Shown: positions 1 through 64,000 of the stretch, piece by piece
Position numbering within the stretch: position 1 is the stretch's first letter
Layout: each line of letters opens with the position of its first letter
IMG/VR virus record: IMGVR_UViG_3300033056_000001
Location: 1 to 64,000 of that record
Length of the DNA stretch: 64,000 nt
Direction: 5' to 3' (one strand)
Source: a virus
Position numbers and translations under genes: made by a program
Notes under the pieces: model-generated
Seen by the model: the letters and a program-made list of their open reading frames with translations, nothing else
The model's database searches: none
What the model was told of the DNA's origin: nothing

Positions 1-1012
1 GAGTTATATTATCGGATTAGATCACGGAAACGGCTGGGTAAAAGCGAAAACTGCATCGAATGAATTAACGCTTCCATCTTATTATGCGAAATTAGAAACA
101 GTTAACGAAGGCTACGGAAACAATAAAATAGAAGTAAAAGAGTACGAAAGTAACATTTCGAAAGGTGAGAAATTCGTCTGGGGCGAAGAAATAAACCGCA
201 TCGACCACGTAGTTCCAACTTACGGCGCGCAAGATCGCTACAAACAAACGCCATACCGTCTGCTTACCGAATTCGCACTCGCAGAAGCAGCGTCTAAAGA
301 AGGTGACGCAATCTCGGACGTAATGGTCGTAACTGGCGTACCGTCAATCGAAAAAGGCACCGACTCAGAAAAAGACCTCATCAACGTAGTGCGCGGCGAC
401 CACCTCGTCAATATCAACGATAAAGGAATCATCTTACGCGTATCAGACGTTAAAGTCCTTCCGCAGCCGGTAGGCGTTGTAATGTCTGAATACCTTGACG
501 CAGACGGCTTCGTAGAGGACGAATCGTTTGAAACGGATAGCGTGGCCGTCATCGACATCGGAACGGGTACAACGGACATCGATCACGTTAAATCGCTCAA
601 ACGTCAGAAAGGCGACTCTGATTCGATTCTGCTCGGCATGAACGATGTTTACCGCCGTGTGGCCGACTGGATCAATTCGCAAAACCCATCGGCGCGCGCG
701 ACGGCCAGCAAAGTCGAAAGTCAGTTCGCGAATGACAGCTACGTAATCTCTAAACGCTCAGTAATCGAAATTGACGACATCAAAGAGCGTTCACTGGACG
801 AAGTGGCGGCCGAGTTAAAGACGGAAATCATCGGACGATGGAAAACGTGGGAACGATTCGACCGCATCTTACTAACTGGCGGCGGCGCGACGCAATTAGG
901 CCAACGCTTACAATCGCTTATTCCTGACGCTGAAATCGTTAAGAGCCCGCAGACGGCCAACGTAGAAGGTTTTTATCGTTATGGTAAATCGCTAGTAGGA
1001 GACGATGAGTAA
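1..1012 (+). CDS. Actin-like DNA segregation ATPase (ParM/Alp family), 5' end truncated by window edge
   Basis: The frame of ORF 323..1012 stays open back to nt 2 (SYIIGLDHGNGWVKAKT...). Actin-fold signatures present: GLDHGNG (phosphate 1), VIDIGTGTTD (phosphate 2), ILLTGGGA (adenosine). Stop overlaps the start of a small RHH gene (TAATG), as in parMR loci. Confidence 0.75.
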   Translation, partial: SYIIGLDHGNGWVKAKTASNELTLPSYYAKLETVNEGYGNNKIEVKEYESNISKGEKFVWGEEINRIDHVVPTYGAQDRYKQTPYRLLTEFALAEAASKEGDAISDVMVVTGVPSIEKGTDSEKDLINVVRGDHLVNINDKGIILRVSDVKVLPQPVGVVMSEYLDADGFVEDESFETDSVAVIDIGTGTTDIDHVKSLKRQKGDSDSILLGMNDVYRRVADWINSQNPSARATASKVESQFANDSYVISKRSVIEIDDIKERSLDEVAAELKTEIIGRWKTWERFDRILLTGGGATQLGQRLQSLIPDAEIVKSPQTANVEGFYRYGKSLVGDDE

Positions 1013-1284
1013 TGGCGCGTAAAATTTATCAACTTTCGTATGACGACGAATTGGACCACGATATTGTGGCGTTGTTTGAGAAACTCGATAAGCTGCCGAA
1101 GGATCGCAAGTCGGAGGCGGTGAGGTCGGCATTACGTATGTATGCGGATTATATCGGAGATTCGCCACGGTTATATTTTCCGCAGGTGAACTTCGGGCAG
1201 GCGCCGACGGCCGTTCCGGTTGAAGTGCCGAAGCCAGAAAAGAAAAAGAAGAAACGACCAGGATTTACGGGGGATGACTTTTAA
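1012..1284 (+). CDS. ParR-like ribbon-helix-helix centromere-binding adaptor (putative)
   Basis: 90 aa. RHH pattern: beta strand KIYQLSY, helices DHDIVALFEKL and RKSEAVRSALRMYA. Basic/acidic C-terminal tail KKKKKRPGFTGDDF. Translationally coupled to the ParM-like gene. Confidence 0.5.
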   Translation: MARKIYQLSYDDELDHDIVALFEKLDKLPKDRKSEAVRSALRMYADYIGDSPRLYFPQVNFGQAPTAVPVEVPKPEKKKKKRPGFTGDDF

Positions 1285-1298
1285 AGGAGGCGGAAAGT

Positions 1299-1436
1299 AT
1301 GTGGTTAATTATTACGCTATTAATAATCGCAGTTTTATTCGCAATCACACCGATGATTTTACTCCTAAGAAAACGAAAAGTGAATTACGCTAAAGAGTAC
1401 GAAAAGTATTTAGCGAATAACAATAAGGACTATTGA
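1299..1436 (+). CDS. Small membrane protein (45 aa), not in ORF track
   Basis: AAAGGAGG RBS 8 nt upstream of ATG. Sequence MWLIITLLIIAVLFAITPMILLLRKRKVNYAKEYEKYLANNNKDY, one TM helix. Followed by a terminator. Confidence 0.4.
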   Translation: MWLIITLLIIAVLFAITPMILLLRKRKVNYAKEYEKYLANNNKDY

Positions 1437-1442
1437 AGATAC

Positions 1443-1467
1443 GGCGGCCACTACGGTCGCTTTTTTA
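1443..1467 (+). terminator. Intrinsic terminator ending the par operon
   Basis: GCGGCC-actac-GGTCGC hairpin (one G-U pair) followed by TTTTTT. Confidence 0.55.
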
Positions 1468-1473
1468 TTTGCG

Positions 1474-1501
1474 CAAAAGAAAAGACGCCGTTTCAGGCGC
1501 C
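1474..1501 (-). terminator. Intrinsic terminator after the replication-relaxation gene
   Basis: Minus strand reads GGCGCC-tgaaac-GGCGTC followed by TTTTCTTTTG. Overlaps the stop codon. Confidence 0.55.
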
Positions 1502-2139
1502 TAACCAATTCGTATAGATATTCCATCGTTCTTAGGTTTCGGCTTCGTGGCCGCCAATAACTCGGATACGTCTTTCGTTTGAATAATACGCACGTACTCG
1601 CTGCTCACGTTGTATTTATGGTCGGCGATAATCCAAACGGCGGGGAATCGTTTTACCTTAAACGGTAAGCACTCACGCCATAGCTCCGACCGTGCGAACG
1701 CCTCATACCTGGCGATTTTCTGCTGCATGACTCTCGCCGTGTACCGCGTATTCTGAACCTCCGCGAAGAAGGCGGAACCGCGCCAGAACATGCAAATGTC
1801 CGGCCGTACATCTACGTTAGGGAATTGCGACTCAACAGCGAAATGTTTCAGATCCTTCTCGCCGTGGCCGCGCAGTTGAAGGTAGAAATCGGTGATTTTA
1901 AGGAAGTGGTCGACTTTTTGTCCGTTGGTTTTAATGCGGGCAGGTTTCGGAAAGTATACGTAAGGCTGACGGTTAGTATCAGCCTCGACATATCCACGAT
2001 CGCGCAGCCGTTTTAATACTTCGTTTGCATGGCGGATAGGATTCTTTGTGTCGGCGAAAAAGAGGGCCGCCAGCTGGTCACGCGTCATTGCGCGGAATTG
2101 TTGAAGCGTAGAGATTATTTCGAGGTCACGTTTTCTCAT
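1501..2139 (-). CDS. Replication-relaxation family protein (wHTH N-terminus)
   Basis: 212 aa. N-terminal pattern RDLEIISTLQQFRAMTRDQLAALFF...LKRLRDRGYV is typical of the Replic_Relax family. Overlaps the upstream FtsK-like gene by 4 nt, a pairing known from Gram-positive plasmids and phages. Confidence 0.65.
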   Translation of the reverse strand: MRKRDLEIISTLQQFRAMTRDQLAALFFADTKNPIRHANEVLKRLRDRGYVEADTNRQPYVYFPKPARIKTNGQKVDHFLKITDFYLQLRGHGEKDLKHFAVESQFPNVDVRPDICMFWRGSAFFAEVQNTRYTARVMQQKIARYEAFARSELWRECLPFKVKRFPAVWIIADHKYNVSSEYVRIIQTKDVSELLAATKPKPKNDGISIRIG

Positions 2140-3347
2140 TCGGATTCATCCTCCCAGTTTTCATCGTCTTGCCCGAAGATATTATCGGTGAGTTTTTTGA
2201 GGTCCGGCTCGGCGGCCGGCGGAGTTGGCGTCACATTCGTCGCAGACTTAGGCGCTCGCCAGTAAACGTTCAAAAGTTCCTTCGCCACGTCTAAATCGAG
2301 GTATGGCGCTTTGAGCTCGGTATTCTCGCCGCGGAAGTCGATTATAAACTGACCGCTGCTTTTAAGCTTCTCGGCGCCTGGCGTTTCGAGTATCTCGGCG
2401 CTAGTTTGATTGCGTACTTTAAAGCCCATACTTACGTCAAGACAATCACGAAGGGTAGTATCGATAACTTTATGCGAAGGGCGCTGCATCGATAGAATGG
2501 CGTAAATTCCAAGCGCACGGCCCATCGCTACCAATTCGATTAGCTTGGCGTTGAGCTCTTTGTCATCGCGCAGCATTACGTATTCGTCGATACATAATAG
2601 AATATAAGGTTTGCGGTGTTCTTTCGGCAGTTTGTCGATGTGGTCAATTCCGAAGACTTCGAGTAGTTTGGTGCGGTCGATCATTTCGGCGTGCAGTTCG
2701 TCAAGAATACGATTGGCGCCGCGTTTGTCGCTTTCGAGTGCTTTCGTATGTTGGATATTACGGAACAGGTGAAACTCCGACCGTTTACAGTCGATGAGGT
2801 ACAACGAAAGCTCTGACGGCTTTTTCGTAAGGATGAGCGTTGTTAGTATAATGCGTAGAATTGAAGACTTACCGGAGCCAGGGACGCCGCCGATGACCGC
2901 ATAAGGATTCGTAACCATATCATACGTAAACCATTTGCCGCGCTTATCTTTGCCGCAGACAATCGGCATTTTCTTGCCGTGGATCTCACGCATGAACTCG
3001 CCGTAGTTATAGTCGATTGTGTTTTGGTTGCTGCGGTTAAATATCGTAAGCGTGAAAACCTTATCTTCGCCGGATAACTCGATGTTGCCACCGAACGACT
3101 GCCGGAATACATACTCGCGCTTACGGAGCTCATCTGGCGAGTATCCCAACGGAATTGAAAACACATACGTAAATGTTTCCGATTCAGTGTCCGGCCGCAT
3201 ATCAAGTAGGCGAGGGTACTGGCGAATTTGCTTGCCGCCGCTGTTTTTATGTGCGATGTAAATGCCGCCTGCATTGAACGCCCGTTTTAACGCTCTACGC
3301 GCCATTCTCAGCGTTTTCTTTTGCGCTAGATAGTTACGTATACTCAT
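2136..3347 (-). CDS. FtsK/SpoIIIE-family DNA translocase ATPase
   Basis: Walker A GGVPGSGKSS, Walker B ILLCIDEY, and the FtsK-type motif GRALGIYAILSMQRPS. Start moved to Met58 of ORF 2136..3518: GGAGG lies 7 nt upstream and an ATGA overlap joins it to the preceding membrane-protein gene. Confidence 0.85.
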   Translation of the reverse strand: MSIRNYLAQKKTLRMARRALKRAFNAGGIYIAHKNSGGKQIRQYPRLLDMRPDTESETFTYVFSIPLGYSPDELRKREYVFRQSFGGNIELSGEDKVFTLTIFNRSNQNTIDYNYGEFMREIHGKKMPIVCGKDKRGKWFTYDMVTNPYAVIGGVPGSGKSSILRIILTTLILTKKPSELSLYLIDCKRSEFHLFRNIQHTKALESDKRGANRILDELHAEMIDRTKLLEVFGIDHIDKLPKEHRKPYILLCIDEYVMLRDDKELNAKLIELVAMGRALGIYAILSMQRPSHKVIDTTLRDCLDVSMGFKVRNQTSAEILETPGAEKLKSSGQFIIDFRGENTELKAPYLDLDVAKELLNVYWRAPKSATNVTPTPPAAEPDLKKLTDNIFGQDDENWEDESE

Positions 3348-3661
3348 CCGACTAACCTCCATAAGAACGCCATTAGAAAGCCGAAGAATGTGACGGGCAT
3401 TAAGACGTTGGCGGCACCGGCGATTAGTTCCGCAGCTTGGGACGCGCCTCGGCTGGCGAAGTGATTTTCGAGAAGGTTGGATATTATCGCGGTCAAGCCG
3501 ACTGCTGATACGAGCCAATATGCGCCTGCAATTTCGGGAGACATGCTGAAAAATCCCGCCCAGGTGAATCCGAAAGAGTAGATCGGTGCGCTAATTTTTC
3601 GTGGCTCATGACGATAGTTTCCAGACATAAAATCGTTGAATTTAATCGTTTGTACTTTCAT
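3344..3661 (-). CDS. Membrane protein, first gene of the FtsK-like operon
   Basis: 105 aa with 2-3 hydrophobic helices (FGFTWAGFFSM, AYWLVSAVGLTAIISNLL, VLMPVTFFGFLMAFLWRLV). GGAGGT RBS. Translationally coupled to the downstream gene. Confidence 0.5.
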   Translation of the reverse strand: MKVQTIKFNDFMSGNYRHEPRKISAPIYSFGFTWAGFFSMSPEIAGAYWLVSAVGLTAIISNLLENHFASRGASQAAELIAGAANVLMPVTFFGFLMAFLWRLVG

Positions 3662-3680
3662 TGTACATACCTCCTAATTA

Positions 3681-3758
3681 TACGTGTTGCTACACGGGTT
3701 TTAACACGGTTACTACTTACACGTGTTTACAAGCGTGAACAACAAGCGAGAGAAAGCT
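3681..3758. repeat. Iteron-like array of five (T)ACAC(G/A)(G/T)GTT repeats
   Basis: Copies: TACGTGTT 3681, TACACGGGTT 3691, TAACACGGTT 3702, TTACACGTGTT 3718, CTACACAGGTT 3748. They lie in the divergent intergenic region between the FtsK-like operon and an HTH gene. Confidence 0.6.
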
Positions 3759-3931
3759 ACACAGGTTCTGTTAGGAGTGAAATGAAGCGAGAGTGGAATG
3801 GAACGACGATAGCTTTAAAATACTATATGGGCGTAGGGTTGGTTATGTTTACGGATTTTTGTAATTTCGTGAATAATTTCCGTAAAGGTTGGCGAGGCTG
3901 TTGCTAACGAAATCAAACGGAGGTAATTCGA

Positions 3932-4156
3932 ATGTGGGGCTTGGGTAAGAAACGAACGAAGCTTGGTCGATTTTTAGATAAGAAAGGTCGTACGCAGAAT
4001 GAACTTGCGAAAGCTGCAGGCGTAAATAAGGAGACGATTAGCCGAGCGTGTAGCGATCCGAACTATTCGCCGACGGTCAAGACGTTGAGTAAAATTATGA
4101 AGGCGTTGCGGAAGTTAGATCCGAATGTAAAGGCGGAGGACTTTTTCGATTTATAG
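3932..4156 (+). CDS. XRE-family helix-turn-helix regulator
   Basis: 74 aa. HTH segment RTQNELAKAAGVNKETISRACS. GGAGGT RBS. Divergent from the FtsK-like operon across the iteron array. Confidence 0.7.
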   Translation: MWGLGKKRTKLGRFLDKKGRTQNELAKAAGVNKETISRACSDPNYSPTVKTLSKIMKALRKLDPNVKAEDFFDL

Positions 4157-4159
4157 ACA

Positions 4160-4205
4160 AAAAAAATAAGCGCCCACCCTACGAAAAGGTGAGCGCCGTT
4201 TTGTT
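4160..4205. terminator. Bidirectional intrinsic terminator
   Basis: A-tract, then GCGCCCACC-ctacgaaaa-GGTGAGCGC, then TTTTGTT. Serves the convergent genes 3932..4156 (+) and 4204..4620 (-). Confidence 0.6.
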
Positions 4206-4620
4206 AGCCGAGCATTGCCGAAATCATTACGTATTGTTTCTGGTCGCAGTGTATATGCAGTTTACACTCAACGCCATCTTCGCCGACCAGATAAACGAAG
4301 GCTTTCGATGTGTCTTTACGTCGTCCGCCGACCGCAGCGCCAGCGATTCCGCCTAACGGGCCTGCTACGATTGTCCCCGCGATTGCTCCGCCAGCCGCCT
4401 TGCCTGCGCTACGTTTACCGGATTTCGCCCATTCGATTCGCGCCAACTGCCAGCGCTTTTTATCTGCGAAAGGTAACTCCGTAATAACTTCGCCTGGCTT
4501 ATCGCCTTTGACTAGGTTTGCATTGCGAATCGGCACCGGAATGTGCTTATCTGTTAATACGTGTCCTCCGCTCAAAATATTAAGTTGAATGCGCTGACGA
4601 AACAATTCTTTCCAACCCAT
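4204..4620 (-). CDS. Glycine-zipper membrane protein, function unknown (stand-alone unit)
   Basis: 138 aa. Central AGKAAGGAIAGTIVAGPLGGIAGAAVGG glycine-zipper segment. GGAGGAG RBS. Own TATAAT box upstream and own terminator downstream. Confidence 0.5.
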   Translation of the reverse strand: MGWKELFRQRIQLNILSGGHVLTDKHIPVPIRNANLVKGDKPGEVITELPFADKKRWQLARIEWAKSGKRSAGKAAGGAIAGTIVAGPLGGIAGAAVGGRRKDTSKAFVYLVGEDGVECKLHIHCDQKQYVMISAMLG

Positions 4621-4656
4621 CGAAATCTCCTCCGTTTTAGTTTCCGTTATTTTCTA

Positions 4657-4686
4657 ATTATACTATATGTACGGACGAAAGCGAAA
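4657..4686 (-). promoter_or_regulatory. Putative sigma-A-type promoter for 4204..4620
   Basis: The minus strand has a perfect TATAAT (plus 4657..4662) with a weak -35 (TTCGCT) 17 nt upstream. Located after the holin stop. Confidence 0.35.
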
Positions 4687-4725
4687 AAAGATTCGCAATC
4701 GTCGAAAGTTTTTACTTCGTGCTGG

Positions 4726-4908
4726 CTAGTCGTCTCTGTTATTCGGATTATGTTTCGTGAAGAAGTACGCAGTAATCGCGGACAATGCGCCAATTAGCGC
4801 CGTGATAATCGTGTTGACTGTTTCGGAATCGTCGCGAAACATAAACATCGCCGTACCGAGTAAGCCGAGCACGCCGATAGATATTACGTATTCGAATCGG
4901 AATTTCAT
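4726..4908 (-). CDS. Holin-like small membrane protein
   Basis: 60 aa, two TM helices and a charged C-terminus (KHNPNNRDD). Start overlaps the endolysin stop (TAATG). Confidence 0.55.
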   Translation of the reverse strand: MKFRFEYVISIGVLGLLGTAMFMFRDDSETVNTIITALIGALSAITAYFFTKHNPNNRDD

Positions 4909-6116
4909 TACTTCGCCTCCTTATAGTACCAGCCTTTCTCGTTAAGGAATCGCTTAACTTTAACGAGGTCCAGTCCTCTAGCCGTAATTGTAGCGCTCGG
5001 GTTTCCGCCTTTCGCAAGGTTTAAAGCGCCGTCTAGTCCGATCGACTTCAAGAACGTACGGAACTCCGCTTCCATTGCCGGATTCAAGCCGCCTGTCTTT
5101 AACGTAACTGCGATTGGCTCAACGTCTTTCATTTGGACAAATCCGCCAGGAACCGCCCATGCTGCAGTCGTATATCCGTAAACGCTAAACACCGTGCCTG
5201 CTTTTAACGTTTTAGTCTTTTCGCTAATGTCAGCGTTTTTATATACGCCAGTAGCTACTTTCGCTTTAACTTGAACAGCGTATTTATCGCCAAGAGATGT
5301 TACTTTCGGCATTTCCTTCGCTGGCTCAACTTTCGCAGGTTCAGCCGGTTTAGTTTCGACTGCTTTCGCTTTTGCGTCAATTAAGTCGGCTAGTTTTGCG
5401 ATTGTTTTAGGTCCAGCGATTCCGTCTGCGTCTAAACCGTTCGCTTTTTGGAACGCCTTGATTGCCGCGACTGTTTTAGTGCCAACCACTCCGTCTACAG
5501 TTCCGAGGTCAAAACCAAGCGAAGTTAGTTTCGCCTGTACATCGATTACCGCTTCACCTTTCGAACCTAATTTAACGATAGTGCTTCCGGCTTCAACTTC
5601 GACTTTGATTTCGGAAACGTTTCCGCCTTTAACTTTTGCGATAACTTCCGCTTTGAATTGCGCCCAGCCTGCCGGATCCACAACGTAGAAATGCGGGCAG
5701 TCTTTGCCCGTTACGTCGTAGTGACGAATCATATGCGTAGACGGATCGATTCCGTGACGTTTACACACATCGGCTGCTAGTTCGACCGTGTTAGCGCGCA
5801 TTTTCGTGAAGACGCCGTCGCTGTTTACGCACATTTCGATTCCGATTGAGTTTGCGTTACGGCAGCTTGGATGAACGTATTTCTTAGCGCCAACGTGGTA
5901 GCCGAGTTCATTTTCGGGTAGTGCGCGTACGATTTGCGTACAGTCTACGAGATAGTGAGCGCTAGCAGAACGGTCGGTACTGTTGAAGTAGTTACGGTTA
6001 GCCATTGCGTTTGCGCCTTTACCTTCGTTTGCTGTCCAGTGAATTACGAGATACTTCGGATCTATTTTACGTCCTGGTCGATTATGACCGCTGATTAATT
6101 TTTCAGTGATATTCAT
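4908..6116 (-). CDS. Endolysin: N-acetylmuramoyl-L-alanine amidase (Amidase_2/PGRP) with PG_binding_1 and a C-terminal wall-binding region
   Basis: N-terminus VIHWTANEGKGANA...SAHYLVD...GIEMC...HYDVTGKDCP carries the zinc amidase motifs. The middle GSKGEAVIDVQAKLTSLGFDLGTVDGVVGTKTVAAIKAFQKANGLDADGIAGPKT is a peptidoglycan-binding domain. Confidence 0.9.
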   Translation of the reverse strand: MNITEKLISGHNRPGRKIDPKYLVIHWTANEGKGANAMANRNYFNSTDRSASAHYLVDCTQIVRALPENELGYHVGAKKYVHPSCRNANSIGIEMCVNSDGVFTKMRANTVELAADVCKRHGIDPSTHMIRHYDVTGKDCPHFYVVDPAGWAQFKAEVIAKVKGGNVSEIKVEVEAGSTIVKLGSKGEAVIDVQAKLTSLGFDLGTVDGVVGTKTVAAIKAFQKANGLDADGIAGPKTIAKLADLIDAKAKAVETKPAEPAKVEPAKEMPKVTSLGDKYAVQVKAKVATGVYKNADISEKTKTLKAGTVFSVYGYTTAAWAVPGGFVQMKDVEPIAVTLKTGGLNPAMEAEFRTFLKSIGLDGALNLAKGGNPSATITARGLDLVKVKRFLNEKGWYYKEAK

Positions 6117-6212
6117 TTCATCGCTTCCCTTCGTTCAATTTTAATCGTATAATAAGCGTAAGTGTCGGCGCCGCAATACTTTGGAGAGAGAGGCGCGGCA
6201 GTCCGACCGCAA

Positions 6213-6464
6213 TTAAAAAACGATTGATACTACGATTCCGCCTATTCCGATGAATAATGAAACCGCGATACCAATCGCCCATTTAATCGTTGTAGATAAT
6301 TGCGAGATGTCTCTTGCGTTTTCATTTGCGAGGGCTATTCCTTGTTCCGCTTTCTTATCAGCCTCTTCCGCTTTACTCCGCGATTCCATCGCCCAGTCTA
6401 ACTTCGTTTCCAGACGAGCCAATGCGATTGCTACGTCAAACTCTCGATTAGTTGGTTCGGACAA
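6213..6464 (-). CDS. xhlA: XhlA-like lysis-associated membrane protein
   Basis: Coiled-coil N-terminus plus a C-terminal TM helix (WAIGIAVSLFIGIGGIVVSIVF), like PBSX XhlA. Start set at an internal TTG preceded by AAGGAGGTG. The longer ATG at 6548 lacks an RBS and overlaps the promoter of the divergent gene. Confidence 0.65.
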   Translation of the reverse strand: MSEPTNREFDVAIALARLETKLDWAMESRSKAEEADKKAEQGIALANENARDISQLSTTIKWAIGIAVSLFIGIGGIVVSIVF

Positions 6465-6549
6465 TTTGCGCACCTCCTTTTTAGGGGATTTCTTACTATG
6501 ACTTAAGTTCCAAAAACATATATTTTCTGTATAATATCTTGTAAACATT

Positions 6550-6558
6550 TGGTATAAT
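6550..6558 (+). promoter_or_regulatory. Extended -10 promoter (TGgTATAAT) for the O-antigen-ligase-like gene
   Basis: TGGTATAAT lies about 65 nt upstream of ATG 6621, and a strong TGGAGG RBS lies 5 nt before the ATG. Confidence 0.5.
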
Positions 6559-6620
6559 GTATAGCTATGAGCATTTTTTCATATACTAATTAAATTTAAT
6601 GTAAATACTTTGGAGGAAAA

Positions 6621-7937
6621 ATGAAAATATTAGTTATATTTATCTTGTACTTTTTGATTTTTGCATTTTGGAACATCTTTTTTGCCAAAAGAGATAAATT
6701 TAAAAATTTGTATTTAGTATTTTTCTTGTTCTTATTTAGTTTCTACCTATCTACTCCGTATTATCAAATAAATCTAGATGGTTCAAGGGAAAGCGCATCG
6801 TTACATACTGTTTTCGTAGCCTTGATTGTTTGCTTGTTTTTTGTCGCAAATAAAAGGGTTCTTAAACCAGGAAAAGAACTGATATTATTTATCCCTATAT
6901 TCTTCCAAGCTTTAATTACTGTGTTATACTTTAAGTTTAGTAATATTGCGGATGTCTTTGGTATTTTAAATGCTTATATAAGTATTTATCTGATTATCCT
7001 TATATATCGGAGTGTACCCAATATAGATATTAACAAATTTTTATACAGTATAAACTATCTAGCTTTGGTAAACGGAATTTTAGGTATGGCTCAATACATA
7101 ACGGGCAAAAGTTTATTGATCGGAAGTTTCAATAGTTCAATTCTTTATACAGAAGGTATGGTAGATATAAAACGTGTCATAGGATTAGCAGGAGCTAATA
7201 ATGCTGCCGGTACTTTTAGTGCTATACTTTTCGGCGTTGTCTTGTATAATTTACTAAAGAAGCGAGATATTCTAAGCTTAATAACCTTAATTATAACGAC
7301 TGTATTTGCTGTTTTAACTTTCACTAGGGTTGGCTATGTCGCTATTTTTGCAGAAGTTTTAATTTTTTGGTTTTTATACAAACCGAAAACAAAGAGAACT
7401 CAGTTTACAAAAATAATTTCGTTTTGTTTTGGCCTTCCTATTATAGTAATCGTCACTAGTAGTTTCGTTTCAGGCCTAATTAATAAATTATTTACGGAAC
7501 GTGGTGATACGTCCTCAGAAAGATTTAGGCAATTCCAAAGGGCATATGATTATGTTATTTCTAACAATTGGTTTTCAGGAATAGGAATAGGTCAATATAA
7601 ACCATATCTACTCAATAACTACCGAATAGCTGATTTACCAATACACTCTCAATACTTAAATGTTTTAGCAGAACAAGGAGTACTTATCTTAATTGTTTTT
7701 GTCCTCTTTAATTTCACGATAATTTACAAGATACTTAGAAACAAACACATAGATAAAGATTTAAAAGTACTAACAGTGGCGATTTTTTCGGCAAACTTTA
7801 TGTGTTCTAACTTTAACCCCAACCAATTTTATTACATGAATAACGTGCTTTACTACATTATTATGCTTGGTTTATATTTTTACGCGAAAAGATATAAAGT
7901 AGCGCCTTTGGATAAAGAGTTAAAAATAGCAGCATAG
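6621..7937 (+). CDS. O-antigen ligase/polymerase-like (Wzy_C family) polytopic membrane protein
   Basis: 438 aa with about 10-12 TM helices. Wzy_C-like motif region: FTRVGYVAIF ... PIHSQYLNVLAEQGVLILIV. Very AT-rich (roughly 25-30% GC by eye) compared with its neighbours. Opposite strand, with its own promoter and terminator. Confidence 0.75.
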   Translation: MKILVIFILYFLIFAFWNIFFAKRDKFKNLYLVFFLFLFSFYLSTPYYQINLDGSRESASLHTVFVALIVCLFFVANKRVLKPGKELILFIPIFFQALITVLYFKFSNIADVFGILNAYISIYLIILIYRSVPNIDINKFLYSINYLALVNGILGMAQYITGKSLLIGSFNSSILYTEGMVDIKRVIGLAGANNAAGTFSAILFGVVLYNLLKKRDILSLITLIITTVFAVLTFTRVGYVAIFAEVLIFWFLYKPKTKRTQFTKIISFCFGLPIIVIVTSSFVSGLINKLFTERGDTSSERFRQFQRAYDYVISNNWFSGIGIGQYKPYLLNNYRIADLPIHSQYLNVLAEQGVLILIVFVLFNFTIIYKILRNKHIDKDLKVLTVAIFSANFMCSNFNPNQFYYMNNVLYYIIMLGLYFYAKRYKVAPLDKELKIAA

Positions 7938-7961
7938 ACGTTATTGTCTATGCTTTTTTAT
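7931..7961. terminator. Intrinsic terminator between convergent genes
   Basis: Perfect 9-bp hairpin AGCATAGAC-gttatt-GTCTATGCT followed by TTTTTT. An A-tract on the other side allows bidirectional function. Confidence 0.7.
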
Positions 7962-7967
7962 TTACCA

Positions 7968-9506
7968 TCAGTTACCGGTTATCATTCGGTCATCAACAAA
8001 TATACTACCGACTTGAAGCCAACCGCGAACAACATATTTACTTCCAGCCGTTCCAACCTCTGAAAGAGTTCCTACATTTTCAACGTAAGTGTCGTACCCT
8101 GTTATAGATGATGGTTTTGCGTCGTTCATATGTCTTGTAGTCTTTTTAGCGAAAAAGTGGATATTCCCAACGTATCCTGTAGTGTTGACATCTTTAATGA
8201 TATTACCTTGATTAGAGTTTGACGTAGAATAAACTCCGAACTTGTTATTAACCGATGTTTTAGTCGTATCAATCGATTCTATAATAATATTTTTAAGGAG
8301 GATGTTTGTTGGTTGGGAAATACCATTTGAATCTAATAAAATACCATGCCCTTTAGTTGCTGTAGACGTATCATTTTTACCGTTTGTACCCTTAACTGTA
8401 TTGTCTGTAATAACTAACCTATCCGAACCAGCCAGAACCACAATACCGTTATTTGAAGCGTTTAATATTTTATTACTGCTTGCAACGGTTCCCTTTGTAT
8501 TATACAGAGTTAATGCACCCATACTTCCGTAAGAACTACTTTCGTCTACTATATTTCCGCTAACGATATTATCATCTGACTGCCAAATTTCAATTTGATG
8601 GAATCGATTATTCTTAGACGTGTTTCCGATAATCGTATTTTGATAAGCTACTTTACCGCTGCCCCCGAATGATGTAATCCCTTCTTGTCCGTTACCTTCA
8701 CAGTAATTTCCGATAGCTTTACAATATCGAGCGCCTTTGCCTAACGTCGAGTTGTAACCGAATAAGATACCCTGACCGCCGTTATTCTTAACTCTGGGAT
8801 TGTTTAATACGAATACGCGAGTTCCGCTTAATACGTTTATGTGTGCGCAGTCGTTTTGTTCTACAGCGTAACCTCCAAACTCGGCAGGGTTATCGAAGAT
8901 GCTGTTAGTAATCAATATATTATCGCTATCGTTGTCGACAATAATACTGCTTTTTGTGATGTTGTTGAACTCACAGTTAGATACGTAGGAATTTTTCGCA
9001 CCGTAATAGTAAACACCAACAACGCCAATGTTTGTGAATTTACAACGCTCAAACGAGACTCTTTCTTTACCGTCCGCTTGAACTACGAAATTGTATCCAT
9101 CAAAATTAATTCCGATAAATAAGTTTCTATTCATAGCGTCCATGAATTTAGTCGTACCGCTGCCTGCTATCTTCGATTGGTTTCCGACAAACGTAAGATC
9201 ATCATAAGAAGTTATTTTCGTTTTTATATTGTATGTTTTATTATTTTTTAGAGTAACAATACGCTTACCATCGGTATTTGCTTTGTTTACAGCACGTTGA
9301 AATCTAGCCGAATCATCAACCTCGGGAGCAACGATAGGGAATGATTCCAAATGTACGGAACTCTCAGCCAAAACATCAATTTTATCTGCATTCTCTTTCG
9401 CCTTTGTGTCGAGTTTCGTAAAGTTATTATTTAACTCCGTCCGTTTGAAATAATCCGTCTCCGCCCATATATCCATTCCTAGATTCGGTGTTTTATTCGA
9501 TGCCAT
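7968..9506 (-). CDS. Tailspike / second receptor-binding protein with right-handed parallel beta-helix (pectate-lyase-like depolymerase fold)
   Basis: 512 aa. The N-terminus MASNKTPNLGMDIWAETDYFKRTELNNNFTKLD is homologous to the N-terminus of the adjacent fibre. Repeated PbH1-like units are present (ILITNSIFDN, VKNNGGQGILFG, IGNYCEGNGQEGITSFG, IIGNTSKNNRFHQIEIW, VSGNIVDES, ILNASNNGIVVLAG, ITDNTVKG). GC is lower than in the tail genes. Confidence 0.75.
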   Translation of the reverse strand: MASNKTPNLGMDIWAETDYFKRTELNNNFTKLDTKAKENADKIDVLAESSVHLESFPIVAPEVDDSARFQRAVNKANTDGKRIVTLKNNKTYNIKTKITSYDDLTFVGNQSKIAGSGTTKFMDAMNRNLFIGINFDGYNFVVQADGKERVSFERCKFTNIGVVGVYYYGAKNSYVSNCEFNNITKSSIIVDNDSDNILITNSIFDNPAEFGGYAVEQNDCAHINVLSGTRVFVLNNPRVKNNGGQGILFGYNSTLGKGARYCKAIGNYCEGNGQEGITSFGGSGKVAYQNTIIGNTSKNNRFHQIEIWQSDDNIVSGNIVDESSSYGSMGALTLYNTKGTVASSNKILNASNNGIVVLAGSDRLVITDNTVKGTNGKNDTSTATKGHGILLDSNGISQPTNILLKNIIIESIDTTKTSVNNKFGVYSTSNSNQGNIIKDVNTTGYVGNIHFFAKKTTRHMNDAKPSSITGYDTYVENVGTLSEVGTAGSKYVVRGWLQVGSIFVDDRMITGN

Positions 9507-9529
9507 TTAATCGACTCCCTTCGTTGTTA

Positions 9530-9563
9530 AAACGCAAATAAGCCCGCAAGTTAATGCGAGCTT
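9530..9563 (-). terminator. Intrinsic terminator after the tail fibre gene
   Basis: Minus strand reads AAGCTCGCA-ttaact-TGCGGGCTT followed by ATTTGCGTTTT. Overlaps the fibre stop codon. Confidence 0.5.
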
Positions 9564-11586
9564 ACTCTGCGATAGGTTTTAACGATTCAATTTCCGCTTT
9601 AAGTGCCGAGATTTCCGCATTTGACGCCTCAATGTGCGCTTCAAATTTCGCAGATAACTCCTGAACCGATTTAATAAGTGGCGCAATAAACTCTTCGTAA
9701 CCAACCGTTAATACGTCGCTACCACCGTTTTCTTTATGGTCTTGGAATCCGCCGAACTCAGCGCCCGTTTCGTCCATAACCGCTTTAACTTCTTGCGCGA
9801 TAACGCCTTGATGATAGCGAGTGCGCTTCTTGCTGCCGTCGTGATCGTTTACGATGATTTCGCCAGTTTCTTCGTTAACAACGAGATAGTCATCGCGATA
9901 GTCCCAACGGAAATCAACCGGACGAATCTTCTTAATGAAATCGAGTCCAAGCTGCGTATCACGAATGTCCGCCTTGTCGCGCATGTCTGAACGGTTCTGA
10001 ATAGCGCCGTAAGCATAAACGGTAGTACCCGTTGTCCCGAGTTGAATTTGATTGTCGCCACTAATACGGCTGTCAAATCCGATTGCAGTAGATCCGCTTG
10101 CTCCTACGGTGTTTGTGCCGTCTTGGTTATAGCGCATTGCTCCGTACCCTAATGCGGTATTCTTGTCGCCAAAACTTACGTTAATGCCTGACAATGCGCC
10201 AATCATTACGTTAAAGTCGCCGACTAAGTTACGTCCCGACCACGTTCCAAGCGCCGTGTTATTCTGACCACTCAACGAGTTCTCCATCGAATAGTTTCCG
10301 ATACTCGTATTGTTGTCGCTGACTTTAAGGTTCGCCGAGTTATTCGAATACCATGAGCTCGTTACTGATCCGCTTGTATTGTTATCGATAGGCGCTGTAA
10401 TTTCGAACGTGTCATTTAGAACGTTGGAGATGACGTATTGATTCTCCTCGACCGTTTTTAAGTTAGCGCCTGACGTCAGTAACAACGAAACAAGGTAACC
10501 GTTTTGTAAGCCATGCGCCGGAATAGTTACCGTAATCTTTTTGCCGGACCATACGTAAGTGCCAGATCCGCTCCAAGCGATTTTATTCTTGCCGTCGACT
10601 GTCATATCGGATTGTAAGTTGTACAGCGAGTTATAGCCCATTGATACGTTGTTTTTTGCTTTCGTAATGTTCATTGCGCTATATGAACCGACTGCCGTGT
10701 TATTGTCGCCGACTGTATTTAACAGCGCATTGTTACCGATTGCAGTAACGTTGTTAATGTCGTATTTCGTGTAGTCGACAATCTGGCCGGTTAAATCTAA
10801 CGGAGCCACGCCGCCGATTGCGTTAACGCCAAGCGCCGTATTATAGCTTCCGTTCTTCGTACACTGCATCGAGTTACGTCCGATTGCTAAGTTGTGATGT
10901 CCGTTGATGTTATAACGAAGGGCGTTGATTCCGATACCTACGTTACGAGTTGCGTTAAATGAATCTGACGTGTCCGTTAACTTCGTATTTAGAAGCGCCT
11001 CGTTTCCGATTGCGATGTTATGTTTCTCTCCGCTAAGTGCGGAAGATAACGCATCCCAACCGATTGCGATGTTGTTGTACGAACCGACTGCGTTCTTCAT
11101 CGCGTAGCCGCCGATTGCGATATTTTTGTAGAATTTATTGGATCCGTCATAACTCGGAAATGTTGGCGCCTGTGCTGCCGCTCCGAGTCCAGCAGAAATA
11201 ACGCCGTGATTCATTCGCATGACGTTCGCAAAGCTGGCGTCTAAGTAAGCGCCGTTATTTAAAAATCTTCCGTTCACGTATTTGTTTTTCGTAGGTAACG
11301 AGTTTACTAAGTACGTTTTCCCGCCGAGGTCAACGACTTTATCGGCGAAAGTAGATTCGATCGTATTAAATACCGCCGAATCGTTCGCTACTCCGTCACC
11401 TACTGCGTTAAATTCCCGCAAGTTAATAATGCCGTCGGTCTTCTTCGCTAATGCGTCAAAACCGGCTGACACTACCGTTGCGTGAGCGTCGATCTTATCG
11501 AAGTTATCATTAAACTCCTCGCGGTCAACATTATCGATTGGCGCCCACGTATTTAGATTCAAATTCGGTGTTTGATATGTCGCCAT
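9562..11586 (-). CDS. Tail fibre with YadA-head-like repeats and a C-terminal Peptidase_S74 intramolecular chaperone domain
   Basis: 674 aa. Many N(T/I)A(I/L/V)G..A repeats (NIAIGGYAM, NIAIGWDAL, NIAIGNEAL, NVGIGINAL, NLAIGRNSM, NTALGVNAI, VTAIGNNAL, NTAVGSYSA...). C-terminus SDMRDKADIRDTQLGLDFIKKIRPVDFRWDY...GVIAQEV...LTVGYEEFIAPLIKSVQEL plus a coiled coil is typical of auto-cleaving S74 chaperones. Confidence 0.85.
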   Translation of the reverse strand: MATYQTPNLNLNTWAPIDNVDREEFNDNFDKIDAHATVVSAGFDALAKKTDGIINLREFNAVGDGVANDSAVFNTIESTFADKVVDLGGKTYLVNSLPTKNKYVNGRFLNNGAYLDASFANVMRMNHGVISAGLGAAAQAPTFPSYDGSNKFYKNIAIGGYAMKNAVGSYNNIAIGWDALSSALSGEKHNIAIGNEALLNTKLTDTSDSFNATRNVGIGINALRYNINGHHNLAIGRNSMQCTKNGSYNTALGVNAIGGVAPLDLTGQIVDYTKYDINNVTAIGNNALLNTVGDNNTAVGSYSAMNITKAKNNVSMGYNSLYNLQSDMTVDGKNKIAWSGSGTYVWSGKKITVTIPAHGLQNGYLVSLLLTSGANLKTVEENQYVISNVLNDTFEITAPIDNNTSGSVTSSWYSNNSANLKVSDNNTSIGNYSMENSLSGQNNTALGTWSGRNLVGDFNVMIGALSGINVSFGDKNTALGYGAMRYNQDGTNTVGASGSTAIGFDSRISGDNQIQLGTTGTTVYAYGAIQNRSDMRDKADIRDTQLGLDFIKKIRPVDFRWDYRDDYLVVNEETGEIIVNDHDGSKKRTRYHQGVIAQEVKAVMDETGAEFGGFQDHKENGGSDVLTVGYEEFIAPLIKSVQELSAKFEAHIEASNAEISALKAEIESLKPIAE

Positions 11587-11598
11587 CTCACCGCCTCC

Positions 11599-12612
11599 TT
11601 AATCGAATTCTAATCGTATTCCTAAATCGCTAAATTTCAGTACGTCCGTATCTGCTTGCGTCGTATTCTCTAATCTCGACCAGGTTGCCGGAGCCTGCGG
11701 ATATGAAGCCTGCAACGTTTCCCACGAATAGCTATTTGCGTCCTCGAATCGCATGTCGACCGCTTCAACCTCCGACCACGGCACGAATGAATATCCGAAA
11801 ACAGGCTTGATGTGCGCCGGTATGACTTCCTGGACTGCGTGCTTAACGTCCGGCATATTCTTCGGCACACCTCGCCGCTCAGTAATCTTGATGTTTAAAG
11901 AGTTTGCCGAGTTTCGTTCGGTTACGTCCGATTTATAAAACGAGCCCACAATCGACTTCATGGTCGCCAACGTTGACGTATTTGTTCCGCGTAGCTTTGC
12001 GTTAATAAGATTTCGTCTTGCTTCATTCGAACGATTCGGTACGTACTCTATGCCGAGAATGTTTTCCCAACGGTCGAGCGTGACGTCATTACTAACGACG
12101 AAGAATTGATCGAATAAACGATTTAACTCCGCTCGTACTTTTGTAATCTCGTTAGCTTCCGTTTGAATAATTTTCATAGCTTCGCGAATGTCGCCGTAAT
12201 ACTTCGGCAAGTAATCTTTCATTGCGTAAAGGTTGTCGCGGTCAGTTCGATACGCTGTCGCTGTGGCCGTTGCAGTAACCGAAGCGCTAACTGTTTTGTA
12301 AACGATGACTCGACCGGTAGCTTTCGCTGTTGCAGTGGCGCTACCTTTTGCGTATTTAAGAAGTCGAAACTGCTTCGTCGAAATAGTCGATTTTGCCAGC
12401 ACGCTAGCCTTGACGTATCGGACAGTGCGAGTATTAGCAACAGTAGACGCCGCTCCCGAAGAAGCCGCGCCTGTTTTCATTCGCTTGATGATTTTCGCTT
12501 GTACTTTAGCCGAACCGGTAAGGTTTCCTTTAGAACGATAAATAGCCCGCGCTTTACCTTGCGTGGTTGCTTTCGCCTGCAGCGTGTTTATGCCAAGCGT
12601 TATAATCGCCAT
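11599..12612 (-). CDS. XkdU-like baseplate/fibre-associated protein (DUF2313) with low-complexity N-terminal extension
   Basis: The C-terminal 210 aa starts MKDYLPKYYGDIREAMKII...LDRWENILGI, a DUF2313-type sequence. The N-terminal ~125 aa is an Ala/Thr/Lys-rich repeat. Its position after the baseplate J gene matches PBSX. Confidence 0.7.
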   Translation of the reverse strand: MAIITLGINTLQAKATTQGKARAIYRSKGNLTGSAKVQAKIIKRMKTGAASSGAASTVANTRTVRYVKASVLAKSTISTKQFRLLKYAKGSATATAKATGRVIVYKTVSASVTATATATAYRTDRDNLYAMKDYLPKYYGDIREAMKIIQTEANEITKVRAELNRLFDQFFVVSNDVTLDRWENILGIEYVPNRSNEARRNLINAKLRGTNTSTLATMKSIVGSFYKSDVTERNSANSLNIKITERRGVPKNMPDVKHAVQEVIPAHIKPVFGYSFVPWSEVEAVDMRFEDANSYSWETLQASYPQAPATWSRLENTTQADTDVLKFSDLGIRLEFD

Positions 12613-12625
12613 TTAATACACCGCC

Positions 12626-13012
12626 TTACGCTAACGTGATTGTAACGTCGCCCGCTGCTACTTTTAGTTGGTCCGTAGACGAAATAGTTTTCGCTGTTGT
12701 TAGTACGCCGTAATAAAGCATGTTGCCCGCTGTTGCTGCGTCATAGATAGCGAAATGTGTGACGGTTCCCCAGCCGGCAGTTGCGACCGGAAATAGTACG
12801 TCTGCCGAGTTCGAGCTCGCTCCGTTTGAAGGTGCTGCGAAAGCCATCGACTGACGAGCGTATGCGCCGCCTGTAACTTCTGTTCCTGTTGCTGCGTCTG
12901 TAGGATCGCTAGTAAATAACGCCATGTAGACCGTTGCTGGCGCTGTATATGCTTGACCACGTAAGGTTGCGTTAACCAACGCGTTTTCTAAATAATCGCT
13001 CATTGCTGTCAT
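12626..13012 (-). CDS. Conserved phage tail-associated protein (function unknown)
   Basis: 128 aa. The pattern LRGQAYTAP..VYMALFTSDPTD..TGTEVTGGAYARQ...FP.ATAGWGTVTHFAIYDA..GNMLYYG recurs in many prophage tail modules (from memory). Confidence 0.5.
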   Translation of the reverse strand: MTAMSDYLENALVNATLRGQAYTAPATVYMALFTSDPTDAATGTEVTGGAYARQSMAFAAPSNGASSNSADVLFPVATAGWGTVTHFAIYDAATAGNMLYYGVLTTAKTISSTDQLKVAAGDVTITLA

Positions 13013-13025
13013 CTAAAATTCCTCC

Positions 13026-14093
13026 TTAGTTTTGCGTTACGACAACCGCACCAACAAACGGCACTTCATCGTCCGATAGAATAATATTTGCAACGGATCC
13101 GTTAACGGTTAAGTTTGCGTAATCGACTACGCCTTCAGCGTCAAGAATGGCGTTACCAATCTGCGAATAACGGACCGTCGTTTGTTCAAATGCGACGCTC
13201 TTTAGATAAGTTGTAACGTTATCGATAATGGTTGCAGTAATTGAATCGATAGAAGCTCCGTCAACTAGCGTTAATGTTGCTCTAACGTCGATTGGCACTT
13301 CGTTAACTCCTACAACCGTAACGTCTGCACCGATTGGACGAACAGACTCGATGTACGTATTCGCTGCGTCAATAACTGTCTGCGAAGGACATCGCTTCTC
13401 TTCGTTAACAAGTACGACTTTAACTGTTCCGGCGCCATTCCATAACGGATAACACCTAACGTCAGATACACCGTTAACCTCTTTCGCCCAGGCTTCGTAT
13501 TGATATTTGTTTCCGCTAGTAATCGGACGACTTACGTATTCTTGATAACGAGCGTATAAAGCTTCGTCATCTTCTTCGTCATAGCCGCCAGTAAATTCTG
13601 CGGTATTTGTAACGCCAACAATTCCTTCACTTACTAGTTCGCCGAGGTCAACGATTTCGTCTGCGCCTACGTTTCCATCAACGCCGCCTACTTCCGCTTC
13701 TGCAGGTGCTAGTGCAAAGCCGTCCGTAATTGTGACCGTTTCAGTTGTAACGAAGTAGATCGGTTCTTCATCGAGTGTACTTACGCGTGTATCTGCCGGA
13801 ATATCAATACCTTCGGATCCTGTAAACCGAAGCATTCCCGTCGCCTTTACCGCTGCCTTTCGCGTCAATCCTTGCTCGGCTACTTTGCGGTCGAGGTATT
13901 CGCCGTATGCTCCGTCAGCAAATCCGAGGTCGAGCACGTTATCCATTTCCATATAAGCTTGCGCAAATTCAAGCGCTGCAGGTGCCAGCATGTCATAAAC
14001 GACCGAACCTTCTCGCTTATCGACGTCGGAAGGGATGCGAGCCAACATGCGTTCAAGAATGGATTCGTATGTTTCGCCGTCAAATATCGTCAT
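13026..14093 (-). CDS. Baseplate J-like protein (XkdT-like)
   Basis: 355 aa. N-terminus YESILERMLARIPSDVDKREGSVVYDMLAPAALEFAQ is typical of the Baseplate_J family. Gene order is PBSX-like. Confidence 0.85.
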   Translation of the reverse strand: MTIFDGETYESILERMLARIPSDVDKREGSVVYDMLAPAALEFAQAYMEMDNVLDLGFADGAYGEYLDRKVAEQGLTRKAAVKATGMLRFTGSEGIDIPADTRVSTLDEEPIYFVTTETVTITDGFALAPAEAEVGGVDGNVGADEIVDLGELVSEGIVGVTNTAEFTGGYDEEDDEALYARYQEYVSRPITSGNKYQYEAWAKEVNGVSDVRCYPLWNGAGTVKVVLVNEEKRCPSQTVIDAANTYIESVRPIGADVTVVGVNEVPIDVRATLTLVDGASIDSITATIIDNVTTYLKSVAFEQTTVRYSQIGNAILDAEGVVDYANLTVNGSVANIILSDDEVPFVGAVVVTQN

Positions 14094-14527
14094 TACGTCA
14101 CCTCCAATTCGTCGAATTTGATTTCTTCGCCGTTACTATCCGTAATAGAAAACGAAATCGTAACCGTGTCTCCTATAGCCGTAACCTTTAAGTCGTTTAT
14201 ACTATCGATACGATCGTCATAAACCAACGCTTCCTCGATAACGCGCGGTATGTCCGTTTCGATAAACGCCTTTGTTACGCTGGAACCGATGAGGTCTTCG
14301 AGTTCGCATCCGTATTCGTCTGTGTAAATTAAAAACCGCTCACGGGCTGTAATTAACGCCTTGTGAATGGCTTGCTGTAACGCTTCAGTTTCATCGATAA
14401 AACCGCCGATGCGGCCGGTTGTGAAATCGAGTTTATATGTTTTCGAAGGCTGGACGTCTTCTTCCGCTTCTGTTTCGGCAAGAAGTTCCGCCAATTCCTC
14501 TTCGCTAAAGTCCGGTACTAAAGGCAT
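14093..14527 (-). CDS. Baseplate wedge protein, XkdS-like (DUF2634 / gp25-W-like)
   Basis: 144 aa. IGGFIDETEALQQAIHKALITARERFLIYTDEYGCELEDLIG motif. ATGA-type coupling to its neighbours. Confidence 0.65.
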   Translation of the reverse strand: MPLVPDFSEEELAELLAETEAEEDVQPSKTYKLDFTTGRIGGFIDETEALQQAIHKALITARERFLIYTDEYGCELEDLIGSSVTKAFIETDIPRVIEEALVYDDRIDSINDLKVTAIGDTVTISFSITDSNGEEIKFDELEVT

Positions 14528-14805
14528 TAATATCTCACCGCCTTATCTAATACGTAAAATAATGTTTGGGCTTCGTTGCTGGCTACGATAACACGGTCGC
14601 CTTCTTGTAACGGAGTGTCAGATAACCTACCTGCGAAGATCAAATCGCCTTTATCTAAATCGAAGCCAAGACTGTCAATCCGAATCAAGACTTCCGGAGG
14701 CGGCGCTGTGACCGTTCCGAGTTCGATTTCGACGTCTTTGTTGTGGCCGTGTTTGCGCATCAACTGCACTAGTTGCGAGAATCCATCGCCTTGCGGTTTT
14801 GTCAT
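14527..14805 (-). CDS. XkdR-like small baseplate protein (DUF2577)
   Basis: 92 aa. Called from position and size, between the hub and the wedge gene as in PBSX. Confidence 0.5.
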   Translation of the reverse strand: MTKPQGDGFSQLVQLMRKHGHNKDVEIELGTVTAPPPEVLIRIDSLGFDLDKGDLIFAGRLSDTPLQEGDRVIVASNEAQTLFYVLDKAVRY

Positions 14806-14817
14806 ACGATCGCCTCC

Positions 14818-16809
14818 TTAGAATTTAATAAAGTTACGCGGATTGACTGGGTTTTTCCAGCGTCCGTTATGAATCTCGAAGTGTAGATGCTGACCGGTTG
14901 ATCGTCCGGTATTACCCATTAATCCGATTTGCGTTCCTTGCGCTACTTTATCGCCGACTTTGAATCGACGTGAACCTTTGCGCATATGACCGTAAACTGT
15001 TTCGTATGTCTTGCCGTTAATGTTATGAACGATGAAAATAACCTCGCCATAACTTGCCGATACATACGATTTCGATACGGTTCCGCTTGCTGCCGCCTTA
15101 ATTGGAACGGTACCTGCTTTCGCGATATCAAGTCCTTCATGCGCTCTGCCCCAACGTTGCTTCATTTCGCTTGTGACCACGCCCTCGCACGGTCTTATGA
15201 ATCCGTTGCTGTTCGTAACCTTTCCGCCTGCGCTTGTCGTAGTTGTGACGGTTTTAGTTGAGCCTTCGTAGTAACGAAGTACGTGCGGAACGTAGTTAAC
15301 GTCGCCATAGCGTCTATAGCGATACTTCTTCGCCATTGCTGCGGAGAATGCTTTAACGTTAGTCATGTTGTAGCCGCCGCGTGCTTTTGCATATGCGATA
15401 AATCCTTGACCGAAGTTGTATGACTGCAACGCCAATTTGACTTCGCCGGCCTTTTTCAGAACTTGCGCGAAGTATTTAACGCCTTGCTTAATCGATGCTT
15501 CATATCGAAGTACGTTTCGGCCTAAACCGAGTGACTCTGACGATTGGAATAAATCCGGGTAACGTCCGCCAGACTCTTGCATCATTAACGCCAATAAAAG
15601 CTCCGTATAAGATTCGATTCCGTTAGCTCGCGCATATTTACGAACCGTTGGCTCCCATTTACGAACGATCTGCGGAACCTTCGCTCTGCCGCCTTTAATT
15701 GTCGTTGTAGTTGTCGTAGTTGTCCCGCTTGAACTTCCGTCAGAGCTTTCCGCTTTCTTCTCTTCCGGCGGATCGTAGTCTTCTTCGGCAATATCAAACG
15801 TACGTGATAACGTAAGAGACATTGTGTGATACCCGTCGGGACCGAAGTTGTGCGAGTCAGTGATAACGTAAAAAGCGCCGGAAATCTGCGTCATTGATTC
15901 GCGTACCAAAATTGACGTTCCGCTAATGACGTTTTCGATTCCGAGCGATTCGAGGTTGAACTCCTGCTCCGGCTTATTGATTCTCGGTAGCATGTTTTTC
16001 GCTAGGGCCTGCAGCCTTTTCGTATCTGTAATATCGCTGACGTGCTCGTAATGCTGCATCGTTCCATATACGTTCTTTGCGTTTTGATCGACTGTGAAAG
16101 CGTGAATCGGCTTATCCTCGTCACCGCCCGTCAAGCTAACTTGCGTCTTAACATCGTCCATATTCGAAGAATAACTGGCGCTAATTAAGTTCGCTCCATC
16201 TTCGATATACATGCGTGTTAACTGCTCCTTGCGTTCGACTAAATGTAAATAGCCGCCCTTCGACTGTAGTGAGAATTGGCGGTTGTTCTTTTTGCGCGTT
16301 TCAGTTAATGCGATAACAATTACGTCCCATAACGTTTTATCGCGAAGGATTAGTTTCGGTATTGCGTATCCAGTGTCCGAAATCTTACCCATCTTAATGC
16401 CGAACCTTTTACATACGTATTTAACGATGTCAGACGCCTTTTTATTATCAAACCTAAAACTATCGGAAACTTTCGTTAAGTAGTGGTTCGCATCATACGC
16501 CGTAATTGACTGTTCGCCTTGATCGTTGATTTCGTAGCTGAAGATGATTCCTTGAAACAGCTCGGTCCCGCCCGATAAGATTCGGATTCGACGGCCTAAT
16601 TTAAAAGCAACCGCGCGTGTCTCTCCATCTTTCGTATTCATTAGCGTAACGTCACATTTACGACTAGCTTGCGCCAAATCACCGGAAATCGTAACGCCCA
16701 TATTAGCGTCGTTCATAAAGACCGCTTTACTGCCTTCGTAGTAAATAACGCTTAGATTCGTACGGTCGGTATCGTAACCACTGTTAACGGTAACTTTTTT
16801 CGTAGCCAT
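14818..16809 (-). CDS. Tail hub (XkdQ-like) fused to a lysozyme-like muramidase and a Peptidase M23 domain (tail-associated lysin)
   Basis: 663 aa. N-terminal ~340 aa is hub-like. A Ser/Thr linker (SSDGSSSGTTTTTTTT) follows, then ELLLALMMQESGGRYPDLFQSSE (CwlT-type lysozyme-like), then HEGLDI...GNTGRSTGQHLHFEI (M23 HxxxD / HxH). Confidence 0.85.
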   Translation of the reverse strand: MATKKVTVNSGYDTDRTNLSVIYYEGSKAVFMNDANMGVTISGDLAQASRKCDVTLMNTKDGETRAVAFKLGRRIRILSGGTELFQGIIFSYEINDQGEQSITAYDANHYLTKVSDSFRFDNKKASDIVKYVCKRFGIKMGKISDTGYAIPKLILRDKTLWDVIVIALTETRKKNNRQFSLQSKGGYLHLVERKEQLTRMYIEDGANLISASYSSNMDDVKTQVSLTGGDEDKPIHAFTVDQNAKNVYGTMQHYEHVSDITDTKRLQALAKNMLPRINKPEQEFNLESLGIENVISGTSILVRESMTQISGAFYVITDSHNFGPDGYHTMSLTLSRTFDIAEEDYDPPEEKKAESSDGSSSGTTTTTTTTIKGGRAKVPQIVRKWEPTVRKYARANGIESYTELLLALMMQESGGRYPDLFQSSESLGLGRNVLRYEASIKQGVKYFAQVLKKAGEVKLALQSYNFGQGFIAYAKARGGYNMTNVKAFSAAMAKKYRYRRYGDVNYVPHVLRYYEGSTKTVTTTTSAGGKVTNSNGFIRPCEGVVTSEMKQRWGRAHEGLDIAKAGTVPIKAAASGTVSKSYVSASYGEVIFIVHNINGKTYETVYGHMRKGSRRFKVGDKVAQGTQIGLMGNTGRSTGQHLHFEIHNGRWKNPVNPRNFIKF

Positions 16810-17477
16810 TAAGGAATCACCAACTTCATACCGGCTTTGAGTCGATTCGGATTCTTACCGATTGTCTTTTTATTAGCGTCGTAGATTGTGCGCCATTTCT
16901 CGCCATTACCATAGTAGCGTTTCGCGATAATAAATAAGCTATCGTTCTTCTTAACGGTGTATGTGCGCTTCTTCGACGAGGTAGTTGTCGTCTTTTTCTT
17001 TGTGCTTGGCGGACGTGTCGCTTTTGGTTTCGACGTAACCTTCGTAGTTTCGTATCGAACTGGCAGCCATTTAAACTGCTTTAGCGTAATAGAGAAATAG
17101 ATGTCGCCACGGTTACCCGCACGTTCTACTTCGTAAGTGAAGTCGCGAACTGTTACGAGATAATTAATTTTCGAGCCAGTTACGATAAAGCGAATCGGCA
17201 ACTTACGGTCGCGCCACTTTTCGATGATTTCAACGTAAGTATAAGGCGCCTTGAATCCGCGATATTCGCAATATGATTCGTTGTAGTTTGCCGGAAAGAA
17301 CGTACCAAACGAAAACTCTTTAAGTCCACGATCACCGAAGATAGTTACTTCGCCGAGGTTAGCGACCGTTACATCGTTGAATCCAAACGGAGAAGTTACG
17401 TTGAGTGTGTCGGGATTGACCGGCAGTCGCACACGTTCGGTATTGCGTTCATTTGTTAACCAAAACTCAATTGCCAT
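16809..17477 (-). CDS. XkdP-like tail protein with C-terminal LysM domain
   Basis: The C-terminus YTVKKNDSLFIIAKRYYGNGEKWRTIYDANKKTIGKNPNRLKAGMKLVIP is a LysM domain. Located after the tape measure gene. Confidence 0.8.
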   Translation of the reverse strand: MAIEFWLTNERNTERVRLPVNPDTLNVTSPFGFNDVTVANLGEVTIFGDRGLKEFSFGTFFPANYNESYCEYRGFKAPYTYVEIIEKWRDRKLPIRFIVTGSKINYLVTVRDFTYEVERAGNRGDIYFSITLKQFKWLPVRYETTKVTSKPKATRPPSTKKKTTTTSSKKRTYTVKKNDSLFIIAKRYYGNGEKWRTIYDANKKTIGKNPNRLKAGMKLVIP

Positions 17478-19318
17478 TATGCGCCTGCCTCCCCTGCTAA
17501 GTAGATTTTTCGTGCTAGTGCTGACGCTAGTTTATCAACGTCTGCATCTTCGCGGATCGTTGTTCCGTTTAAGTTGATCGTTACGCCTCCACCTGTACCT
17601 TTCGCGAATTGGCGGTTTTCCTTCTTCGTCAAGACACGCTCGCCCTGGTGAAGTCGGTACATCATACCGTTACGTGGTACGTACGATTCGCCGTGGTAAG
17701 ACGATTTGTTTTTCTTCGACTTTGACTTCGACGGCCCCATTCCGGCTTTTGTGCTTGCGACACTTGGCGCTTTGAAATTTGGCATCTTAAACGACGATAC
17801 TGCGCTTGTGAACGCGTGGAATCTACCTTTAACTTTATCGATTACATTACCGATTGCGTTAAACGCTGAGGTACCTACCGCTTTGACTTTATCCCAGTTT
17901 TGACAAAGTTTAATACCGGTTGCGATAAGACCTCCGATAGGTCCGGAGAATGCTAGTATTTTCGTAATGAGACTTCCGAATTTAGACCATAATTGCTGTG
18001 CCTTTGCCTTAACGGTATCCCAGTTACGATAAAGAGCTACACCAATAGCTATCAAGGCTGCGATTGCTGCGATTACTAGTCCGATAGGGTTAGCTAGTAA
18101 AGCGACGTTGAATCCCATTTGCGCTGCGGTTGCGAGTAACGTTCCGGCTCGATATGCTGCCATTAACGTATTAATAGTTTGAATAATCGTCAGTGCCGCC
18201 ATTGCTCCACGGAAAACAACTACTGCAGTCGTTACGCCGACAATCGTTTCTTGTACAAGTGTCCAGTTTTGAACGATGAAATCACCGACCTGTTTCGCTT
18301 TGTCGTACATGAACTTTAACGCGTCACCAACCGGCGCCAATAACGATTGTGTCGATTGAAAATTCGCTTTAATCGTAGGCCAGTTCGTTTTGATGTAATC
18401 GGAGAACTTCGCTGCTTCAGCGCCGAGGAACGAGAACGCTGTACCCATCGACTTGAAGAATCCGTCTAGTGCTCCGTCACTGACCGCGTTTTTAATATCA
18501 ACGATAATCGGTTTTAGCGACTTCAACGCCTCGAAACCGACTGCTCGGAATTTCATCGATAGAGCTTCTTTAATCTGCGTAATGTATCCTAACGACGTGC
18601 TACCCATCGCGGTTACGAGTTTGTTCGTCATACCCATTTTGTTGTACAACTTATCGAGTTCTTTTAACTGCTGATCTAACGGAAGGTTCTTGATGTCGTT
18701 CAGCGCTTTACGCGGCATCTCGAATCGCTCAACCATCGACTGCGTATCGCCGCTCATTAACTCCTTCATCGCCATTACTGCGCCTTCAACACCCTGTTTC
18801 GGATCTACTGCGAGTAATCGTTCCGTTAAATTCCATATTTGTTCGAGTTGCTTAACATCCTTCGTCTGTGAGATAAACGATTTAGAATTCGAGAACATTT
18901 CCGATGAATCTAAAACGGGGGATTTGATTGCGAACGAGTTTAACATTTTCTGATAGTCTTTTGAAAGTTTCTTATCGTCAAACATTGCGTCGATAGTTAC
19001 TTGCGATTGTTCCATTTTCATCGCTTCGCCGACGGTGGCTTGCAACGTTTTATAAGCGCCTGCTGCCGTTATTACTCCTGCGGATAAAGCTCCGATACTC
19101 TTCAACGCTGAACCTGCGCTACTGCTAAAGTTAGATAAACCGCCAGACGCACCGTGTGTTGATCGTGTAAATCGACCCATCGAATCGTGCAATCGACCGT
19201 TAGCGTCACGGAAAGTGTTGGCTGTCCGCTGTGCATTTCTAAGAGAGTTGTTAACGTTGCGCAAACCACGCGACATATTATCTCTAAGCGTTAAGACTGC
19301 GGTTAAATCGTACGCCAA
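17477..19318 (-). CDS. Tail tape measure protein
   Basis: 613 aa, helical, with a hydrophobic glycine/alanine-rich central segment. TTG start preceded by GAGAGGAGG. Follows the chaperone frameshift pair. Confidence 0.85.
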   Translation of the reverse strand: MAYDLTAVLTLRDNMSRGLRNVNNSLRNAQRTANTFRDANGRLHDSMGRFTRSTHGASGGLSNFSSSAGSALKSIGALSAGVITAAGAYKTLQATVGEAMKMEQSQVTIDAMFDDKKLSKDYQKMLNSFAIKSPVLDSSEMFSNSKSFISQTKDVKQLEQIWNLTERLLAVDPKQGVEGAVMAMKELMSGDTQSMVERFEMPRKALNDIKNLPLDQQLKELDKLYNKMGMTNKLVTAMGSTSLGYITQIKEALSMKFRAVGFEALKSLKPIIVDIKNAVSDGALDGFFKSMGTAFSFLGAEAAKFSDYIKTNWPTIKANFQSTQSLLAPVGDALKFMYDKAKQVGDFIVQNWTLVQETIVGVTTAVVVFRGAMAALTIIQTINTLMAAYRAGTLLATAAQMGFNVALLANPIGLVIAAIAALIAIGVALYRNWDTVKAKAQQLWSKFGSLITKILAFSGPIGGLIATGIKLCQNWDKVKAVGTSAFNAIGNVIDKVKGRFHAFTSAVSSFKMPNFKAPSVASTKAGMGPSKSKSKKNKSSYHGESYVPRNGMMYRLHQGERVLTKKENRQFAKGTGGGVTINLNGTTIREDADVDKLASALARKIYLAGEAGA

Positions 19319-19866
19319 TTATTTCGACCTCCTCTCTGCCTCTTTTCTCGCTTTCTCTTCGTCTTCGTTACGGACAGCAATCGATGCGTAACTCATTAAG
19401 CGTTGCTTCTTAGTCCACGTATAAATCTCATGCATCGGAATGTTGTAATGCTGCGAAATTACGTGAATCGTCCACGCTTCGTCACTGTCCCTGATTATTT
19501 TTTTGCTTGCGCTAGGGTTGTATCAAATCCGCTGATGTCCATAATTTTCTCGACTACTTTAGCGATTTCGCCAACTTTAAGCGCTTTGTTAACGCAGTCG
19601 CTCGCTTCAGCAGCTCCGTAATGTTTAAGTAATGCCGCATCGTCGAAGTTAGGCTCAACACAGCTTCTGGCGATAATTAAGTTGTTAAGTTCCTTCTGTT
19701 TTAACTCACCGTCATACGTAGCTTCTTCTTGCGCCTGTTCAAATACGTCCTGGTCTAGCGCTTTAACGATGAAATCTGCGTCCAATCGTTTAATATAAAC
19801 CGTATCTTGTACGTCTGGATTTGCGCTCAATAATGCCTCTAATGCGTTAGGTTTGTTCGTTGCCAT
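19319..19866 (-). CDS. Tail assembly chaperone, -1 frameshifted long product (about 182 aa)
   Basis: The -1 frame is open for 59 codons from the A AAA AAA slippery site to a TAA at 19319..19321 (IIRDSDEAWTIHVISQHYNIPMHEIYTWTKKQRLMSYASIAVRNEDEEKARKEAERRSK). It ends just before the tape measure start. Confidence 0.6.
19495..19866 (-). CDS. Tail assembly chaperone, XkdN-like (short, in-frame product)
   Basis: 123 aa, between the tube and tape measure genes. Ends ...AQAKK on an A7 run. Confidence 0.7.
   Translation of the reverse strand: MATNKPNALEALLSANPDVQDTVYIKRLDADFIVKALDQDVFEQAQEEATYDGELKQKELNNLIIARSCVEPNFDDAALLKHYGAAEASDCVNKALKVGEIAKVVEKIMDISGFDTTLAQAKK
19498..19504 (-). promoter_or_regulatory. 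Programmed -1 ribosomal frameshift slippery heptamer A_AAA_AAA
   Basis: Seven consecutive T on the plus strand immediately 5' of the TAA stop, in X_XXY_YYZ register with the chaperone frame. Confidence 0.6.
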
Positions 19867-19924
19867 CTATAATCATCCTTTCGGTTGCTTTCGAATTTAA
19901 AAGCGAGCCGAAGCCCGCCGTGTC

Positions 19925-20344
19925 TTATACGTACATGAATCGAGTGAATGTGAACGGAAGTTCTTCTTCAACGATTGAGCCGACTTCGTAGTTCAAAATC
20001 GGAATCGTATTGAATTGAACGCCTTTCACACGAATATAAGCCTTTGATTCAGGGCTTTCCGGATCATTAATTCCGAACAGCAGCTCCGTAACAAAGGCTC
20101 CTTTTGCGTCGTTTGTAATTTGCGAGATTGCTTTGATTAGTTCATGCGTAACTTTGTAATTCGTAATTGTGCCTGTATATTCAATCGTCGTCGCTTTTTT
20201 ACCAACTGCGCGAGTGCCGGAGCGAACGATATCTTCGTAGTTAATTTCCGCTTGTAATTCAACGCCTTTAGCATTCGTCATCCATTTACCGTTATAGTAA
20301 ACTTTGCAGAATGAGCCGTTGATAGTTTTAGTAGCATCTAACAA
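19925..20344 (-). CDS. Tail tube protein (XkdM-like)
   Basis: 139 aa, directly downstream of the sheath gene. Size and position as in PBSX-like contractile tails. Confidence 0.75.
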   Translation of the reverse strand: MLDATKTINGSFCKVYYNGKWMTNAKGVELQAEINYEDIVRSGTRAVGKKATTIEYTGTITNYKVTHELIKAISQITNDAKGAFVTELLFGINDPESPESKAYIRVKGVQFNTIPILNYEVGSIVEEELPFTFTRFMYV

Positions 20345-20359
20345 TTAAGCCGCCTCCTT

Positions 20360-21424
20360 TTAAAGTTGAATGTTAATGAAGATGCGTTCCATCGAATCGA
20401 CTTCGGTATAACTGATAAGTAAGAACACTGCGTCGCCGACTGACTCTTTCGTTGGATCTAGGCGAACTGCAGGCGTATCGTCTTCGTCGGGAAGGATTAA
20501 TACATCTTCGTTTTCAAGCGTCTCTAAGTACGCTGTAATAGCTGCGATTAAAGCGACCTGTCCTGCTTCGTTGTTCGAAAGTTGGCCGATAAAGTTATCG
20601 CGTGCTGCTTTCGCAAGGTCAGTCGAGATTGCTTGGCGCGCACGAATAGAACGGATTTTCTTTCCGCTCGTCGTTAAGCCTTGTTCGATTTTTGCTTTCT
20701 CGCCGTCATGCGAAATAACTAATGAGCCCGCTTGAAGCGCTGCTTTGATTTCGCTGTTACGTAAGCGTTTAGTAACGTCGTCAATCGGAAGGACCGCATA
20801 AGTAATCGATTGGTTAATCTGCTTACCTGCGATAAGACCTGCGATATAAGGCGCATACTCTCGCGATGGGTAATTAATTCCGGAAACGTTTCCGCCTACG
20901 ATGAGATTTACGGAATAGTCGTCTTCTAATCGTGCTGAACGAGCGTTACCTAGTGTCGGATCTAAGTCCGTAGTTGCATCGCTGCCGAATACGACCATAA
21001 AATGCTTACCTTCGCCCGCATTCGTTTTACACCAAGTAAGCGTGCTGTCTTCTTGTGCGTCCGCCGCGCCTTTCGGATAAACGAATACATTGAACGGGCG
21101 TGCTTCGAATGCGTTTCGCATTGTAACGAAGTCTGCATCCGCTGGCGTTGCTGGCATCGTATAAACTAAAACTTCTGCTGCGCCTGCTTGAAGCGCAAAC
21201 TTAATCGGCTGTACGTTAGCAGAACCGAATAAAGTAACCGCGTCTGCCTCGTTCTCAACTGTGTAAAATTGTTTCGCTGTAGCTGATCCGCCTGTATACG
21301 TAAATAAAGGCATTGCTACGATTCCGCGGTCGCCACCGTTAATCTGAGCAATTGCCGCTTCTTCGAAATTGACATACAAACCTGGGCGAATCGGTAAATT
21401 CGTTGGATCCCATTGAGCTGCCAT
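20360..21424 (-). CDS. Contractile tail sheath protein (XkdK-like)
   Basis: 354 aa. N-terminus WDPTNLPIRPGLYVNFEEAA is typical of small sheath proteins. Followed by the tube gene. Confidence 0.85.
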   Translation of the reverse strand: MAAQWDPTNLPIRPGLYVNFEEAAIAQINGGDRGIVAMPLFTYTGGSATAKQFYTVENEADAVTLFGSANVQPIKFALQAGAAEVLVYTMPATPADADFVTMRNAFEARPFNVFVYPKGAADAQEDSTLTWCKTNAGEGKHFMVVFGSDATTDLDPTLGNARSARLEDDYSVNLIVGGNVSGINYPSREYAPYIAGLIAGKQINQSITYAVLPIDDVTKRLRNSEIKAALQAGSLVISHDGEKAKIEQGLTTSGKKIRSIRARQAISTDLAKAARDNFIGQLSNNEAGQVALIAAITAYLETLENEDVLILPDEDDTPAVRLDPTKESVGDAVFLLISYTEVDSMERIFINIQL

Positions 21425-21443
21425 CGAATCACTCCTTATCGTT

Positions 21444-22007
21444 TTATAGGAACTTTCCGCCTTCTAAATCGCGCATTCTAAAGGACTCGACTTCATTCAT
21501 CGTCATGTCGTCCGAAGTATCGTCCGGCGTTAACGAACCGTCTAGTCGTCCCCATTGCGCATAGTCTGCGGTTGTTTTAATCTCAATACGTTGAACAGTC
21601 GGAGCTTCATCTTTCGGAGTTGCGCCTTTACGCGTCGTCCCGACTAAAACGCCAATTACAGCGTCAAGATTGTCCGCCGTCTTGAACGGTTGAGAAAAAG
21701 AAAGAGACTCGACGGTTAAGTAGCGAGTCCCTTCAATCGGTATCTTTATTACGTTGTTGAATCGGTCTGTCAGCGCGTCAATTTTCGTTAGTAAATCAAC
21801 GTTGCTGAGTCCGAAGTAAACTATTTGATATTCGCGATTCAATACGTAGCTTGCGGACGTATCTACGCCGGAGTTCATTCGCTGAACACGTACGCAGATT
21901 TCGCCTTTAACCGGCTTTTCGGGTACGTATTGCTTGTTAACTTTGAGCGTAGGGAAGTCCGTTTTGATGACGTCTGATATCGCGTTGATTTCATCGATTA
22001 AGCCCAC
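21444..22007 (-). CDS. Tail completion/terminator-position protein (unknown family)
   Basis: 187 aa, between the HK97 gp10-like gene and the sheath gene. Called from position only. Confidence 0.4.
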   Translation of the reverse strand: MGLIDEINAISDVIKTDFPTLKVNKQYVPEKPVKGEICVRVQRMNSGVDTSASYVLNREYQIVYFGLSNVDLLTKIDALTDRFNNVIKIPIEGTRYLTVESLSFSQPFKTADNLDAVIGVLVGTTRKGATPKDEAPTVQRIEIKTTADYAQWGRLDGSLTPDDTSDDMTMNEVESFRMRDLEGGKFL

Positions 22008-22010
22008 GTA

Positions 22011-22433
22011 TTAAAACCCCCTTCGCCTAGCTGCTTCACGTAGGTCGTTTTCAAGCCAACGCATCCACTCCGCCTCACGCTCTTGCGCCGGTTCGTCGAG
22101 AAACTTTAACGATGTGCCTTGCGTTGACAGATTCGTAGAACTCGGCGCTTCTTCGTGTAAGTAGTAACCGTAATTAAATCGACCATATCCACGTGAACTG
22201 TTTGTCGCATTGCCGGTTACGATAACCTTCGAATTAGTGCCGTTCCCTTCTACTGTTCCGTTAATTTGGCGTCGTAAGTTTCCGTCGTCTAACGGGGCTA
22301 CATCGCGAGATTTCTGAACCCAGTCGTCTTTGATTTCGTCCATTGTGCCGTGAAGCGATCTTTGCGCCTCATCCTCGAATCCTCTTAGCGCTCGCATCAA
22401 TCCGGTTAGGTCTAGCTCTAAGTCACGCGCCAT
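22011..22433 (-). CDS. HK97 gp10-like head-tail joining protein
   Basis: 140 aa. LDLTGLMRALRGFEDEAQRSL...DWVQKSRDVAPLDDGNLRRQI resembles the HK97-gp10 family. Confidence 0.6.
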   Translation of the reverse strand: MARDLELDLTGLMRALRGFEDEAQRSLHGTMDEIKDDWVQKSRDVAPLDDGNLRRQINGTVEGNGTNSKVIVTGNATNSSRGYGRFNYGYYLHEEAPSSTNLSTQGTSLKFLDEPAQEREAEWMRWLENDLREAARRRGF

Positions 22434-22750
22434 TATACATACACCTGCGTCAGTGTCGCTTTACCATTCGGCATACGAATCGGTTTGATTTTTATCGGAG
22501 TTCGTTTGACTGTCACGCCTAGTTCATTCGTATAACTGATTTCGTCGTCATAACGTATATCCGGTAACTTATCGAAAAGGAACGATACTTCCGAAACAGA
22601 CTCTTCGCCTAATTGGTTTTGTACCGTGGCCGTCGTTTCTTCAGCACGACATTTAAGCGTAAATTCAACCGGTTCGCTTCCGTTTCCCCAGTCGTCCTTT
22701 ACGCCTTGCCGAATAATAGTGGCCGTTTGCTTTAACGGGATTAACGCCAT
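22433..22750 (-). CDS. Head closure / head-tail adaptor protein (putative)
   Basis: 105 aa. Called from position and size in the connector module. Overlapping start and stop with its neighbours. Confidence 0.45.
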   Translation of the reverse strand: MALIPLKQTATIIRQGVKDDWGNGSEPVEFTLKCRAEETTATVQNQLGEESVSEVSFLFDKLPDIRYDDEISYTNELGVTVKRTPIKIKPIRMPNGKATLTQVYV

Positions 22751-23143
22751 TTACAGCACCGTCCATTTCGCAGTTCGCGCTCGACTAACGCCCAGCATTT
22801 CGTATACTTCGTCGGGAATAAAACCCGCTAAATCTACCGGTGCGCCGTTCTTCGAGCCGATTCCATCCTTGAACGTGAAGTTAATGCCGGAAACTCCGAA
22901 ACTAGCGACGCCCTGCTGCGCCATTTTGTTCGTGTCGTTGAAGATTGCGCCGAGGGCAGCGCCAAACAGATAATAGGCTTCGTTGGGGATTTCGATATCT
23001 TTGAACTTGCGGTCGATTGTCCGCTTGCTAACGTTGAGTAACATTTGCTTGCGATCGTCGTCCGAGTCGAGGAAATCTTCGTTATCAATTGCGTTAAATT
23101 TGATATAGTCGTTGGCTTCCGCTAAATTCCACACGTAAAGCAC
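22751..23143 (-). CDS. Head-tail connector protein (putative)
   Basis: 130 aa, first of the connector genes after the capsid. Called from position only. Confidence 0.4.
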   Translation of the reverse strand: MLYVWNLAEANDYIKFNAIDNEDFLDSDDDRKQMLLNVSKRTIDRKFKDIEIPNEAYYLFGAALGAIFNDTNKMAQQGVASFGVSGINFTFKDGIGSKNGAPVDLAGFIPDEVYEMLGVSRARTAKWTVL

Positions 23144-23153
23144 CTCCGTTTAT

Positions 23154-23375
23154 TTATTTTGCGGAGGGTTTGCGTGCTGTCTTCGGCTTGGCCGCCGGTT
23201 TCGCCTCCGCTTTTGGTTCGTCGACGCGTTGAACGTCTACTAGCGATTCAAGTTCTGCGATGATAGCTTCGTCTTCAGTTACGAAACGACCGTCGTTAAA
23301 TTTGTGAAACTCTTCGCCTACATAAAAGCCAAGTGATAAGTAATGCGATTTAAATTCTGCCAAGATATTCACCAC
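23154..23375 (-). CDS. Small protein with Lys/Ala/Pro-rich tail (capsid-associated?)
   Basis: 73 aa ending KAEAKPAAKPKTARKPSAK. AGGTGG RBS. Start uncertain (GTG at 23375 or a TTG 12 nt downstream). Confidence 0.4.
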   Translation of the reverse strand: MVNILAEFKSHYLSLGFYVGEEFHKFNDGRFVTEDEAIIAELESLVDVQRVDEPKAEAKPAAKPKTARKPSAK

Positions 23376-23377
23376 CT

Positions 23378-23410
23378 AAAAGAAAAGCCCGCAGAATCAA
23401 CTGCGAGCCG
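23378..23410 (-). terminator. Intrinsic (probably partial) terminator after the major capsid gene
   Basis: Minus strand reads GGCTCGCAG-ttgatt-CTGCGGGCT followed by TTTCTTTT. Confidence 0.5.
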
Positions 23411-23420
23411 TTTGTATTAA

Positions 23421-24503
23421 TTAGTTAAGTCCTTTAAGACGTCCGTGTGCTTTCTCTTGTTTGAATTCTAATGTGTATTCCCCAACTAACATACCAACAG
23501 TGTAGTCACCTTTGTCTCCCATGAATTTGTGGAAGAATTCGCGTCCTACTAGTGGGCGGATAGCCATACGGTTAGTATCAACGAATAGTAACTCGTCAGC
23601 AGCCAAGTTGTTGTTTAACGCGATTTCGAATTGACCGAAGTCATTGATTAACGTGTCAACTACTTCACCACGTGAGTTTTCGCTGCGTCCGATTTGTACT
23701 TTGTTAGTATCTAGCGCAGAAAGTTTACGTTTTTGTTTAGCGCCTACGATTACTTTGTAGTCTCCGCCAGTAGCGAAACCGCCAGCTTCGTAGATTGATT
23801 GTCCTAAGTTAGTTACAGCGTCTAAAGTTAATGCGCCGTTAACGTTTGTTACGTTAGATTGGATGAATTGACGGATACCCTTCATTTGACGGATTTGACC
23901 GTTTTCGTATTGGATACCGTTGATTAATGCTTTTTCTAATTGAAGCGCAAGCTCAACTTGTTTCTTTTGTTTCTCGTACTCGTATAAGTCACCGATTCCG
24001 TATTGTTGAACCGCTGCAGCTGTACCAGAGATTTCAACAGCGTCATCAAAGATTTGAGTTTTGTTAGACTTCGGAACGCGTGCTTTGTAACGAGCTCCAC
24101 GAACGTCAGCACCCTCTTGGCCTTCAACGAATTGAACTTCGATTTTAGCTCCGTCAGCGATTGCTGCTGCAGTAGTTCCAGCATATCCGCGAGTAACAGT
24201 TAAAGTAGTACCTGAAACAGCAGTAACAAGTAATAACTCTTCGCCGATTTTAACAACGTGACCAACACGGAAAGGCTCAGCGCTTGCAACTACAACAGAA
24301 GTGTCAGAAACTAATTTAGCGCCTGCTACTGTTGATTCGTCAGAGATCATTTCATCTTCGAACCATTGGTGTGTAGTTTGCGTTACAGCTTCAGAGAAAC
24401 CTAATAATGAAAGTAAAGGTGTTTGATGTGGATTTAATAAAAGAATTTCATCTACTACCGACTGCTTCTTACCAATTAGACTAGCATCATAAATTTTTGC
24501 CAT
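23421..24503 (-). CDS. Major capsid protein (HK97 fold, DUF5309/SU10-like family)
   Basis: 360 aa. N-terminus YDASLIGKKQSVVDEILLLNPHQTPLLSLLGF...THQWFEDEM is characteristic. Preceded by the scaffold gene. Strong RBS and biased codon usage. Confidence 0.85.
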   Translation of the reverse strand: MAKIYDASLIGKKQSVVDEILLLNPHQTPLLSLLGFSEAVTQTTHQWFEDEMISDESTVAGAKLVSDTSVVVASAEPFRVGHVVKIGEELLLVTAVSGTTLTVTRGYAGTTAAAIADGAKIEVQFVEGQEGADVRGARYKARVPKSNKTQIFDDAVEISGTAAAVQQYGIGDLYEYEKQKKQVELALQLEKALINGIQYENGQIRQMKGIRQFIQSNVTNVNGALTLDAVTNLGQSIYEAGGFATGGDYKVIVGAKQKRKLSALDTNKVQIGRSENSRGEVVDTLINDFGQFEIALNNNLAADELLFVDTNRMAIRPLVGREFFHKFMGDKGDYTVGMLVGEYTLEFKQEKAHGRLKGLN

Positions 24504-24540
24504 GTGAGTGAATCCCCCTGTAATTTAAAGTTTTTAGAAT

Positions 24541-24566
24541 TAAAAAAGACGCCTAAAAAGGCGCCT
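24541..24566 (-). terminator. Hairpin plus U-tract between the scaffold and capsid genes
   Basis: Minus strand reads GGCGCC-ttttta-GGCGTC followed by TTTTTTAATT. Confidence 0.45.
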
Positions 24567-24581
24567 GCTTAAACGTTGATA

Positions 24582-25253
24582 TTAAATTCCTAATTCGCGC
24601 TTTAATTGCGCTAAAGCCATGCGATCTTCAATCTTGCCTGTGCGTTTTGCTTTCGCTGCGGCCTCGTTTACTAATTGCTCGGCTGTCTTCTCGGAAGTAT
24701 CGCGGTTTCCATTCGTACTTTCGCCGATTGGTTTCTGCGGCTTCTTAACTTCCGATAAAAAGCTATATTGTTCAACAAGCGTATTTAACACGACGTCTAA
24801 TCCGTTTACTTCGCCGTCTTCGACTTCTACCGCGGATAAGTCGGCTAGTTTTAACGCAGCGTCGATACGGTCAGCCGGAATGTTTACGCTTGGTGCCGCC
24901 TTAATGAATGCATTGACGATATCCTTACGTTTAGCCTGTTCGCGAACCGCTTCAAGCTCTTTCGCCAATCCCTGCTTTTCCTCTTCGTACTTCTTAGCGA
25001 TTTCCTCTAAACGTTCCTTTTCCGAAAGCTCAGACATGCGTTTTTCTTCGAGTAACTTTTCGTACTCGGACGCTTTCGTTTTAATCTCGTCGTAATCGGA
25101 ATACTTGTCGGTCTTCTTACGCTCACGTTGCAGGCGTTTTTCGATTAACTCGTTTACTTCGTCCTGTGTGAACGTTTTGACTTCGGGCTGTGCCTCGACT
25201 TGTTCTTCCGTTTGTTCAACTTCGACTTGTTCGTTTTTGATTTCTTCGCTCAT
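24582..25253 (-). CDS. Capsid scaffolding protein (DUF4355-like)
   Basis: 223 aa, highly charged coiled coil. FTQDEVNELIEKRLQRERKK motif. Located upstream of the capsid gene. Confidence 0.8.
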   Translation of the reverse strand: MSEEIKNEQVEVEQTEEQVEAQPEVKTFTQDEVNELIEKRLQRERKKTDKYSDYDEIKTKASEYEKLLEEKRMSELSEKERLEEIAKKYEEEKQGLAKELEAVREQAKRKDIVNAFIKAAPSVNIPADRIDAALKLADLSAVEVEDGEVNGLDVVLNTLVEQYSFLSEVKKPQKPIGESTNGNRDTSEKTAEQLVNEAAAKAKRTGKIEDRMALAQLKRELGI

Positions 25254-25328
25254 AGTATCTCCTCCGTTTTAAAGCCGTCGCTTATAATGTCCGTAGCTTT
25301 TAAAGTCCTCAACGTTTGGACGGTGTTT

Positions 25329-26159
25329 TTATACGCGGTCAGGCCGTTTCACCGGACTAACTACGTGTTTACATCGTGGGTGAAATATTTCTCGGTTAGG
25401 TAACTCGCTAATGTATGGGTAATCTCCTTCGGCCGCTGGCGTTAGCTTTACGATTTTACCTTCCCAGTTACGGCACGCATCTTTAGCGCCGTGGCTCGAA
25501 ATGACACCATAATAAGCGCCTCTACTAACCCCGTCGTTAATGGTCGCCTCTTTATGCGCATTAAGCATTTTCGTTTGAACAACCGTTTCTACGTATACTT
25601 CCGGCTTCCAACGCCTTCTGCTTGCGTCAATGATTCCGGTTTCGACTGCGGAACCTAACTGCTTGCGTAAATTCGCTACTAATTCGCTCGTCAGCGCCGA
25701 TGTACCGTTTATACCTTTAGTAGTGTTTGCGCGAAGCACTTCCGCCGTAACTTGCCGGATTGTTGTGCGGACCTTACGGTTTACATTCTGCGTAACCTGC
25801 AGCAAATCGTCTTGTGTATCGGCAACGACCGTTTTAACTAAGTCGCTGTTTATCCGACTAAACTTAACGATATTTTCTGCTTCGGCTACGGTATTAACGA
25901 TTTCTAGCGCAATGATTGATCGTACTATACCGTCGTTAACTGCGACTGGCACGTTCGTCTGAATCCATGCGCTAGTTGTTTCGTCAAGTTGTGCGAGTAT
26001 GTCAGCGATTGACTTTAACGTTGCGTTCGCTGTGGCTCGCTGAAAATCGTTGAGATTCATTCGTTCTAGTTCACGCTGTATATCAAGCATCGCCTGTTTA
26101 TATGCATTCACTAATTTCGAAATCTCATATTCGTAATTCGGAGGCGGTAATTCTCGCAT
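25329..26159 (-). CDS. Minor head protein (SPP1 gp7 / Mu F-like head morphogenesis)
   Basis: 276 aa, directly after the portal gene. C-terminus ...CRNWEGKIV...HPRCKHVVSP is typical of the family. Confidence 0.7.
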   Translation of the reverse strand: MRELPPPNYEYEISKLVNAYKQAMLDIQRELERMNLNDFQRATANATLKSIADILAQLDETTSAWIQTNVPVAVNDGIVRSIIALEIVNTVAEAENIVKFSRINSDLVKTVVADTQDDLLQVTQNVNRKVRTTIRQVTAEVLRANTTKGINGTSALTSELVANLRKQLGSAVETGIIDASRRRWKPEVYVETVVQTKMLNAHKEATINDGVSRGAYYGVISSHGAKDACRNWEGKIVKLTPAAEGDYPYISELPNREIFHPRCKHVVSPVKRPDRV

Positions 26160-27688
26160 TACTTAGTCGCCTCCTCCTGCGGTTGATTGAATATCGAAGA
26201 ATCGACCGTACCCATTGCGGTTGTTTCATCGTCTTCGATGCGGCTCATGATTTCCTTCGCTTTGTCGTCGTCTACTTCGTCCTGGCGCTTGATTGCCGAC
26301 TGAACGTCTATCGTAGACTTGCCCGCTGTACGAATCTGCATGATTTCCGCTTCTTCTTTTTCGTTTTTAGGAATGCCGTCTTTCCACATGATCTTCGGAT
26401 AGACTGATTCGCCTGCGTATTCGCCGAATTGTGAATCGAATAGATAACACGTATACAAGGCATCGCGGATTCCTTTATCGTAGTGATTGCGGATCCTGCG
26501 AACCTTACTGATAATCGGCATGAAGCGTGCTTTGATCGCTGCGCCGTCTGTATGCGAAGTTCCTGTTCCGCCTGAGTCTCCGTCAGCCATCGTTGTACCG
26601 AATAACCACTGCGGCGTCTCGGACATCTGGAATATATACGAAACTAGGAAGTTGATTTCCTTAAATACATAGTCTAATTGACCGTCCCATGTAATAGCGC
26701 CAGGTGTTGCGTCTTCTTTCGTAATCGGAATGTACTTTCCGCCGAAACTAACACTGTTGCCTACGCCTTCTAAGTCGGGGCCGTATAATGTTGGATCGCT
26801 GTGCTTCATTAAGATAAAATCGAGTTGCGCGATGCGGTCTTCGATAGCCTGCAGCGCCTTCTCAATCTTTTCGATGAATCCGTCGCCTTGCCAGTCGTCA
26901 TCTACCGAAGAATACGGAATGTGAAACACCGGAATATGCGAAAGGCCAGTTTCGACGATATCTTCGTCACGTCCAGTCGCTACTTTGTCGCCGATTGTAT
27001 ATAACGTGATAGGTGTGCCGTACGTATTATCTACGCCGACTTCTGGGCGAGTAATTAATCGATATCTTTCGTATAGAATGTAGCCGGGAATGTGACGCTC
27101 GATGTTCAAATACGGAATCTCATCGTTACGAGTCTCAACCCATTCAATCTGCGCAATATTTACCGCTTTGAACTTCTTAACGTCGCCGTTACTTGTTTCC
27201 GGAAACACATACGAAGCGTTAACGTGCTCGATAATCGGCTCCATTTCAACGTCTTCAGGCACGTCCAGCCCTAAACGTGTGAGCTCCGAGTAATCTTGGC
27301 GATAACCATAACGTACTTTTACGAAACTGTCGCCGCGATATCCGTTTGACGTTGTGCTTTCATAAATAAGCGTGTTTAAATCGTTTTCTTCGACGTAACT
27401 GTTCAGCGCCTTTTGTTCGTTGCTGCTGTCCGGTTTGCCTGCTTCGTAAATTGGCGCATCTCCTACGAGTAGATCCGCAGGTTTTAGCGTCAGAATGTAC
27501 GGTAGGTTAATGGCGATATATAGAACGTCGAGTTGCGGTCGTTGCGGCGAGTCTTTTAGTAGTAATCGCGCTCGATCGTATACTTCCCATTGCTGACCTT
27601 TGAAGAACTTACGCATTCGGCTGTATTTAGCTAGCCTTTGAATTGAATCTTCTGGCGGAAACTGTTTACCGGTTTCAAATAATGCCAC
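26159..27688 (-). CDS. Portal protein
   Basis: 509 aa, between TerL and the minor head protein, with an acidic C-terminus. GTG start with a GGAGGT RBS. Confidence 0.8.
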   Translation of the reverse strand: MALFETGKQFPPEDSIQRLAKYSRMRKFFKGQQWEVYDRARLLLKDSPQRPQLDVLYIAINLPYILTLKPADLLVGDAPIYEAGKPDSSNEQKALNSYVEENDLNTLIYESTTSNGYRGDSFVKVRYGYRQDYSELTRLGLDVPEDVEMEPIIEHVNASYVFPETSNGDVKKFKAVNIAQIEWVETRNDEIPYLNIERHIPGYILYERYRLITRPEVGVDNTYGTPITLYTIGDKVATGRDEDIVETGLSHIPVFHIPYSSVDDDWQGDGFIEKIEKALQAIEDRIAQLDFILMKHSDPTLYGPDLEGVGNSVSFGGKYIPITKEDATPGAITWDGQLDYVFKEINFLVSYIFQMSETPQWLFGTTMADGDSGGTGTSHTDGAAIKARFMPIISKVRRIRNHYDKGIRDALYTCYLFDSQFGEYAGESVYPKIMWKDGIPKNEKEEAEIMQIRTAGKSTIDVQSAIKRQDEVDDDKAKEIMSRIEDDETTAMGTVDSSIFNQPQEEATK

Positions 27689-27779
27689 AGAACGACCTCC
27701 TTCCTTTTTATAGTTGTTTAGTTAGCACATATCAGTAAATAATCATATTGGAAAAGACTTCTGCTAATAAAACAGATTC

Positions 27780-29546
27780 TTACATCCACGAAGGCTTTTG
27801 GCGTACCTTACGTTTACCCTGTTTCGATACTGATACGGAAATTTCGCAGCTATCGATAAGGTCATCGTTGTCAGCGCCGTAACGTTCAAACTGTTCAAGT
27901 AACAACGCATGTCTTCGCGAAAACTGTATCTTTCCGGTTTCTATATCCGGTAACATCGCCTCAATACGAAGCTCTTTACGGCTTCGCTGAAAGACCTTTT
28001 TAACGCGATTGTGTGCCGGATAACCCGTAATAGCTAATCGTTCTTTAAGCTTATCTACGAAGAATTCCTGCGCCATCTGCGCCTCTGCTCCGATTACGTC
28101 CGGCTGTAACTCTCGTACTTTATTAACGATAACTTCCATAAAAACGTCAGGATGAACGCGATCGCCATACGAATCTATTACGTAAACGACGCCTGTCTCT
28201 CGATGTCTTGCCGTTGCTGTAATCGCTGAGTAATCCCCGCGTTGTTTTCCCATCGCAAAGTCAATTCCGAGTGCTATCGTATAGTCCTTATGCGGAAACT
28301 GACGCGCCGGATCCTTATCGTCCCAGTACGTAAACTTCTCCGGATTGAATAGCATCGATTCTTCGTCGATAGGGTTGTTCATATACTCGGTGTTGAACGC
28401 TTTCGAGCCGTTGTCCCATTTCCACGCCATTAGCTTAAATAACGGCTGTACTTCAGGCCAGAGGACATTGGCGCCGCGGTCCATTTCGTCCTTATTCGCA
28501 ATATAAAAGAGCTCCGCCGTCTTTGCCGAGCGTGGATCTTCTCTATTTACGTATATCTGACGGCACTCTTCCCATAGGTCCATTCGTTCGGGCAAGTCGA
28601 TAATCGCTTGATATCGTTTCGCCTCGAAGTCAGCACGGTGTTTCATGACGTCGATTAAAAGTGATTCGTGATGGACTGTCGTACCCATGAATACGGTGGC
28701 AGTCTTTTTACCTTCCGGATCACCTAACGGAATTACTACTTGGCGGAACCAATCCTTTAGTTCCTGGCGCAACTGCTCCGTATTTGTGTTCCGTTTATCT
28801 TCTAAATCATCGCAGACAATTAAGTCCGGTCGATTTCCGTTCCAGTTACGTCCGCGTAGCGCTTGCCCTGACGAAGCAGCCTGCACTAGCGTAAGCATTT
28901 TCTGTTTACCGTTGCCGAGGTCTTCCCAGGCGATAAACTCTCCGCTGTTATCCTTCGGATTCATCTGCTGTTTAGGCGAAAGAATCTGGCCGAAATCGCG
29001 AATTAACTTTTCGTTGCCTTGCAGCTGTAACTTAATCCATTCGAGGTTAGCGCTAGCAACTGACGGCGTTTCCGAGATAATAATGATGTATTTACGCTTA
29101 CGATAAACGATTTCGTGTATCGGAAATGCTTTCGATAAGAAGCTCGACTTCGCATGTGATCGTGGCGCCGCAACTACTACGCGCTTGTTTATTTCTTCGT
29201 TCGATACTACGTTCATGATGTCGCAGATTTCATGATGGAAGTCCGGCGCGTGCTTCGTTATTGTGGTCATATCGTCGTCATGCTCAAATGCCGGAATCCA
29301 GTTTCCGCTATTATCGGGATTGGCGTTTTCACCGAACCAGTTATATGCGAAAAACAGCAGGTCGGTATCGCCTCGTTCGATTGCCTCTAAACGTTTCAAC
29401 TCGCGAATATACATCGCTAAGTCACGCTTTTCATCGGCGGTTAATTTGTCTATGTTGCGCGTTCTAGGGACGATGTACTGCCGCAGCTTATCGATTTCTT
29501 TTCTGCGTGTTTTTGCATCGCTCCAACTACCGTTAGTCCACGACAT
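27780..29546 (-). CDS. terL: Terminase large subunit
   Basis: 588 aa. Walker A-like VVAAPRSHAKSS, Walker B LIVCDDLED, and a C-terminal RNaseH-like nuclease region (LGIDFA...D). Followed by the portal gene. Confidence 0.85.
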   Translation of the reverse strand: MSWTNGSWSDAKTRRKEIDKLRQYIVPRTRNIDKLTADEKRDLAMYIRELKRLEAIERGDTDLLFFAYNWFGENANPDNSGNWIPAFEHDDDMTTITKHAPDFHHEICDIMNVVSNEEINKRVVVAAPRSHAKSSFLSKAFPIHEIVYRKRKYIIIISETPSVASANLEWIKLQLQGNEKLIRDFGQILSPKQQMNPKDNSGEFIAWEDLGNGKQKMLTLVQAASSGQALRGRNWNGNRPDLIVCDDLEDKRNTNTEQLRQELKDWFRQVVIPLGDPEGKKTATVFMGTTVHHESLLIDVMKHRADFEAKRYQAIIDLPERMDLWEECRQIYVNREDPRSAKTAELFYIANKDEMDRGANVLWPEVQPLFKLMAWKWDNGSKAFNTEYMNNPIDEESMLFNPEKFTYWDDKDPARQFPHKDYTIALGIDFAMGKQRGDYSAITATARHRETGVVYVIDSYGDRVHPDVFMEVIVNKVRELQPDVIGAEAQMAQEFFVDKLKERLAITGYPAHNRVKKVFQRSRKELRIEAMLPDIETGKIQFSRRHALLLEQFERYGADNDDLIDSCEISVSVSKQGKRKVRQKPSWM

Positions 29547-29587
29547 TACATCGCCTCCTTTCTGCGTAATTATTTTTTAATTTATCG

Positions 29588-29618
29588 TTGACTTTCGATT
29601 ATGTATCGTGTTATATTG
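29588..29618 (+). promoter_or_regulatory. Putative promoter of the recombinase gene
   Basis: TTGACT at 29588, and TGtTATATT (extended -10) around 29610..29618. Spacer is 17-19 nt depending on which -10 is chosen. Confidence 0.45.
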
Positions 29619-29648
29619 AATGTAACAAAACGAGATAACGTTACGAAA
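29602..29648. repeat. Left copy of an imperfect direct repeat flanking the recombinase gene (contains a TGTAAC-N14-GTTACG dyad)
   Basis: Sequence TGTATCGTG-TTATATTGAATGTAACAAAACGAGATAACGTTACG. Compare with 30362..30421. Confidence 0.6.
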
Positions 29649-29660
29649 GGGGATTCCGAC

Positions 29661-30203
29661 ATGAACATCGTCCAACCAATCCGTAAGAAAACCGACATTA
29701 ATAAAATGAAAGCTGCGCTAGGTAATCCGCGCGACAAGTTACTGTTTATTTTCGGCATAAATTCAGCGTTAAGGATCTCCGACATACTAAAGCTAAAGGT
29801 TGGCGATGTTCGCGGTAAAGATGCGCTGAAACTGCGCGAAACTAAAACGAAAAAAGCGAAAGACTTCCTGCTGAATGATTCGATTAAGAAGGCGCTGAAG
29901 GAAATGTTACCTACCGACGCTAAAGACGGCGACTGGCTGTTTCCGTCACGTAAAGGCGACAAGGCTATTACGCGAGTTCAGGCGTATCGAGTATTAAACG
30001 CCGCCGCTGAACGTGCTGGCTTGGCGATTGAAATCGGAACACATACGTTAAGGAAGACATTCGCTTACCATGCGTATAAAGCAGGCGTTGATCTTACGTT
30101 GCTAATGTCCGTATTAAACCATTCAAGCCAACGCGAAACGCTTAAATATATCGGAATCGTCCAAGACGACGTTAACAGCGTATTTGCTGGCGTTAATTTA
30201 TAG
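29661..30203 (+). CDS. Minimal (catalytic-domain-only, 180 aa) tyrosine recombinase
   Basis: Catalytic residues are recognisable: ALRISD (Arg), HTLRKTF (His-x-x-Arg), LNHSS (His), ETLKYIG (Tyr). Start moved to Met21 of ORF 29601 (AAAGGGG RBS). About the size of FimB/FimE/RecV-type recombinases. Confidence 0.85.
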   Translation: MNIVQPIRKKTDINKMKAALGNPRDKLLFIFGINSALRISDILKLKVGDVRGKDALKLRETKTKKAKDFLLNDSIKKALKEMLPTDAKDGDWLFPSRKGDKAITRVQAYRVLNAAAERAGLAIEIGTHTLRKTFAYHAYKAGVDLTLLMSVLNHSSQRETLKYIGIVQDDVNSVFAGVNL

Positions 30204-30228
30204 AAACACTATTCGTTAGAATCGAAAG

Positions 30229-30266
30229 GCCCTCCGCCTACTTGACGGAAGGGCTTATTTTCGTTT
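30229..30266 (+). terminator. Intrinsic terminator after the recombinase gene
   Basis: GCCCTCCG-cctacttga-CGGAAGGGC (one bulge) followed by TTATTTTCGTTT. Confidence 0.5.
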
Positions 30267-30361
30267 ATGCTGACGTAAAGTCAAACGTTATTTTGATACG
30301 CCGATTTTTCTGGCGTCAGGAAACGGGATTCGGAGTGGGGCGGCCTGGGGGCTCGGTCCCG

Positions 30362-30421
30362 TGTATCGTTCATTCATTCGTTTGTATATCGAATGTAACA
30401 CAAACGCTTTATGTTACGTTT
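30362..30421. repeat. Right copy of the imperfect direct repeat flanking the recombinase gene
   Basis: Sequence TGTATCGTT(cattcattcgt)TTGTATATCGAATGTAACACAAACGCTTTATGTTACG. Shares TGTATCGT, TATAT(T/C)GAATGTAACA, AAACG and GTTACG with the left copy. Confidence 0.6.
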
Positions 30422-30689
30422 AAATATTAATTAAATCGTTGATATAACAACGTTCGCAATGAATCAAATGCGTTATTAATTACGAATACATTTATGCATG
30501 CGTCATATCAACGTTTGTGCTACGCTATTAACCTACGTATAATGCATAAGATACTGCATAAACGACAGTCATTCCGAAAAGTTTCAGGCGCCTGTCTGTC
30601 AGACCCTACGTGCTGGTAGATAGTACATCGTAGTACATACGCTACTCACACTACCGCCGAGTATCTACTATTATATAGTACGTACTATC

Positions 30690-31094
30690 TTACGCCTTGT
30701 ACTCCTCGCCATCTAACCTCTTAGCAAACGACTCTATCTCTGCGTCAATCACATCGTAATCCACACCGTTAGTATTATCGACTGCTGATACTTCGTGCTT
30801 CTCCGTTAGCATTTCGTTAAGCTGTAATACGAGCTTAGCCATCGCTGCATTCTCCGTTTCTGCTGCAACGCGGTAGATATTATCGAGTACTTCCGGTAGC
30901 CTCGACTGTGCATTCCGTACCATCTCACGCTTTAACTCTCGCTCAAATAACGGATCCTTCTTCCAGTTGAATATCGTTGTTCTACCTACGCCTACTTCCT
31001 GCGCTATCTGTTCCGCTGTAAGACCGCCTTGCTTCGGTTGTGATAACAGCTTAATAGCGTGATAGTGTTCGGTAGATAATCGTTTAAGTGCCAT
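30690..31094 (-). CDS. Terminase small subunit candidate (HTH, phBC6A51-type)
   Basis: 134 aa. N-terminal HTH GGLTAEQIAQEVGVGRTTIFNWKK, acidic C-terminus. It is the last gene before the TerL region, but is separated from terL by the recombinase cassette. Confidence 0.55.
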   Translation of the reverse strand: MALKRLSTEHYHAIKLLSQPKQGGLTAEQIAQEVGVGRTTIFNWKKDPLFERELKREMVRNAQSRLPEVLDNIYRVAAETENAAMAKLVLQLNEMLTEKHEVSAVDNTNGVDYDVIDAEIESFAKRLDGEEYKA

Positions 31095-31110
31095 TCGTTG
31101 TCACCTCCGT

Positions 31111-31218
31111 TTAGAATACAGACGCTCCAACTAAAACGCCTGCACCGAATATAAGTACAGCTAATCCAATTCCGAATACACCTACGATAAACCATATAAC
31201 GCCTTCTAATCCGTCCAT
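31111..31218 (-). CDS. Small membrane peptide (35 aa), not in ORF track
   Basis: MDGLEGVIWFIVGVFGIGLAVLIFGAGVLVGASVF. Ends 16 nt before the TerS-like start. Weak RBS. Confidence 0.35.
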   Translation of the reverse strand: MDGLEGVIWFIVGVFGIGLAVLIFGAGVLVGASVF

Positions 31219-31239
31219 ATATTCCGTCAGTCCTTTCGT

Positions 31240-31428
31240 TTAATCGAATATCTCGTATACGTCAATGCCGAGAATATTTAACGTTTGAGCTAATCCCGCT
31301 GCTTTGTAATACGCCTTTTCCGACTGCTTATCGTTTAAGTCTGCGTGAATATCTTTGCATAATTCATCACGAAATTCCTTTAGTTTACGTATTTGTTCAT
31401 CGGTTAACTTATACGTTTCTTCGCTCAT
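31240..31428 (-). CDS. Hypothetical protein (62 aa)
   Basis: Start moved to MSEETYKL (GGAAGGAAG RBS). The longer ORF to 31506 has no RBS. Confidence 0.5.
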   Translation of the reverse strand: MSEETYKLTDEQIRKLKEFRDELCKDIHADLNDKQSEKAYYKAAGLAQTLNILGIDVYEIFD

Positions 31429-31544
31429 ATTCCGCACTTCCTTCCGTTTAGTAATACGAGTACATAAAGTACAAAACCTTCTGTCCGCTGCCGCGTCCAG
31501 TATCATCGTCCCTTATTACTTATATGTATTAGGCGATGGTCTTT

Positions 31545-31595
31545 AAAAGAAAACGAAAAGACGCCGCCGAGTCACGGTCTTTGTGACGAAGGCGG
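31545..31595 (-). terminator. Two-tier intrinsic terminator separating the middle genes from the packaging/late genes
   Basis: Minus strand reads CCGCC-ttc-GTCAC-aaagacc-GTGAC-tc-GGCGG followed by CGTCTTTTCGTTTTCTTTT. Confidence 0.6.
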
Positions 31596-31706
31596 AATCC
31601 CTTAATTGTTTTACTTAGGCGTATGTGCTAACAAAGACTAAGAAATAATTCGAAGCCTAAAATCGCTGTATCCCTTGTCGCTCTAAGCGCGAAGGCACTT
31701 TTTAAG

Positions 31707-31756
31707 TGTCCGAATAATGTCGTGTTTTTGGCTGATTTGTCCGAATAATGTCGTGT
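31707..31756. repeat. Two perfect 19-bp direct repeats TGTCCGAATAATGTCGTGT, 31 bp apart (start to start)
   Basis: Copies at 31707..31725 and 31738..31756, in the 3' flank of gene 31774..32583 and upstream of the terminator. Confidence 0.7.
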
Positions 31757-31773
31757 CTGTTATCAACGCATTC

Positions 31774-32583
31774 TCATTTAGACACGTTAAACATCGCCAC
31801 TAACGTATTATCTGGCTCGGTATCCTTACGATAAAACACGCTAGGATTGAACGTATATCTTTCCGGATCTCCTCCGACTTTAATTCTCGCAATCACGTAT
31901 TTGCCATCGAATGTCATCTTCGGCAATCTCCTGCGAAGCGTGTCCGGATCTACGCCAATCACTTGCGCCAATTCCTTACGATTGAACCAACGTATCTTAG
32001 TCGGATCCTTTTCGAATGGATTCTCGCATAAAGCGTTTGTTTCCTGGTGAACGTAAGGCAACATGCGATAAATCAAGCCGATGTCTGTCGCTTTTACTTC
32101 GCGATAAACGTGCTTAATCTTCGTTGTATACGACTTAACGACGTATTGGTTATTGAAAGCACCGCGGAAGTGATAACGTTCATTTACCGCATATGTGCCG
32201 TTAGTGTTCTCGTTGATAACGCCGTGCTCAATACACGCTTTAATAAAGTCGTAGAATGTGCTTCGTTTTCGTTTCAGTTGTAAGACGCTCATCATATCAG
32301 CTGTACTCATCGGTGACTTATCCGAATTAATAAGAGTACCTCCGTCATAACTAACGTAGCATTGTAAAAGCATTAAATAACCGCACTGCGCAGTTGTCAG
32401 TACGGTGTAGACTTCGTTTAAGTTTTTCATATTCGAAGCAGTAAAGTCGTGTTGACGTCCTCGCTGCCATTTTTCGATTTCTTGTTTGCGAGCGTATGAT
32501 TCGGCTTGTTTTCGATTGATTATCGAATTATCGGCCGTTACGTCTTCGCCAGTTTCAATGTTGATAACTCGTAAAGTACTCAT
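31774..32583 (-). CDS. Hypothetical DNA-binding-like protein (possible wHTH regulator)
   Basis: 269 aa. GGGAGGG RBS. The segments FYDFIKACIEHGVI and NRKELAQVIGVDPDTLRRRLPKM look HTH-like. Located between the GIY-YIG gene and the late genes. Confidence 0.45.
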   Translation of the reverse strand: MSTLRVINIETGEDVTADNSIINRKQAESYARKQEIEKWQRGRQHDFTASNMKNLNEVYTVLTTAQCGYLMLLQCYVSYDGGTLINSDKSPMSTADMMSVLQLKRKRSTFYDFIKACIEHGVINENTNGTYAVNERYHFRGAFNNQYVVKSYTTKIKHVYREVKATDIGLIYRMLPYVHQETNALCENPFEKDPTKIRWFNRKELAQVIGVDPDTLRRRLPKMTFDGKYVIARIKVGGDPERYTFNPSVFYRKDTEPDNTLVAMFNVSK

Positions 32584-32784
32584 TGTTTTCCCTCCCGTAT
32601 TTTATAAACGGAAAGGGCGGTCGGAGCATACCCGACTCATTCGTTTCCCTTGCCTGTCTTGCAATTAGATGTACTAAGACTCACAAAACAAAAGTTAATT
32701 CGCTCTGAGAGCTCCATAGCAACATCAAGATTACTCATTCCCACTCTATAGGTGCCTAAATAGCCATTTTAGGATAGTATTTTG

Positions 32785-33372
32785 CTAGAGTTTCTTCCTC
32801 AAATCATGTATTTTAGCCCTAATTCTCGGCATTTCGACCTCAATTTCCGCCAGTCTTTCGCCGTCCCTTAACGCCTGCCCTAGCGATAATTCATTAAAAT
32901 AGTCGTCGTCCAGCAATTCGTGGTCCGGATTCTCTTCGAATTCCTCTCCGTCATTCATGTACGACCATTCAATCGACTGCTTTTCTTCGGATAGTTGGTA
33001 CAGCGTATACTCTAACCGGTCGATTTCCTCCTCAATACCAGCGCGAACTTCCGGAACCTCATCGTAAACTTTGGCGACATTATATTTCGGCTGCAATTCG
33101 TTAATGAAGAACGTCTCGTATACTTCCCGTTCGTAATCATCCGGAATATCGTATAGCTGGATTGTTTCGATTTGACCAACGAATAACTTACTGCGCCCGT
33201 CTCCTCGGCGATGATCCGCCAGTCTTTTACGGAACTGCATCGTTTTACCGACGTATAAAACAAGGCCGAAGCGATCTTTGAATACGTAGACCCCTCCGAC
33301 TGACTCTCGCAAGCTGTTAATCTCTTTTAGCGTAATTGTGGCGTATACTTCCGGCGCTGTTATTTTAATCAA
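32785..33372 (-). CDS. GIY-YIG nuclease (homing-endonuclease-like)
   Basis: GGVYVFKDRFGLVLYVGKTMQFRKRLADHRRG ... YETFFINELQPKYN carries the GIY..YVG..R..H..E..N motifs. 195 aa. Confidence 0.8.
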   Translation of the reverse strand: MIKITAPEVYATITLKEINSLRESVGGVYVFKDRFGLVLYVGKTMQFRKRLADHRRGDGRSKLFVGQIETIQLYDIPDDYEREVYETFFINELQPKYNVAKVYDEVPEVRAGIEEEIDRLEYTLYQLSEEKQSIEWSYMNDGEEFEENPDHELLDDDYFNELSLGQALRDGERLAEIEVEMPRIRAKIHDLRKKL

Positions 33373-33374
33373 CG

Positions 33375-34121
33375 TTAATTCCCCCTTAATTTGAATAGCT
33401 TGCGTTTTTCTAATCGATACTCAATTCCGTAACTATCTTCGTCATTTTTTATCGCTAACTTACGCGTACCTACAACGTCGCCAGGCGGAAATACTTCTTC
33501 TACGTAGGTGATTCGGCGGTCGTCCCAGCGCATTTGTTCGTCGCTCAAGCAAGGATATTCCGGTCCTTCATCTTCCGGTAGATAAACGAATCCTTCAGCG
33601 ATTTGACGAACGAACTCCTTCGATTTATAGTCACGTTCAGCGAATCGGTTAGCAATTGCGTTAAAAACTGCGTGCGAAGGCTCCTCGATACGTAGTCCGG
33701 CTGATATTGCGTTTAACCACTTATCGAGCTCATCCGTTATATATAAGTCGTGCGTTGGATCACCTTTCGAGAATGTCTGTCCGCTAGACATGTTCGCTGC
33801 GATTCGATTTAGGGCGCCGTTAATGTGATAACGAACAACCCTAGCGTCGATACCGAGTACCGCAGCGCATTCCTCTAACGTTAATTTTGCGAAATAGTGA
33901 AGCGCGATTGTCTGTCGCTGCCTCACCGTAAGTACCTCGCCGTTCATTGCAACGTCTAAGTCTGCGAGGATTACTGCTGTATCGATATCACCGCCGTAGA
34001 ACATCGTACTATTCAGGCGATAAACATCCTTTAGCAGCGCCGTAACGCCGTCCTTATCATACGAATACTGCTCGTCGTACTCTCGGCCTTTTTTATAAAT
34101 ATCGCGGGATACTGCACCCAT
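33375..34121 (-). CDS. Sigma-70 region-4-like HTH protein (ArpU/late-regulator-like, atypical architecture)
   Basis: LTVRQRQTIALHYFAKLTLEECAAVLGIDARVVRYHINGALNRI is a region-4 HTH placed at residues ~64-107. There is no clear region 2. The C-terminal 130 aa domain is unknown. Confidence 0.55.
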   Translation of the reverse strand: MGAVSRDIYKKGREYDEQYSYDKDGVTALLKDVYRLNSTMFYGGDIDTAVILADLDVAMNGEVLTVRQRQTIALHYFAKLTLEECAAVLGIDARVVRYHINGALNRIAANMSSGQTFSKGDPTHDLYITDELDKWLNAISAGLRIEEPSHAVFNAIANRFAERDYKSKEFVRQIAEGFVYLPEDEGPEYPCLSDEQMRWDDRRITYVEEVFPPGDVVGTRKLAIKNDEDSYGIEYRLEKRKLFKLRGN

Positions 34122-34402
34122 TAAACCACCTCCTCATCACGTTTTAATTCCGCTTCATACGCTTTGATTTCGATTTTCTTCTTAACGCTGACGCCTTTTT
34201 TGCCGAAAATGAGCCAGCTAGATAAATCGTCTAATTCTCGAATGTCCGGCTGCTCGCCCGTTGTATTTACGTAAGAATCCGTTACCGCCTGTACTAACGC
34301 ATTCTTGTAAGCTGCATCCGAATAGTCATTGCGAGTGATTGCCGTCACCGCACGATTAAATTCCGTTTTGTAATCTCCGTTGATATCAAATGTAAAAGTC
34401 AT
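34121..34402 (-). CDS. Hypothetical protein (93 aa)
   Basis: Start moved to MTFTFDING (ACGGAGGAA RBS). The upstream part of ORF 34121..34759 overlaps a plus-strand gene and its promoter. Confidence 0.5.
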   Translation of the reverse strand: MTFTFDINGDYKTEFNRAVTAITRNDYSDAAYKNALVQAVTDSYVNTTGEQPDIRELDDLSSWLIFGKKGVSVKKKIEIKAYEAELKRDEEVV

Positions 34403-34440
34403 TATAATTCCTCCGTTTCTAATTTTCGTTTTATTTACCG

Positions 34441-34468
34441 TTGATTTAGCGTATAATAAATCTATAAT
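34441..34468 (+). promoter_or_regulatory. Near-consensus sigma-A promoter
   Basis: TTGATT, 16 nt spacer, TATAAT (34463..34468). A second TATAAT lies at 34452. GAAAGG RBS and the ATG at 34494 follow. Confidence 0.55.
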
Positions 34469-34493
34469 CCATTCCGAAAGGTTGTGTCGTTTT

Positions 34494-34883
34494 ATGTCGC
34501 TTAATTTCGAACCGTTAGTCAAGAACCGCGCCCGTAACTTCGGCAAGTATATTACGCTAGACAAGCAAGGCCGCATCATGCTGAGCGCCGAGTTCCGCCG
34601 TGAGTTTTCGCCAATCCAATACGAGAAGCAGATTCCGTTTGATGTTTTCGTCTTCCTAGAGAAGTCGCGTAAGATAATCGGAATCGTTAACGCTGAGAAA
34701 GAACGTATGGTGGCTAGCGATAGGTTGCGCGTGGATAAGCGCGGATACGCTAACGGCAAGGATATCGCCGAGGCTTTCCGCTTAGATCCGAAACAAGGTC
34801 CGTATCGTTTTACGTATGAAGGGCGTAGTGGTCACGAAGGTTATACGCTTGATACGTTTCGGTTAGTTGAATCCGAAAGCTGA
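34494..34883 (+). CDS. AbrB/MraZ-like (SpoVT-AbrB fold) small protein, opposite strand to its neighbours
   Basis: 129 aa. YITLDKQGRIMLSAEFRREF matches the D.KGRI.IP..FR looped-hinge motif. Has its own promoter. The 3' end overlaps the convergent methyltransferase gene by 43 nt. Confidence 0.5.
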   Translation: MSLNFEPLVKNRARNFGKYITLDKQGRIMLSAEFRREFSPIQYEKQIPFDVFVFLEKSRKIIGIVNAEKERMVASDRLRVDKRGYANGKDIAEAFRLDPKQGPYRFTYEGRSGHEGYTLDTFRLVESES

Positions 34884-35788
34884 TCCGCCAGTGCCTTACC
34901 GATTTCATACGCTACTTTCGATGCGATTCCGTTGCCTACGATTCGGTATTGAGCGCCTAGACCAAGTTCTTCCGGCAACGTATACCAGTCAGGCACGGAT
35001 TGAATTCGTAAACATTCGCGCGCTGTAAATCGTCCTGGCGCTCGGCCCGGATGAATCGGTTGACCGCTGTTGTGGTGCGCTGGAATCGTATTACACGGAC
35101 CGTCCCACGATTGAATGCGATTGGCCTGACCGTAAGTGTATTCGCTTTTTGGCGTCCAGTATCGTCCGTTTACTTGCTGTTCTGGCGCCGGTAAGTCGCC
35201 AATAACGTCGTGTAGAGTTTTCGTACGGTATTCCGCTGGGTTTGGCTCCGGAAACTTAAACGTAAAGCCGAGGTCCTGGCGAATACCTACGATAAATACA
35301 CGCTCGCGCTTCTGCGCTACTCCGTAATCCCATGCGTTAACTAACTTCCAACTAACGTTATACCCTAACGCCTCAAACTCTGCGATTAGCTTATCAAATG
35401 TATGTCGGTGCTTCTTCGAGATAAGTCCTTTTACGTTTTCGAATACGAAGAACTTCGGCTGCTTAATTCGAAGCGTGTCTACGTATTGCCAAACGAGTTT
35501 ACCGCGCTCGCCCTCTTCGCCTACGCCATCACCTGCTTGCGAGTAGTCTTGGCAAGGTGGTCCGCCGAACAATCCGTCAGTGTCGGGGAATTCGTGAGGA
35601 TCTTTCGTGCTTAGGTCGGCTAACTCCGCGTGATCTCCGAGGTTCTTTTTGTAGGCGTTGATTGCCTGCGCATTGAAGTCGTATGATTTGACGATTTTAT
35701 AGCCGGCGAGTAACATTCCTATAGCTCCGAGCCCGCCTCCGCAATACACTTCCGTTAGTGTTAATCCGTTCATTTCTAACTGTTCCAT
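34841..35788 (-). CDS. DNA (cytosine-5)-methyltransferase (orphan)
   Basis: Motif I VYCGGGLGAIG, motif IV GGPPCQDYS, motif VI FENVKG, and a C-terminal QxRxR-like region ...GNGIA. Start set at MEQLEMNG (GGAGGTGG RBS). Confidence 0.9.
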   Translation of the reverse strand: MEQLEMNGLTLTEVYCGGGLGAIGMLLAGYKIVKSYDFNAQAINAYKKNLGDHAELADLSTKDPHEFPDTDGLFGGPPCQDYSQAGDGVGEEGERGKLVWQYVDTLRIKQPKFFVFENVKGLISKKHRHTFDKLIAEFEALGYNVSWKLVNAWDYGVAQKRERVFIVGIRQDLGFTFKFPEPNPAEYRTKTLHDVIGDLPAPEQQVNGRYWTPKSEYTYGQANRIQSWDGPCNTIPAHHNSGQPIHPGRAPGRFTARECLRIQSVPDWYTLPEELGLGAQYRIVGNGIASKVAYEIGKALADQLSDSTNRNVSSV

Positions 35789-35865
35789 TCGTCCACCTCC
35801 GTAAAATAAGAAAAGCGACCGCCTCAATCGAGAACAGTCGCTAGTTAATCAATATTCAATTAGAA

Positions 35866-36459
35866 CTACTCTCCGCGACTTAACTTCTCTACGCCTAGCT
35901 CCGCTAATATACTGTCGATTTGATCGTACAGCGAATCAGGCGATAGATTATTCAACACCTCGTAATCAGGCGTTATCTTGTCAATGAACGTTTCGGTAGG
36001 ATTCGTTAAGTCTGTTTCGGTGAAATTGTCGCCAGCTTCTCGCGCTCGCTCAATGCGAAGCTCATCTGCTGCAGTAATTCGTATAATCGTAAAGTTCTCG
36101 GCTTGCATTCGTCTGTATTCCGGCTCTTTCCGCATGTCACTAATAACGACGAGTGGCGCATTGTCGGCGTTAATCTTGCGCATCACCTTTTCGACCCAAA
36201 CGTCGTCGCCTAAGATTTCGCAGGACATTTCGCCGAATTTGACGTAGCCTGCGCGTGGTTTCGGTATGTGCGGGACTTGCGGATATGCTCGGTGAAACGC
36301 CACTTTCATTTCGTCAGCAAATGCGTAAGTGTTGAATCCGTAGAACAGCGATAGGTAGCTTGCGGCTAGGTCTTTTCCAGCCCGAAATTTCCCAGCGAGT
36401 ACGATTCTTACTTGTGGCTGATCGATTACTTTTCCGCAGTCTTCACAACGTTTAACCAT
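35866..36459 (-). CDS. dNMP kinase-like P-loop protein
   Basis: IVLAGKFRAGKD P-loop, FADEMK, and a phage deoxynucleoside-monophosphate-kinase-like layout. Has an N-terminal CxxC. Confidence 0.6.
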   Translation of the reverse strand: MVKRCEDCGKVIDQPQVRIVLAGKFRAGKDLAASYLSLFYGFNTYAFADEMKVAFHRAYPQVPHIPKPRAGYVKFGEMSCEILGDDVWVEKVMRKINADNAPLVVISDMRKEPEYRRMQAENFTIIRITAADELRIERAREAGDNFTETDLTNPTETFIDKITPDYEVLNNLSPDSLYDQIDSILAELGVEKLSRGE

Positions 36460-37198
36460 TCCGCAACGCCTCCTCTAATTCTCTTCGTAACTTATGCAAG
36501 CTGTATACGCTCAACGTTTCTAGTACGCCGGTTTCTCGCACTCTGTCCGCAATCGACTTCTCTTCAGCCTCCGCACCGTCGCCTAAGTCGCTTTTATGCT
36601 CGATAACCACCGTAAGGTTTTGTTCCAATTCTTCGACGTCTTTTTCGTTCTCATCTATACGTTCTTCCAAATCAGTAACGTCGTCCTTCACGTTTGTCAA
36701 TTCACGTTTTAGGTCGGAGAGTTCATCCTCTAAATCGCTTAATCCAGCGACTATTTCTAATCGTAATTTCTTTTCCTTCGCAACTTCCTGCGCAAGATTT
36801 GCGATTAAGTCAGTTTCGGTGAGTGTTGGCGTTGACTCGATTGGTTCTAATACGAGATATCTCGAATGGTTCATTAATGGAGCCTTATCGGTGGTTATAC
36901 CGCACAAGATATGATCGTCGTCTTTTACGGTGTGTATTTCGCCAATCTTTCCGTAACCGAAGTCTTCAACTACTACAATCAAATCTCCGATATCTGCCTT
37001 ACGATTGACCTTGCGGTATAGTTGCGAGTTGTGTTCGATGACTTCTTCGCAGTCAGTGACGTCGACCAAAAATCCGCTTCCTACTCGATGTTGAGGTAAT
37101 CCGAAATCTTCTGTTATATACCGAGAATTAAACACCTCCCCGATTTTATTTGCGTACCAATAATTCGGGCTGCTCGCTTTTACAATTCGAATTTTCAT
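36452..37198 (-). CDS. Hypothetical protein with two SH3/KOW-like segments and an acidic coiled coil
   Basis: 248 aa, good coding context, no recognisable catalytic motif. Confidence 0.5.
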   Translation of the reverse strand: MKIRIVKASSPNYWYANKIGEVFNSRYITEDFGLPQHRVGSGFLVDVTDCEEVIEHNSQLYRKVNRKADIGDLIVVVEDFGYGKIGEIHTVKDDDHILCGITTDKAPLMNHSRYLVLEPIESTPTLTETDLIANLAQEVAKEKKLRLEIVAGLSDLEDELSDLKRELTNVKDDVTDLEERIDENEKDVEELEQNLTVVIEHKSDLGDGAEAEEKSIADRVRETGVLETLSVYSLHKLRRELEEALRNG

Positions 37199-37200
37199 AT

Positions 37201-37929
37201 TTACGCCTCCTCGAAAAATTTATCCGTCCAACCTTCGACTGCTACGACTTCTTCTCTTAATCTCTCGGCTAATTGCGTTATTTCTGACTGCGCTCCACGT
37301 CCGGCTTTCCTTTTCGCATAGAAGTCGAGTAGTGCTCGTAAGTTTACCGTCATGACTAGATTCGTTGCTGCTGCATTCGGTAGGACTGAGCGAGCGTCTT
37401 CTGCTGGCACGCCCGCGTCTCTGAGTACATCGTAATAACTCTGAAGCGTCTTCATAATCGATGTGAAATGTACTTCCGCATCTGAATTTTCACTAATACT
37501 ATCTGGCATTACATAATCGAATCCTTTACTACGATCACCGCTGCCGAACTTCACATAACGCTGTGACTGAACGCTGAAGCTAAATCCAACTCTATGACGT
37601 GTGAGCTGCGCTAGTAGTGCTCGGCTGACTCCTTCGACTGCAAACGTAAATGTAATATGCTCGACAGTCGACAGATGTTTAGAGCGCATAATTGTACGGA
37701 TTAATCTATCGGCTTCTGTTCCGCCTTCTCCGTCCGTTGCAGACTTACCGAAGTACTTGGCGCCTTCTTTCGCTACAATTTCGCTCGGCTTATTCGGTGA
37801 GTAACACGTTCTAATCGCTGACAGTCCGACTACTTGACCGTCAGTTGTTGGTACTGACCATTCACGTAAATGCGTTGAGTTAACGAACTCCTCGGCTAAC
37901 TGCGTGTGTGCCATTAACGTAACTTTCAT
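37201..37929 (-). CDS. thyX: FAD-dependent thymidylate synthase ThyX
   Basis: ThyX signature RHRVGFSFSVQSQRY (RHRxxSxxxxSxR). 242 aa. Confidence 0.9.
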   Translation of the reverse strand: MKVTLMAHTQLAEEFVNSTHLREWSVPTTDGQVVGLSAIRTCYSPNKPSEIVAKEGAKYFGKSATDGEGGTEADRLIRTIMRSKHLSTVEHITFTFAVEGVSRALLAQLTRHRVGFSFSVQSQRYVKFGSGDRSKGFDYVMPDSISENSDAEVHFTSIMKTLQSYYDVLRDAGVPAEDARSVLPNAAATNLVMTVNLRALLDFYAKRKAGRGAQSEITQLAERLREEVVAVEGWTDKFFEEA

Positions 37930-38375
37930 TCGCCTGCCTCCTCGCTAGTATCAAAAGCTAACTGACCGTTATTTTCTTCTACGATCGGATAACTCGCTTG
38001 TCTTTCAATCTCCGCTTCCAACAACGGTTCCGGACGAACAAACGTCGGCGGCTTCATCACCTTACCCGTTTCCGGATTCGTATGGACCTTGCCGTCAGGC
38101 CATAGCTTCGACATGTTAGCGCGATGTACAATTGCGAATAACTCTTCCGGCTGTACTCCGATTTCAACTAACGTACCTAATGCGAGATACATCAGGTCAA
38201 TCATGGCGTCTGCCTGGTCGACTACTGTGTTGGCGTCAAAGAATTCCGTTAACTCTTCGTCCATATAACCGAATCTATCTTCGCGGCGTTTCTTATCCAT
38301 AACAGTCGGCGCAGTAGCTACCGGCTGATTCATTACCGTTTGAAAATCGCGCACCATTTCGTATTGTTTATTCAT
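37926..38375 (-). CDS. All-alpha NTP pyrophosphohydrolase (MazG/dUTPase-like)
   Basis: RFGYMDEELTEFFDA...DQADAMIDLMYLALG has the EExxE/D metal-binding helix pattern. 149 aa. Confidence 0.6.
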   Translation of the reverse strand: MNKQYEMVRDFQTVMNQPVATAPTVMDKKRREDRFGYMDEELTEFFDANTVVDQADAMIDLMYLALGTLVEIGVQPEELFAIVHRANMSKLWPDGKVHTNPETGKVMKPPTFVRPEPLLEAEIERQASYPIVEENNGQLAFDTSEEAGE

Positions 38376-38524
38376 TTTTCGTCCTCCTCGATAATTTGGA
38401 ATTCCGTTCTATATTCGTCTGCTATACATTTCGGACAGCAATTTACGTCCTGTGTTGCGGAAATACTTAATTCGTAGAATCGTTTGAAACGGTAGGAGCA
38501 CTTCGGACATTCGTACTTAGTCAT
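38372..38524 (-). CDS. Zinc-ribbon protein (50 aa), not in ORF track
   Basis: MTKYECPKCSYRFKRFYELSISATQDVNCCPKCIADEYRTEFQIIEEDEK. ATGA overlaps at both ends. Confidence 0.45.
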   Translation of the reverse strand: MTKYECPKCSYRFKRFYELSISATQDVNCCPKCIADEYRTEFQIIEEDEK

Positions 38525-38799
38525 CGTATACTTCCTCCGCTCATTAATTTTTCGATTGCTTCTATTAACGGTGCATTGTCGGGCTGATTCCGTAAAATAT
38601 ATAGCCGTAACTCGTTGAAATTCCGAATGCCTGCTTCGGCCCTCAGTCGGTCGCTATCCCGCTTCCAATAGTCGGCTACATGGCGGACGGTTAAAAAGAT
38701 ATCATGGCGATCTTTATCCGTCATTGCTACGCCTCTGTTTTCGCCTAATACGTGGCATAAGTGATGGCCGGCGGCTTCTATGCGAGGATCGTATCTCAT
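38521..38799 (-). CDS. Hypothetical protein
   Basis: 92 aa ORF, translationally coupled within the operon. Confidence 0.5.
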   Translation of the reverse strand: MRYDPRIEAAGHHLCHVLGENRGVAMTDKDRHDIFLTVRHVADYWKRDSDRLRAEAGIRNFNELRLYILRNQPDNAPLIEAIEKLMSGGSIR

Positions 38800-38957
38800 A
38801 CAACGTCGTCCTTATCGATAATCGCTAGGTCATCGTCTATTTTTAATCCGTATTTATCTAAGACAGCTTCGATATTTCCGAAATCGCATTCTCCGCCTTC
38901 TATTTCGCGAAGTAACTCACGATACACCGCCTTTAAATCCTCTCGGAATTGCTCCAT
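38796..38957 (-). CDS. Hypothetical acidic protein (53 aa), not in ORF track
   Basis: GGAGGGGG RBS. MEQFREDLKAVYRELLREIEGGECDFGNIEAVLDKYGLKIDDDLAIIDKDDVV. ATGA overlap with the next gene. Confidence 0.4.
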   Translation of the reverse strand: MEQFREDLKAVYRELLREIEGGECDFGNIEAVLDKYGLKIDDDLAIIDKDDVV

Positions 38958-38988
38958 ACCGTAACCCCCTCCGATTTATAATTTACGT

Positions 38989-39567
38989 CTATTCAAAAAC
39001 GACTGCCTCAACGTTATTTATCTTCAATACGAGCCCGCGCACTACTTTCTCGGCGTTTGCCTCCGCCTTATCCTGCGCCTGCTTATCATTCGCAATGTCC
39101 TTACGTATAGCCTTTTCCGCTTTCTTGTATAGTGCCTTCGTCGTCTCTTCCGAGATATCTTTGCGAAACACTCCGCTGCTCTTATGGACGTCGGTTGTGT
39201 CATACGGAAGGCTGAGCGAGATTAGCTCCGGCTGCGGCAATCGAACCTTCACAACGTTGCCAGACGTCGTAACTTCGATTTTCGCCGTATTGATTCCAAG
39301 CTTAAACGGTCCTTCTACGTGGACGAACGCCTGCTGATCTCCGTACCACTTAGCGTCGAGATACGGAATTGTCTTTTCCGCTTCGCCTGTTAGCGTGACG
39401 AGTTCCGCTGATTTCGTTAAGTTGCGGAGGATTGTTTCTTCGTTGAGGACGACCGCTTTAGTGACCTGCGGCTGCGCTTCGGCTTTATCCGTGTGACCTG
39501 CGATGTTGAACGTTAGACTGCCTACGATGATGGCTCCGGCTGTGAATGCGATTAGCGTGCGTTTCAT
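38989..39567 (-). CDS. Secreted/membrane-anchored DUF4230-like protein
   Basis: 192 aa. N-terminal signal/anchor MKRTLIAFTAGAIIVGSLTF. The overall pattern resembles the DUF4230 family (from memory). Confidence 0.5.
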   Translation of the reverse strand: MKRTLIAFTAGAIIVGSLTFNIAGHTDKAEAQPQVTKAVVLNEETILRNLTKSAELVTLTGEAEKTIPYLDAKWYGDQQAFVHVEGPFKLGINTAKIEVTTSGNVVKVRLPQPELISLSLPYDTTDVHKSSGVFRKDISEETTKALYKKAEKAIRKDIANDKQAQDKAEANAEKVVRGLVLKINNVEAVVFE

Positions 39568-39767
39568 TTGCCGGACTTCCTTTCGAACTCTTTTATTAAT
39601 TCGTATAGATCATCGAAATCACTATCCCACGGAACAGCAACGTTTACATTGTAGTTTATAGCGAATTTCTTTCCGCAGTTATGACAACCGAGTTTATCAG
39701 TGTTTGTCGATACCTTTTCGATTGTATAAAACGAGTGCTTTCCGAAGAAACATTTAATTCGTTTCAT
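39564..39767 (-). CDS. Small zinc-binding protein
   Basis: 67 aa with C..GKH...CHNCG cysteine/histidine pairs. Confidence 0.45.
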   Translation of the reverse strand: MKRIKCFFGKHSFYTIEKVSTNTDKLGCHNCGKKFAINYNVNVAVPWDSDFDDLYELIKEFERKSGK

Positions 39768-39794
39768 CTCATCGCCTCCACTTCGTAATTTTCG

Positions 39795-39890
39795 TCATTT
39801 ACAAAACGTATATTCGAATAAAAATTTCATTACGAAACCTAGCGTCGTACCTACGACTAAGCCTGCGGTTGCCACTGCGATGTATTTCAT
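39795..39890 (-). CDS. Small membrane peptide (31 aa), not in ORF track
   Basis: GGAGGCGACAAC-ATG. MKYIAVATAGLVVGTTLGFVMKFLFEYTFCK. Confidence 0.3.
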   Translation of the reverse strand: MKYIAVATAGLVVGTTLGFVMKFLFEYTFCK

Positions 39891-39901
39891 GTTGTCGCCT
39901 C

Positions 39902-40555
39902 CTACCAGTTGAGATTATCCGCATGTTGCGCGAGTTTACCTCGGAAGTTAACACTTAGTTTTACAACGTTGCAATACTCTTCGCCTTCGAAATGTTCAAT
40001 GTACGGAGCGAATCCGCTTTTGCTTTCGTCAGGTAAATCGCATTGTCCGACGTGCCCTTCCATAATAACGGTGCAACTATCGTGAATACGCGTCAGAATC
40101 TTCTTTAAGTCACCTTTCGTAAAGTTCTGGCTTTCCGCAATTACAACCGTTTTATCTTTCAGGTTGATACCGCGAGCGAACGTATGTGACATCGGATAGA
40201 CCCACACATGCCCCGCTTTAAGTGCGTCGACGTTCTCTTCGTTGTAGATTACCTTTTCGGGAACCTCTGCGATTTCTAGTAGCGCATCCTTCAACGGAGT
40301 TAAATATTCGCTTTCCTTTTCCGTTTGATTACCTGGACGGAATCCCATTCGCTTCTCTTCCACTGGCGCAAAGACGTATACGAGTGGCTTTCCGATGATC
40401 TTAGCGCAAGCTACTGCGAGAGTAGTCTTACCGCTTCCGCTTTTCGCATTTACAATCGTAAGCTGCTTATCGAAAATTGAATCGACGTAAGCTCGTTGTT
40501 CATTCGTTAGTTTCGGCTCAAATCCGAATAGTAAGTTGTTTTCCGGTAATGGCAT
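39902..40555 (-). CDS. phoH: PhoH-like ATPase
   Basis: Walker A NAKSGSGKTTLAVA and Walker B VVIAES... PhoH-family length and layout. Confidence 0.8.
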   Translation of the reverse strand: MPLPENNLLFGFEPKLTNEQRAYVDSIFDKQLTIVNAKSGSGKTTLAVACAKIIGKPLVYVFAPVEEKRMGFRPGNQTEKESEYLTPLKDALLEIAEVPEKVIYNEENVDALKAGHVWVYPMSHTFARGINLKDKTVVIAESQNFTKGDLKKILTRIHDSCTVIMEGHVGQCDLPDESKSGFAPYIEHFEGEEYCNVVKLSVNFRGKLAQHADNLNW

Positions 40556-40634
40556 TGCGACCGCCTCCTCGATTGATTGTTTCGCCTTACACTAGATACT
40601 ACGAAGCGTATAATTACTTCGCACAAAATAAACG

Positions 40635-40662
40635 AAAAAAAAAGCCCGACATTTCTGCCGGA
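40635..40662 (-). terminator. Intrinsic terminator after nrdF
   Basis: Minus strand reads CCGGCA-gaaa-TGTCGGG followed by CTTTTTTTTT. Confidence 0.65.
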
Positions 40663-40674
40663 CCTGCTTCGTTC

Positions 40675-41712
40675 TTATAAATCGTCGAACCCGTTCGCAT
40701 CTGACGCCTTCGTATACTGGCGTGATTTCTGCTCGAAGAAGTCCGTCTTGCCTAAGTCGACCTCCTGGTAAGCGATGATCCAACGCATCGGATTCTCGTT
40801 GTAGCCTTCGAATGGTTTATCGAATCCTAGCTGTTTACAGCGCTTGTTTGCCATAAATTTGATGTATGCGTCTAGTTCCGCTTTGCTTACCCCGTCGAAT
40901 TTATCGCCAACAACACCATTCCCCCAAGCAATTTCTAATTCGGCAGCACGAACGAATGTATCTCGAACGAACTCGGCTAGTTCTGGCGTGTTGTGTTCTG
41001 GATTTTCGTCTAGTACGGCTTGAAATATCTTGATAAATAAATCAACGTGTAATTCCTCATCACGATTAATAAAATTTATCATTGTTGACGTCGAAACCAT
41101 TTTTCGATTTCGTGCTAAGTTGTAGAAGAAAGCAAATCCGCTGTAGAAGAATAATCCTTCGAGAATAACGTCATAAACAATAGATTTTAAGAAATTAGCG
41201 ACTGTCGGATCCTCAGCAAAATCTTTATAGCCATCCGTTACGAATTCATTACGTTCAAGCAATAACGGTTCAGTACGCCAGTAATCAAATACCTCGTCTT
41301 GTTTCGCTTTATTAACAACGCTTGAAAGTACGTACGAATAAGAATGGTTATGTACGACCTCCTGCTGTGCTAAGATAATCATTAAAGCGTTAATTGAAGA
41401 GTCGGTGATGTAGTCTGCTGCTTTCATTGCGTAATCTGATTGAATTGAATCTAATAATGCTAAAAGTCCGATAATCTTTAAGAATGATTCTTGCTCATCC
41501 TTTGTTAGTTGCGGGAACTGCTTGATATCTTGCCCCATGTTAACTTCGAAAGGTACCCAAAAATTAGCTAGCATTCTCTTATATTTAGGGAATGCGAACG
41601 GGAATCTTACGTCATCCCAGTTTAGGATATTCGAGGACTGTCCATTGACAATCCCCGTTGATCTATTCGGTGCGTTTACGTCCACTAATTTACGTTTTTC
41701 CATATTAAGCAA
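40675..41712 (-). CDS. nrdF: Ribonucleotide reductase beta (R2) subunit
   Basis: Di-iron ligand helices present (EVVHNHSYSY, ILEGLFFYSGF, RDEELH). 345 aa. Confidence 0.9.
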   Translation of the reverse strand: MLNMEKRKLVDVNAPNRSTGIVNGQSSNILNWDDVRFPFAFPKYKRMLANFWVPFEVNMGQDIKQFPQLTKDEQESFLKIIGLLALLDSIQSDYAMKAADYITDSSINALMIILAQQEVVHNHSYSYVLSSVVNKAKQDEVFDYWRTEPLLLERNEFVTDGYKDFAEDPTVANFLKSIVYDVILEGLFFYSGFAFFYNLARNRKMVSTSTMINFINRDEELHVDLFIKIFQAVLDENPEHNTPELAEFVRDTFVRAAELEIAWGNGVVGDKFDGVSKAELDAYIKFMANKRCKQLGFDKPFEGYNENPMRWIIAYQEVDLGKTDFFEQKSRQYTKASDANGFDDL

Positions 41713-42247
41713 CCTCCCAATTTTTAGATAGAATAAAAGTATGGTTTAATTTTTTATAATAAAAACCTGATGGATTTTTCCTAATGCTTTTAATTAAATA
41801 GTCGTAGTTTACATTTAAGTCTTCAGCGCACTCTAATACAGAAGAAAAGAAGCGAACATTGCCCGCAGAATCTTTCAATAATACTGGACACTTACTACGA
41901 GGTATTTTGGGTACTTTTTTATTAGTCGTAGCAATCAGACCTGTATCAACAGCATGTTTTATATTATTAGAAGGACTGACCCACTCTAAGTTATTCGGAT
42001 GATTGTTAGTTTTATCGCCGTCGATGTGATTAACTTGTGTTTTTACTTTGGGATTATCGTTATCAAGCCAGGTAAGCGCCACTACCCGATGGGCGCTATA
42101 CCATTTCTTGTTAAGACAATACTTAAAGTAACCGTTAGTTCCTGGAAGTTCTTTCAAAACCCTCTTAGTAATTGAATTTCTAATCTTACCTTCGAAATTA
42201 ACCTCGTAATCTAAATCCAACGGAAAAGGTAACCATTCGAACAGCAT
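41705..42247 (-). CDS. HNH homing endonuclease (NUMOD4 + HNH_3-like) between nrdE and nrdF
   Basis: WLPFP..DYEVNFEGKIRN and NHIDGDKTNNHPNNLEWVSPSNNIKHA. Clearly more AT-rich than the flanking RNR genes. Confidence 0.85.
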   Translation of the reverse strand: MLFEWLPFPLDLDYEVNFEGKIRNSITKRVLKELPGTNGYFKYCLNKKWYSAHRVVALTWLDNDNPKVKTQVNHIDGDKTNNHPNNLEWVSPSNNIKHAVDTGLIATTNKKVPKIPRSKCPVLLKDSAGNVRFFSSVLECAEDLNVNYDYLIKSIRKNPSGFYYKKLNHTFILSKNWEVA

Positions 42248-42265
42248 CGTATCAACCTCCGTATA

Positions 42266-44566
42266 TTATGAGTAACAGTTTTCGCAAGCTTCTTCGCTTG
42301 TTTCTGACGTAGAGCGAACGTAATAAGTCGTTTTCAATTTGCTTTTCCATGCCGTCATATGAATATCGAGTAACTCAGCCGCCTTCACATCGCTGTAAAC
42401 GTAAATATTAAACGACTGCGATTGGTCGATATGACGCTGACGTGCCGCATTCTGAGCGATACTAGCCTTCGCATGTCTTACGTCGCGGAAATACGAGTAG
42501 AAGTTGCGTGTTCCTGGCGATAAGTCAGGCGCAGTAACCGGAATCTTCGCGTTCTTTTTCTCAACTGAATACTCTAATCGGAATACTGGATCGCTTGCTG
42601 CCGTAGAACCTCCGATATCTGCAGTAGATCCGTTAGGTGCTGGCGACATTAAGTAACCGTTGCGGATTCCGTTGTTTTGGATATCGTACGCTAATTGATT
42701 CCATCGTCCAGAACCCTCGCCAATTTCCGGAATATCATCTACGTGATTTACGTAAAAACGTCTGACGAAATACTCTCCGGTTTGGAATTCGCTACCTTCG
42801 AATACTTTGTAGGCGCCTTTCTCTTTCGCTAAATCAGCGCTCGCCTTAATCGTCAAGTACGCAATATCCTCGTATAACTCATCCGCTAACTTAACTGCGT
42901 CGTCCGACAACCATGGAATCTTCTTCAACGCTAAAAGGTGATGCCATCCGAATGCTCCGAGTCCTACTGCGCGGTACTTTTCGTTAGTCATGCGCGCCTG
43001 TGGTACTTCGATAGTATTCAAGTCTATTACGTTATCAAGCATACGAACTTGAATCGGAATTAACTGCTCCAAAACTCCGTCCGTTACTGCACGCGCTAGA
43101 TTAATTGACGATAGGTTACATACAACGAAGTCGCCTGCTTTCTTGCGAATGATGATTTCGTCGCCTTCCGTTGTCTCTTCGACTACATACGTTGGGCTTT
43201 GGTTCTGCGTGATTTCCGTACAAAGATTCGAGCAATAAATCATACCAGCGTGTTTATTCTGATTCGCACGGTTAACTGTGTCGCGATAGAACATATACGG
43301 CGTGCCCGTTTCAAGTTGCGAAATCATAATACGTTTGAAAATCTCAATCGCTGGAACCTTCGTTTTAGATAGTTCGTTAGATTGTACGCATTCTTCGTAT
43401 TTCGTACGGAAGCTGCCTGCGCCTTCTTCTTCGTCGTAAAAGTCCTGCAGTCGGAACCCCATTACTTGCTCGACTTCGTGCGGATCGAATAAGAACCAAT
43501 CGCCACGCTTTTCGACTTGCTCCATGAATAAATCCGGCAAGCAGACGCCTGTGAAAATATCGTGAGCACGTTGGCGTTCGTCTCCGTTGTTCAAACGCAA
43601 GTCTAAAAACGCTTGAATATCCTTATGCCATACGTCCTGGTAAACAGCGATTGCGCCCGGTCTTTGACCCAACTGATCTACTGATACCGCCGTATTATTT
43701 AACTGCTTAATCCACGGAACTGTTCCGCTGCTGACGCCTTTGAATCCCTTAATGTCGCTACCACGGCTTCGAATGTTCCCCGCGTATACTCCGATTCCGC
43801 CTCCGTCTTTAGATAAGCGAGCAACATCAGTATTACTGTCGTAGATGCCACGTAAACTATCGTCGATTGTGTCGATAAAGCAACTCGAAAGCTGGCCGTA
43901 TGTTTTGCCCGCGTTAGCTAGCGTTGGAGTTGCTACCGTCATATACAAACTAGACAGCGCCCAGTACGCTTCTTTTACGAGTGCGATTCGGTTGTTCTTT
44001 TCCTGCGACATTAACGTCATCGCGATAACTAAGAAGCGCTCTTGCGGAAGCTCATATACGTTCTTTGCGTGGTCCGTCGCTAGGTACCGGTCAGATAGCG
44101 TAAACAAGCCGAAATAAGTAAATAGTTTGTCGCGCTCCGGATCAATAACCGTGCCTAATTCGTTGATTTCCTCTTTCGAATAGGTTTCGAGTAGCTTCGG
44201 ATTATATATACCCTTGTCGGTCAACGTAACCAACAACGAATAGAAGTCTCCGTACTTATTGACCGCATCGTACACGCGATTCTTTGACGCTTTCTTGTAA
44301 AGCTGGCGATTCAATACGTATGCTGCAACGTAAGTCCAGTCCGGCGTACGAGCGCTAACGTTCTCCAACGCGGCTAAGATTAGTAGATTCGAAATCTGAT
44401 CGGCGCTATATTCTTCCTTTGCGTCAATACTGCGAATGACTTTTTCGCTGTAGCTTTCTACGTCTAGTTTTGGATATCGGTGTGCAGCCGACTGGATAAA
44501 CGCTAGCAGTCGGTGCTCATCGAAAGGTAATTTGCGTTGGCCGTTATTTTTAGTAATTGTCGTCAT
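42266..44566 (-). CDS. nrdE: Ribonucleotide reductase alpha (R1) subunit
   Basis: 766 aa. Active-site NLCTEI, the SSCFI cysteine, and a C-terminal CxxC tail (EEACENCYS). Confidence 0.9.
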   Translation of the reverse strand: MTTITKNNGQRKLPFDEHRLLAFIQSAAHRYPKLDVESYSEKVIRSIDAKEEYSADQISNLLILAALENVSARTPDWTYVAAYVLNRQLYKKASKNRVYDAVNKYGDFYSLLVTLTDKGIYNPKLLETYSKEEINELGTVIDPERDKLFTYFGLFTLSDRYLATDHAKNVYELPQERFLVIAMTLMSQEKNNRIALVKEAYWALSSLYMTVATPTLANAGKTYGQLSSCFIDTIDDSLRGIYDSNTDVARLSKDGGGIGVYAGNIRSRGSDIKGFKGVSSGTVPWIKQLNNTAVSVDQLGQRPGAIAVYQDVWHKDIQAFLDLRLNNGDERQRAHDIFTGVCLPDLFMEQVEKRGDWFLFDPHEVEQVMGFRLQDFYDEEEGAGSFRTKYEECVQSNELSKTKVPAIEIFKRIMISQLETGTPYMFYRDTVNRANQNKHAGMIYCSNLCTEITQNQSPTYVVEETTEGDEIIIRKKAGDFVVCNLSSINLARAVTDGVLEQLIPIQVRMLDNVIDLNTIEVPQARMTNEKYRAVGLGAFGWHHLLALKKIPWLSDDAVKLADELYEDIAYLTIKASADLAKEKGAYKVFEGSEFQTGEYFVRRFYVNHVDDIPEIGEGSGRWNQLAYDIQNNGIRNGYLMSPAPNGSTADIGGSTAASDPVFRLEYSVEKKNAKIPVTAPDLSPGTRNFYSYFRDVRHAKASIAQNAARQRHIDQSQSFNIYVYSDVKAAELLDIHMTAWKSKLKTTYYVRSTSETSEEACENCYS

Positions 44567-44757
44567 TCAACATCGCTCCCTTTTTCTTCTTTTTCAATTA
44601 ATTCAATCGTATCTTGTAAACCGCGCAATATCTCTTCGCGTTCTCGCTTCTTTTCGACTACTTTCCGTTCAGCTCTTACGATGTCGTATTCGTTATCCTG
44701 CAGCGATTTCTCTTGGCGATGTTTCATGTTATATAATTCGCCTAGCGTATGTTTCAT
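44563..44757 (-). CDS. Hypothetical coiled-coil protein
   Basis: 64 aa, overlapping start and stop with its neighbours. Confidence 0.45.
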   Translation of the reverse strand: MKHTLGELYNMKHRQEKSLQDNEYDIVRAERKVVEKKREREEILRGLQDTIELIEKEEKGSDVE

Positions 44758-45299
44758 TTCGAAATCAACTCCTCGTTAATTAAGTACGCTAATCCCAAAG
44801 CCGCTGCGTCCGATTCGTCATCGCAAGCAAACTCGCCTTTGTAACCAGTAATGGTTCGAACCGAAGCTTCAATTTCTTCTTTCGTTGCAACTCCCGAACC
44901 AACTACGATATTCTTCATATTCGACTGTGGAATGCCGAGGTGTATTTTCCGCTTGCCTTTACGGTCGACTGTAACGAATTGCGAAAACTCTAGTCCGAGA
45001 AACTCAACGGCCCTCGCACACGCTGCCCAAGCGCTAAGAACCGGATAATTCTGTTTCGATGATTGACCGTGAAAGTCTTCGCGAGTTACGATATCGATGC
45101 CTTTTCCGATGTGATTCGATATAAAAGAAACGGCCCACGCATAGACTAATTCGTGCCGTATTGCGTGGCTTAGTTTTGTATTTGGTTTAACGTGACTCAC
45201 TGCGATGATTTTCGGTTTGTTGTCCCGAACCTCAATCAAACATAGGCCGGGAGAGCTGAGACTTGTATCAAATGAGAGTATCCTAGTAATCGTGGGCAT
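44754..45299 (-). CDS. RuvC-like Holliday junction resolvase
   Basis: Catalytic acidic residues in RuvC order: ILSFDTS (Asp), TREDFHG (Glu), DDESDAAALGLAYL (Asp/Asp). Confidence 0.65.
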   Translation of the reverse strand: MPTITRILSFDTSLSSPGLCLIEVRDNKPKIIAVSHVKPNTKLSHAIRHELVYAWAVSFISNHIGKGIDIVTREDFHGQSSKQNYPVLSAWAACARAVEFLGLEFSQFVTVDRKGKRKIHLGIPQSNMKNIVVGSGVATKEEIEASVRTITGYKGEFACDDESDAAALGLAYLINEELISK

Positions 45300-46203
45300 C
45301 TTTTACCCTCCTTAAAAATTCTCCGAACTGCGACTTAGTATTATTCTTATATCCATAAGTCATATGGAAACTTTTATGGCACCTTCTGCATAACGTAGCG
45401 CCATTGGAAACATCGAATCTTAATTCTTCTTTTGCGTCATAAGATTCTATATGATGAGCAACCATGATTTCCTCAGATATACCACACTTTACACAAGTAT
45501 TATCATCACGCTTTTTAACATGCCTCGCCCATTTACGAATAGGTCCGTCAGCACCTCTACCTAGCCTTCTTTGTCTTTCTGTTCTCTCACTGTTCCAATT
45601 ATGATGATTTTCTCCTTTTCGCTTTTCTGATGAACACTCTTTACATCTGTTCCCGTTAAGAAAACTTTTGAAGGTAATTTTTGATTTATTGCCGCAACTA
45701 CAAATGTAATTTAATTTAGCGTGATTGTTCGTGTACGTCTTATCCAAAAGAATGCATCCTGCGGAGGAGAAGTATGAAGATACAAAACTATAATCGTATG
45801 CTAATTTTTCAGCTACTTTAGATACGCCACACGCCTTACATCTTTTACCTGTTTTGAAATCAGATAATGTTATCTTTGAAGAATTACCGCAAGAGCACCG
45901 GTATCTCATAGCTGTGTGGTTGTTTTCGTAATTATCTTCAAGTAATTCACACCCTCCGTTTACAAACACTTCTTTCGCCTGATCTATTGTTAATTTCTTC
46001 AGCGCAGCGACCTTTTTGGCGCCACAATGTCTACATCTTATTCCTCGTTTGAATCTGTGCGTTTGTGTATAAGCTTCGTTCCCACAAACACATTTATATC
46101 GTAACTTTTGATTACAGCCCAAGTATTCATCTTCCAATAACTCGCAACCTTCCTCGGAAAACATGGTTTTTAGTTCATCTAGGGTATATTTACCCGCCAT
46201 CAA
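45283..46203 (-). CDS. HNH endonuclease with three tandem zinc-ribbon repeats
   Basis: Three ~48-aa repeats (GCELLEDxY....LxYxCxCGN...T...F..G.RC..CG) followed by HNH (CVKCG...HHI...N...LCRRCHKSFH). AT-rich. Confidence 0.75.
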   Translation of the reverse strand: MMAGKYTLDELKTMFSEEGCELLEDEYLGCNQKLRYKCVCGNEAYTQTHRFKRGIRCRHCGAKKVAALKKLTIDQAKEVFVNGGCELLEDNYENNHTAMRYRCSCGNSSKITLSDFKTGKRCKACGVSKVAEKLAYDYSFVSSYFSSAGCILLDKTYTNNHAKLNYICSCGNKSKITFKSFLNGNRCKECSSEKRKGENHHNWNSERTERQRRLGRGADGPIRKWARHVKKRDDNTCVKCGISEEIMVAHHIESYDAKEELRFDVSNGATLCRRCHKSFHMTYGYKNNTKSQFGEFLRRVKDAHDY

Positions 46204-47201
46204 ACCGCCTCCTCTTCGCGTGTATCAACGATAAACTCATACGCCTCTAAATACTTTTTCTTCTTCCATTCCGGTAAACTCGACTTCATTGCCAGCGAAG
46301 CCTGCTTTCTAATTTCCGTAACCTCTTCGTCGCTAAGATCCAGCGCACACGCCGTTTTGAAGTTGTTGAATCCGAATCGCTCGATGTCCAGTTTCGGTGC
46401 CTCGCCTGTTGCCACCGCTTCTGTAATCGCTGCAAAGTTGTCGAGTACTTCACGTTTCATCTCTTCGGTAATCTCTACGCCAAACACTCGCACGTCAGGC
46501 GTTTTCTCGTATTCTTCCTTCGTCATATTCCACGCCTTCTTACTAGCGTTCACATATACGACTAAGTAATAATCGACGTCATACATGAGCGAATAACACG
46601 TAATCTGCTTAACGTGGTCCTCTTTCGGTTCACGCATCGAATGAAGCGACGTTTGTGCTGCGGTAGTTTGTTTCGATTTAATTTCGAGCCCTACGCGAAT
46701 GATCTCGCCATCTTCATTTACGTAGTCAAGTACGCCATCGCACGTACCTAACAAGCTAAATCGCTGACCGTTATGTTCAATGAATCGCTGCGTCTTAACG
46801 AAGTCTTCGAAGAATGGCTCGCCTGCTTCCGTTCGTGACATTCCGAATCGAGGTCGTTCGCCAGTAAACTTTTCGTAATGACGTTCCGCTAATAAGACCT
46901 CGCGCTGTAGCCAGTCGCCCAAACTTGTGCCCTGCGCAGTCCAGCGACGTCGCCACGGTTTCACATCTTCGTCGTCCTTACGTGCTTTCTTCGCTTTTAC
47001 GTATAGTTCACGCGGACAACTGTTGGCGCTACTTGGCGAGAAATATACGCTTTTGAAGTCTAGTCGTTGGTATTTGCGTTTTACCTTTGCGTATATTTCG
47101 TGAAGCCAGGCGTCTAGCTTATCGTCATATGGCTCCCGGTAAGAATGGAACGTATCTAAGAATTCGGTAAAGTCCTGCGCAATTTGATTAACGTTTGTCA
47201 T
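46200..47201 (-). CDS. PD-(D/E)XK nuclease (RecB/Cas4-like exonuclease fold)
   Basis: The motifs GTCDGVLDY ... VGLEIKSKQ fit D...ExK. 333 aa. Confidence 0.55.
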   Translation of the reverse strand: MTNVNQIAQDFTEFLDTFHSYREPYDDKLDAWLHEIYAKVKRKYQRLDFKSVYFSPSSANSCPRELYVKAKKARKDDEDVKPWRRRWTAQGTSLGDWLQREVLLAERHYEKFTGERPRFGMSRTEAGEPFFEDFVKTQRFIEHNGQRFSLLGTCDGVLDYVNEDGEIIRVGLEIKSKQTTAAQTSLHSMREPKEDHVKQITCYSLMYDVDYYLVVYVNASKKAWNMTKEEYEKTPDVRVFGVEITEEMKREVLDNFAAITEAVATGEAPKLDIERFGFNNFKTACALDLSDEEVTEIRKQASLAMKSSLPEWKKKKYLEAYEFIVDTREEEAV

Positions 47202-47407
47202 TCAGTTTCCTCCGTCTCTTTATCTAACGATTCTTTATTCGTTGCCACTAAAATAACTTCCGCCGGCTTATGCAACGCCTCGCTATACGCAACAACTATC
47301 GCAGCAATCACTAACGACTGCACTAGCGTAAAATCTACGAAGTCCGTCATCGGAACCAATACGTAGTTGACTGCGGCGATGATTGCGAATTTTAGTATCG
47401 GGTTCAT
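47198..47407 (-). CDS. Small membrane protein
   Basis: 69 aa with two hydrophobic helices. Confidence 0.45.
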   Translation of the reverse strand: MNPILKFAIIAAVNYVLVPMTDFVDFTLVQSLVIAAIVVAYSEALHKPAEVILVATNKESLDKETEETE

Positions 47408-47688
47408 TTCGCTGTTCTCGCGTATTCTAAAGCATCCTCGAACTCATTTATCGCAGTCGGTCCGCTTGTACGCGCCATTTCGTGACCATTTCGTAAGAAT
47501 ACGATTAGAGGCGCTTGCTGCATTCTGTATTTATCGATAAGTGTTTCGCGAACTTCAGGCAGTACCGCGTCGATGTTCGTGTATTCGATATTTACGTTAG
47601 TTAACACCGTTTCCTGTTCCGATAAAAATAGTTTAGTAGGACCGCAGTAACGGCAGTTGTTTTTAGTTAGCACTTTAATTTCGATCAT
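47404..47688 (-). CDS. nrdH: NrdH/glutaredoxin-like redoxin
   Basis: 94 aa with a CRYC (CxxC) site near the N-terminus after a beta strand (IEIKVLTKNNCRYCGP). Thioredoxin-fold size. Confidence 0.65.
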   Translation of the reverse strand: MIEIKVLTKNNCRYCGPTKLFLSEQETVLTNVNIEYTNIDAVLPEVRETLIDKYRMQQAPLIVFLRNGHEMARTSGPTAINEFEDALEYARTAK

Positions 47689-49869
47689 TTAAATAGCCCC
47701 CTTTATTTTTTCAAACCATTCGTCTTCCTCTACTTTGTCAAACCAACGTATTGGATTTATTTCTACGTCGCATCGAACTGGAACGACCATTGTTACCGCC
47801 TGCTCCATCGTTTCTTTGATACGGTATAATTCGTCTCTCTGAATATCTGCGGGACATTCGATGACCAGTTCGTCGTGTACCTGCAGTAGTATCGAAGCGT
47901 CAGTCTCTTTTAACACCGGCTGCAAATCGACGATAGCCTTTTTCAGAATCGACCCAGCGCTTGCTTGCACCGGAAAGTTACCCGCCATACGATCCGCTCT
48001 AAAATGTTGGAAACGGTCCTTCGATCGGTAATCGGAATTCAATCTACGCTTACGGCCGAATAAGTCAGTAACGTAGCCTTGTTTGCGAGCTAGTCGTTTC
48101 TGTTCGTCCATATAACGCTTGATGCCCGGATAACCTTTGAAGTAGTTGTCGATGATTTCCTGCGCCTCTTCCTTCGTAATTTCAAGTGTATTAGAAAGGC
48201 CGGCCGCGCTCATTCCGTATACAATCCCGAAGTTAACTACCTTCGCCTGCTTACGAAACTTCTGCTGCGGTGAGCCCTGCGTTTCTTTGTCTTTCTCGAT
48301 GTCCTCATACGTAAACTTGCCTGCGCTAATCATCGAAGCTGTCATCGAGTGAATGTCGAGCCCTTCTTTAAACGCCTTGATTAGTTCCTTTTCGTTAGCT
48401 AGATGCGCAAGTACACGTAATTCAATTTGGCTGTAATCAATCGAAACTAAGATGCGTTCTTCACTCGTCGATAGGAACAGCTGCCGTATTTCCGGTCGTT
48501 TAGCCGGTATCTGCTGCGTATTAGGATTCGAACAAGTGAATCGCCCAGTCGCCGCCCCAAGCGTATTGTGCCAGGGATGGATTCGACCGTCGCTCTTAAC
48601 CTCTTTCGGTAGCTTCTGCGTAAATGCTTGGCGGAGCTTACCTACTTCGCGATACTCGAGCATTTTCGGAATCACTGGATGCGCGTTCTTGATTTTCTTC
48701 AACGCCTTAACTCCGGTAGATCCTTTTTCTAAATCCGGAAGCTTTAAATCAACGAATAACTTTCGCTTCAGTTGAACCGGGCTGTTTAGGTTAATTTCCT
48801 CGCCGAACATTTCTGTTATCTCAGCGATCAATTCCGATTCTTCTTTCGCCAGTTTTTCATCGATAGTACTAGCAGCGTCCTTATCGAATCTGATTCCGCG
48901 AATATCTGACCAGATAAATTGGCGACAAACCGGCATTTCAATTTCGAATACTAGTCGCTGGATTTGCTTTAAGTCGTCGCTTTTGCTGTAGAATTGCGAT
49001 ATCCAATCGTAAAGCATTAACGTTTTCTCTGTATCACCTGCAGCGTAAGGTAACGCCACATCTAACGGAATCTTATTAAACTGCGTATTCGGGAATAACT
49101 GGTCGAAGTTGTCGCTCGGTATCTTTAGCCAGTCGGTGATTAAGTCTTTCAATCGGTGCGACCGGTTTTCATCGAACGCCATCGCCATGATCCTCGTGTC
49201 AGCGTGCAAGTTATCGATTAAGTTAACGCCGTACTTTACGTAGAACCATTTGCAGTCGAAAGGGGCATTGTGCATCACCGTTTTAACTCGTTCCAGGTGC
49301 GGTTTCAATAGTCCGATAATGTCAACACCGATTAATCCTTCTGGTGTTTCTTCGTGATTTAACGGGACGTAGTAATGACGTTGCCGCGTCGATACTGAAA
49401 ATCCCGCCATGTTACCGCGCCAAGGATCTAGCGCACCGTTATCTTCGCCGAATGTCTCGCAGTCAAGACCGACTAAATCAGCCGTTTGCAAATCTGCGAT
49501 TAAGGCGTCGATGTCAGTACGCGTTGATACTAGCACGTAATTACTCGGAGTCTTCGCCACTAACTCCACTAACTTCTCTTCACGTTGGCTCTCCGCTAAA
49601 TCCTTCCACAGCCGAAGCGCCTCCGCCTTCGAGAATCGCTTGCTCACATCCGCCGGATTCCTGCCGACCTTACCCGAAGCCATCGCCTGTTTGACTTCGA
49701 GTAGTTTCGCTTGGTCGGAATCGGAAGTTTTCATCGATAGGATACGCTGCCACGCCTCCTCGATAGTTTCATTCGCCGCAGCCTTGCGCTCGCTTGCCTG
49801 CTTAACGCGCTGCTTGGCGGTAGTGTCTTTTTCGCTGTCGTTGCCGCTTAGTTTTAATCGTAGCTGCAA
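47689..49869 (-). CDS. Family A DNA polymerase (Pol I-like) with 3'-5' exonuclease domain
   Basis: Exo motif LDCETFG. Pol motif A (DYSQIELRVLAH), motif B (RKQAKVVNFGIVYG), motif C (QVHDELV). TTG start with a GGAGGTG RBS. Confidence 0.9.
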   Translation of the reverse strand: MQLRLKLSGNDSEKDTTAKQRVKQASERKAAANETIEEAWQRILSMKTSDSDQAKLLEVKQAMASGKVGRNPADVSKRFSKAEALRLWKDLAESQREEKLVELVAKTPSNYVLVSTRTDIDALIADLQTADLVGLDCETFGEDNGALDPWRGNMAGFSVSTRQRHYYVPLNHEETPEGLIGVDIIGLLKPHLERVKTVMHNAPFDCKWFYVKYGVNLIDNLHADTRIMAMAFDENRSHRLKDLITDWLKIPSDNFDQLFPNTQFNKIPLDVALPYAAGDTEKTLMLYDWISQFYSKSDDLKQIQRLVFEIEMPVCRQFIWSDIRGIRFDKDAASTIDEKLAKEESELIAEITEMFGEEINLNSPVQLKRKLFVDLKLPDLEKGSTGVKALKKIKNAHPVIPKMLEYREVGKLRQAFTQKLPKEVKSDGRIHPWHNTLGAATGRFTCSNPNTQQIPAKRPEIRQLFLSTSEERILVSIDYSQIELRVLAHLANEKELIKAFKEGLDIHSMTASMISAGKFTYEDIEKDKETQGSPQQKFRKQAKVVNFGIVYGMSAAGLSNTLEITKEEAQEIIDNYFKGYPGIKRYMDEQKRLARKQGYVTDLFGRKRRLNSDYRSKDRFQHFRADRMAGNFPVQASAGSILKKAIVDLQPVLKETDASILLQVHDELVIECPADIQRDELYRIKETMEQAVTMVVPVRCDVEINPIRWFDKVEEDEWFEKIKGAI

Positions 49870-49884
49870 GTCGAATCACCTCCG

Positions 49885-50094
49885 TTACAAATCAACTCGC
49901 CCACAGTTCTCCTTTTTATATTCGTAAGCAAGCGTATCTACGTTATCTCTCGCCCACTCTACGAAACAACTCTGGTTACAGTAGTGGACTTCGCGTTTGT
50001 CATCGTAGAATGCCGATTGGCCTTCGTATAGTTCTGCGTTGCATTCGTTGCAGAGCGCAGCCAGCTTTCCTGCGGCTAGGACCGGCTTGCTCAT
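49885..50094 (-). CDS. Small cysteine-rich (zinc-binding) protein
   Basis: 69 aa. CNECN ... HYCNQSC. Confidence 0.45.
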   Translation of the reverse strand: MSKPVLAAGKLAALCNECNAELYEGQSAFYDDKREVHYCNQSCFVEWARDNVDTLAYEYKKENCGRVDL

Positions 50095-50585
50095 CGGTCG
50101 AACCGCGCTTCTACTGGCGTGATTAGTTCGATCTGTCCGATATGCGATTTCTTAATACCGTTAGCGAATACGCCCACTTCTGTTCCGGAGAATTCAGGTG
50201 CAGGAACTAGTTCTCCGATTGTACCTACTCTATGTCCGAAAGTCGTGTCAGTCACGCGAACAATATCACCGGATTTGAATTCGTTAAACTTGCGGCCAAT
50301 CTTCGACCATTTATCTTCTACTTTACGGAAGGCTTGAACGTCTGATTGATATCCATTCGCTATTTGTTTAACATAGACGAAACCACGCCCCATATCGTAC
50401 TCGATCTTTTCAACACTATAAAATTCTCCGTTATTAATTGTTAAGCACCATTCTTTAACGATTAAAACGATATCACCTTTCGTAGCGTCGCCTTCAACTT
50501 TCGCATAAACAGCGCCGTCATACTCAACCTTCGTAATCTCACCGTTAACCATATCCAACGTTTTAACTCCGTTTAACTTTGCCAT
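50091..50585 (-). CDS. Hypothetical protein (two KOW/SH3-like segments)
   Basis: 164 aa, coupled within the operon. Confidence 0.5.
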   Translation of the reverse strand: MAKLNGVKTLDMVNGEITKVEYDGAVYAKVEGDATKGDIVLIVKEWCLTINNGEFYSVEKIEYDMGRGFVYVKQIANGYQSDVQAFRKVEDKWSKIGRKFNEFKSGDIVRVTDTTFGHRVGTIGELVPAPEFSGTEVGVFANGIKKSHIGQIELITPVEARFDR

Positions 50586-50980
50586 TACGCAATCTCCCCT
50601 TTTCGATTAAAATTTATCGGTAAATGCGTCCACTTTTCCGCCAGCTTATCTTCCGTCGTCCAGTACTCGCCGATCTCTCTATTCGGAAACATATAAACCT
50701 CGTTATCGAGTATGCCGATTAAGTAGCTGCAATCACTCAACGTATAAGTCGTACCGTTATTCTTTTTGGCGTAGACAACGACCTGACCTTCGCGATCGAG
50801 CCGTCGTCGTGCCGTTTTGACTTGAATTTTGATTAGCGTTGAATCGTCGCCAGGAGCCGTCACCCACAGATCCGCAGGTTCGGGCGTTACTGGCTTGGCG
50901 ATTGTGTAGCCGTTAGCAATCAACGCTGTTTGTGCGAGGAGCTCGGAGTGAGCGCCTTTATCAACCGTTTCGTGCGCCAT
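50585..50980 (-). CDS. PD-(D/E)XK endonuclease (archaeal-Hjc / group-I-intron-endonuclease-like family)
   Basis: GAHSELLAQTALIANGYTIAKPV..PADLWV.....LIKIQVKT fits the E...D...(Q/E)VK motif of that family. Confidence 0.5.
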   Translation of the reverse strand: MAHETVDKGAHSELLAQTALIANGYTIAKPVTPEPADLWVTAPGDDSTLIKIQVKTARRRLDREGQVVVYAKKNNGTTYTLSDCSYLIGILDNEVYMFPNREIGEYWTTEDKLAEKWTHLPINFNRKGEIA

Positions 50981-50994
50981 TCACTTCGCCTCCC

Positions 50995-51780
50995 TTAAAA
51001 TTCGTATTGCTCATTTCCGTTTGCAAAATCGGAATCGTTTCCGCCATTGTCGGCGTCAGTGTCAAGGCTCAGCCCGATTAAGTTTAAATCGAAGCCAGCC
51101 GCGACTAAGTTTTCTTTCTGCGTCTTCTCGTCGGCCTCAAACAGCAAGCCTTCGAATAGTTTCGAATTAAACGACTGACCGACTGCTTTCTCGAAGTTCG
51201 CACGCTCTTTGTCCGTTAAGTCATCGTCCATGTCAATAATCGGCATAAGCGTAACTTTCGTATCCTGGCGAGCGCCCTGCTTCGATAACTCGAACGCCAT
51301 CTTGTCGAGTTTCTTTCCGTATTTATTAATAATTGCGTAAAGCTCTTTCGCCTGCACTTTCGTAAAGTCAACTACGATGTCGGCTCCGTCAGTTAAGTCG
51401 TGGAATCCGATAGCGTAGCGCTCTTTGCCCGCATACTTATACGCTTCCTGGCGAATCGCCTTCACTTCGTCCTCGCTGGCGCCATTGTCCGCAGTTGCTT
51501 TCGCTTTATCGTAGTAGTGTTGGCTCGCTTTGTCCCACGGAGTAGGATTCGATTCTACGTAGCCGCGATCGTTTCGCGTTGACGGATTCTTGGCGACGAA
51601 AGTGTTAACCTTCTTAAATACGCCGTAGCCGAAATACTGCATGATATCTTCGACGCCTTGTACTTTAACTTTCAGCGTTGTGCCCGACTTAAACTTCGCA
51701 AACTCTGACGAAGCTGCTGCTCCCGCTGATTCTTGGTTTAATGCGCCTAGTGCCGCTGCACCCGTTTTAAATTGACTCAT
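50995..51780 (-). CDS. Putative ssDNA-binding protein (gp2.5-like; acidic C-terminal tail ending in Phe)
   Basis: 261 aa, next to the replication genes. C-terminus DTDADNGGNDSDFANGNEQYEF. No canonical OB-SSB motif recognised. Confidence 0.4.
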   Translation of the reverse strand: MSQFKTGAAALGALNQESAGAAASSEFAKFKSGTTLKVKVQGVEDIMQYFGYGVFKKVNTFVAKNPSTRNDRGYVESNPTPWDKASQHYYDKAKATADNGASEDEVKAIRQEAYKYAGKERYAIGFHDLTDGADIVVDFTKVQAKELYAIINKYGKKLDKMAFELSKQGARQDTKVTLMPIIDMDDDLTDKERANFEKAVGQSFNSKLFEGLLFEADEKTQKENLVAAGFDLNLIGLSLDTDADNGGNDSDFANGNEQYEF

Positions 51781-51947
51781 TCAATCCGCTCCCTTTTTCG
51801 TTTTGATTTTTTGAGCGCGGGTAATCCCGAACCCAATCGCAAAGCGCAGATATCTACTATGAAAACTCTGCCAGCGCGAAGCAGTAGCCGAGCGACACCT
51901 AATTACCTAATCATAGTCTCTACACTCTCCGATTGAGCACGGAGTTA

Positions 51948-52724
51948 TTACTCCGTATTCTCAAAGCAACCGTCGTAGTATTTTTTATAATCATCGACTG
52001 TCATTTTGTTGACCTCAGCCAAATACTCTATAGTAGCGTCAAATCTTTCTTGATCTAAGTTATAGATGAGTTTATTAGACTGAAACCACTCGAAGATGTT
52101 TTTATCTTGTTTGCTTGCGTTTAAATTAGCATTTAAAGGAAGGATGTTTTCAAGAACCGTGCCTCTATGTCCAGTAGCGATGGGGATAACGTGATCTATC
52201 TGTACATCTTCTCGTTTTCCTGAAAGTGCACAAGAGTTATCGAACTTAGCTAATACTTCCTTCCACTGGATATCTGTTAGATTGTTTGGTAATTTTTTAA
52301 CGCGGGCCCTCCGGTTACTATCTTTGGTTCTGATTTTCTCTGGATTCCTGTGACGCCATTCTTGGTGAACTTTTCTATAATGCTCCGGATTCGCTCTTCT
52401 AGCTTGGCGTTTTTGCTCAATGCGCCTTTCGTGGTTAGCTTTATACCAAGCGTCCAATCGATCTGCGTTATCCTCCCTCCACTTTTTTCGATACTCTTTC
52501 ACTTTATCTGTATATCTATAAACGTGAGAGCAGGAGGAACATTCTCCCCTGGTACTAGCGAAAGCTTTTTTGTCTGCCCAAAAATCGTTTATATACGTGA
52601 CTTTATCGCATTTTCTACATACTTTAGCTACTATTTCACCTGAACTATTTTCGTAATAAATAGTTCCTTTTCGATTTTTCTTCTCGATGCAACCTTGCGC
52701 AAGTAATTCTTCACGCAAACCCAT
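51948..52724 (-). CDS. HNH homing endonuclease (paralog of 58988..59686)
   Basis: N-terminal zinc-ribbon Cys pairs, a basic middle, then IDHVIPIATGHRGTVLENILPLNANLNASKQDKN. AT-rich. Confidence 0.8.
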   Translation of the reverse strand: MGLREELLAQGCIEKKNRKGTIYYENSSGEIVAKVCRKCDKVTYINDFWADKKAFASTRGECSSCSHVYRYTDKVKEYRKKWREDNADRLDAWYKANHERRIEQKRQARRANPEHYRKVHQEWRHRNPEKIRTKDSNRRARVKKLPNNLTDIQWKEVLAKFDNSCALSGKREDVQIDHVIPIATGHRGTVLENILPLNANLNASKQDKNIFEWFQSNKLIYNLDQERFDATIEYLAEVNKMTVDDYKKYYDGCFENTE

Positions 52725-52820
52725 TCGCTATCACCTCCGCTTGACTTTCATTCGCCGATTTGTTACGTTATAAACCTAGTTGTAAGTTTTTGCTGGGCGT
52801 ATAGTTCTCCGCTATACGCC

Positions 52821-52910
52821 TTAATTGCGTTTTAAATCGAGGTACGTTACGACGAACATTCCAACGATAAACGCGATTGCCGGAGCTGCTTCGAATATCA
52901 TTTCGTGCAT
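52821..52910 (-). CDS. Small membrane peptide (29 aa), not in ORF track
   Basis: GAGGAGG RBS. MHEMIFEAAPAIAFIVGMFVVTYLDLKRN. Confidence 0.3.
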   Translation of the reverse strand: MHEMIFEAAPAIAFIVGMFVVTYLDLKRN

Positions 52911-52933
52911 ACTTCGTCCTCCTCTTGCGCTTG

Positions 52934-53437
52934 TTACTCCGCTAAGTAAGCGTGAGCGTTTTGCTTCAACGAATTAAAATCGAATTGTTTGTTTCGGCGT
53001 TCTTCATTTAACGACTGTAATTCGCTGTTTACCGCATCCAGTTTCGTTTGAATTGACGAGATGACTTTCGGAGACTTAGCTCGCAAACTATTTAACGTTA
53101 ATTGCGCTTGTTCGATTGACAGCTGCGCAATTCTTACGGCGAATTCTTTATCTAACTTCTTATGAATACGCTCGGCTTTTGCGATTTCTTTTTGAATCGC
53201 CTTTACTACCTGGCTATTAAACGTAATGTCTTTCGTTTCGATGATCGTAATAACATAGTTACCGTTGACAACAATGCGCTTATCTTTATGAAGGTAATTT
53301 TCGTTACCTTTATCGATTCCAACGAACTTAGCCGCCTGCATGATTTGATTAATCCAGTTTTCCGCCTGCTCCGGTTTAACTCCGAATCTACTTACCGCAC
53401 GTTCGATTGCATGTCGGCGTGGAATATACTTCTTCAT
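52934..53437 (-). CDS. Hypothetical coiled-coil protein
   Basis: 167 aa ORF. Confidence 0.5.
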   Translation of the reverse strand: MKKYIPRRHAIERAVSRFGVKPEQAENWINQIMQAAKFVGIDKGNENYLHKDKRIVVNGNYVITIIETKDITFNSQVVKAIQKEIAKAERIHKKLDKEFAVRIAQLSIEQAQLTLNSLRAKSPKVISSIQTKLDAVNSELQSLNEERRNKQFDFNSLKQNAHAYLAE

Positions 53438-53556
53438 CCGAGTTTCACCGCCTTGATTGTACCTAATTTAATGTAATCCGCTGGATCTTCGTAGGGCTTT
53501 AGTCCACCGTTATATATTTTTTCCACATCTTTCGACAAATTTTTCGGGTTTTTCAT
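53434..53556 (-). CDS. Hypothetical protein (40 aa), not in ORF track
   Basis: GAGGT RBS. MKNPKNLSKDVEKIYNGGLKPYEDPADYIKLGTIKAVKLG. ATGA overlap with the next gene. Confidence 0.4.
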   Translation of the reverse strand: MKNPKNLSKDVEKIYNGGLKPYEDPADYIKLGTIKAVKLG

Positions 53557-53710
53557 CTCAATTTACCTCATTTCCATTGTTTATTTACGAAATATCATAT
53601 AAAATAGCGTTAGAAGTCATAAAAAAGAGGTTTCATTTCTTTTCGAATGACGTATAATAATAATAAGAATACACGTCGGGCCTCACGCCTGAAGTTCCGA
53701 CGTATCGAAA

Positions 53711-54322
53711 TTAAAGCGCAACCAAGTAGTCGGTATGATTGCCGAATTGCTTTGAATCGAATTTGCCTGCCAGCTTTTCGAGTTTGCGTGTAACAGTGTA
53801 ATGATGCATTCCTAAACTTTTCGCGATTGCCAACGCTGAAGATTTAGGTTGTGTCCGGTAAGCTTCAACGATTGCCGTCGTTGTTGCATCCGAATCTTTC
53901 GTAAGGAAGTCGATCAGTTGCCTCTGGTCGGCTTCTTTTATTTCCGTAACTTCTTCCGCCAAGTTGAAGTCGTCTGCGATTTCGAAAGTTGCCGCTTCCG
54001 AATCATCTTCGTTTTGTTGCCACGTTGTTTCTCTTTCGCTTAGTTTCTTTTTCTTACGATAAACATCCGTTCTTGCTCTCGCTACACTGGAAAGGTAAAA
54101 TTTGATGAAGTCCGTTGAGCCGTCGTATTTGCCGATACAACGTAGTAACGTGTCTTCGTAGATTGCGTGAACTTCGTGCTTATCTGCTCGAATCGATTTG
54201 CCGATCTTTTCGAACGCTCTAGCACCTTTCGCAATTACCTCCGCGTAGATTTCGTTGAATACTTCGTCTGAACCAGAAGTTTGATACGCGATTACTAAGC
54301 TATTTAATTTTTTCATTTCCAT
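53711..54322 (-). CDS. Sigma-70-family (ECF/phage-type) sigma factor
   Basis: Region-2-like FNEIYAEV...DFIKFYLSSVARARTDVYRKKKK and region-4 HTH SSALAIAKSLGMHHYTVTRKLEKL. AGGAGGAA RBS. First gene after the aimP-like terminator. Confidence 0.7.
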   Translation of the reverse strand: MEMKKLNSLVIAYQTSGSDEVFNEIYAEVIAKGARAFEKIGKSIRADKHEVHAIYEDTLLRCIGKYDGSTDFIKFYLSSVARARTDVYRKKKKLSERETTWQQNEDDSEAATFEIADDFNLAEEVTEIKEADQRQLIDFLTKDSDATTTAIVEAYRTQPKSSALAIAKSLGMHHYTVTRKLEKLAGKFDSKQFGNHTDYLVAL

Positions 54323-54532
54323 TATTTATTTCCTCCTATCGTTGGTTACAACTGATATTACGAACGTTGTTTTTAGTTCGCACACATTTTCGAAAAACTT
54401 TTTAACTTTCTTTTTTTTTCGAAGTTAGTACGTTCTCGTCCGTACTTGTATTTATATAATACATGCTAATTGAGGATTTTTATGGAAAAGGGCGTGGATT
54501 TTACTTGGTCATTTTAAGTCCTTTTTACACAC

Positions 54533-54560
54533 AAAAAAAAGAGCGCCCAACTAGGCGCTT
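54533..54560 (-). terminator. Strong intrinsic terminator 22 nt after the AimP-like ORF
   Basis: Minus strand reads AAGCGCC-tagttg-GGCGCTC followed by TTTTTTTT. Confidence 0.75.
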
Positions 54561-54581
54561 CAAAAACGTTTATTCCTGGAA

Positions 54582-54683
54582 TCAGCCTCCGCGTGGTACA
54601 TGAGCAGAAGCATCACCGCCGAACAGGATAAGGGCTCCTACAATGATCACCGCAGCAACTACAAATGGTAAATACTTTTTCAT
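54582..54683 (-). CDS. aimP: AimP-like secreted signalling pre-pro-peptide (33 aa), not in ORF track
   Basis: MKKYLPFVVAAVIIVGALILFGGDASAHVPRGG. Basic N-terminus, hydrophobic signal segment, C-terminal ...HVPRGG. The GAGGAGG RBS overlaps the stop of the AimR-like gene. Confidence 0.7.
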   Translation of the reverse strand: MKKYLPFVVAAVIIVGALILFGGDASAHVPRGG

Positions 54684-54697
54684 AAGAAATTTCCTCC

Positions 54698-55885
54698 TCA
54701 TTTAGCGAATTGCCCGTATACCGCCTCTGCCACAGATTTTAGAGTTTCGGATTTTCTTAGCTGTTCTAACGGTAGTTGCGCAAAGAATAAATCACCGACT
54801 TTCAAGAATTGGCTTAACGATTTAAACAGCATATCACTGTCGTTAGTGGCTAACCCTTTGTAATAGAAGTAGTACATCGCTTCTTCCGCTTCACTAACTT
54901 CCTTTTCGATAATCTCTAGGGCTTTACCTTTATCGCCCCATTTTGCCTCATAATGCGCAATTACTACCGGTACGCCTTCCGTAACCTTTACTCCATGGTG
55001 CGCGTCTAAAAACGGGAGGAACCATCGTTCTAACTCGTCAGCAAAACCTTCGTAATTAGCTTCGCGGTAAACATCGATCGCCTGCTTCGTATTTAGCACG
55101 CTCAGCTCGTAGCTTTCGAATGTAAACGACGTTCCTAATAGATAATACGAATTCGCTTTAAATATCGCACAAATATCCTGTGAAATATTTTTTGTTGCGT
55201 GCTCTCTTGCCTTTTCTACGTCTGCCAATACGTATAAAAAGCGTTTCCCTAATAGATCATTGAGCCTTACCTCAAAAGACATTCTGAAAAAGCAATCTTT
55301 CAAATTATACACGTCTTGTTCAATTTCATCACATATCCTAGACATAGTATGTAGATAAGCTGCTGATGTTGAAAGTATTCTATAACATACGTTAGCCTCT
55401 ACTAAGTTTAATAATAGTTTCATCTCACTGTCGTTTGTAGACACTTTTCTGACTTTATCTAACATTTCTTTATTTTTTATTTCTCCAGCTTCGTAGCTGG
55501 ATATCATTCCGTAAAGAGCACCCCAACGTTTTAAATTTTTATTTGTTGAAGTATCAACCTTTACTTTAATATAGTCATTTAAGACATCTAAATTTTTGTT
55601 TAGAGATAAGTACTCCATCGCAGCTTTTATATTTTCAGGTAACTCTAATTTGTATGCCCAATCTATAAGTTGAACATCGTCCTTAAATAAACTTCTTGAT
55701 ATTTTATAGAGTTTACAAAAACCAGGCTCCACTCCTTCATATAGGTATCTTCTCATAGTTCTAACATCTACTTCTGCAATTCTAGCCAAATCCTTAACCG
55801 GTATATTTTCTTCCAAACAATCCAACATTGTTTCAAGTGCGTTCCCGATCAATCGCAACACCCTTTCGAAAGTGCCTGCCAGCAT
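54698..55885 (-). CDS. aimR: AimR-like arbitrium receptor / transcription regulator (N-terminal HTH plus TPR-like helical repeats, RRNPP-type)
   Basis: 395 aa. HTH IPVKDLARIAEVDVRTMRRYL. All-helical body. The C-terminus YYFYYKGL...FLKVGDLFFAQLPLEQLRK resembles SPbeta AimR (from memory). The true start may be an internal TTG near 55852, preceded by GAAAGGG. Confidence 0.8.
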   Translation of the reverse strand: MLAGTFERVLRLIGNALETMLDCLEENIPVKDLARIAEVDVRTMRRYLYEGVEPGFCKLYKISRSLFKDDVQLIDWAYKLELPENIKAAMEYLSLNKNLDVLNDYIKVKVDTSTNKNLKRWGALYGMISSYEAGEIKNKEMLDKVRKVSTNDSEMKLLLNLVEANVCYRILSTSAAYLHTMSRICDEIEQDVYNLKDCFFRMSFEVRLNDLLGKRFLYVLADVEKAREHATKNISQDICAIFKANSYYLLGTSFTFESYELSVLNTKQAIDVYREANYEGFADELERWFLPFLDAHHGVKVTEGVPVVIAHYEAKWGDKGKALEIIEKEVSEAEEAMYYFYYKGLATNDSDMLFKSLSQFLKVGDLFFAQLPLEQLRKSETLKSVAEAVYGQFAK

Positions 55886-55895
55886 TATATTTTTA

Positions 55896-55924
55896 TTGAC
55901 TATGTAAATCTAAGATGTTATGTT
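55896..55924 (+). promoter_or_regulatory. Putative promoter for the plus-strand HTH gene pair
   Basis: TTGACT, 17 nt spacer, TATGTT. Back-to-back with the aimR promoter. Confidence 0.45.
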
Positions 55925-55925
55925 T

Positions 55926-55953
55926 ATTATACACAAAATGTCTGACGAAGCAA
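55926..55953 (-). promoter_or_regulatory. Putative aimR promoter
   Basis: Minus strand reads TTGCTT, 16 nt spacer, TATAAT. Confidence 0.4.
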
Positions 55954-55986
55954 ACATTTTTTTGGATAAAAAAGGAGATAATTATT

Positions 55987-56193
55987 ATGATAAGTTATGA
56001 GCCATTTAAAGAAACACTCAAAGAGAAGAACATAAAAATAAGCCACCTTCGTACTGATAAAGGAGGATTTCTTACTACTGATGTTATTAGACGTATTAAT
56101 AAGGGAATGAACATTGATATCGTTAATATTGAGAAGATTTGTAGAGAGTTAGATGTACCAATAGAAAAAGTTATAAAATTCGTTAAAGAATAA
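55987..56193 (+). CDS. XRE-family HTH regulator (68 aa)
   Basis: Start at MISYEPFK (AAAGGAG RBS). HTH IKISHLRTDKGGFLTTDVIRRINKG. AT-rich. Confidence 0.65.
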   Translation: MISYEPFKETLKEKNIKISHLRTDKGGFLTTDVIRRINKGMNIDIVNIEKICRELDVPIEKVIKFVKE

Positions 56194-56251
56194 TTGGACA
56201 CATTTTCCTGTTTTGTTGTATAGTTAGTCTGTCACCTTTGGATGGAGGTGT

Positions 56252-56476
56252 TTGATGTACGAGGTAGGAAAGTGCAGACTCAAGATACTTCTGAAAGAAC
56301 GTAGGATCACGCAAAACGAATTCGCTAGTATGATGGGTATGTCGAAGCAGCAAATCAACGATTACATAACGGGCCACACAGCCACAATGTCGTTAAAAAC
56401 TGCGAAAAACATCGCACATAAGCTCGACTGCTCCATTGATGATCTATACGAATGGACACGTTCAAAGACGAAGTAA
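56252..56476 (+). CDS. XRE/Cro-CI-family HTH regulator (74 aa)
   Basis: ITQNEFASMMGMSKQQINDYITG is a classic HTH_3. GGAGGTG RBS. Confidence 0.75.
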   Translation: MMYEVGKCRLKILLKERRITQNEFASMMGMSKQQINDYITGHTATMSLKTAKNIAHKLDCSIDDLYEWTRSKTK

Positions 56477-56512
56477 AAGGCGATTCCCACAATCGCCCCT
56501 GCACTTCCGCCT
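56477..56512 (-). terminator. Intrinsic terminator ending the early/replication operon (after primase)
   Basis: Minus strand reads GGGCGATT-gtggg-AATCGCC followed by TTTTACTT. Confidence 0.55.
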
Positions 56513-56541
56513 CATGGTACGCCCAAGAACGTACTCACTCG

Positions 56542-57519
56542 CTAAAAAATACGCAAAGCCCTCACCGCTTTAGCCCCTAGAATTATTTCACGTAAACACT
56601 CCGGTCCTTCTTTCGTTAAAACTTCATTCGCATCTTTACACGTATCAATGTTTGCGACTGCCAGTTCGCAATGCCCACGCATTTTCTCAACGACTTGATC
56701 CCGCAGTTTGCCTCCCGCTTTATCATTATCGCCCAACACGATCAACCGACGAATCGGCGACCGAATGAGTAAATCGCGTTGATAGTCCGTAAAGTTTGCT
56801 CCGCCTAACGCAAGTCCAAGCAGTTTCGCGCCGCTGCTCATCGCCGACATTGCATCGATTTCAGCCTCGGTCACAACCGCCGTAGTCGCTCGCAAGCGAT
56901 AGACGTTATTCAATCCGTATATTAGATTTCGAATCGGTACGGCGCCTTTCTCGTAGTAAAACACCTTGCCGAGTGTCTTACGATACTTCACGTTGGCCAG
57001 TTTTCCGTTCGTTGAGTACCATGGTATCACGACCGTTCTATTAGACGAATCGTAACCGGTGGTCATAAATCGCTGCACCTTTTCCGTTATGCCCCTTCGC
57101 GTTAGATAGTCCGATTCATTTGACGCTGAGTATCTCGACATAAAGGTATCCGGCAGGTACATTTTCGGCTGCGGAAGTGTTAGCTTCGGTAGCACCAACG
57201 CCAACTCGCAATCGGTTGCCTTGCCGTATTTATAAACGAGAAATTCTTCGGCCTCCTCGTAAGTCTCATTGCGAAGAAATGCCAGTAACTTCGCGAAATT
57301 GCCCGAAGACCACTCGGAGTCGTATGCGCCGCTGTCGCCAAAACAGCCGGCGTACTCACCGGTCAAATTTACGAAGAACGAAGGGTTGCCGTCATCTCTA
57401 AAAGGTGAAGCTGCGATTAGTTTGTCGCTGGTCCAACGTGGTCGCGTCCAATTGAAATTTTCAAGCTCGGTTTGTATGTCGATTTCCATCGGCTGACTAC
57501 GTATCTTGATTATACTCAT
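56542..57519 (-). CDS. DNA primase (TOPRIM domain)
   Basis: TOPRIM motifs VVTEAEIDAMS and VLGDNDKAGG. N-terminal degenerate zinc-finger-like SPFRDDGNPSF. AGGGGTGG RBS. Confidence 0.8.
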   Translation of the reverse strand: MSIIKIRSQPMEIDIQTELENFNWTRPRWTSDKLIAASPFRDDGNPSFFVNLTGEYAGCFGDSGAYDSEWSSGNFAKLLAFLRNETYEEAEEFLVYKYGKATDCELALVLPKLTLPQPKMYLPDTFMSRYSASNESDYLTRRGITEKVQRFMTTGYDSSNRTVVIPWYSTNGKLANVKYRKTLGKVFYYEKGAVPIRNLIYGLNNVYRLRATTAVVTEAEIDAMSAMSSGAKLLGLALGGANFTDYQRDLLIRSPIRRLIVLGDNDKAGGKLRDQVVEKMRGHCELAVANIDTCKDANEVLTKEGPECLREIILGAKAVRALRIF

Positions 57520-57644
57520 TTTTCCACCCCTTGTCTTCTAATCTGTCAAACTTTTCGGAATAGTTTTCCGTCATTTCGTGCGTGATTAAGAACATATTGG
57601 CGGAATTGTTACACCGTTGTAAATATTGTGACGATTAGTTGGCA

Positions 57645-58988
57645 TCAAAAATCAAACTGTGAAGCCGCCGCCTGTCCGGTTTCCAGCTCGCGAACCAATC
57701 CGTAGTTAGGCATGTATAATACTTCGACCTGGGCGCCTTCGCTTGAACTATTACGAGACTTGCCGATCTCGATAAGCCCTTGCCCGTCTAACGTATCAAT
57801 ACCGAATGTGTTCGCTGCATCTTCGAGTACTGCTTTCGTTTTCTTAATTTCCGCACGCTTTGGCGCTCTTAACTCACGATTACCTTCTTCGTCAGTGTCG
57901 TCGCGCACCTCTTCCGCCTGCGTGATAACGTGAATCACCGTACCCGTAAGACCTGCCATTCTACGAATCTTCTTACTCGTATTCGCCACGTCACCGCCAG
58001 CCACTCGCGCTGTGTTAGCTTCGAAGTCCATTAAATAAATTGGATCGACGACTACAACGTCTGCTTTCGTTTGGTGTATATCGGATTCCAGCTGCGCCAC
58101 ATCGCGCTTGTGAAAGTCTACGTCATCGGCTGCACGTAAAATAATCTCACCTTTTAGCGATTCATTCAACGATAATAAGAACACTTCGAAGCCACTTTCG
58201 AACTCTTCCGACAATTTACCAGTGAGCAATGCGCGGTTCTCAAAACCCACGTCGTAGTTGACTCCTTCGATGTTTGCATCGATGATTCCCTGGCGTGCGG
58301 ATAGCGAAGAATACGCTCGCGCCATCCATTCAAAACGGCTCATCTCCATCGCCCATACGAGAACTCTAGCGCCTTGTGTTGCAGCTTCTAACGCTTCCTC
58401 CATTGTGAATACGGATTTACCGCGACCGGATCGCCCGTACCAACTATACATATTTCCGCTGAGATAACCGCCGACTTCGTTGTTGATTGTGGCGAATTTA
58501 CTTTTCCAAATCTTGAATGATTCGCCTGACTTGCGGCGTTTGTATTCGTCTAAGAACGCTTGGGTATCGGTCTTTAAGCTTGTGCCTATGACGTCTAGAA
58601 CGTCTGTTCTCATCTTAACCCGATTTGCATGAGAAATCAAGAGGTCAGCTAATTTATTTCCATCACTTTCGTTGGTGAACGCATCTACAAATTCCTGCTC
58701 TATAAAGTCTTTTATTTCTATTTTGGCTTTATGTGATTTTACTTGTTTTACTAAAAACGTAAAACTATCCTCTACTTGTGGAACATATTCAAATTCATTA
58801 CATTCTGAAACTACTGTCGCGTAAGAAGGTGTTTGGTTCTTATTATTGGCCGCGTATTTTTGAATGAAATCAAATGTTTCTTTTTCTCCTTTTGTGGAGA
58901 AGTGTGAAATATCGATAGCGTACTTGTTAAATACACTCACATCATTACCGTCTATAACTTTTGATAGCAACATATTCCCATAATTCAT
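57645..58988 (-). CDS. DnaB-like replicative helicase
   Basis: RecA-like core: Walker A GRSGRGKSVF, Walker B VVVVDPIYLM. DnaB-type N-terminal domain. 447 aa. Confidence 0.85.
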   Translation of the reverse strand: MNYGNMLLSKVIDGNDVSVFNKYAIDISHFSTKGEKETFDFIQKYAANNKNQTPSYATVVSECNEFEYVPQVEDSFTFLVKQVKSHKAKIEIKDFIEQEFVDAFTNESDGNKLADLLISHANRVKMRTDVLDVIGTSLKTDTQAFLDEYKRRKSGESFKIWKSKFATINNEVGGYLSGNMYSWYGRSGRGKSVFTMEEALEAATQGARVLVWAMEMSRFEWMARAYSSLSARQGIIDANIEGVNYDVGFENRALLTGKLSEEFESGFEVFLLSLNESLKGEIILRAADDVDFHKRDVAQLESDIHQTKADVVVVDPIYLMDFEANTARVAGGDVANTSKKIRRMAGLTGTVIHVITQAEEVRDDTDEEGNRELRAPKRAEIKKTKAVLEDAANTFGIDTLDGQGLIEIGKSRNSSSEGAQVEVLYMPNYGLVRELETGQAAASQFDF

Positions 58989-59686
58989 CAGCTTACCTCC
59001 TTGTTATCTGCACGTCTGTCTCGCCATATATCTACTGAATTTCTTTTAAACCCATAGGTATCGGTATCCCTTGACACTTGCTCTAAAGATCGTGGGTTTT
59101 CAAAGCACCAGTACACATACTCTTTGTACTCGGTCGGTGTCAGTCCGTTTAATTCAGCTAGGTAATTAACGGAATACTCAAATACCTCGATATCCAGGTC
59201 CGGCCTTTCTTTTATCCACTCAAAGGGATTCTTATTATTCTTTGCGCAATTTATTGTTCGACTAACGGGAAGTAGATTCTCCTTGATTGTTCCGCCATGT
59301 CCAGTAGATATTGCTACGAAATGATCTACACCTAGGTCTTCATCTATTGATTTAACCTCAGATATAGCACACTTAAAATTGAATTCCTTAACAAGGTTTA
59401 TATAATCGCGACTTTCCCACTCTTTCGGTAAAGCTCTCGCCATATCTTGGTAGGATTTACTTGGGTAAGGATTACCTTTCTTTTTGTTTCTTTGATAGTG
59501 ATTTTTAGCCCGTTGGTTTCTACATGACCTACAGATTGATGTTTTAATATTCTTACCTGGCGAATTACTAATTGTAAAATCTTCAACCTTTTTCACCAAA
59601 ATACATTGGCTACATTTTCTAGAAAGAACTTCCTCCCCGTCGATAATAGAAAGGAAGTCAATGATTTTTCTAGGCATTCGCATCAC
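58988..59686 (-). CDS. HNH homing endonuclease (paralog of 51948..52724)
   Basis: VDHFVAISTGHGGTIKENLLPVSRTINCAKNNKN and C-terminus YLAELNGLTPTEYKEYVYWCFEN (compare YLAEVNKMTVDDYKKYYDGCFEN). AT-rich. Confidence 0.8.
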   Translation of the reverse strand: MMRMPRKIIDFLSIIDGEEVLSRKCSQCILVKKVEDFTISNSPGKNIKTSICRSCRNQRAKNHYQRNKKKGNPYPSKSYQDMARALPKEWESRDYINLVKEFNFKCAISEVKSIDEDLGVDHFVAISTGHGGTIKENLLPVSRTINCAKNNKNPFEWIKERPDLDIEVFEYSVNYLAELNGLTPTEYKEYVYWCFENPRSLEQVSRDTDTYGFKRNSVDIWRDRRADNKEVS

Positions 59687-60263
59687 TCACCTTCGCTAAA
59701 AACGCATCGTACTTCGCAATCTTACGTTCATACTTCGCTTTATCTTCCGGAAACACTTCGATAGCATCCGTCAACGCTAAACGGCTATCCAACGCGCGAT
59801 CCACCATTTCCGCCTTCTTCTTACGCGCTGCCTTCTTTTCCGCTGCCACTTTGTTCGATTGCTCACGGTAAGATAATTTACGTTCGTTATCCTTCGCCAT
59901 ATTAATCGCCCCTTTATCTTCGAATTGATAAATCGTAATATCCATAGCATCAAACTTACGCGCCTTCTTCGGCTTCGGTCCCATATTCGCTATAAAGTCG
60001 TCCGCCTGGGCCGCATCTGCTACTAGCGTCAAATCTTCGTCACAAGCGACTACCCATTCGTCCGTATGAATATTGATAACGTCGTAATAAACTTCGGTGA
60101 ATTTTTCGTTAGCGTAGCGCTCGACGTCTACGTGCTGACAGTCGACTTTGAAAAACCCTTCGTAGCCGTCCACTTCGACGATTTCACCAGGTAACGCTAC
60201 AAATTCGAAATTAATCTCCACTTCGTCGCGGTCAAACTCTTCGTTGCGTCCTTCGTTGTTCAT
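59670..60263 (-). CDS. Hypothetical protein (acidic N-terminal half, basic coiled-coil C-terminal half)
   Basis: 197 aa ORF. Confidence 0.5.
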   Translation of the reverse strand: MNNEGRNEEFDRDEVEINFEFVALPGEIVEVDGYEGFFKVDCQHVDVERYANEKFTEVYYDVINIHTDEWVVACDEDLTLVADAAQADDFIANMGPKPKKARKFDAMDITIYQFEDKGAINMAKDNERKLSYREQSNKVAAEKKAARKKKAEMVDRALDSRLALTDAIEVFPEDKAKYERKIAKYDAFLAKVSDANA

Positions 60264-60445
60264 TCGCCATCGCCTCCGTTATGTTTAAGTGATTTGCTCA
60301 ATTCACGCCAATACTCTACCGTTTCTTCTTTAAAGTCGAATTTGACGCCGTTATTAGCACGTGCCTCCCACCGTATTAAAAGATGAAATCCGTATAAAGG
60401 TATACACATCAACAAAACTATTAATTTTTTAATGCGGAGTTTCAT
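60260..60445 (-). CDS. Small membrane protein
   Basis: 61 aa. TM helix LIVLLMCIPLYGFHLLI. Confidence 0.45.
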   Translation of the reverse strand: MKLRIKKLIVLLMCIPLYGFHLLIRWEARANNGVKFDFKEETVEYWRELSKSLKHNGGDGE

Positions 60446-60463
60446 TCGTCATCGCCTCCGTTT

Positions 60464-60637
60464 TTATTTATCACCTACAACTAACCAACGAACTAACCAA
60501 TACGGCCATGTAAATACAACAATCGCTAGAAACGGTAAGAACATTAGCCAATAACCGCTATGATCGTCTTTACACGCCCAAACTACGAATGTGATGCCGA
60601 TAATTAAGTAAATCGCAATACTTATAACTACAATCAT
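60464..60637 (-). CDS. Small membrane protein (57 aa), not in ORF track
   Basis: MIVVISIAIYLIIGITFVVWACKDDHSGYWLMFLPFLAIVVFTWPYWLVRWLVVGDK. ATGA coupling to the upstream ORF. Confidence 0.35.
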   Translation of the reverse strand: MIVVISIAIYLIIGITFVVWACKDDHSGYWLMFLPFLAIVVFTWPYWLVRWLVVGDK

Positions 60638-60783
60638 TCGCTATCGACTCCTACAGCTAGCCCGAAAAAATAAGTCGACGCATATGTGAACATAAAGAGT
60701 ACGCCTTGCCACGTAGTTAGGTCAGTAAAGCCGAAAAACAAAGTAACAAATAATAGTGATATAAACATTAGTGTAGGTTTCAT
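60634..60783 (-). CDS. Small membrane protein (49 aa), not in ORF track
   Basis: MKPTLMFISLLFVTLFFGFTDLTTWQGVLFMFTYASTYFFGLAVGVDSE. ATGA overlaps at both ends. Confidence 0.35.
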   Translation of the reverse strand: MKPTLMFISLLFVTLFFGFTDLTTWQGVLFMFTYASTYFFGLAVGVDSE

Positions 60784-61067
60784 CCCACCGCCTCCTCGCC
60801 TGTAATAAATACTAAGACTTTCGCTGGGCCTTCAATTCTTTTAACCTCCCCGACAGAATCAGAAATAACGAGAGTGTGTCCTGCTGCCGTACAAATCTCG
60901 CTTACGGCTGATCTTAAAAGTAATTCCTTACGCAATTCATTCGTCGGGATATCCTGCAATTTACTGCCTTCCTCTTCTGTCACTTTTCCAATACCTTTGC
61001 AATAGAAGCAGTCTTTGTAAGGTCCGTATACTTCGTCTACGCAAACACATTCAGTTTTGTTACTCAT
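60780..61067 (-). CDS. Small cysteine-rich protein (DnaJ-type CxxCxGxG-like motif)
   Basis: 95 aa. CVCVDE...CFYCKGIGKV. Confidence 0.45.
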   Translation of the reverse strand: MSNKTECVCVDEVYGPYKDCFYCKGIGKVTEEEGSKLQDIPTNELRKELLLRSAVSEICTAAGHTLVISDSVGEVKRIEGPAKVLVFITGEEAVG

Positions 61068-61079
61068 TCCGCCGCCTCC

Positions 61080-61166
61080 TCAAACGTAATATTTTAATGC
61101 CAACGCAAAGGCCAGCACGTCTATCGTAAATACGAGAATCGTCGCAATCCACCAACGTCGGCTCAT
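61080..61166 (-). CDS. Small membrane peptide (28 aa), not in ORF track
   Basis: MSRRWWIATILVFTIDVLAFALALKYYV. ATGA overlap with the upstream gene. Confidence 0.3.
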   Translation of the reverse strand: MSRRWWIATILVFTIDVLAFALALKYYV

Positions 61167-61954
61167 TTACGCATCCCTCGTTTCGATGTGCCCGTATACT
61201 GAATTTCTAGCGCCATGTCCTTAATTCTGTCCGCCAGTCTAGCTTCGCCGAATACTAACGGAAGGTCCTTAATCGGAATATTACTCGTATAAATCGTGGG
61301 TAGCTGATTCGATACCCTTGCGTTAATTATCGAATGTAAATCTCCGCGGAATCCTTCCGTCACATTATCGCGAACACCAACGTCATCAAGTACGCAAAAC
61401 GGAACAACTTTCGCCTGTTCAATCGTCTTGTAATATCGTTGGGCTGCCGGCTCTGCTACCGAATCTGGCACGCGTGGCCGATTGAATTGGTTATAATCCG
61501 TTTGCAGTTGGTTGACATCGACGAATAGGACCGGTCGCTGCAGCATCTGCGTTTTATGCGTCAAGGATCCGATATAGTGCGTAATTAGATACGTATTAGC
61601 AAGCGCGCTAGCCGTCGTAGTTTTACCGGTTCCAGGTGACGCCGACCATAAATACAGCGATTTAATGCGCTCTCCTGACGGCTCAAACTGGCGTTTAAAG
61701 CTGTCTGCGTACGAGTCTAATACGTTAGCTAGGGTCGGTGTTTTATCGTCTATTTTGACGGTTAAATCGCGTGTAGGCATGTTCTTTACGGTGACTAGTC
61801 GATAGTCATTCGGAATGCTGGCCGCCGCAACTCTGCCGCCATTTCCCGAGGCCGCGTGCAGTGAGACGAACGCTTGGCATCGCGAGTTGCAGGACGCTTG
61901 GTTGCCTGCGTTTTTACATACGCCTGCTAGGACGCAATTACGTTCGTTAGTCAT
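61163..61954 (-). CDS. DnaC/DnaI-like AAA+ helicase loader
   Basis: Walker A SASPGTGKTTTA, Walker B FCVLDDVG. Cys-rich N-terminus (CVLAGVCKNAGNQASCNSRCQAF). Confidence 0.7.
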   Translation of the reverse strand: MTNERNCVLAGVCKNAGNQASCNSRCQAFVSLHAASGNGGRVAAASIPNDYRLVTVKNMPTRDLTVKIDDKTPTLANVLDSYADSFKRQFEPSGERIKSLYLWSASPGTGKTTTASALANTYLITHYIGSLTHKTQMLQRPVLFVDVNQLQTDYNQFNRPRVPDSVAEPAAQRYYKTIEQAKVVPFCVLDDVGVRDNVTEGFRGDLHSIINARVSNQLPTIYTSNIPIKDLPLVFGEARLADRIKDMALEIQYTGTSKRGMRK

Positions 61955-62309
61955 TCACATCACCTTTCCCAAACGCTTTTTTGATATCTTCCGAAAACTG
62001 ATCTCTTGTTAAGTTTTCAAAATAACTACTGACAATCTTCATTCTATCCTTCTCCGTAACTACCGGAATTTTATCGCAAAACGCTTTTCGCTTATCAGTT
62101 ACATTTCCAATAACTTTGTAATCCTCGCCACAGACCATCGAGTACTCACCATTCTCATCGATGATTTCAGCGTCAAAACCATCCAAGCTTCCTACAACGA
62201 CGTACTTATTGCCGATTTTGTGACTTGGTGCGTAGTGCGAGGGAATAATTTCGATAATATCAAACGGCTTTACATCATGATCCGTAAACAACTTCCGTTC
62301 TTCACTCAT
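61947..62309 (-). CDS. Hypothetical protein
   Basis: 120 aa ORF in the early operon. Confidence 0.5.
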   Translation of the reverse strand: MSEERKLFTDHDVKPFDIIEIIPSHYAPSHKIGNKYVVVGSLDGFDAEIIDENGEYSMVCGEDYKVIGNVTDKRKAFCDKIPVVTEKDRMKIVSSYFENLTRDQFSEDIKKAFGKGDVND

Positions 62310-62353
62310 TAAATCCGCTCCTTTTAACGTTTTATTGGTGTTCCCTTGTCTTA

Positions 62354-62656
62354 CTATTCGAAGGTTAATACGGCTTTAATTTCACGGCGAAATCCCTTTA
62401 TTTCCGCGAGCAATTCCGCAAAGGTTTCCGCTTGGCTGTCGCGTACCTGTTGTTCGAAAATAACCTGCAGCGCATCCTCAACGCGAGTACAATATTTATA
62501 ATCACGCCACACTTCGCGAACCTCGGCGGAAGCTCCTTCGGATTTACGTTTCTCCCAGTTCGGCGCCTTCGTTGGATCCGATAAGTGTTTACGTTGAATG
62601 ATTACGTTCATAGCATCACTCTTCAATCGGTAATTTTCGTTAACTTGGATATTCAT
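62354..62656 (-). CDS. Hypothetical protein
   Basis: 100 aa ORF in the early operon. Confidence 0.5.
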   Translation of the reverse strand: MNIQVNENYRLKSDAMNVIIQRKHLSDPTKAPNWEKRKSEGASAEVREVWRDYKYCTRVEDALQVIFEQQVRDSQAETFAELLAEIKGFRREIKAVLTFE

Positions 62657-62657
62657 A

Positions 62658-63062
62658 TTAAAACCACCCTTTCAACTCGTTAATATTTTCGGAAGATTCC
62701 GTCTTTTCTACTGGCGCCTCTTCCTCCGCAAACAACCTTTCCGCTTTCATCTGCAGCTGGACTTTCGGCAGTATCCTATCCGCCATGTAAGTCCGCATAA
62801 AATAGAAGTTCAGCGTCGGATACTTCGGCGTCGGCTTATAGTCGGCAAAGCAAGCGTCGATAAACGCCTTGACCGTCGCCTTATCCGTTTTCTTAATCAT
62901 GTCGCTAATCATTCCGCAGTCACGCTTGACGGCTCCTACGTAGTCTAGTCCGTAGAGTTCGCGATGGCGGTCGTATAAATAACTACGATAGGTCGTTACG
63001 TTCCAATCGGCAATATCTCGCGCTTGCCAGTCGTCGGCTTTCGGTAATTTAGGCTTCGGCAT
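62658..63062 (-). CDS. Hypothetical protein (possible replication organiser by position)
   Basis: 134 aa, upstream of the loader and helicase genes. No motif recognised. Confidence 0.45.
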   Translation of the reverse strand: MPKPKLPKADDWQARDIADWNVTTYRSYLYDRHRELYGLDYVGAVKRDCGMISDMIKKTDKATVKAFIDACFADYKPTPKYPTLNFYFMRTYMADRILPKVQLQMKAERLFAEEEAPVEKTESSENINELKGWF

Positions 63063-63282
63063 CTACGTCCCACCCTTCGATAATATCTTCGAGAGAATGA
63101 ATCGAATACTTATTAATGCGATATTCTAATTCGGATAGCAATTCAGCATATTTTTCGTTTTGTCTTTCAAGTTTCTGAATTTCTATCTGCGCTATCATGT
63201 GTAATTCGTGAAAACTTCCGCCTAATTTACTTTTCGCCGTTCTTGACGATCCTTTAAATAGTTCGCGTTGGAAGTTTGACAT
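63049..63282 (-). CDS. Hypothetical protein
   Basis: 77 aa ORF. Confidence 0.45.
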   Translation of the reverse strand: MSNFQRELFKGSSRTAKSKLGGSFHELHMIAQIEIQKLERQNEKYAELLSELEYRINKYSIHSLEDIIEGWDVDAEA

Positions 63283-63584
63283 TACTTCGACGCCTCCTCG
63301 GCTTTATATTTCGTAATCAATTCTTTACGCGATATTCCGAGTAACTTTAATGCGTGGGACAGTAGTGCATAATCTTCGAAGTCTTCTTGGCGGCAGTAGT
63401 CGCAACTAGTTTCTTGTTCCCAAGATGAACCTTCCGGAGTGTATCCGTCCTCCTCTTGGCGATATCCTTCAACTTCGGCGCAATCATCGCAACACCAGTG
63501 ACGTCCGCAATCACAACTTACATAATCACCACAATCCGGAAAAGTATGACCGCAGTTTTCACAAGCGTAAAAATCTACTCCCAT
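63282..63584 (-). CDS. Cysteine-rich (multi zinc-ribbon) protein
   Basis: 100 aa. CENCGH...CGDYVSCDCGRHWCCDDC...CDYC. Confidence 0.5.
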   Translation of the reverse strand: MGVDFYACENCGHTFPDCGDYVSCDCGRHWCCDDCAEVEGYRQEEDGYTPEGSSWEQETSCDYCRQEDFEDYALLSHALKLLGISRKELITKYKAEEASK

Positions 63585-63815
63585 TTATTCCGCCTCCTTA
63601 TCTAGAAACGATTTGATTTTACGTAATACCATTAACCTTCCGTGAGTGTCGCCATGTTCATCGCCCATACGGTATGCGTCATCAAAGTTACCGCCGCTCG
63701 CATCGCAAGGGTTAAAGTCATCTTCTAGCATTTCGTTAATTTCTTCTTGCTCCGCTTCATACGTAGGTAGTTCTGCCTCAATGTATTCTTTAATCATTTT
63801 TAATACTTCGCTCAT
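63585..63815 (-). CDS. Hypothetical acidic protein, first gene of the early operon in the window
   Basis: 76 aa. AAGGGAG RBS. Preceded by an AT-rich repeat-containing region. Confidence 0.5.
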   Translation of the reverse strand: MSEVLKMIKEYIEAELPTYEAEQEEINEMLEDDFNPCDASGGNFDDAYRMGDEHGDTHGRLMVLRKIKSFLDKEAE

Positions 63816-63937
63816 ATAATCGCTCCCTTTCGGTATCTTTTATATTTAATTACTTTGTCGACTATAAATATACTCAAGTAACTTGTTACGAAGAGTCGTA
63901 CGTTAGTACGAAAGCACTTATGTCGCTATCTCTTTTT

Positions 63938-63977
63938 ATTCTTTATAGAATCATTCTTTATATAATTATTCTTTATA
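63938..63977. repeat. Three direct ATTCTTTATA repeats with 15-bp periodicity
   Basis: Copies at 63938, 63953 and 63968, upstream of the early operon. The nearby palindrome AAGTAACTT occurs at about 63876 and again (AAGTAACTT) at about 63980. Confidence 0.6.
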
Positions 63978-64000
63978 CAAGTAACTTTTTTCCGTTAGCT

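Follow-up and report, generated by a model that had tools for sequence, protein, structure and literature searches.

How a tailed phage is passed on in a dividing host is the question raised by the left edge of the window (the whole 64,000-nucleotide stretch of viral DNA analyzed here), where a gene for an actin-like ATPase is cut by the end of the sequence. A sequence-only reading of this DNA had taken the gene and its neighbor for a ParM/ParR-type partition locus of an extrachromosomal phage-plasmid. Our analysis leads to a similar assignment: the locus is probably a type II (actin-like) partition cassette, with the order parC-parM-parR and nearest to the pSK41 type, of a 66.3-kb temperate Priestia megaterium myovirus that is predicted to lysogenize as a free circular plasmid. 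From the sequence comparisons, we give this reading a probability of roughly 0.8.

The partition genes at the left edge

The following features were found at the left edge of the window.

1..1012, plus strand: parM, actin-like partition ATPase, 337 aa (Pfam, PHROG, NCBIfam and PDB matches)
1012..1284, plus strand: parR-like adaptor, 90 aa (matches to PHROG 38823, PRK13916 and PDB 2Q2K)
1299..1436, plus strand: 45-aa ORF with a single transmembrane segment, in the same transcription unit as parMR, with GGAGG upstream
1443..1502, both strands: back-to-back intrinsic terminators (terminator scan)

In the window, parM is an open frame of 336 codons from 2 to 1012 on the plus strand, ending with TAA. 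An identical public contig (L006; window coordinate = L006 coordinate minus 8989) carries the intact gene at 8988-10001 with the ATG at 8988-8990, and the A and T of this ATG are the sole bases outside the window, whose base 1 is the G. The ATPase had been described as a truncated ParM-type actin-fold protein with its nucleotide-binding motifs, which was borne out, with just these two nucleotides missing. ParM matched the Pfam families ALP_N (5e-21) and MreB-like_C (2e-14), PHROG 691 ‘partition protein’ (2e-57), and the NCBIfam ParM model PRK13917 (286 bits, 3e-85), so that the profile search of ParM/Alp families suggested by the sequence-only reading gave a consistent answer. The best match among solved structures is pSK41 ParM (PDB 3JS6, 4.7e-32, 27% identity). 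The five conserved nucleotide-binding motifs of the actin fold are accounted for by the motifs readable in the translation, including phosphate-1 (GLDHGNG), phosphate-2 (VIDIGTGTTD), and adenosine (LLTGGGA), together with the profile matches. An Hsp70 or a sugar kinase was considered as the identity of the ATPase and rejected, as ParM matches no such family.

The closest annotated relatives (40–48% identity) are plasmid-borne ParM genes from Bacillales, the plasmids being 40-70 kb in size, and identity to ParM does not exceed 29% for any phage record in the collection. Megablast of window positions 1-6200 against the phage and plasmid collections returned zero matches, and scanning the GTDB species genomes with ParM peptide patterns returned no relatives.

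The parR-like gene starts within the parM stop codon, overlapping it by one base (TAATG). Its product has a conserved N-terminal putative ribbon-helix-helix (RHH) domain, a variable linker, a basic KKKKKRP patch, and an acidic/aromatic tail; the tail sequence, basic and then acidic, is KKKKKRPGFTGDDF. The protein matched PHROG 38823 (9e-18) and the NCBIfam ParR model PRK13916 (8e-4). The top PDB match was pSK41 ParR (2Q2K), with an E value of 0.048 for the single sequence and 8e-4 for a 32-sequence profile, in which CopG RHH proteins ranked after 2Q2K at 1e-3. An AF2 monomer of the protein has helices at 16-26 and 30-48, no strand, and a pLDDT of 69, and a Foldseek search of the PDB with this model gave nothing below E=5, such a search being uninformative when a dimeric RHH protein is modelled as a monomer. 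A homologous ORF of 74-91 aa directly follows the ParM homologue in all ten relatives examined, and ORFs of the same family are located 3' of ParM homologues on Brevibacillus and Aneurinibacillus plasmids. A tblastn search of 50,697 phage records with the ParR-like protein found no match. The prediction of a 90-aa partner coupled to parM is thus upheld by the overlap, the basic/acidic tail, and the top match to 2Q2K, and the protein is best described as ParR-like, a putative RHH adaptor that only marginally resembles ParR/RHH proteins of solved structure (E about 1e-3). Both proteins score under the NCBIfam equivalog cut-offs for pSK41-type ParM and ParR (ParM, 286 bits versus 417 for PRK13917; ParR-like, 19 bits versus 140 for PRK13916), indicating a separate lineage with pSK41 as the nearest characterized relative.

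The tiny membrane ORF and the terminator that had been reported after parR both exist, but the ORF does not hold up as a conserved part of the cassette. It has only a weak Pfam match (DUF3139, 0.008), and its slot in relatives is occupied by ORFs of 106 aa, 83+98 aa, or 78 aa, or is empty, which makes it a variable passenger outside the partition system; a role as a third partition component was rejected because the ORF is not conserved. The hairpin and T-run that close the parMR unit lie on the plus strand at about 1443-1471 (L006 10432-10450), facing the terminator of a convergent FtsK/Replic_Relax operon on the minus strand at 1502-1483 (L006 10491-10472). As had been noted, the cassette is opposite in strand to the lytic genes: it lies on the plus strand, and nearly all phage genes lie on the minus strand.

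A candidate centromere beyond the window

The centromere had been predicted to lie upstream of parM, outside the window. In the identical contig L006, 2,268 bases separate the window end from window base 1, and extending the sequence leftwards, as had been proposed, placed both the parM start and a pair of repeats beyond the window edge. The features of this region are as follows.

63936..64000, no strand given: right-edge start of the maintenance/early region, with three tandem 15-nt repeats at 63936-63980
L006, past the right edge: genes for a 132-aa winged-helix protein and then a 74-aa protein
L006 7643-8521, minus strand: 292-aa HTH / replication-initiator-like gene
L006 8651-8770, plus strand: structured small RNA

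The parC candidate consists of two 36-nt repeats directly upstream of parM (L006 8861-8896 and 8932-8967), which are 83% identical, 71 bp apart, AT-rich, and present in two copies only. The second repeat spans the extended -10 of the parM promoter, TGCTATTAT. Both lie in blocks that hardly vary, even in a relative with a ParM of just 72% identity, and more distant relatives have two repeat blocks at the equivalent place upstream of parM. An 11-bp periodicity above shuffled controls was found in the repeat regions of three distant relatives; in the parC region of this phage, the 11-bp iteron periodicity was not above the shuffled controls.

The structured small RNA is conserved and antisense to the leader of the neighboring replication-initiator-like gene. 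A covariance model of it, built from five training sequences and of short reach, found the close clade only, and neither the distant relatives nor the collinear phage 268TH007. Rfam gave only a chance-level match in the maintenance region.

A temperate phage and its probable plasmid state

To place the cassette in its genome, three further features of the window are needed.

29601/29661-30203, plus strand: catalytic-domain-only tyrosine recombinase, 180-200 aa, between terS and terL (Pfam Phage_integrase 1e-24)
54582..55885, minus strand: arbitrium module, with aimR at 54698-55885 and a candidate aimP at 54582-54701
1501..3661, minus strand: convergent operon of a 105-aa protein, an FtsK/SpoIIIE-type translocase (2136-3347, as called), and a replication-relaxation protein (1501-2139)

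The virion and packaging genes comprise terS, terL, portal, scaffold, capsid, sheath, tape measure, baseplate, fibres, and tail spike, and lysis is represented by an endolysin (amidase) and an XhlA-like holin-associated gene. Judged by these genes, the element is a complete tailed phage, a myovirus, with a gene set that looks uninterrupted. It also encodes a thymidylate synthase. AimR is recognized with high scores (Pfam, 1.6e-54; NCBIfam lysogeny_AimR, 189 bits over a cut-off of 70), and the candidate AimP is a 39-aa peptide whose gene overlaps the aimR stop and which has a hydrophobic, signal-peptide-like N-terminus and the C-terminal sequence ...HVPRGG. The presence of this arbitrium pair indicates that the phage is temperate. 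The convergent operon matched the Pfam families FtsK_SpoIIIE (7e-23) and Replic_Relax (3e-13), and the trio is found in all relatives beside the slot for partition or integration, its carriers being the contigs L008, L009, L011, L012, and L017, phage 268TH007, and the B. cereus B6 plasmid. HTH regulators, a Wzy-like moron, and the recombinase share the cassette's orientation, opposite to the lytic operons, and are presumed to be expressed in lysogeny.

The same kind of cassette could act mainly in the lytic cycle, positioning or moving replicating phage DNA and being unneeded for prophage inheritance. AlpC/AlpA of the Corynebacterium prophage CGP3 positions or moves replicating phage DNA, and the large virulent Bacillus phages SPO1, CampHawk, and Goe2 have ParM-like genes (27% identity to the window ParM), so that such a gene alone is no proof of a plasmid lifestyle; in addition, the phage encodes its own complete replication machinery (PolA, DnaB, primase, loader, and RNR). 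The cassette, however, has its own promoter and terminator and is placed opposite all lytic operons, alongside genes presumed to be expressed in lysogeny. Its nearest ParM relatives are plasmid-borne rather than phage-borne, and a collinear integrative phage has an integrase instead of it. A mainly lytic function is, in our judgment, quite unlikely.

The topology of the element is consistent with prophage maintenance as a plasmid. With an identical public (Logan) contig, the two ends of the window join up into a circular map of 66,268 bp, although a circularly permuted virion genome from headful packaging would equally yield a circular assembly. This contig is 66,298 bp long and starts at window position 17472; it exceeds the circle by 30, which by arithmetic fits a circular overlap at k=31. 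Near-identical elements occur as whole stand-alone contigs of 64.4-68.6 kb in at least nine assemblies, several of which are named P. megaterium isolates, and in one finished genome the element is a separate 68-kb replicon, CP180721.1. Among the contigs that carry the element, none is longer than 200 kb and no chromosomal context was seen. A metagenome scan with ParM found five contigs only, each 17 kb or less. A linear, N15-like plasmid was rejected, since a protelomerase is absent and the map is circular.

The recombinase at 29661..30203, which had been reported as minimal, with no full-length integrase visible beside it, was confirmed on both points: its translation shows the catalytic R, HxxR, H, and Y, and the scanned phage ORFs contain no second recombinase and no full-length integrase. 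In NCBIfam it is XerA/XerD/invertase-like, all under the cut-offs, and we regard it as a candidate multimer resolvase. With its catalytic residues kept, it might in principle integrate the element, the circular contigs being induced or packaged DNA and ParMR a dispensable set of genes or a relic, since an assembly by itself does not tell an episome from DNA that was excised or packaged; one relative is, moreover, found on a longer metagenome contig (JGI Ga0671523_0000084) of 142,471 bp. This size is about twice 71 kb, however, and together with the ParM/TerL spacing it fits a two-unit concatemer. The recombinase is also devoid of the N-terminal DNA-binding domains of phage integrases and is kept between terS and terL, including on the B. 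cereus plasmid NZ_CP133652, where the gene at the same position is 72% identical. Moreover, ParM and ParR are intact and kept across relatives down to 49% identity. These observations, with the separate replicon and the contig sizes given above, leave routine integration very improbable.

A further alternative is an ordinary plasmid with a defective, non-inducible prophage, for which ParMR would be the usual plasmid partition system and the phage part mere cargo. Relatives of the element have indeed been deposited as ‘plasmids’. Against this stand the complete-looking gene set, proteins that are at least 90% identical across many samples, and the collinear relatives 268TH007 and phi18-2, which are isolated phages, and we consider the alternative unlikely. 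With a ParM/ParR partition cassette in place of an integrase, this phage is most likely kept as a free circular plasmid. The extrachromosomal phage-plasmid proposed by the sequence-only reading is supported in this way, indirectly but consistently, by the circular map and stand-alone contigs (the assembly topology that it recommended checking), the separate replicon, the missing integrase, and ParMR.

Proposed mechanism and known systems

That ParR binds DNA and regulates its own operon, that ParM forms filaments and segregates the element, and that the recombinase resolves dimers is inferred from the families to which these proteins belong. In the proposed mechanism, ParR dimers would bind the two conserved AT-rich 36-nt blocks upstream of parM through their N-terminal RHH domains. 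One of the blocks covers the extended -10 and would also cover the transcription start of the parMR promoter, and the same ParR complex would, because of this position, repress the operon. Through the basic/acidic C-terminal tail of ParR, the ParR-parC complex would capture and stabilize the ends of ATP-ParM filaments, and filaments growing between paired copies would drive the two sister plasmids of the prophage into opposite halves of the cell ahead of division. Dimers may be resolved by the small tyrosine recombinase, the initiator-like gene with its antisense small RNA may set the level of replication or early-gene expression in the plasmid state, and the arbitrium system would choose between lysis and episomal lysogeny.

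A broader model, which we advance tentatively and at less than even odds, treats prophage upkeep as a swappable module (a tyrosine integrase in 268TH007, a ParA-type pair in the B. cereus B6 plasmid, or ParM/ParR in the window phage) at one site of one collinear, arbitrium-controlled Bacillaceae phage family. In the ParM version, the clade-specific structured RNA of about 120 nt, fully antisense to the initiator-like leader, might set the plasmid-prophage copy number or immunity by transcription attenuation in the style of pT181/pIP501.

These elements would add a widespread, previously undescribed clade of P. megaterium phage-plasmids (at least nine assemblies and several metagenomes) to the short Bacillus list. 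In annotation, their stand-alone contigs are easily taken for ordinary plasmids, which has been the case for related Bacillus elements (PMC6669507). The integrase, ParA, and ParM versions of one backbone form a comparison set for the costs and gains of episomal versus integrative lysogeny in a spore-former, and the ParMR cassette, the candidate centromere, and the initiator gene putatively controlled by antisense RNA form a compact test system. The cassette may also be reusable as a stabilizing module for P. megaterium vectors. Existing principles are left unchanged by a ParM/ParR phage-plasmid.

[quoted passage not shown] The plasmid-prophage lifestyle with ParM, RHH adaptor, arbitrium, and Xer-like recombinase is thus not new. 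The B83/IEBH-type phages share with the window phage a ParM-like ATPase followed by a small adaptor (RHH and without detectable ParR homology in theirs, putatively RHH here), partition genes oriented against the lytic genes, an Xer-like small recombinase beside the terminase, an arbitrium system, and a RepA-like initiator, and the related phage RBClin15 has the FtsK/replication-relaxation operon (PMC6669507, PMC11526630). The window phage differs from the B83/IEBH type in its host, P. megaterium, and in its virion, that of a myovirus rather than a siphovirus. Bp8p-C is itself a myovirus, of roughly 150 kb. Other differences from the B83/IEBH type are a larger genome with its own PolA, RNR, and thymidylate synthase, a ParM of another lineage (phage records in the collection at most 29% identical, and none matching ParR), and the structured antisense small RNA between the initiator-like gene and parM.

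The partition system itself resembles ParMRC of the Staphylococcus aureus plasmid pSK41 (3JS6, 2Q2K) in the order parC, parM, parR, with repeats upstream over the promoter (parC being a candidate here), and the window ParR-like protein is likened to pSK41 ParR, a protein with an N-terminal RHH domain and a flexible tail at its C-terminus. In pSK41, this tail binds ParM, and an antisense RNA controls a divergent rep gene. Two 36-nt blocks stand here in place of the tandem 20-bp repeats of pSK41, and the carrier is a phage here and a conjugative resistance plasmid there.

The backbone of the window phage is collinear with those of the B. subtilis phages 268TH007 and phi18-2 and the Sporosarcina phage Lietuvens, which have AimR at the same position and share TerL (57%), FtsK (46%), helicase loader (55%), primase (45%), PolA (36%), and thymidylate synthase (60%). 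Next to its initiator-like gene, 268TH007 encodes a tyrosine integrase of 351 aa, ParMR being absent from that region, and its gene content makes it the integrative counterpart, built to the same plan. In the corresponding region, the B. cereus plasmid NZ_CP133652 has a ParA/PrgP pair. The Brevibacillus HD3.3A plasmid carries ParM, ParR, FtsK, and TerL. P1 of Escherichia coli follows the same logic, as a plasmid prophage equipped for partition (ParA/ParB/parS), with a plasmid-type initiator (RepA), a dimer-resolving tyrosine recombinase (Cre/lox), and antisense-RNA control in the immunity circuit. The P1 partition ATPase is a Walker-type ParA, whereas it is actin-like here, the proteins are unrelated, and the host of P1 is Gram-negative.

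Circular map and physical state

An exact-protein look-up with the 90-aa product encoded beside parM retrieved a Logan contig of 66,298 bp from SRR10694896 (L006), which is 100% identical to the window and links window base 64000 to base 1 through 2,268 further bases. Because L006 joins both ends of the window, the map closes at 66,268 bp. L006 exceeds this circle by 30 bases, as expected of a circular overlap at k=31, with its first base at window 17472 and its last, by computation, at 17443. A second contig with the same proteins measures 66,409 bp, or the circle plus 141, an excess that would fit a k=141 assembler. Members of the ParR, TerL, AimR and capsid clusters are labelled Priestia megaterium in NCBI and UniRef.

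The carrier contigs each hold one whole element, at 64,435, 64,521, 65,222, 65,478, 66,273, 66,298, 66,409/66,410, 67,395, 68,117 and 68,564 bp. The 68,117-bp sequence (CP180721.1) is a separate replicon in assembly GCA_047782835.1, and no copy on a contig longer than 200 kb was seen among the carrier contigs found. A 94% identical ParM lies on the JGI contig Ga0671523_0000084, whose 142,471 bp are roughly double the length expected of one genome. With ParM near 25 kb and TerL near 62.5 kb, this contig would be compatible with a tandem pair of units of about 71 kb each. The sequence-only reading had taken the element for an extrachromosomal phage-plasmid, and the circular map, the whole-element contigs, the separate replicon and the lack of a copy on any contig above 200 kb are indirect evidence consistent with it.

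The parMR cassette and its upstream region

Features of the parMR cassette (window coordinates)
1-1012, plus strand: parM; frame from base 2 to TAA at 1010-1012, 336 codons (ORF reading)
1012-1284, plus strand: 90-aa parR-like ORF, starting on the final base of the parM stop (TAATG)
1299-1436, plus strand: 45-aa single-TM ORF, third after parM and parR
about 1443-1471, plus strand: terminator 3' of the 45-aa ORF
minus strand: convergent terminator serving the leftward FtsK/replication-relaxation operon (terminator scan)

The ATPase at the left edge had been described as ParM-type and 5'-truncated. Its identity held in Pfam (ALP_N, 5e-21; MreB-like_C, 2e-14), in PHROG (691 'partition protein', 2e-57) and in NCBIfam ('plasmid segregation protein ParM' PRK13917, 3e-85, with 286 bits, below the equivalog cut-off of 417). 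The best solved-structure match is ParM of the Staphylococcus plasmid pSK41 (3JS6; 4.7e-32, 27% identity over 328 aligned positions). The alternative of a non-segregation actin-fold protein found no footing in the profile search: no Hsp70, sugar-kinase or MreB family competes with the ParM matches. The truncation proved slight. With the window extended leftwards, the parM ATG was located at L006 8988-8990 and its G is window base 1, so that the window copy lacks only two bases. The coupling of the 90-aa ORF to parM was borne out by the TAATG overlap, and the tiny membrane ORF followed by a terminator was likewise recovered. The 45-aa ORF is not conserved; its slot in relatives is empty or filled by other ORFs.

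The 90-aa adaptor has no Pfam match, matches PHROG 38823 at 9e-18 and matches NCBIfam ParR PRK13916 weakly (8e-4; 19 bits, where the cut-off is 140). Searching 1.84 billion representative proteins with a profile gave a family of 33 members, in whose alignment the N-terminal 50 residues are conserved (MAxKxYQLPYDxExDxDIxxWLxxLPRxRKAExVRxAIRxY), followed by a variable linker, a basic KKRP patch and a short tail. The top solved structures for the family profile are 2Q2K (8e-4), the ribbon-helix-helix (RHH) domain of pSK41 ParR bound to its centromere, and CopG-family RHH regulators (1e-3); 2Q2K was already the top match in a single-sequence search, at 0.048. An AlphaFold2 model of the monomer (32 sequences, pLDDT 69) contains helices at 16-26 and 30-48 and no strand, as expected because the RHH sheet forms only in the dimer, and Foldseek with this model was uninformative. 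Small ORFs 3' of ParM homologues on Brevibacillus and Aneurinibacillus plasmids belong to the same adaptor family (28-43% identity), and therefore ParM and the adaptor travel as a pair.

The centromere, parC, had been placed upstream of parM, outside the window, and candidate repeats were indeed found there. A 466-bp region separates parM from the divergent 292-aa gene (L006 7643-8521, minus strand). Two 36-nt AT-rich direct repeats, 83% identical to each other and starting 71 bp apart, lie immediately 5' of parM (L006 8861-8896 and 8932-8967), within blocks showing hardly any variation across six relatives, one of which has a ParM only 72% identical. The second repeat overlaps a conserved extended -10, TGCTATTAT, which in the alignment reads TGnTAnnAT in all relatives. 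Two blocks of repeats, at most about 130 bp from the start codon and different in sequence, are also present at more distant ParM loci; 11-bp periodicity exceeds that of shuffled controls in three of these loci and does not in the repeat region of this phage. The conserved blocks, the -10 overlap and the distant counterparts are evidence that the repeats would be functional, and their layout matches a candidate parC doubling as an operator.

The stretch separating the 292-aa gene from parM also holds a perfect sigma-A promoter (TTGCAA-17-TATAAT; L006 8616-8644, plus strand) with invariant hexamers and a variable spacer. It drives a predicted structured RNA of about 120 nt (L006 8651-8770, plus strand) that ends in a hairpin and T-run. 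On the circular map, promoter and RNA (L006 8616-8770) occupy 65895-66049, in the stretch outside the window that links base 64000 to base 1. The RNA has a folding z-score of -3.4 and three helices with 32 pairs, in which 88% of cells are paired, compared with 37-56% for slid pairing partners; compensatory changes occur in five pairs, and several invariant G-U pairs are consistent with the plus strand only. Folding, covariation and G-U pairs together are evidence that the predicted RNA is real. No Rfam family matches it, and a covariance model search found it only in a close clade of P. megaterium elements.

A second conserved promoter, directed leftwards (TTGTAA-17-TACAAT; L006 8817-8789, minus strand), would provide the 292-aa gene with a leader of 260 nt, fully antisense to the small RNA. 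This leader (L006 8522-8817 region) folds strongly (z = -5.9) and has a terminator-like 16-bp hairpin followed by U5 immediately before the ribosome-binding site; an 11-nt perfect complement to the 5' arm of the hairpin lies upstream, within the small-RNA target. The rep genes of pT181 and pIP501 are under antisense-RNA transcription attenuation. The layout here resembles theirs, suggesting that the 292-aa gene may be controlled in the same way. Its product matches PHROG 1835 'HTH DNA binding protein' (2e-38), and homologues occur on small P. megaterium plasmids and in large Bacillus phages, where they are annotated 'DNA replication protein' or 'RepA-like replication initiator'.

Elsewhere, three copies of a 15-nt repeat, TTATTCTTTATAnAA, stand in tandem ahead of overlapping palindromes based on TTCCGTTAGCTAAG, in a stretch that runs from window 63936-64000 onward to L006 6764. 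They are intergenic, adjoin a 132-aa winged-helix (replication initiator O-like) gene, and may be origin iterons or operators.

Phage gene content and the maintenance module

Phage genes
minus strand: virion, lysis and packaging genes (endolysin, tail spike, baseplate, tape measure, sheath, capsid, scaffold, portal, TerL, TerS)
minus strand: sigma factors, methyltransferase, thymidylate synthase, ribonucleotide reductase, RuvC-like resolvase, PolA
minus strand: helicase loader, DnaB, primase
54698-55885, minus strand: aimR (Pfam AimR 1.6e-54; NCBIfam 189 bits against a cut-off of 70)
55915-56193 and 56252-56476, plus strand: small HTH genes divergent to aimR

Nearly all genes lie on the minus strand; the plus strand carries only parM, parR, the 45-aa ORF, three small HTH regulators, a Wzy_C-like protein and the recombinase, which agrees with the claim that the cassette opposes the lytic genes. 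The same pattern has been described for phage B83 (PMC6669507). A 39-aa ORF overlapping the aimR stop, with a signal-like N-terminus and a C-terminal HVPRGG, is a candidate aimP, and the two genes make up the arbitrium system, which governs lysis and lysogeny in temperate Bacillus phages. The control region (window 54582-56476) comprises aimR, the candidate aimP and the two divergent HTH genes. As the sequence-only reading had noted, there is no full-length integrase; the sole recombinase is a catalytic-domain-only tyrosine recombinase of 180-200 aa between terS and terL, with intact catalytic residues. The carrier is, by its predicted gene content, a complete temperate myovirus without an integrase.

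The Wzy_C/O-antigen-ligase-like membrane protein gene (window 6621-7937, plus strand) forms an island of 33% GC, against about 46% elsewhere. It lies on the lysogeny strand, with lysis genes on one side and tail-fibre genes on the other, and is probably a moron involved in lysogenic conversion; the adjoining beta-helix protein (7968-9506) is also lower in GC. Free-standing nuclease genes at 32785-33372, 41705-42247, 45283-46203 and 58988-59686 (one GIY-YIG, two HNH, one endonuclease VII-like) interrupt the replication and nucleotide-metabolism modules, one HNH separating the two ribonucleotide reductase subunit genes, and look like homing endonucleases.

The 68-kb Bacillus phage 268TH007, of B. 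subtilis, and the element are collinear (FtsK 46%, replication-relaxation 37%, loader 55%, primase 45%, PolA 36%, TerL 57%), with AimR in an equivalent position. ParM and ParR are absent from 268TH007, which carries instead a 351-aa tyrosine integrase (L019 5945-7000 in its sequence) beside a homologue of the 292-aa gene. The circular B. cereus plasmid NZ_CP133652 shares TerL (66%), the small recombinase (72%), FtsK and replication-relaxation, and has a ParA-superfamily PrgP pair near the parMR-equivalent site (L003 22797-23988). ParM (47%) and TerL (52%) recur on a Brevibacillus sp. HD3.3A plasmid together with ParR, FtsK and replication-relaxation, and ParM relatives at 49-54% show the same layout, from rep-like gene and parMR to FtsK, on 60-64-kb contigs with phage lysis and tail genes, one of which also has AimR. 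The maintenance module of the prophage appears exchangeable, with an integrase or ParA/PrgP in the parMR region of collinear relatives. That a single backbone occurs with an integrase, with ParA or with ParM argues for a role of ParMR in prophage maintenance rather than lytic growth.

The operon at 1501-3661 (minus strand) encodes a 105-aa protein, an FtsK/SpoIIIE translocase and the replication-relaxation protein, and adjoins the maintenance slot in every relative, be it the integrative 268TH007, the ParA-type B. cereus B6 plasmid or one of the ParM type. Conceivably, the operon might move the prophage into the forespore. On a Bacillus infantis contig (JAZICA010000015.1; ParM 54%), a 316-aa protein encoded directly 5' of parM on the same strand (L016 3356-4306) weakly matches the SAM-like domains found at the N-terminus of phage integrases; this protein is probably a tyrosine recombinase and might act as a dedicated multimer resolvase.

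Comparison with known plasmid prophages

Taken as a whole, the observation of a ParM/ParR-type locus on a tailed-phage genome is confirmed and its interpretation as a plasmid prophage supported. Among deposited phages, no ParM is more than 29% identical and no ParR homologue is detectable, and full-text literature searches gave no paper describing an arbitrium phage or a phage-plasmid of P. megaterium. The Bacillus plasmid prophages IEBH, Bp8p-C and B83, reported as experimentally confirmed, have a ParM-like protein with an RHH or HTH adaptor; B83 in addition encodes an arbitrium system, a pair of Xer-like recombinases and a RepA-like initiator (PMC6669507, PMC11526630). In RBClin15, an FtsK/replication-relaxation operon adjoins rep and par (PMC11526630). 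What is new here is the lineage and the host, while the design is already known from these phages.

Follow-up and report, generated by a model that had tools for sequence, protein, structure and literature searches.

We propose that a three-gene operon of this phage specifies a pump that is expressed in the mother cell of a sporulating host and would move the phage's own replicon into the forespore, a reading to which we assign a probability of roughly 0.4. The operon lies in the window (the whole 64,000-nucleotide stretch of DNA that was analysed, from a phage genome that forms a complete circle of 66.3 kb) and encodes a small membrane protein (OrfA), an FtsK-type ATPase (FtsK) and a Replic_Relax protein (RR). 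Two features, a conserved promoter of sporulation type and a repeat array that varies in step with RR, suggest that the cassette acts on the DNA of its own element while the host sporulates. As a gene cluster alone, the cassette is ordinary. The trio was described already in 2012 as a 'DNA translocation operon' in phages 0305phi8-36 (orf200/201), SPO1, GBSV1 and Gamma/Wbeta (Pathria et al. 2012, PMC3357382), and the same trio is recorded in papers on DLc1 (PMC7695010), Andromeda-like phages (PMC9658697) and 268TH007 (PMC9476937). By its sequence the cassette belongs to this group, with direct matches in GBSV1, Gamma, Wbeta, DLc1 and 268TH007, and it shares with the group a MobC-related nuclease, a translocase lacking transmembrane (TM) segments, a separate membrane protein and non-essentiality in the laboratory; the 0305phi8-36 version differs in having extra genes. 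For the trio, the accessible portions of the earlier papers describe neither cis-elements nor a promoter nor a specificity code, and they assign it no function; no functional study of the cassette was found in the literature searched, which mostly excluded subscription papers.

The three overlapping ORFs delimited in the earlier note are real, lie on the minus strand at the coordinates of Table 1, and carry the ATGA overlaps claimed for both junctions; the profile searches it had suggested returned the expected families for FtsK and RR. A longer ORF for FtsK, opening with TTG at 3518, was set aside since the homologues begin at the ATG at 3347. The cassette occupies a moron position adjoining the lysis genes. 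The phage also encodes AimR and, as recombinase, only a short Xer-like one. The ParM/ParR-like genes (the former with a start that wraps round the contig end) are context, being neighbours outside the core cassette. A divergent HTH gene lies less than 700 nt from the cassette in 25 of 40 loci; the DLc1 and Bfsp1 loci are without it.

Table 1. Features of the cassette and its surroundings (window coordinates).
Feature	Position	Strand	Basis
ParM-like actin and ParR-like adaptor (1012-1284)	1..1284	+	PF17989, NF010498, NF010497
Intrinsic-terminator-like hairpin, end of operon	1483..1502	-	
Replic_Relax protein RR, 212 aa	1501..2139	-	PF13814 E=2.5e-13
FtsK/SpoIIIE/TcpA-type ATPase, 403 aa	2136..3347	-	PF01580 E=4.5e-23
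orfA, two-helix membrane protein, 105 aa	3344..3661	-	hydropathy
Four quasi-palindromic 10-bp repeats (WAC-N4-GTW frame), units at 3718, 3703, 3691, 3679	3679..3727	-	motif scan
Fifth, detached repeat unit	3758..3767	-	core switches with other units in L004/L005/L007
Candidate region of the cut site: pyrimidine-rich tract lying between promoter and array	3774..3809	-	leader alignment
Predicted mother-cell promoter	3822..3848	-	family-level enrichment and alignment to stronger copies
Promoter part: sigmaE/sigmaK-type -10	3829-3822	-	
Promoter part: SpoIIID-like box	3846-3837	-	
Promoter part: AC at -35	3848-3847	-	
Divergent Cro/XRE-type HTH gene	3932..4156	+	PF01381 E=3e-10

RR consists of an N-terminal winged helix (residues 1-69) followed by a nuclease domain of the PD-(D/E)xK type, in which alignments identify H78, E103, P113-D114, E127-x-Q129, K141 and Y145. 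Its structural model is confident (pLDDT 93.5) and the winged helix-turn-helix finds a match at Z=10; Foldseek matches of the C-terminal domain are weak (E ~2e-3 to 5e-2) and are mostly to PD-(D/E)xK nucleases, and no sequence match to RR was obtained among solved structures. PF13814 is the family of MOBC relaxases (PMC5357655), a point overlooked in the claim that no canonical relaxase is present: the third gene encodes a MOBC-like nuclease related to the relaxases.

The motor was correctly recognised as an FtsK-type ATPase with intact motifs. PF01580 is detected in 30/30 members, and among these 30 homologues little or no variation affects Walker A, D186-x-K188, Walker B D254-E255, G276-R277 or Q288-R289-P290. 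Its model (pLDDT 84.7, with a disordered acidic tail at 369-403) has TcpA as best Foldseek match (6o1w, E=1e-22). Alignment with FtsK motor domains spans 384-396 columns at TM ~0.70 (6t8o: TM 0.70 over 384 columns), which places an alpha domain ahead of the beta domain; Pfam FtsK_alpha gave no match to the protein. Unlike chromosomal FtsK/SpoIIIE and Streptomyces TraB, it has neither a TM segment nor a C-terminal gamma winged helix, and as modelled it is an alpha+beta motor only. SpoIIIE/FtsK and TraB are hexamer-type dsDNA motors that depend on an anchor and on a winged helix to read the sequence; the cassette, in contrast, puts anchor, motor and winged helix on three polypeptides, the last of which carries a nuclease. 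Complex prediction for FtsK with RR gave a median of 0.24. The anchor would probably be OrfA. The description of this protein as small and membrane-bound stands, although it is not polytopic in the sense of many passes, as its hydropathy maxima, at residues ~45-63 and ~81-99, are only two and moderately hydrophobic, so that a hairpin is indicated. OrfA has no Pfam or NCBIfam match, and its neighbours in the Atlas are unnamed Bacillota clusters; in most related loci FtsK follows a small TM gene or has a hydrophobic extension at its N-terminus. One paper labels the membrane gene a TrbC/VirB2 pilin (PMC9658697); Pfam TrbC matched neither OrfA nor four homologues.

A motor beside a nuclease also invites comparison with other machines. 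EccC/EssC proteins of type VII secretion have three tandem ATPase domains, a TM anchor and WXG100 substrates, and this candidate was rejected: the cassette has a single ATPase, scores fall far below cut-offs and the structures match in the beta domain alone. The cassette might instead be a membrane-tethered nuclease-translocase weapon against the DNA of an incoming competitor or of the mother cell, with the repeats serving as an operator only. The moron position, the intact nuclease residues of RR, the frequency of ATPase-nuclease pairs in defence systems, and PADLOC matches of the ATPase to the FtsK domains of SspH and mad8 all fit this. However, in the comparison with HerA/FtsK-nuclease defence only the ATPase domain matches these models, RR and OrfA giving none; the fold of FtsK is nearer FtsK/TcpA than HerA; a defence gene would be expected to be on during growth; and a winged helix paired with a site on its own DNA suits the processing of self DNA better. 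We regard a weapon as quite improbable.

The timing proposed here comes from the leader upstream of orfA, where the family shares a SpoIIID-like box at constant spacing from a sigmaE/sigmaK-type -10 element. Only B. subtilis data went into the matrices, namely mapped -10 elements of sigmaK and SpoIIID sites defined by footprinting (PMC517825). Among 28 spacing and orientation combinations one was outstanding, with 13/39 leaders exceeding the 95th percentile of the controls (p=2e-4); held-out leaders returned the promoter in 5/25 cases with 320-nt windows (p=0.02) and in 9/25, against 5% of controls, with 700-nt windows (p ~1e-5). Two further leaders behaved differently: the plasmid leader L125, unseen before, has a promoter scoring 15.8 with repeats directly behind it, whereas L126 has the array and lacks the promoter at the fixed spacing. 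Of 18 strong sites, 12 have AC or ATA at the -35, and the -10 matrix used alone showed no enrichment (p=0.15). The copy in the window scores 8.8, below the control threshold of 10.6, and being weak alone it was assigned by alignment to the stronger copies of L002, L005 and L006. The motif was also read as a sigmaA promoter, with the GACA box as -35 on one strand or the other, but no matching -10 is conserved on either strand of the leaders and these readings were dropped; a 9/12 sigma70-like match does overlap the site in the window, and for this one copy such a reading may hold. Promoter or array is seen in only about one third to one half of leaders, and neither is clear in those of Wbeta, Bfsp1 and pBM400. 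Taken at the level of the family, then, these patterns suggest a sporulation-type promoter, with the window copy below threshold.

Between this predicted promoter and orfA lies the repeat array, with unit spacings of 15, 12 and 12 and a palindrome period of 12-15 bp over 3679-3767. The leader is the densest cluster of the motif in the genome, and the array exceeds shuffled sequence at p=0.01 in the window leader and at p<=0.05 in 22/46 leaders. Its core switches together with the predicted recognition helix of RR (residues 31-40): relative to L004, L005 and L007, the window is 94-95% identical in FtsK and 90-94% in the RR nuclease domain, yet only 47% identical over RR 27-41, and the repeat core differs. 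L002 and L006, conversely, are just 51-52% identical to the window in FtsK, yet have the same RR helix and the same repeats. Across leaders, repeat/protein covariation reaches its maximum within RR at this helix (partial Mantel r=0.36, p=4e-4), a value exceeded by stretch 46-55 of FtsK (r=0.47). The sharpest helix/repeat switch amounts to a single event. The array is thus a probable binding site for RR, as predicted from these comparisons. The divergent HTH was rejected as reader of the repeats: in L004 it is identical to that of the window while the repeats differ, and DLc1 retains six repeats without it. The site is one clustered array, unlike the dispersed KOPS/SRS, whose genome-wide mode of use was dismissed because the genome has just 8 copies of the motif, of which the leader holds 5. 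A LexA box was likewise discarded, as the G and C that flank an SOS box are missing. No significant hairpin was detected in the leader (z=-1.0). The pyrimidine tract is a weak lead to a cut-site region: similar tracts occur in 8/41 leaders against 13/186 controls (p=0.03), the tract in the window falling below that cut-off.

The main rival of the forespore pump, and one we consider rather unlikely, is mobilisation or export from cell to cell, with the leader as oriT, RR as MOBC-like relaxase and FtsK as TcpA-like coupling protein; the DNA would leave through a helper conjugation channel or be pumped to a neighbouring cell, possibly escaping before mother-cell lysis. Pathria et al. proposed transfer (PMC3357382). 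MOBC modules (pAD1 TraX/TraW, CloDF13 MobC/MobB) similarly combine a winged helix with PD-(D/E)xK, repeats near the genes and an adjacent ATPase, and an HMM match (E=3e-11 in a six-sequence search) shows the whole of RR to be homologous to the genuine MOBC relaxase of pH308197_29. TraX recognises, through its winged helix, five direct repeats lying 70-120 bp away from nic (PMC12857230), a layout that the five repeats here, which co-vary with the RR helix, resemble; no nic site was identified in the leader. TcpA proteins (pCW3, ICEBs1/Tn916, streptococcal IMEs), besides being the best structural match, are likewise alpha-beta FtsK-like motors without a gamma domain. The MOBC motif, as Francia et al. 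are said to have described it in 2013, is E-x-E..K..R-Y, with the Tyr 11 residues past the first Glu (TraX Y181). The pH308197_29 MOBC carries this motif, whereas in RR E-x-Q replaces E-x-E (Q129 in 43/43 close homologues) and Tyr at E+11 is absent from alignment A1 and not among the eight commonest residues in A3. Furthermore, the partner is of FtsK/TcpA type instead of VirD4, while streptococcal MobC pairs with VirD4 and never with TcpA (PMC5357655). TcpA itself is known to partner MOBT, MOBM or Rep-like relaxases and not PF13814, and the membrane part of the cassette is a gene of its own. Neither in the window nor in the annotated phage loci is the cassette flanked by VirB4, hydrolase or channel genes, and it persists on plasmids that already have a relaxase, VirD4 and a mating pore, one of them with a true MOBC, as well as on terminal-protein linear phages.

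The distribution of the cassette bears on its timing and on its supposed lifestyle. It is found in temperate phages (the integrating Wbeta included), in the phi29-like lytic phages DLc1 and Bfsp1, which are terminal-protein linear, and on non-phage plasmids, so the tie drawn by the earlier note to a plasmid-prophage existence does not hold. RR-like matches occur in 22/401 Bacilli genomes, all of them spoIIGA-positive (272/401 are positive; p=4e-4), and a search of 129 non-sporulating Bacilli yielded none, a restriction confounded by phylogeny. With the mother-cell-type promoter, this lends indirect support to the sporulation idea already voiced, forespore capture being a proposal. The same observations weigh against a role in vegetative maintenance, in which the cassette would clear plasmid-prophage DNA from division septa or assist the Xer-like recombinase and ParMR in resolving dimers. 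That reading has been adopted in print (PMC9658697, PMC11526630), and a ParM-like gene within 6 kb of the cassette in 10/40 loci and promoter-proximal 12-bp repeats resembling a partition-operon layout accord with it; lytic phi29-like phages have no plasmid stage, however, and 30/40 loci have no nearby ParM. We hold it to be decidedly improbable.

The cassette is dispensable for plaque formation. Phage 268TH002 has lost it naturally, relative to 268TH007, with no plating defect, and in 0305phi8-36 its deletion is reported to cause no growth defect (PMC3357382), in agreement with the earlier view that the trio has no virion or lysis role. Such losses, and the existence of RR genes without FtsK, could indicate a neutral or selfish passenger of no benefit to its carrier. 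This seems very improbable, given that catalytic residues are invariant at 20-40% overall identity, promoter geometry is conserved, and the 268TH002 event is a deletion at a 9-bp microhomology that kept the divergent HTH; mobile-element ends were not seen, and insertion of an element was rejected as its origin. An accessory DNA-processing module is thus supported, and the earlier interpretation of the trio partly so.

Clues to the mode of action come from the promoter, from the helix-repeat switch, and from persistence beside full conjugation systems together with the missing MOBC catalytic-tyrosine motif. From these we infer the following for the sporulation-timed pump. The operon would be transcribed by sigmaE/sigmaK polymerase with SpoIIID in the mother cell, once the asymmetric septum has formed; the RR winged helix would bind the leader array, marking its own DNA and probably autoregulating the promoter; and the nuclease domain may nick or cut nearby to create a loading point. 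FtsK, as an alpha-beta ring that has no gamma domain and is tethered to the membrane through OrfA, would then pump the DNA, with RR as sequence reader. The likeliest destination would be the forespore, where the pump would rescue copies left in a mother cell nearing lysis. Plasmid loss at sporulation is large, and actin-type partition is only a partial remedy (PMC4615649). Several points argue against the pump: the -35 of the window is of the sigmaK-type AC, and sigmaK acts after engulfment, late for forespore import; integrating prophages should enter the spore along with the chromosome. Moreover, a two-helix protein is not known to form a channel through both septal membranes, and the host would have to supply one. 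A fuller version, in which temperate and lytic phages and plasmids of spore-forming Bacilli share a split SpoIIIE/TraB-like inheritance machine, programmed by the mother cell and guided by a diversifying helix-repeat self-code, that delivers DNA into the spore after septum closure, appears somewhat doubtful.

Several hundred plasmids and phages of Bacillus type carry the cassette, whose role has been a question since 2012; known partition systems, for their part, explain the entry of extrachromosomal DNA into spores incompletely. The promoter and the pairing of helix and repeat make the question of function experimentally specific. If the forespore-pump reading is true, it would explain why conjugation-like genes are kept even by lytic phages, and the split pump, if true, would constitute a previously unrecognised class of inheritance system.

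The cassette of orfA, the FtsK gene and the Replic_Relax (RR) gene is organized as a three-gene operon, as the earlier note had proposed: an ATGA overlap is present at each of the two gene junctions, and a terminator-like hairpin closes the unit. Its description of the second product as an FtsK/SpoIIIE-type ATPase with intact motifs is likewise confirmed, as the protein matches PF01580 in profile searches and 30 homologues show little or no variation in its catalytic motifs. In predicted structure, TcpA (an FtsK-like coupling protein) and the whole FtsK alpha-beta motor are better matches than EccC or HerA, and the ATPase has neither a TM segment nor a gamma domain. OrfA, for which no named family was matched, is indeed a membrane protein, though the polytopic topology ascribed to it reduces to a two-helix hairpin. 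We infer a role as membrane anchor, which fits because in several relatives FtsK itself is extended at its N-terminus by a hydrophobic stretch.

In the structure model of RR, a winged helix spans residues 1-69, and the C-domain gives weak structural matches, mostly to PD-(D/E)xK nucleases; H78, E103, D114 and E127 are conserved in 94-100%, down to 20% identity. That the cassette serves as a nuclease weapon is improbable in our estimation. The RR family profile aligns along the entire true MOBC relaxase (the family of pAD1 TraX) of plasmid pH308197_29, but in RR the E-x-E of that relaxase is replaced by E-x-Q, and the tyrosine that follows 11 residues later, proposed as the catalytic residue of TraX, is missing. 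Judged from sequence, RR is therefore a MOBC relative and not a motif-complete member. The earlier statement that no canonical relaxase is present must be amended in that RR belongs to PF13814, the MobC relaxase family (PMC5357655).

Features of the cassette and its surroundings (window coordinates unless another sequence is named)
Feature	Coordinates	Strand	Remark
orfA	3661-3344	-	
FtsK gene	3347-2136	-	
RR gene	2139-1501	-	
Terminator-like hairpin	1502-1483	-	closes operon
FtsK C-terminal tail	2139-2200	-	conserved acidic F-G-x-x-D motif; possible docking peptide
RR C-terminal strand	1504-1530	-	G-I-x-I-x-I-G, conserved in many RR proteins; possible docking peptide
Strand-skewed purine/pyrimidine tract	3774-3809		either orientation, often CGCTCC-like core
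138-aa protein	4204-4620	-	glycine-zipper-like stretch (phrog_37056), between lysis genes and HTH; homologue in same place in locus L007
438-aa membrane protein	6621-7937	+	O-antigen ligase/Wzy_C domain (PF04932, E=4e-15); antisense, between holin and tail genes; may be a surface-glycan moron
AimR arbitrium receptor	54698-55885	-	NF038310
306-aa ORF upstream of ParM	G000 64922-65842 (= L124:2923-3843)	-	no Pfam or NCBIfam match; candidate plasmid replication or immunity gene
Phage SP-15 locus (L011)	3548-5551 of L011		small membrane gene and longer FtsK (544 aa), no adjoining RR
Hydrolase_2 cell-wall hydrolase gene	17446-17886 of L120 (pBM400, non-phage plasmid)		just upstream of trio

Directly upstream of the orfA ribosome-binding site, the leader carries four quasi-palindromes spaced 12-15 bp apart and a detached fifth, the densest cluster of this motif in the whole genome. 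The layout has a precedent in TraX, whose winged helix binds five repeats (PMC12857230). In 22 of 46 leaders, near-identical loci included, arrays sharing the window's WAC-N4-GTW frame reach significance, against about 2 expected. The inner bases of the repeats vary in step with the predicted recognition helix of RR, residues 31-40. In the homologous loci L004, L005 and L007, FtsK is 94-95% and the nuclease domain 90-94% identical to the window but RR 27-41 only 47%, and the final 100 nt of the leader fall to ~60% identity in L004 and L007; L002 and L006 share the window's helix and repeat core, yet their FtsK is only 51-52% identical. Across 22 non-independent loci, the partial correlation within RR was highest at residues 31-40 (r=0.36, permutation p=4e-4), although one FtsK window scored above it in the covariation scan. 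The divergent HTH gene, found beside the cassette at 25/40 loci, cannot explain the switch, since L004 has an identical copy and the phi29-like phage DLc1, despite its six repeats, has none. Separately, the purine/pyrimidine tract recurs in leaders L005, L024, L029, L070, L123 and L126 (8/41 leaders versus 13/186 controls, p=0.03), and is a candidate cut or loading site.

The leaders also share a GACAA-containing box followed, after 7 nt, by a CATAnnnT-type element. As this motif was first spotted by eye, it was retested with matrices drawn exclusively from B. subtilis data, namely 18 mapped sigmaK promoters and 5 SpoIIID sites defined by footprinting (PMC517825); the -10 element is common to sigmaE and sigmaK (PMC517825). 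Of the 28 combinations, clear enrichment was confined to the forward box at gap 7 (13/39, p=2e-4). Held-out leaders gave 5/25 in 320-nt windows (p=0.02) and 9/25 in 700-nt windows (p about 1e-5), a width chosen after matches further upstream had been seen. Two later plasmid leaders comprised one strong promoter match, with repeats directly behind the -10, and one array only. The -35 position reads AC in 6/18 strong sites and ATA in 6/18; the window's own copy, placed by alignment, is degenerate (score 8.8, threshold 10.6). RR genes without FtsK also occur, and the motif was not seen at gap-7 spacing before them. At L069, L103, L106, L107, L109 and L121 (pBTI-6), a close homologue of RR is accompanied by neither FtsK nor OrfA; several of these homologues are followed by an HTH gene, and neither promoter motif nor clear array was found at the six loci. 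Neither the SpoIIID geometry nor the helix-repeat pairing turned up in any paper that our literature search found.

Matches to RR come from 26 phage records and 345 plasmid records; FtsK nearly always adjoins where annotated, and the plasmid hosts are all Bacillales spore-formers. In a sample of 401 Bacilli genomes, RR-like matches occurred in 22, all with spoIIGA (272/401 overall; Fisher p=4e-4, confounded by phylogeny), and in 0/129 genomes without it. The trio is present in temperate phages, the phi29-like phages DLc1 and Bfsp1, and non-phage plasmids, three of the last being typed as conjugative, each with a relaxase and a mating pore of its own; pH308197_29 encodes a true MOBC, VirD4 and VirB4, yet retains the FtsK-RR pair. 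Export of the element, or its mobilisation with a helper, is possible but unlikely. The phage contig is complete and circular (66,323 bp), the window being its first 64 kb. Since it encodes ParM-like and ParR-like genes and AimR, its only recombinase found is a 200-aa Xer-like protein (no full-length integrase), and no serine recombinase was found, the phage is likely a plasmid prophage; the closest annotated cassette relative lies on the Priestia aryabhattai plasmid-prophage pG5MAi6_3 (RR identity 75%). At 10/40 loci the cassette has a ParM-like gene within 6 kb. A role in vegetative maintenance seems quite improbable to us. In phage 268TH002 a deletion at a 9-bp microhomology has removed the trio, and the phage still forms plaques. 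Pure neutrality of the cassette is highly improbable.

The mother cell lyses, and an element left there is therefore lost. In one case, actin-type partition took spore retention from 18% to no more than 58% (PMC4615649). Given that loss and so partial a remedy, predicted import of the element into the forespore is our best reading, held tentatively at a probability of about 0.4. The cassette would then be a split SpoIIIE/TraB-like machine timed to the mother cell, with anchor, motor and nuclease-bearing sequence reader as three proteins and with a binding array private to it. The weak points of forespore import are the channel and the timing, which would be late if sigmaK is the real factor. 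The cassette was named by Pathria et al. in 2012, its deletion being without plating defect (PMC3357382), and later genome papers mention it but assign no function, in agreement with the earlier remark that similar pairs in other Bacillus phages are annotated but functionally unexplained. A cassette that was known but functionally unexplained is now directly testable.

Follow-up and report, generated by a model that had tools for sequence, protein, structure and literature searches.

A wzy-like gene paired with a tailspike in a temperate Priestia-type phage, a candidate for lysogenic conversion of a surface polysaccharide

Several temperate phages carry a gene that remodels the surface glycan of their host. 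The window analyzed here, a stretch of 64,000 nucleotides of phage DNA, raises the question of whether such a gene is present in a phage of a Gram-positive host and what it would do there. From about 1.5 kb to 64 kb the genes run on the minus strand, and a single gene, wzy, lies on the plus strand within this run, between the Beta_helix tailspike gene and the genes for XhlA and the amidase endolysin, the strand and position already noted from the letters alone. The initial annotation took it for an O-antigen ligase or polymerase-like gene that had recently been acquired as an autonomous moron. The features considered below are as follows.

4908..6464, minus strand: lysis cassette beside the insertion point, with an XhlA-like protein (6213..6464) and an amidase endolysin (4908..6116)
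6487..9420 (about), no strand assigned: low-GC accessory cassette, 2,934 bp, GC 0.334, with the promoter region, wzy, the terminator and the C-terminal part of the tailspike gene
6540..6558, plus strand: predicted promoter block TGTAAACATTTGGTATAAT, containing the extended -10 element TGGTATAAT at 6550-6558
6612..6616, plus strand: ribosome-binding site GGAGG, 4 nt 5' of the ATG at 6621
6621..7937, plus strand: wzy-like gene, ATG start, 438 aa, polytopic membrane protein of the Wzy_C family, putative oligosaccharide repeat-unit polymerase
7931..7960, both strands: bidirectional intrinsic terminator (hairpin and T-tract) between the convergent wzy and tailspike genes
7968..9506, minus strand: right-handed beta-helix tailspike, putative polysaccharide depolymerase, 512 aa, Pfam Beta_helix
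9562..11586, minus strand: second tailspike, of backbone GC, 674 aa, with an endosialidase-type N-terminal extension and a Peptidase_S74 chaperone domain
54582..55885, minus strand: arbitrium lysis-lysogeny module, with aimR (54698..55885) and a candidate aimP (54582..54701, 39 aa ending in ...HVPRGG)

The 438-aa protein matched Pfam Wzy_C (PF04932) over aa 222-361 with an E value of 3.9e-15 and 56.4 bits, above the gathering cut-off of 31.7 bits, and covered positions 2-149 of the 149 in the profile. The motif RVGYVAIF was located at aa 236-243 and IHSQYLNVLAEQGVL at aa 341-355. Hydropathy gave 12 hydrophobic segments and the AlphaFold model (pLDDT 80.7, pTM 0.84) 13 long helices, a number that fits the ~10-14 expected for polytopic inner-membrane Wzy polymerases; the Wzy_C-like protein with multiple membrane helices first seen in the translation was thus confirmed. 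The residues invariant among 20 aligned sequences of the family include R185, R236, R294, R301 and H342. When applied to the helices of the model, the positive-inside rule predicts that two loops, aa 162-192 and aa 282-353, which carry R185, R294, R301 and H342, face outward. The best fold match of the model in the PDB was WaaL (7tpg_B, E 7.4e-5, TM 0.54/0.57, 14% identity), and the next were the SEDS polymerases FtsW and RodA. With these as the best solved structures and a Wzy_C match, the profile and fold searches did not place the protein in an unrelated transporter family, the outcome named at the outset as evidence against a glycan enzyme. Other searches gave no match: no NCBIfam family was found for the protein, no PHROG family at E ≤ 0.01, no tblastn match in 50,697 phage records or in the plasmid collection, and no match at E ≤ 1 when the PDB was searched with the sequence profile of the family alignment, so that the fold search alone returned one. 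An IMG/VR pattern scan for relatives yielded 66 pattern matches, none of which was confirmed.

The closest relative of the gene was found in a prophage of Priestia megaterium (L001). The comparison of the two copies gave a dN/dS of 0.07 at a dS of 0.79, from which wzy is judged to be an intact gene under purifying selection. Since homologues exist and the closest one gives this ratio, wzy is not a chance open reading frame.

Is the protein a polymerase or a ligase? Cellular homologues, for example in Heyndrickxia, Terribacillus and Sporolactobacillus, were 41-51% identical over the full length and kept the same invariant residues. They form a small and discrete subfamily, with 63 clusters at E ≤ 1e-30 among 1.84 billion representatives. 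All six of the homologue contexts examined (L004, L005/L006, L007, L016/L017, L018 and L019) were Wzx/Wzy capsule or exopolysaccharide (EPS) loci in which the homologue was the sole polymerase candidate, accompanied by Wzz/CpsC, CpsD, CpsB, a Bac_transf initiating transferase, glycosyltransferases, a Polysacc_synt flippase and LCP ligases, the last lying near the homologue in two loci. There was no LPS core locus among the homologue contexts, and the Bacillota contexts examined in detail were all of the capsule/EPS type.

A WaaL-, PglL- or WsaB-like ligase (oligosaccharyltransferase) would instead take a completed glycan from undecaprenyl diphosphate and attach it to a lipid, to teichoic acid or to a surface or S-layer protein. 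Pfam Wzy_C includes ligases as well, homologues are named 'O-antigen ligase family protein' at NCBI, and WaaL was the only solved structure matched with significance. That match, however, with a TM of ~0.55 and 14% identity, is at the level expected from fold kinship, and it does not separate ligase from polymerase because the fold is common to both. Compared with WaaL (PDB 7TPG), the phage protein shares the Wzy_C domain and the overall GT-C-like membrane fold and differs in its low identity and in the polymerase-type gene context of its homologues. In every Wzx/Wzy locus examined the homologue fills the single polymerase slot, and in two loci separate LCP ligases are nearby. The S-layer O-oligosaccharyltransferases of Bacillaceae are much larger than the 438-aa protein and, to our knowledge, the monoderm host type is without a lipid A-core acceptor. 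We regard a ligase as improbable, and on the gene contexts of its homologues the protein is best read as a repeat-unit polymerase. Of the original 'ligase/polymerase' label, the second half was retained and the first given up. The specificity of a Wzy protein is not readable from its sequence.

The phage itself is a temperate myovirus of ~66 kb. AimR was recognized with 185.6 bits by Pfam and 189 bits by NCBIfam (cut-off 70), and the presence of AimR and AimP shows that the phage is temperate. Partition genes were present and no integrase was seen among the ORFs scanned, which suggests that it is possibly maintained as a plasmid prophage. The host is probably P. megaterium, a monoderm bacterium, in agreement with the original assignment to a Firmicute phage; the assignment can now be narrowed to a Priestia-type phage. 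The backbone GC of 44.9% counts against this host, being considerably higher than that of P. megaterium (roughly 38%). In the protein search for Wzy homologues, the sole P. megaterium match was the prophage copy, and the species representatives showed no Priestia genome. A sequenced P. megaterium strain carries this sister cassette, which makes the system directly testable.

The base composition of wzy sets it apart. Its GC is 0.300 (GC3 0.278) and that of the remainder of the window 0.449, and the value, the lowest in the window, lies at z = -5.2 relative to all 1317-bp windows outside the cassette, so that the contrast estimated by eye in the initial annotation held in the windowed calculation. 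The low-GC block was not confined to wzy, as had been supposed; it runs to ~9420 and takes in most of the gene for the 512-aa tailspike (GC 0.376). Its borders were bracketed by two independent comparisons. The first was with a sister phage (L024), whose backbone is 74-98% identical and whose XhlA region matches at 97.6% identity as far as the edge of the cassette. Homology ends at window position 6486 and restarts at 9421, and the tailspike/wzy cassette is absent from this sister phage. The second was with L001, an unrelated siphovirus-type prophage, in which homology covers 6591-9355 and the promoter block 6540-6558. The shared cassette amounts to 2,773 bp at 80.7% DNA identity, includes wzy and the last ~460 aa of the tailspike, and occupies the same tailspike/lysis junction in L001. 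As judged from these alignments, wzy is no solitary moron; it is one half of a cassette together with the C-terminal ~460 aa of the tailspike. The 'autonomous moron' of the initial annotation therefore stands as an autonomous transcription unit and falls as an autonomous acquisition. Nor do the data bear out a recent acquisition: the only other copy has already diverged, with a dS of ~0.8 for wzy and saturated synonymous sites in the tailspike part.

At the identical breakpoints the sister phage L024 carries a different receptor-binding protein and an unrelated polytopic protein of 429 aa. In a capsule locus of Paenibacillus, the closest cellular homologue of this protein fills the Wzy slot, and the UniRef name of other homologues is repeat-unit polymerase; by gene context and database names it is a putative Wzy. 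We also considered it as a diverged Wzy_C protein. Because hhalign against the Wzy alignment gave a probability of 0.1 and neither Pfam nor NCBIfam produced a match, it was assigned to a different family. Pairing of a receptor-binding protein with a putative polymerase was seen in three phage genomes, with two non-homologous polymerase families at the same position. A distant phage, 268TH007, had no opposite-strand gene at the same junction. Megablast of 4000-12000 and of 10000-34000 against the phage and plasmid collections found no match, and thus no near relative is annotated in these collections.

The model of the 512-aa tailspike protein (pLDDT 87.5) resembled the phage tailspikes CBA120 TSP3, HK620 and APK16 as well as polysaccharide epimerases and lyases, and by this predicted fold it looks like a glycan-active enzyme. 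Residues ~1-50 form an N-terminal anchor and residues ~50-512 the imported cassette part. The first ~29 aa belong to the backbone and align with the sister phage at the DNA level, and over aa 24-512 the protein shares 81% identity with its L001 counterpart. The 674-aa tailspike, whose N-terminus is 40% identical to that of the 512-aa protein, matched phrog_4636 with 758 bits and is 55-60% identical to tail spike proteins of the B. megaterium phages Mater and Pascal. One cellular homologue of the beta-helix tailspike (57% identical) adjoins a CpsBCD locus. No beta-helix homologue was found in any of the cellular wzy loci, and with 0 such loci, capture of the beta-helix and wzy from a cellular locus in a single event was rejected.

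The promoter, ribosome-binding site and terminator originally proposed for wzy were all recovered in its flanks. The promoter block is identical at 19/19 positions to L001 9897-9915, in a region where the leader sequences on either side do not align; no good -35 element was found upstream of the extended -10. The context of the ribosome-binding site, TTGGAGGAAAAAATG, is also present in L001. The terminator hairpin (7931-7954) has a 10-bp stem and a 4-nt loop, overlaps the stop codon of wzy and precedes TTTTTATTT. On the plus strand it folds at -13.6 kcal/mol (z = -6.4 vs shuffles). It also folds on the minus strand, with a 9-bp stem at -13.4 kcal/mol (z = -5.6), and the terminator is therefore bidirectional; it is kept in L001 with one G-U change. 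The leader RNA (6560-6625) showed no significant structure (z = 0.36), and on these grounds a riboswitch or attenuator was discarded.

Given these signals, an extended -10 promoter of its own would let the host RNA polymerase transcribe wzy in antisense to the late genes of the phage, and the gene could therefore be expressed in the lysogen. We think it rather probable that wzy encodes a Wzy-type repeat-unit polymerase with which the temperate phage alters the linkage of a host surface polysaccharide and so blocks superinfection. The protein would insert in the cytoplasmic membrane with its two conserved loops facing outward. Its substrate would be repeat units linked to undecaprenyl diphosphate, made and flipped by a Wzx/Wzy pathway of the host for capsule, EPS or wall polysaccharide. 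The phage enzyme would join these units by a linkage unlike that formed by the host polymerase, with which it would compete or which it would replace. The altered polymer may then escape binding or cleavage by the cognate beta-helix tailspike depolymerase. As the spike could not use this polymer, the lysogen would be protected from superinfection by phages with that spike, and its serotype would change. Dependence of polymerase and tailspike on the same repeat unit would explain their joint inheritance and exchange at the tailspike/lysis junction. Against this, both cassette copies are old, with synonymous sites near or at saturation, and common descent of a recombination module might account for part of the linkage in place of functional coupling. 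The seroconversion-type reading is supported by the homologues in Wzx/Wzy loci, the temperate phage, the purifying selection and the linkage to the tailspike C-terminal domain, and by analogy with epsilon15, D3 and the Acinetobacter prophages, lysogenic conversion of the surface polysaccharide is the most likely function.

An Iap-like inhibitor of the host polymerase was sought on the wzy strand in 6487-7967, and no conserved small ORF was found; the few ORFs of 20-45 aa there are not common to L001. This absence counts against a change of linkage, and it is compatible with a phage Wzy that supplies or boosts polymerization. The lysogen would then gain a capsule or EPS, or more or longer chains, and with it general protection (from other phages, desiccation or predators) or biofilm, with no specific self-exclusion. 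The Wzy_C family and the Wzx/Wzy contexts fit that possibility equally well, and no close chromosomal Priestia homologue was among the matches, so that the host might lack a competing enzyme of the subfamily. It leaves unexplained, however, why a polymerase and a specific tailspike C-terminal domain are exchanged jointly in three phage genomes, and a capsule on the lysogen would hide the receptors from its own progeny phages, unless the paired spike can break that capsule down. We consider such a supply role unlikely.

The joint acquisition of wzy with the tailspike domain could also mean that the gene has no role in lysogeny, either as a hitch-hiker on a tailspike recombination module or through an envelope change in the lytic cycle that lets progeny escape debris. 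Expression in lysogens is itself predicted from the promoter, and in L024 the putative polymerase gene shares its strand with the late genes, an arrangement compatible with late expression in that phage. For wzy, however, a neutral passenger is ruled out by the dN/dS of 0.07 over a long divergence, and the conserved sigma-A-type promoter, opposite orientation and terminator make up a classical moron layout rather than that of a late gene. This explanation is thus given little credence, and a polymerase that alters the linkage of the host polysaccharide remains the preferred reading.

A broader proposal can be made tentatively, and we would sooner doubt than accept it. The tailspike/lysis junction of Bacillaceae phages may hold matched cassettes for attack and self-protection, each a depolymerase-type receptor-binding domain and a polymerase that remakes the repeat unit into a form unusable by the spike, swapped only as pairs among myoviruses, siphoviruses and plasmid prophages. 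Such pairs, if real, would resemble a toxin-immunity or restriction-modification pair acting on the cell-surface glycan, and would drive the diversity of capsules and wall polysaccharides in Gram-positive bacteria generally. The support so far comes from the three phage genomes with two non-homologous polymerase families at one position.

Serotype conversion by phage-encoded Wzy polymerases is textbook knowledge for Gram-negative bacteria. In the searchable literature we found no description of Bacillus or Priestia phages with a gene for a Wzy or an O-antigen ligase, and nothing relevant on a Wzy-dependent EPS locus of P. megaterium. Conversion by a phage-borne Wzy, known in Gram-negative bacteria, has apparently not yet been described for a Gram-positive, Bacillus-type host. 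If the proposed function is correct, the chromosomal locus is by itself not enough to predict the surface-polysaccharide types of Bacillaceae, prophage polymerases partly set phage host range and superinfection immunity in this family, and the tailspike and polymerase pairing offers a ready route to match a depolymerase with a glycan linkage.

The classical cases are epsilon15 of Salmonella and D3 of Pseudomonas aeruginosa, temperate phages whose O-antigen polymerase substitutes its own linkage between repeats for that of the host Wzy. The tailspike of the phage itself then no longer recognizes the polymer, which results in superinfection exclusion. Their target is the LPS O antigen, a small inhibitor acts on the host polymerase (Iap in D3), and D3 also has an O-acetylase. 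The phage described here resembles them in being temperate and in carrying an accessory polymerase gene near a tailspike, on the opposite strand and with its own transcription signals; it differs from them in that its cassette has no inhibitor candidate. Searches of PHROG and of the phage collections detected no sequence similarity to the Wzy proteins of epsilon15, D3 or A. baumannii phages.

The prophages of Acinetobacter baumannii are closer in arrangement. Their Wzy genes (WzyPh1, Wzy2Ph) lie beside tailspike depolymerases, the change of capsule linkage has been proven chemically, and identity between unrelated prophages reaches into the depolymerase C-terminal domain (PMC9241936, PMC13228068). 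A P. aeruginosa Wzy inhibitor is also mentioned in one of these reports (PMC13228068). Phage-encoded Wzy polymerases have recently been shown to rewrite capsules of Acinetobacter in the course of an outbreak. Common to both systems are a temperate phage, a Wzy beside a tailspike depolymerase, a Wzx/Wzy capsule rather than LPS as the target (here a predicted one), and an identity (here between the window and L001) that extends into the tailspike C-terminal part. In contrast to the Gram-negative host and proven chemistry of A. baumannii, the host here is monoderm and the function is predicted from sequence, and the polymer would be anchored to peptidoglycan by LCP proteins or released.

The Wzy proteins of cellular Bacillota belong to the same subfamily as the phage protein. 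Their genes are part of complete biosynthetic loci, whereas the phage gene is detached from any Wzx/Wzy locus and stands alone with its promoter and terminator beside a tailspike.

Other prophage genes act on surface glycans by different chemistry. NeuO of CUS-3, a hexapeptide-repeat acetyltransferase of the K1 capsule, is encoded beside an endosialidase tailspike, an arrangement reminiscent of the P. megaterium prophage, where a Hexapep gene lies upstream of wzy. Prophage genes of this kind are also at work in Gram-positive bacteria, as is shown by TarP of Staphylococcus aureus prophages, a glycosyltransferase of wall teichoic acid. The modules of P22 and Sf6 for glucosylation (GtrABC) and acetylation (Oac) are likewise prophage modifiers of surface glycans (PMC12786184). 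What these systems share with the role proposed for wzy is the lysogenic conversion of a surface glycan which also serves as a phage receptor. They decorate an existing polymer with side groups, whereas a Wzy alters the backbone linkage between repeat units.

The ORF of the initial annotation was recovered as described. The gene, wzy (6621..7937, plus strand), opens with an ATG, and both of the motifs quoted for it are present in its 438-aa product. The proposed Wzy_C membership was borne out by a Pfam match to PF04932 over residues 222-361 (56.4 bits against a cut-off of 31.7, E 3.9e-15), and the many-helix membrane topology by 12 hydrophobic segments in the hydropathy profile and 13 long helices in the AlphaFold model, which was built from 20 homologues (pLDDT 80.7, pTM 0.84). 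The predicted promoter element TGGTATAAT was located at 6550-6558 and the RBS, GGAGG, at 6612-6616, followed by the ATG at 6621. A terminator was also present: a hairpin at 7931-7954 spans the wzy stop codon, with TTTTTATTT downstream of it (-13.6 kcal/mol, z = -6.4). Since this hairpin folds on both strands, it is a terminator common to both convergent genes. Windowed GC calculation gave wzy a GC of 0.300 (GC3 0.278), the window minimum (z = -5.2), compared with 0.449 outside the gene. The description of wzy as an autonomous low-GC gene therefore held for its composition and its own signals but not for its isolation, because the low-GC tract runs on through most of the neighboring beta-helix gene (GC 0.376). 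Two other low-GC islands, at 41001-42000 (GC 0.356, overlapping the ribonucleotide reductase small-subunit gene region) and 45001-46203 (GC 0.394, overlapping a 306-aa HNH endonuclease/CapR-domain ORF at 45283..46203), may be mobile endonuclease insertions.

The gene is the sole plus-strand gene within a minus-strand run extending from about 1.5 kb to the window end. The features around it are as follows:

window edge, minus strand, ParM-like (ParM/ALP_N-like) gene, truncated by the window start
left of wzy, minus strand, Replic_Relax gene and, nearer the lysis genes, FtsK-like gene
left of wzy, plus strand, HTH gene, between the FtsK-like gene and the endolysin gene
4908..6116, minus strand, amidase endolysin, left of wzy
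6213..6464, minus strand, XhlA, left of wzy
6621..7937, plus strand, wzy
7968..9506, minus strand, right-handed beta-helix protein of 512 aa, right of wzy
9562..11586, minus strand, second tailspike of 674 aa with an endosialidase-type N-terminal extension and a Peptidase_S74 chaperone domain, right of the beta-helix gene
beyond the tailspikes, rightward, myovirus baseplate genes (Mu Gp48-like, Baseplate_J, sheath initiator)

To reach XhlA and the endolysin, late transcripts from the tail genes would have to read through the bidirectional terminator and then some 1.4 kb of sequence antisense to wzy (7968-6465, minus strand). Alternatively, the lysis genes would have a separate promoter inside the AT-rich 156-bp spacer at 6465-6620, in which a consensus scan found no clear minus-strand promoter. 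During lytic growth, convergent transcription might shut off wzy.

The family profile of the Wzy protein found no solved structure by sequence. The best fold match was the O-antigen ligase WaaL (7tpg, E 7e-5, TM 0.54/0.57); the SEDS polymerases FtsW and RodA ranked next. Such a ranking would be expected for a Wzy_C/GT-C-like fold and has no power to split ligase from polymerase, whereas cellular gene context separates the two. The subfamily is small and discrete: of 1.84 billion representatives, 63 clusters matched at E <= 1e-30, with a steep score fall beyond, and 8 species of a species-representative genome collection carried it. The window protein had no relative in PHROGs or 50,697 phage records and no confirmed one in IMG/VR. 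Cellular homologues (41-51% identity) were located in a Wzx/Wzy capsule/EPS locus in all six readable contexts (Heyndrickxia, Terribacillus and four further contigs, metagenomic ones among them). These loci encode Wzz/CpsC, CpsD kinase, CpsB phosphatase, a Bac_transf initiating transferase, GT4/GT2 glycosyltransferases and a Polysacc_synt flippase, and some also contain glycerophosphotransferases, hexapeptide acetyltransferases or adjoining LCP ligases. In each of them, the Wzy homologue is the sole polymerase candidate. On the basis of this context, we read the protein as a putative Wzy repeat-unit polymerase; a function as ligase or oligosaccharyltransferase, with which the WaaL match would agree, is improbable because the gene context speaks against it. 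Residues R185, R236, R294, R301 and H342 are invariant in 20 sequences, all of which also share an NFNPN motif, and, by the positive-inside rule, the model helices would place these Arg/His residues in two outward-facing loops.

The closest homologue of the putative polymerase (89% aa identity) was found in a Priestia megaterium prophage of another type, with Sipho_tail, Prophage_tail and tape-measure genes (L001). The gene order there matches the window: beta-helix protein on the minus strand, wzy on the plus strand, and XhlA and amidase on the minus strand. The common DNA (6591-9355, 2,773 bp, 80.7% identity) takes in wzy, its terminator and the coding sequence for the last ~460 residues of the beta-helix protein, which are 81% identical at the amino-acid level; the N-terminal anchors differ. 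Upstream of wzy, the prophage keeps only a 19-nt block with the extended -10, in perfect identity, and the terminator is kept with one G-U change. Between the two copies, wzy has a dS of 0.79 and a dN/dS of 0.07, and the spike has saturated synonymous sites with a pN of 0.11, indicating purifying selection on both genes. Judged from these sequences, the split of the two cassette copies is old, so the wzy-spike linkage has persisted through a long divergence in two unrelated phage backbones. The idea that wzy is a passenger or serves the lytic cycle is hard to reconcile with the dN/dS of 0.07 and the kept promoter, and we give it little probability. Just upstream of wzy, the prophage also carries an EpsC/WcaB-like hexapeptide acetyltransferase gene (L001 9178-9714, plus strand) that is absent from the window phage. 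Its product is 46% identical to the acetyltransferase adjoining the Wzy homologue in the Terribacillus capsule locus (L005), an indication that the ultimate origin was a cellular capsule locus. The prophage may thus both O-acetylate and re-polymerise the glycan.

The cassette borders were defined by a collinear sister phage of 67.3 kb (L024), with DNA identities of 79% in the tail and baseplate genes, 97.6% in XhlA and 88% in the lysis-to-Replic_Relax region. Homology ends at window position 6486 and restarts at 9421, delimiting a replaceable segment of 2,934 bp (GC 0.334). On the late-gene strand of the sister phage (L024 10001-13171), the corresponding segment encodes the C-terminal portion of another RBP (584 aa), with the same N-terminal anchor as the window beta-helix protein, and a 429-aa polytopic membrane protein (~10-11 hydrophobic segments, GC 0.335). 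The RBP had no family match. The membrane protein had no Pfam or NCBIfam match and no profile similarity to Wzy_C. UniRef gives its homologues the names 'oligosaccharide repeat unit polymerase' and 'O-antigen polysaccharide polymerase Wzy', and its closest cellular homologue (58%) fills the only unassigned polytopic-protein slot in a Paenibacillus Wzx/Wzy capsule locus (L025). The family appears to comprise putative repeat-unit polymerases outside the Pfam/NCBIfam models. Hence, one junction holds, in the sister phage, another RBP and another, non-homologous putative polymerase. The distant B. subtilis relative 268TH007 has no opposite-strand gene at the tailspike/lysis junction.

A confident model of the 512-aa protein (pLDDT 87.5) shows an N-terminal helix leading into a right-handed beta-helix. 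By profile and fold, it resembles glycan-active enzymes (mannuronan epimerases, carrageenase, glucanases, chondroitinase B) and phage spikes (CBA120 TSP3, HK620, phiAB6 tailspike, Acinetobacter phage APK16 depolymerase). No relative was found in the phage collection; one cellular homologue, 57% identical, adjoins a CpsBCD/Bac_transf locus, and none of the cellular wzy loci has a beta-helix homologue beside wzy. Its first ~50 residues are 40% identical to the N-terminus of the 674-aa spike, so the two spikes appear to share a common anchor, with the motif MA..TPNL...W...D..R.E.N.NF.K.D (9357-9506 and 11392-11586, minus strand). Many other proteins of P. megaterium (P0119-P0133) begin with the same anchor (66-86% identity over ~40-50 aa) and continue into unrelated C-terminal enzyme domains, including glycerophosphodiester phosphodiesterase, polysaccharide deacetylase, SGNH hydrolase and GH28-like/beta-helix domains. 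These proteins look like a large set of modular receptor-binding enzymes on which this group of phages can draw.

The phage is temperate, as it encodes an AimR/AimP module:

54582-55885, minus strand, complete arbitrium-type module, low GC (0.37)

AimR (395 aa) scored 189 bits against an NCBIfam cut-off of 70, and the AimP-like ORF (39 aa) has a 4-nt overlap with the aimR stop codon; its product starts like a signal peptide and ends in ...HVPRGG. A sigma-70/ECF-like gene of 203 aa (53711..54322) comes next, at the expected aimX position. DNA polymerase A, ribonucleotide reductase, helicase, primase and C5 methylase are phage-encoded. In the region beyond the lysis genes (window 1-3518; L003 3379-4392; L024 16323-19544), the slot of the ParM/ALP_N-like gene is occupied by a ParA-like gene in the sister phage and by a tyrosine integrase in 268TH007. 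No integrase was found among the ORFs scanned. The phage may be kept as a plasmid prophage, and contigs of ~66-67 kb are consistent with a whole replicon.

Four observations make P. megaterium the probable host. The 674-aa spike matches those of B. megaterium phages Mater and Pascal at 55-60% identity, and over its first ~45 aa the beta-helix protein matches many proteins of P. megaterium at 66-86%. In addition, a prophage of this species carries the cassette, and NCBI names the syntenic sister genome P. megaterium. The weak point is GC: the window backbone (~45-47%, versus 33-40% in the siphovirus-type prophage) is above the expectation for Priestia, P. megaterium having a GC of ~38%, and it is unusual for a phage to exceed its presumed host in GC by so wide a margin. 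The explanation would be either a different true host within the Bacillaceae or a recent change of host by the lineage. No near nucleotide relative was found in phage or plasmid collections, and the terminase shares 57% identity with its counterparts in 64-68-kb phages of B. subtilis.

Lysogenic conversion by the phage Wzy is the most likely account, and we hold it with reasonable though not high confidence. In the lysogen, wzy would be transcribed from its own promoter, and its product would join host-made, Wzx-flipped Und-PP repeat units by a non-host linkage. The new capsule or wall polysaccharide would be neither substrate nor receptor for the paired spike, with exclusion of superinfecting phages that use this spike as the predicted outcome. 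Pairing would be sensible because a polymerase is useful only where the host makes the right repeat unit, and the spike secures entry to exactly such hosts. A weak point of the conversion model is that no host-polymerase inhibitor was found in the cassette. A capsule gained or boosted with no change of linkage is a considerably less probable outcome. Phages epsilon15 and D3 work by polymerase-based lysogenic conversion of the proposed kind. A phage-borne Wzy beside a tailspike is already known, but a Gram-positive Bacillaceae phage would be a new setting, and no comparable system was found in the searchable literature. The added value is the evidence for paired swapping of spike domains and polymerases, and the finding would be of wider interest if the paired-cassette model proved general. 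In Acinetobacter capsule prophages, lysogenic conversion of this kind was demonstrated chemically, and, as in the window phage, wzy adjoins a depolymerase gene and the common sequence reaches the depolymerase C-terminal domain (PMC9241936, PMC13228068).
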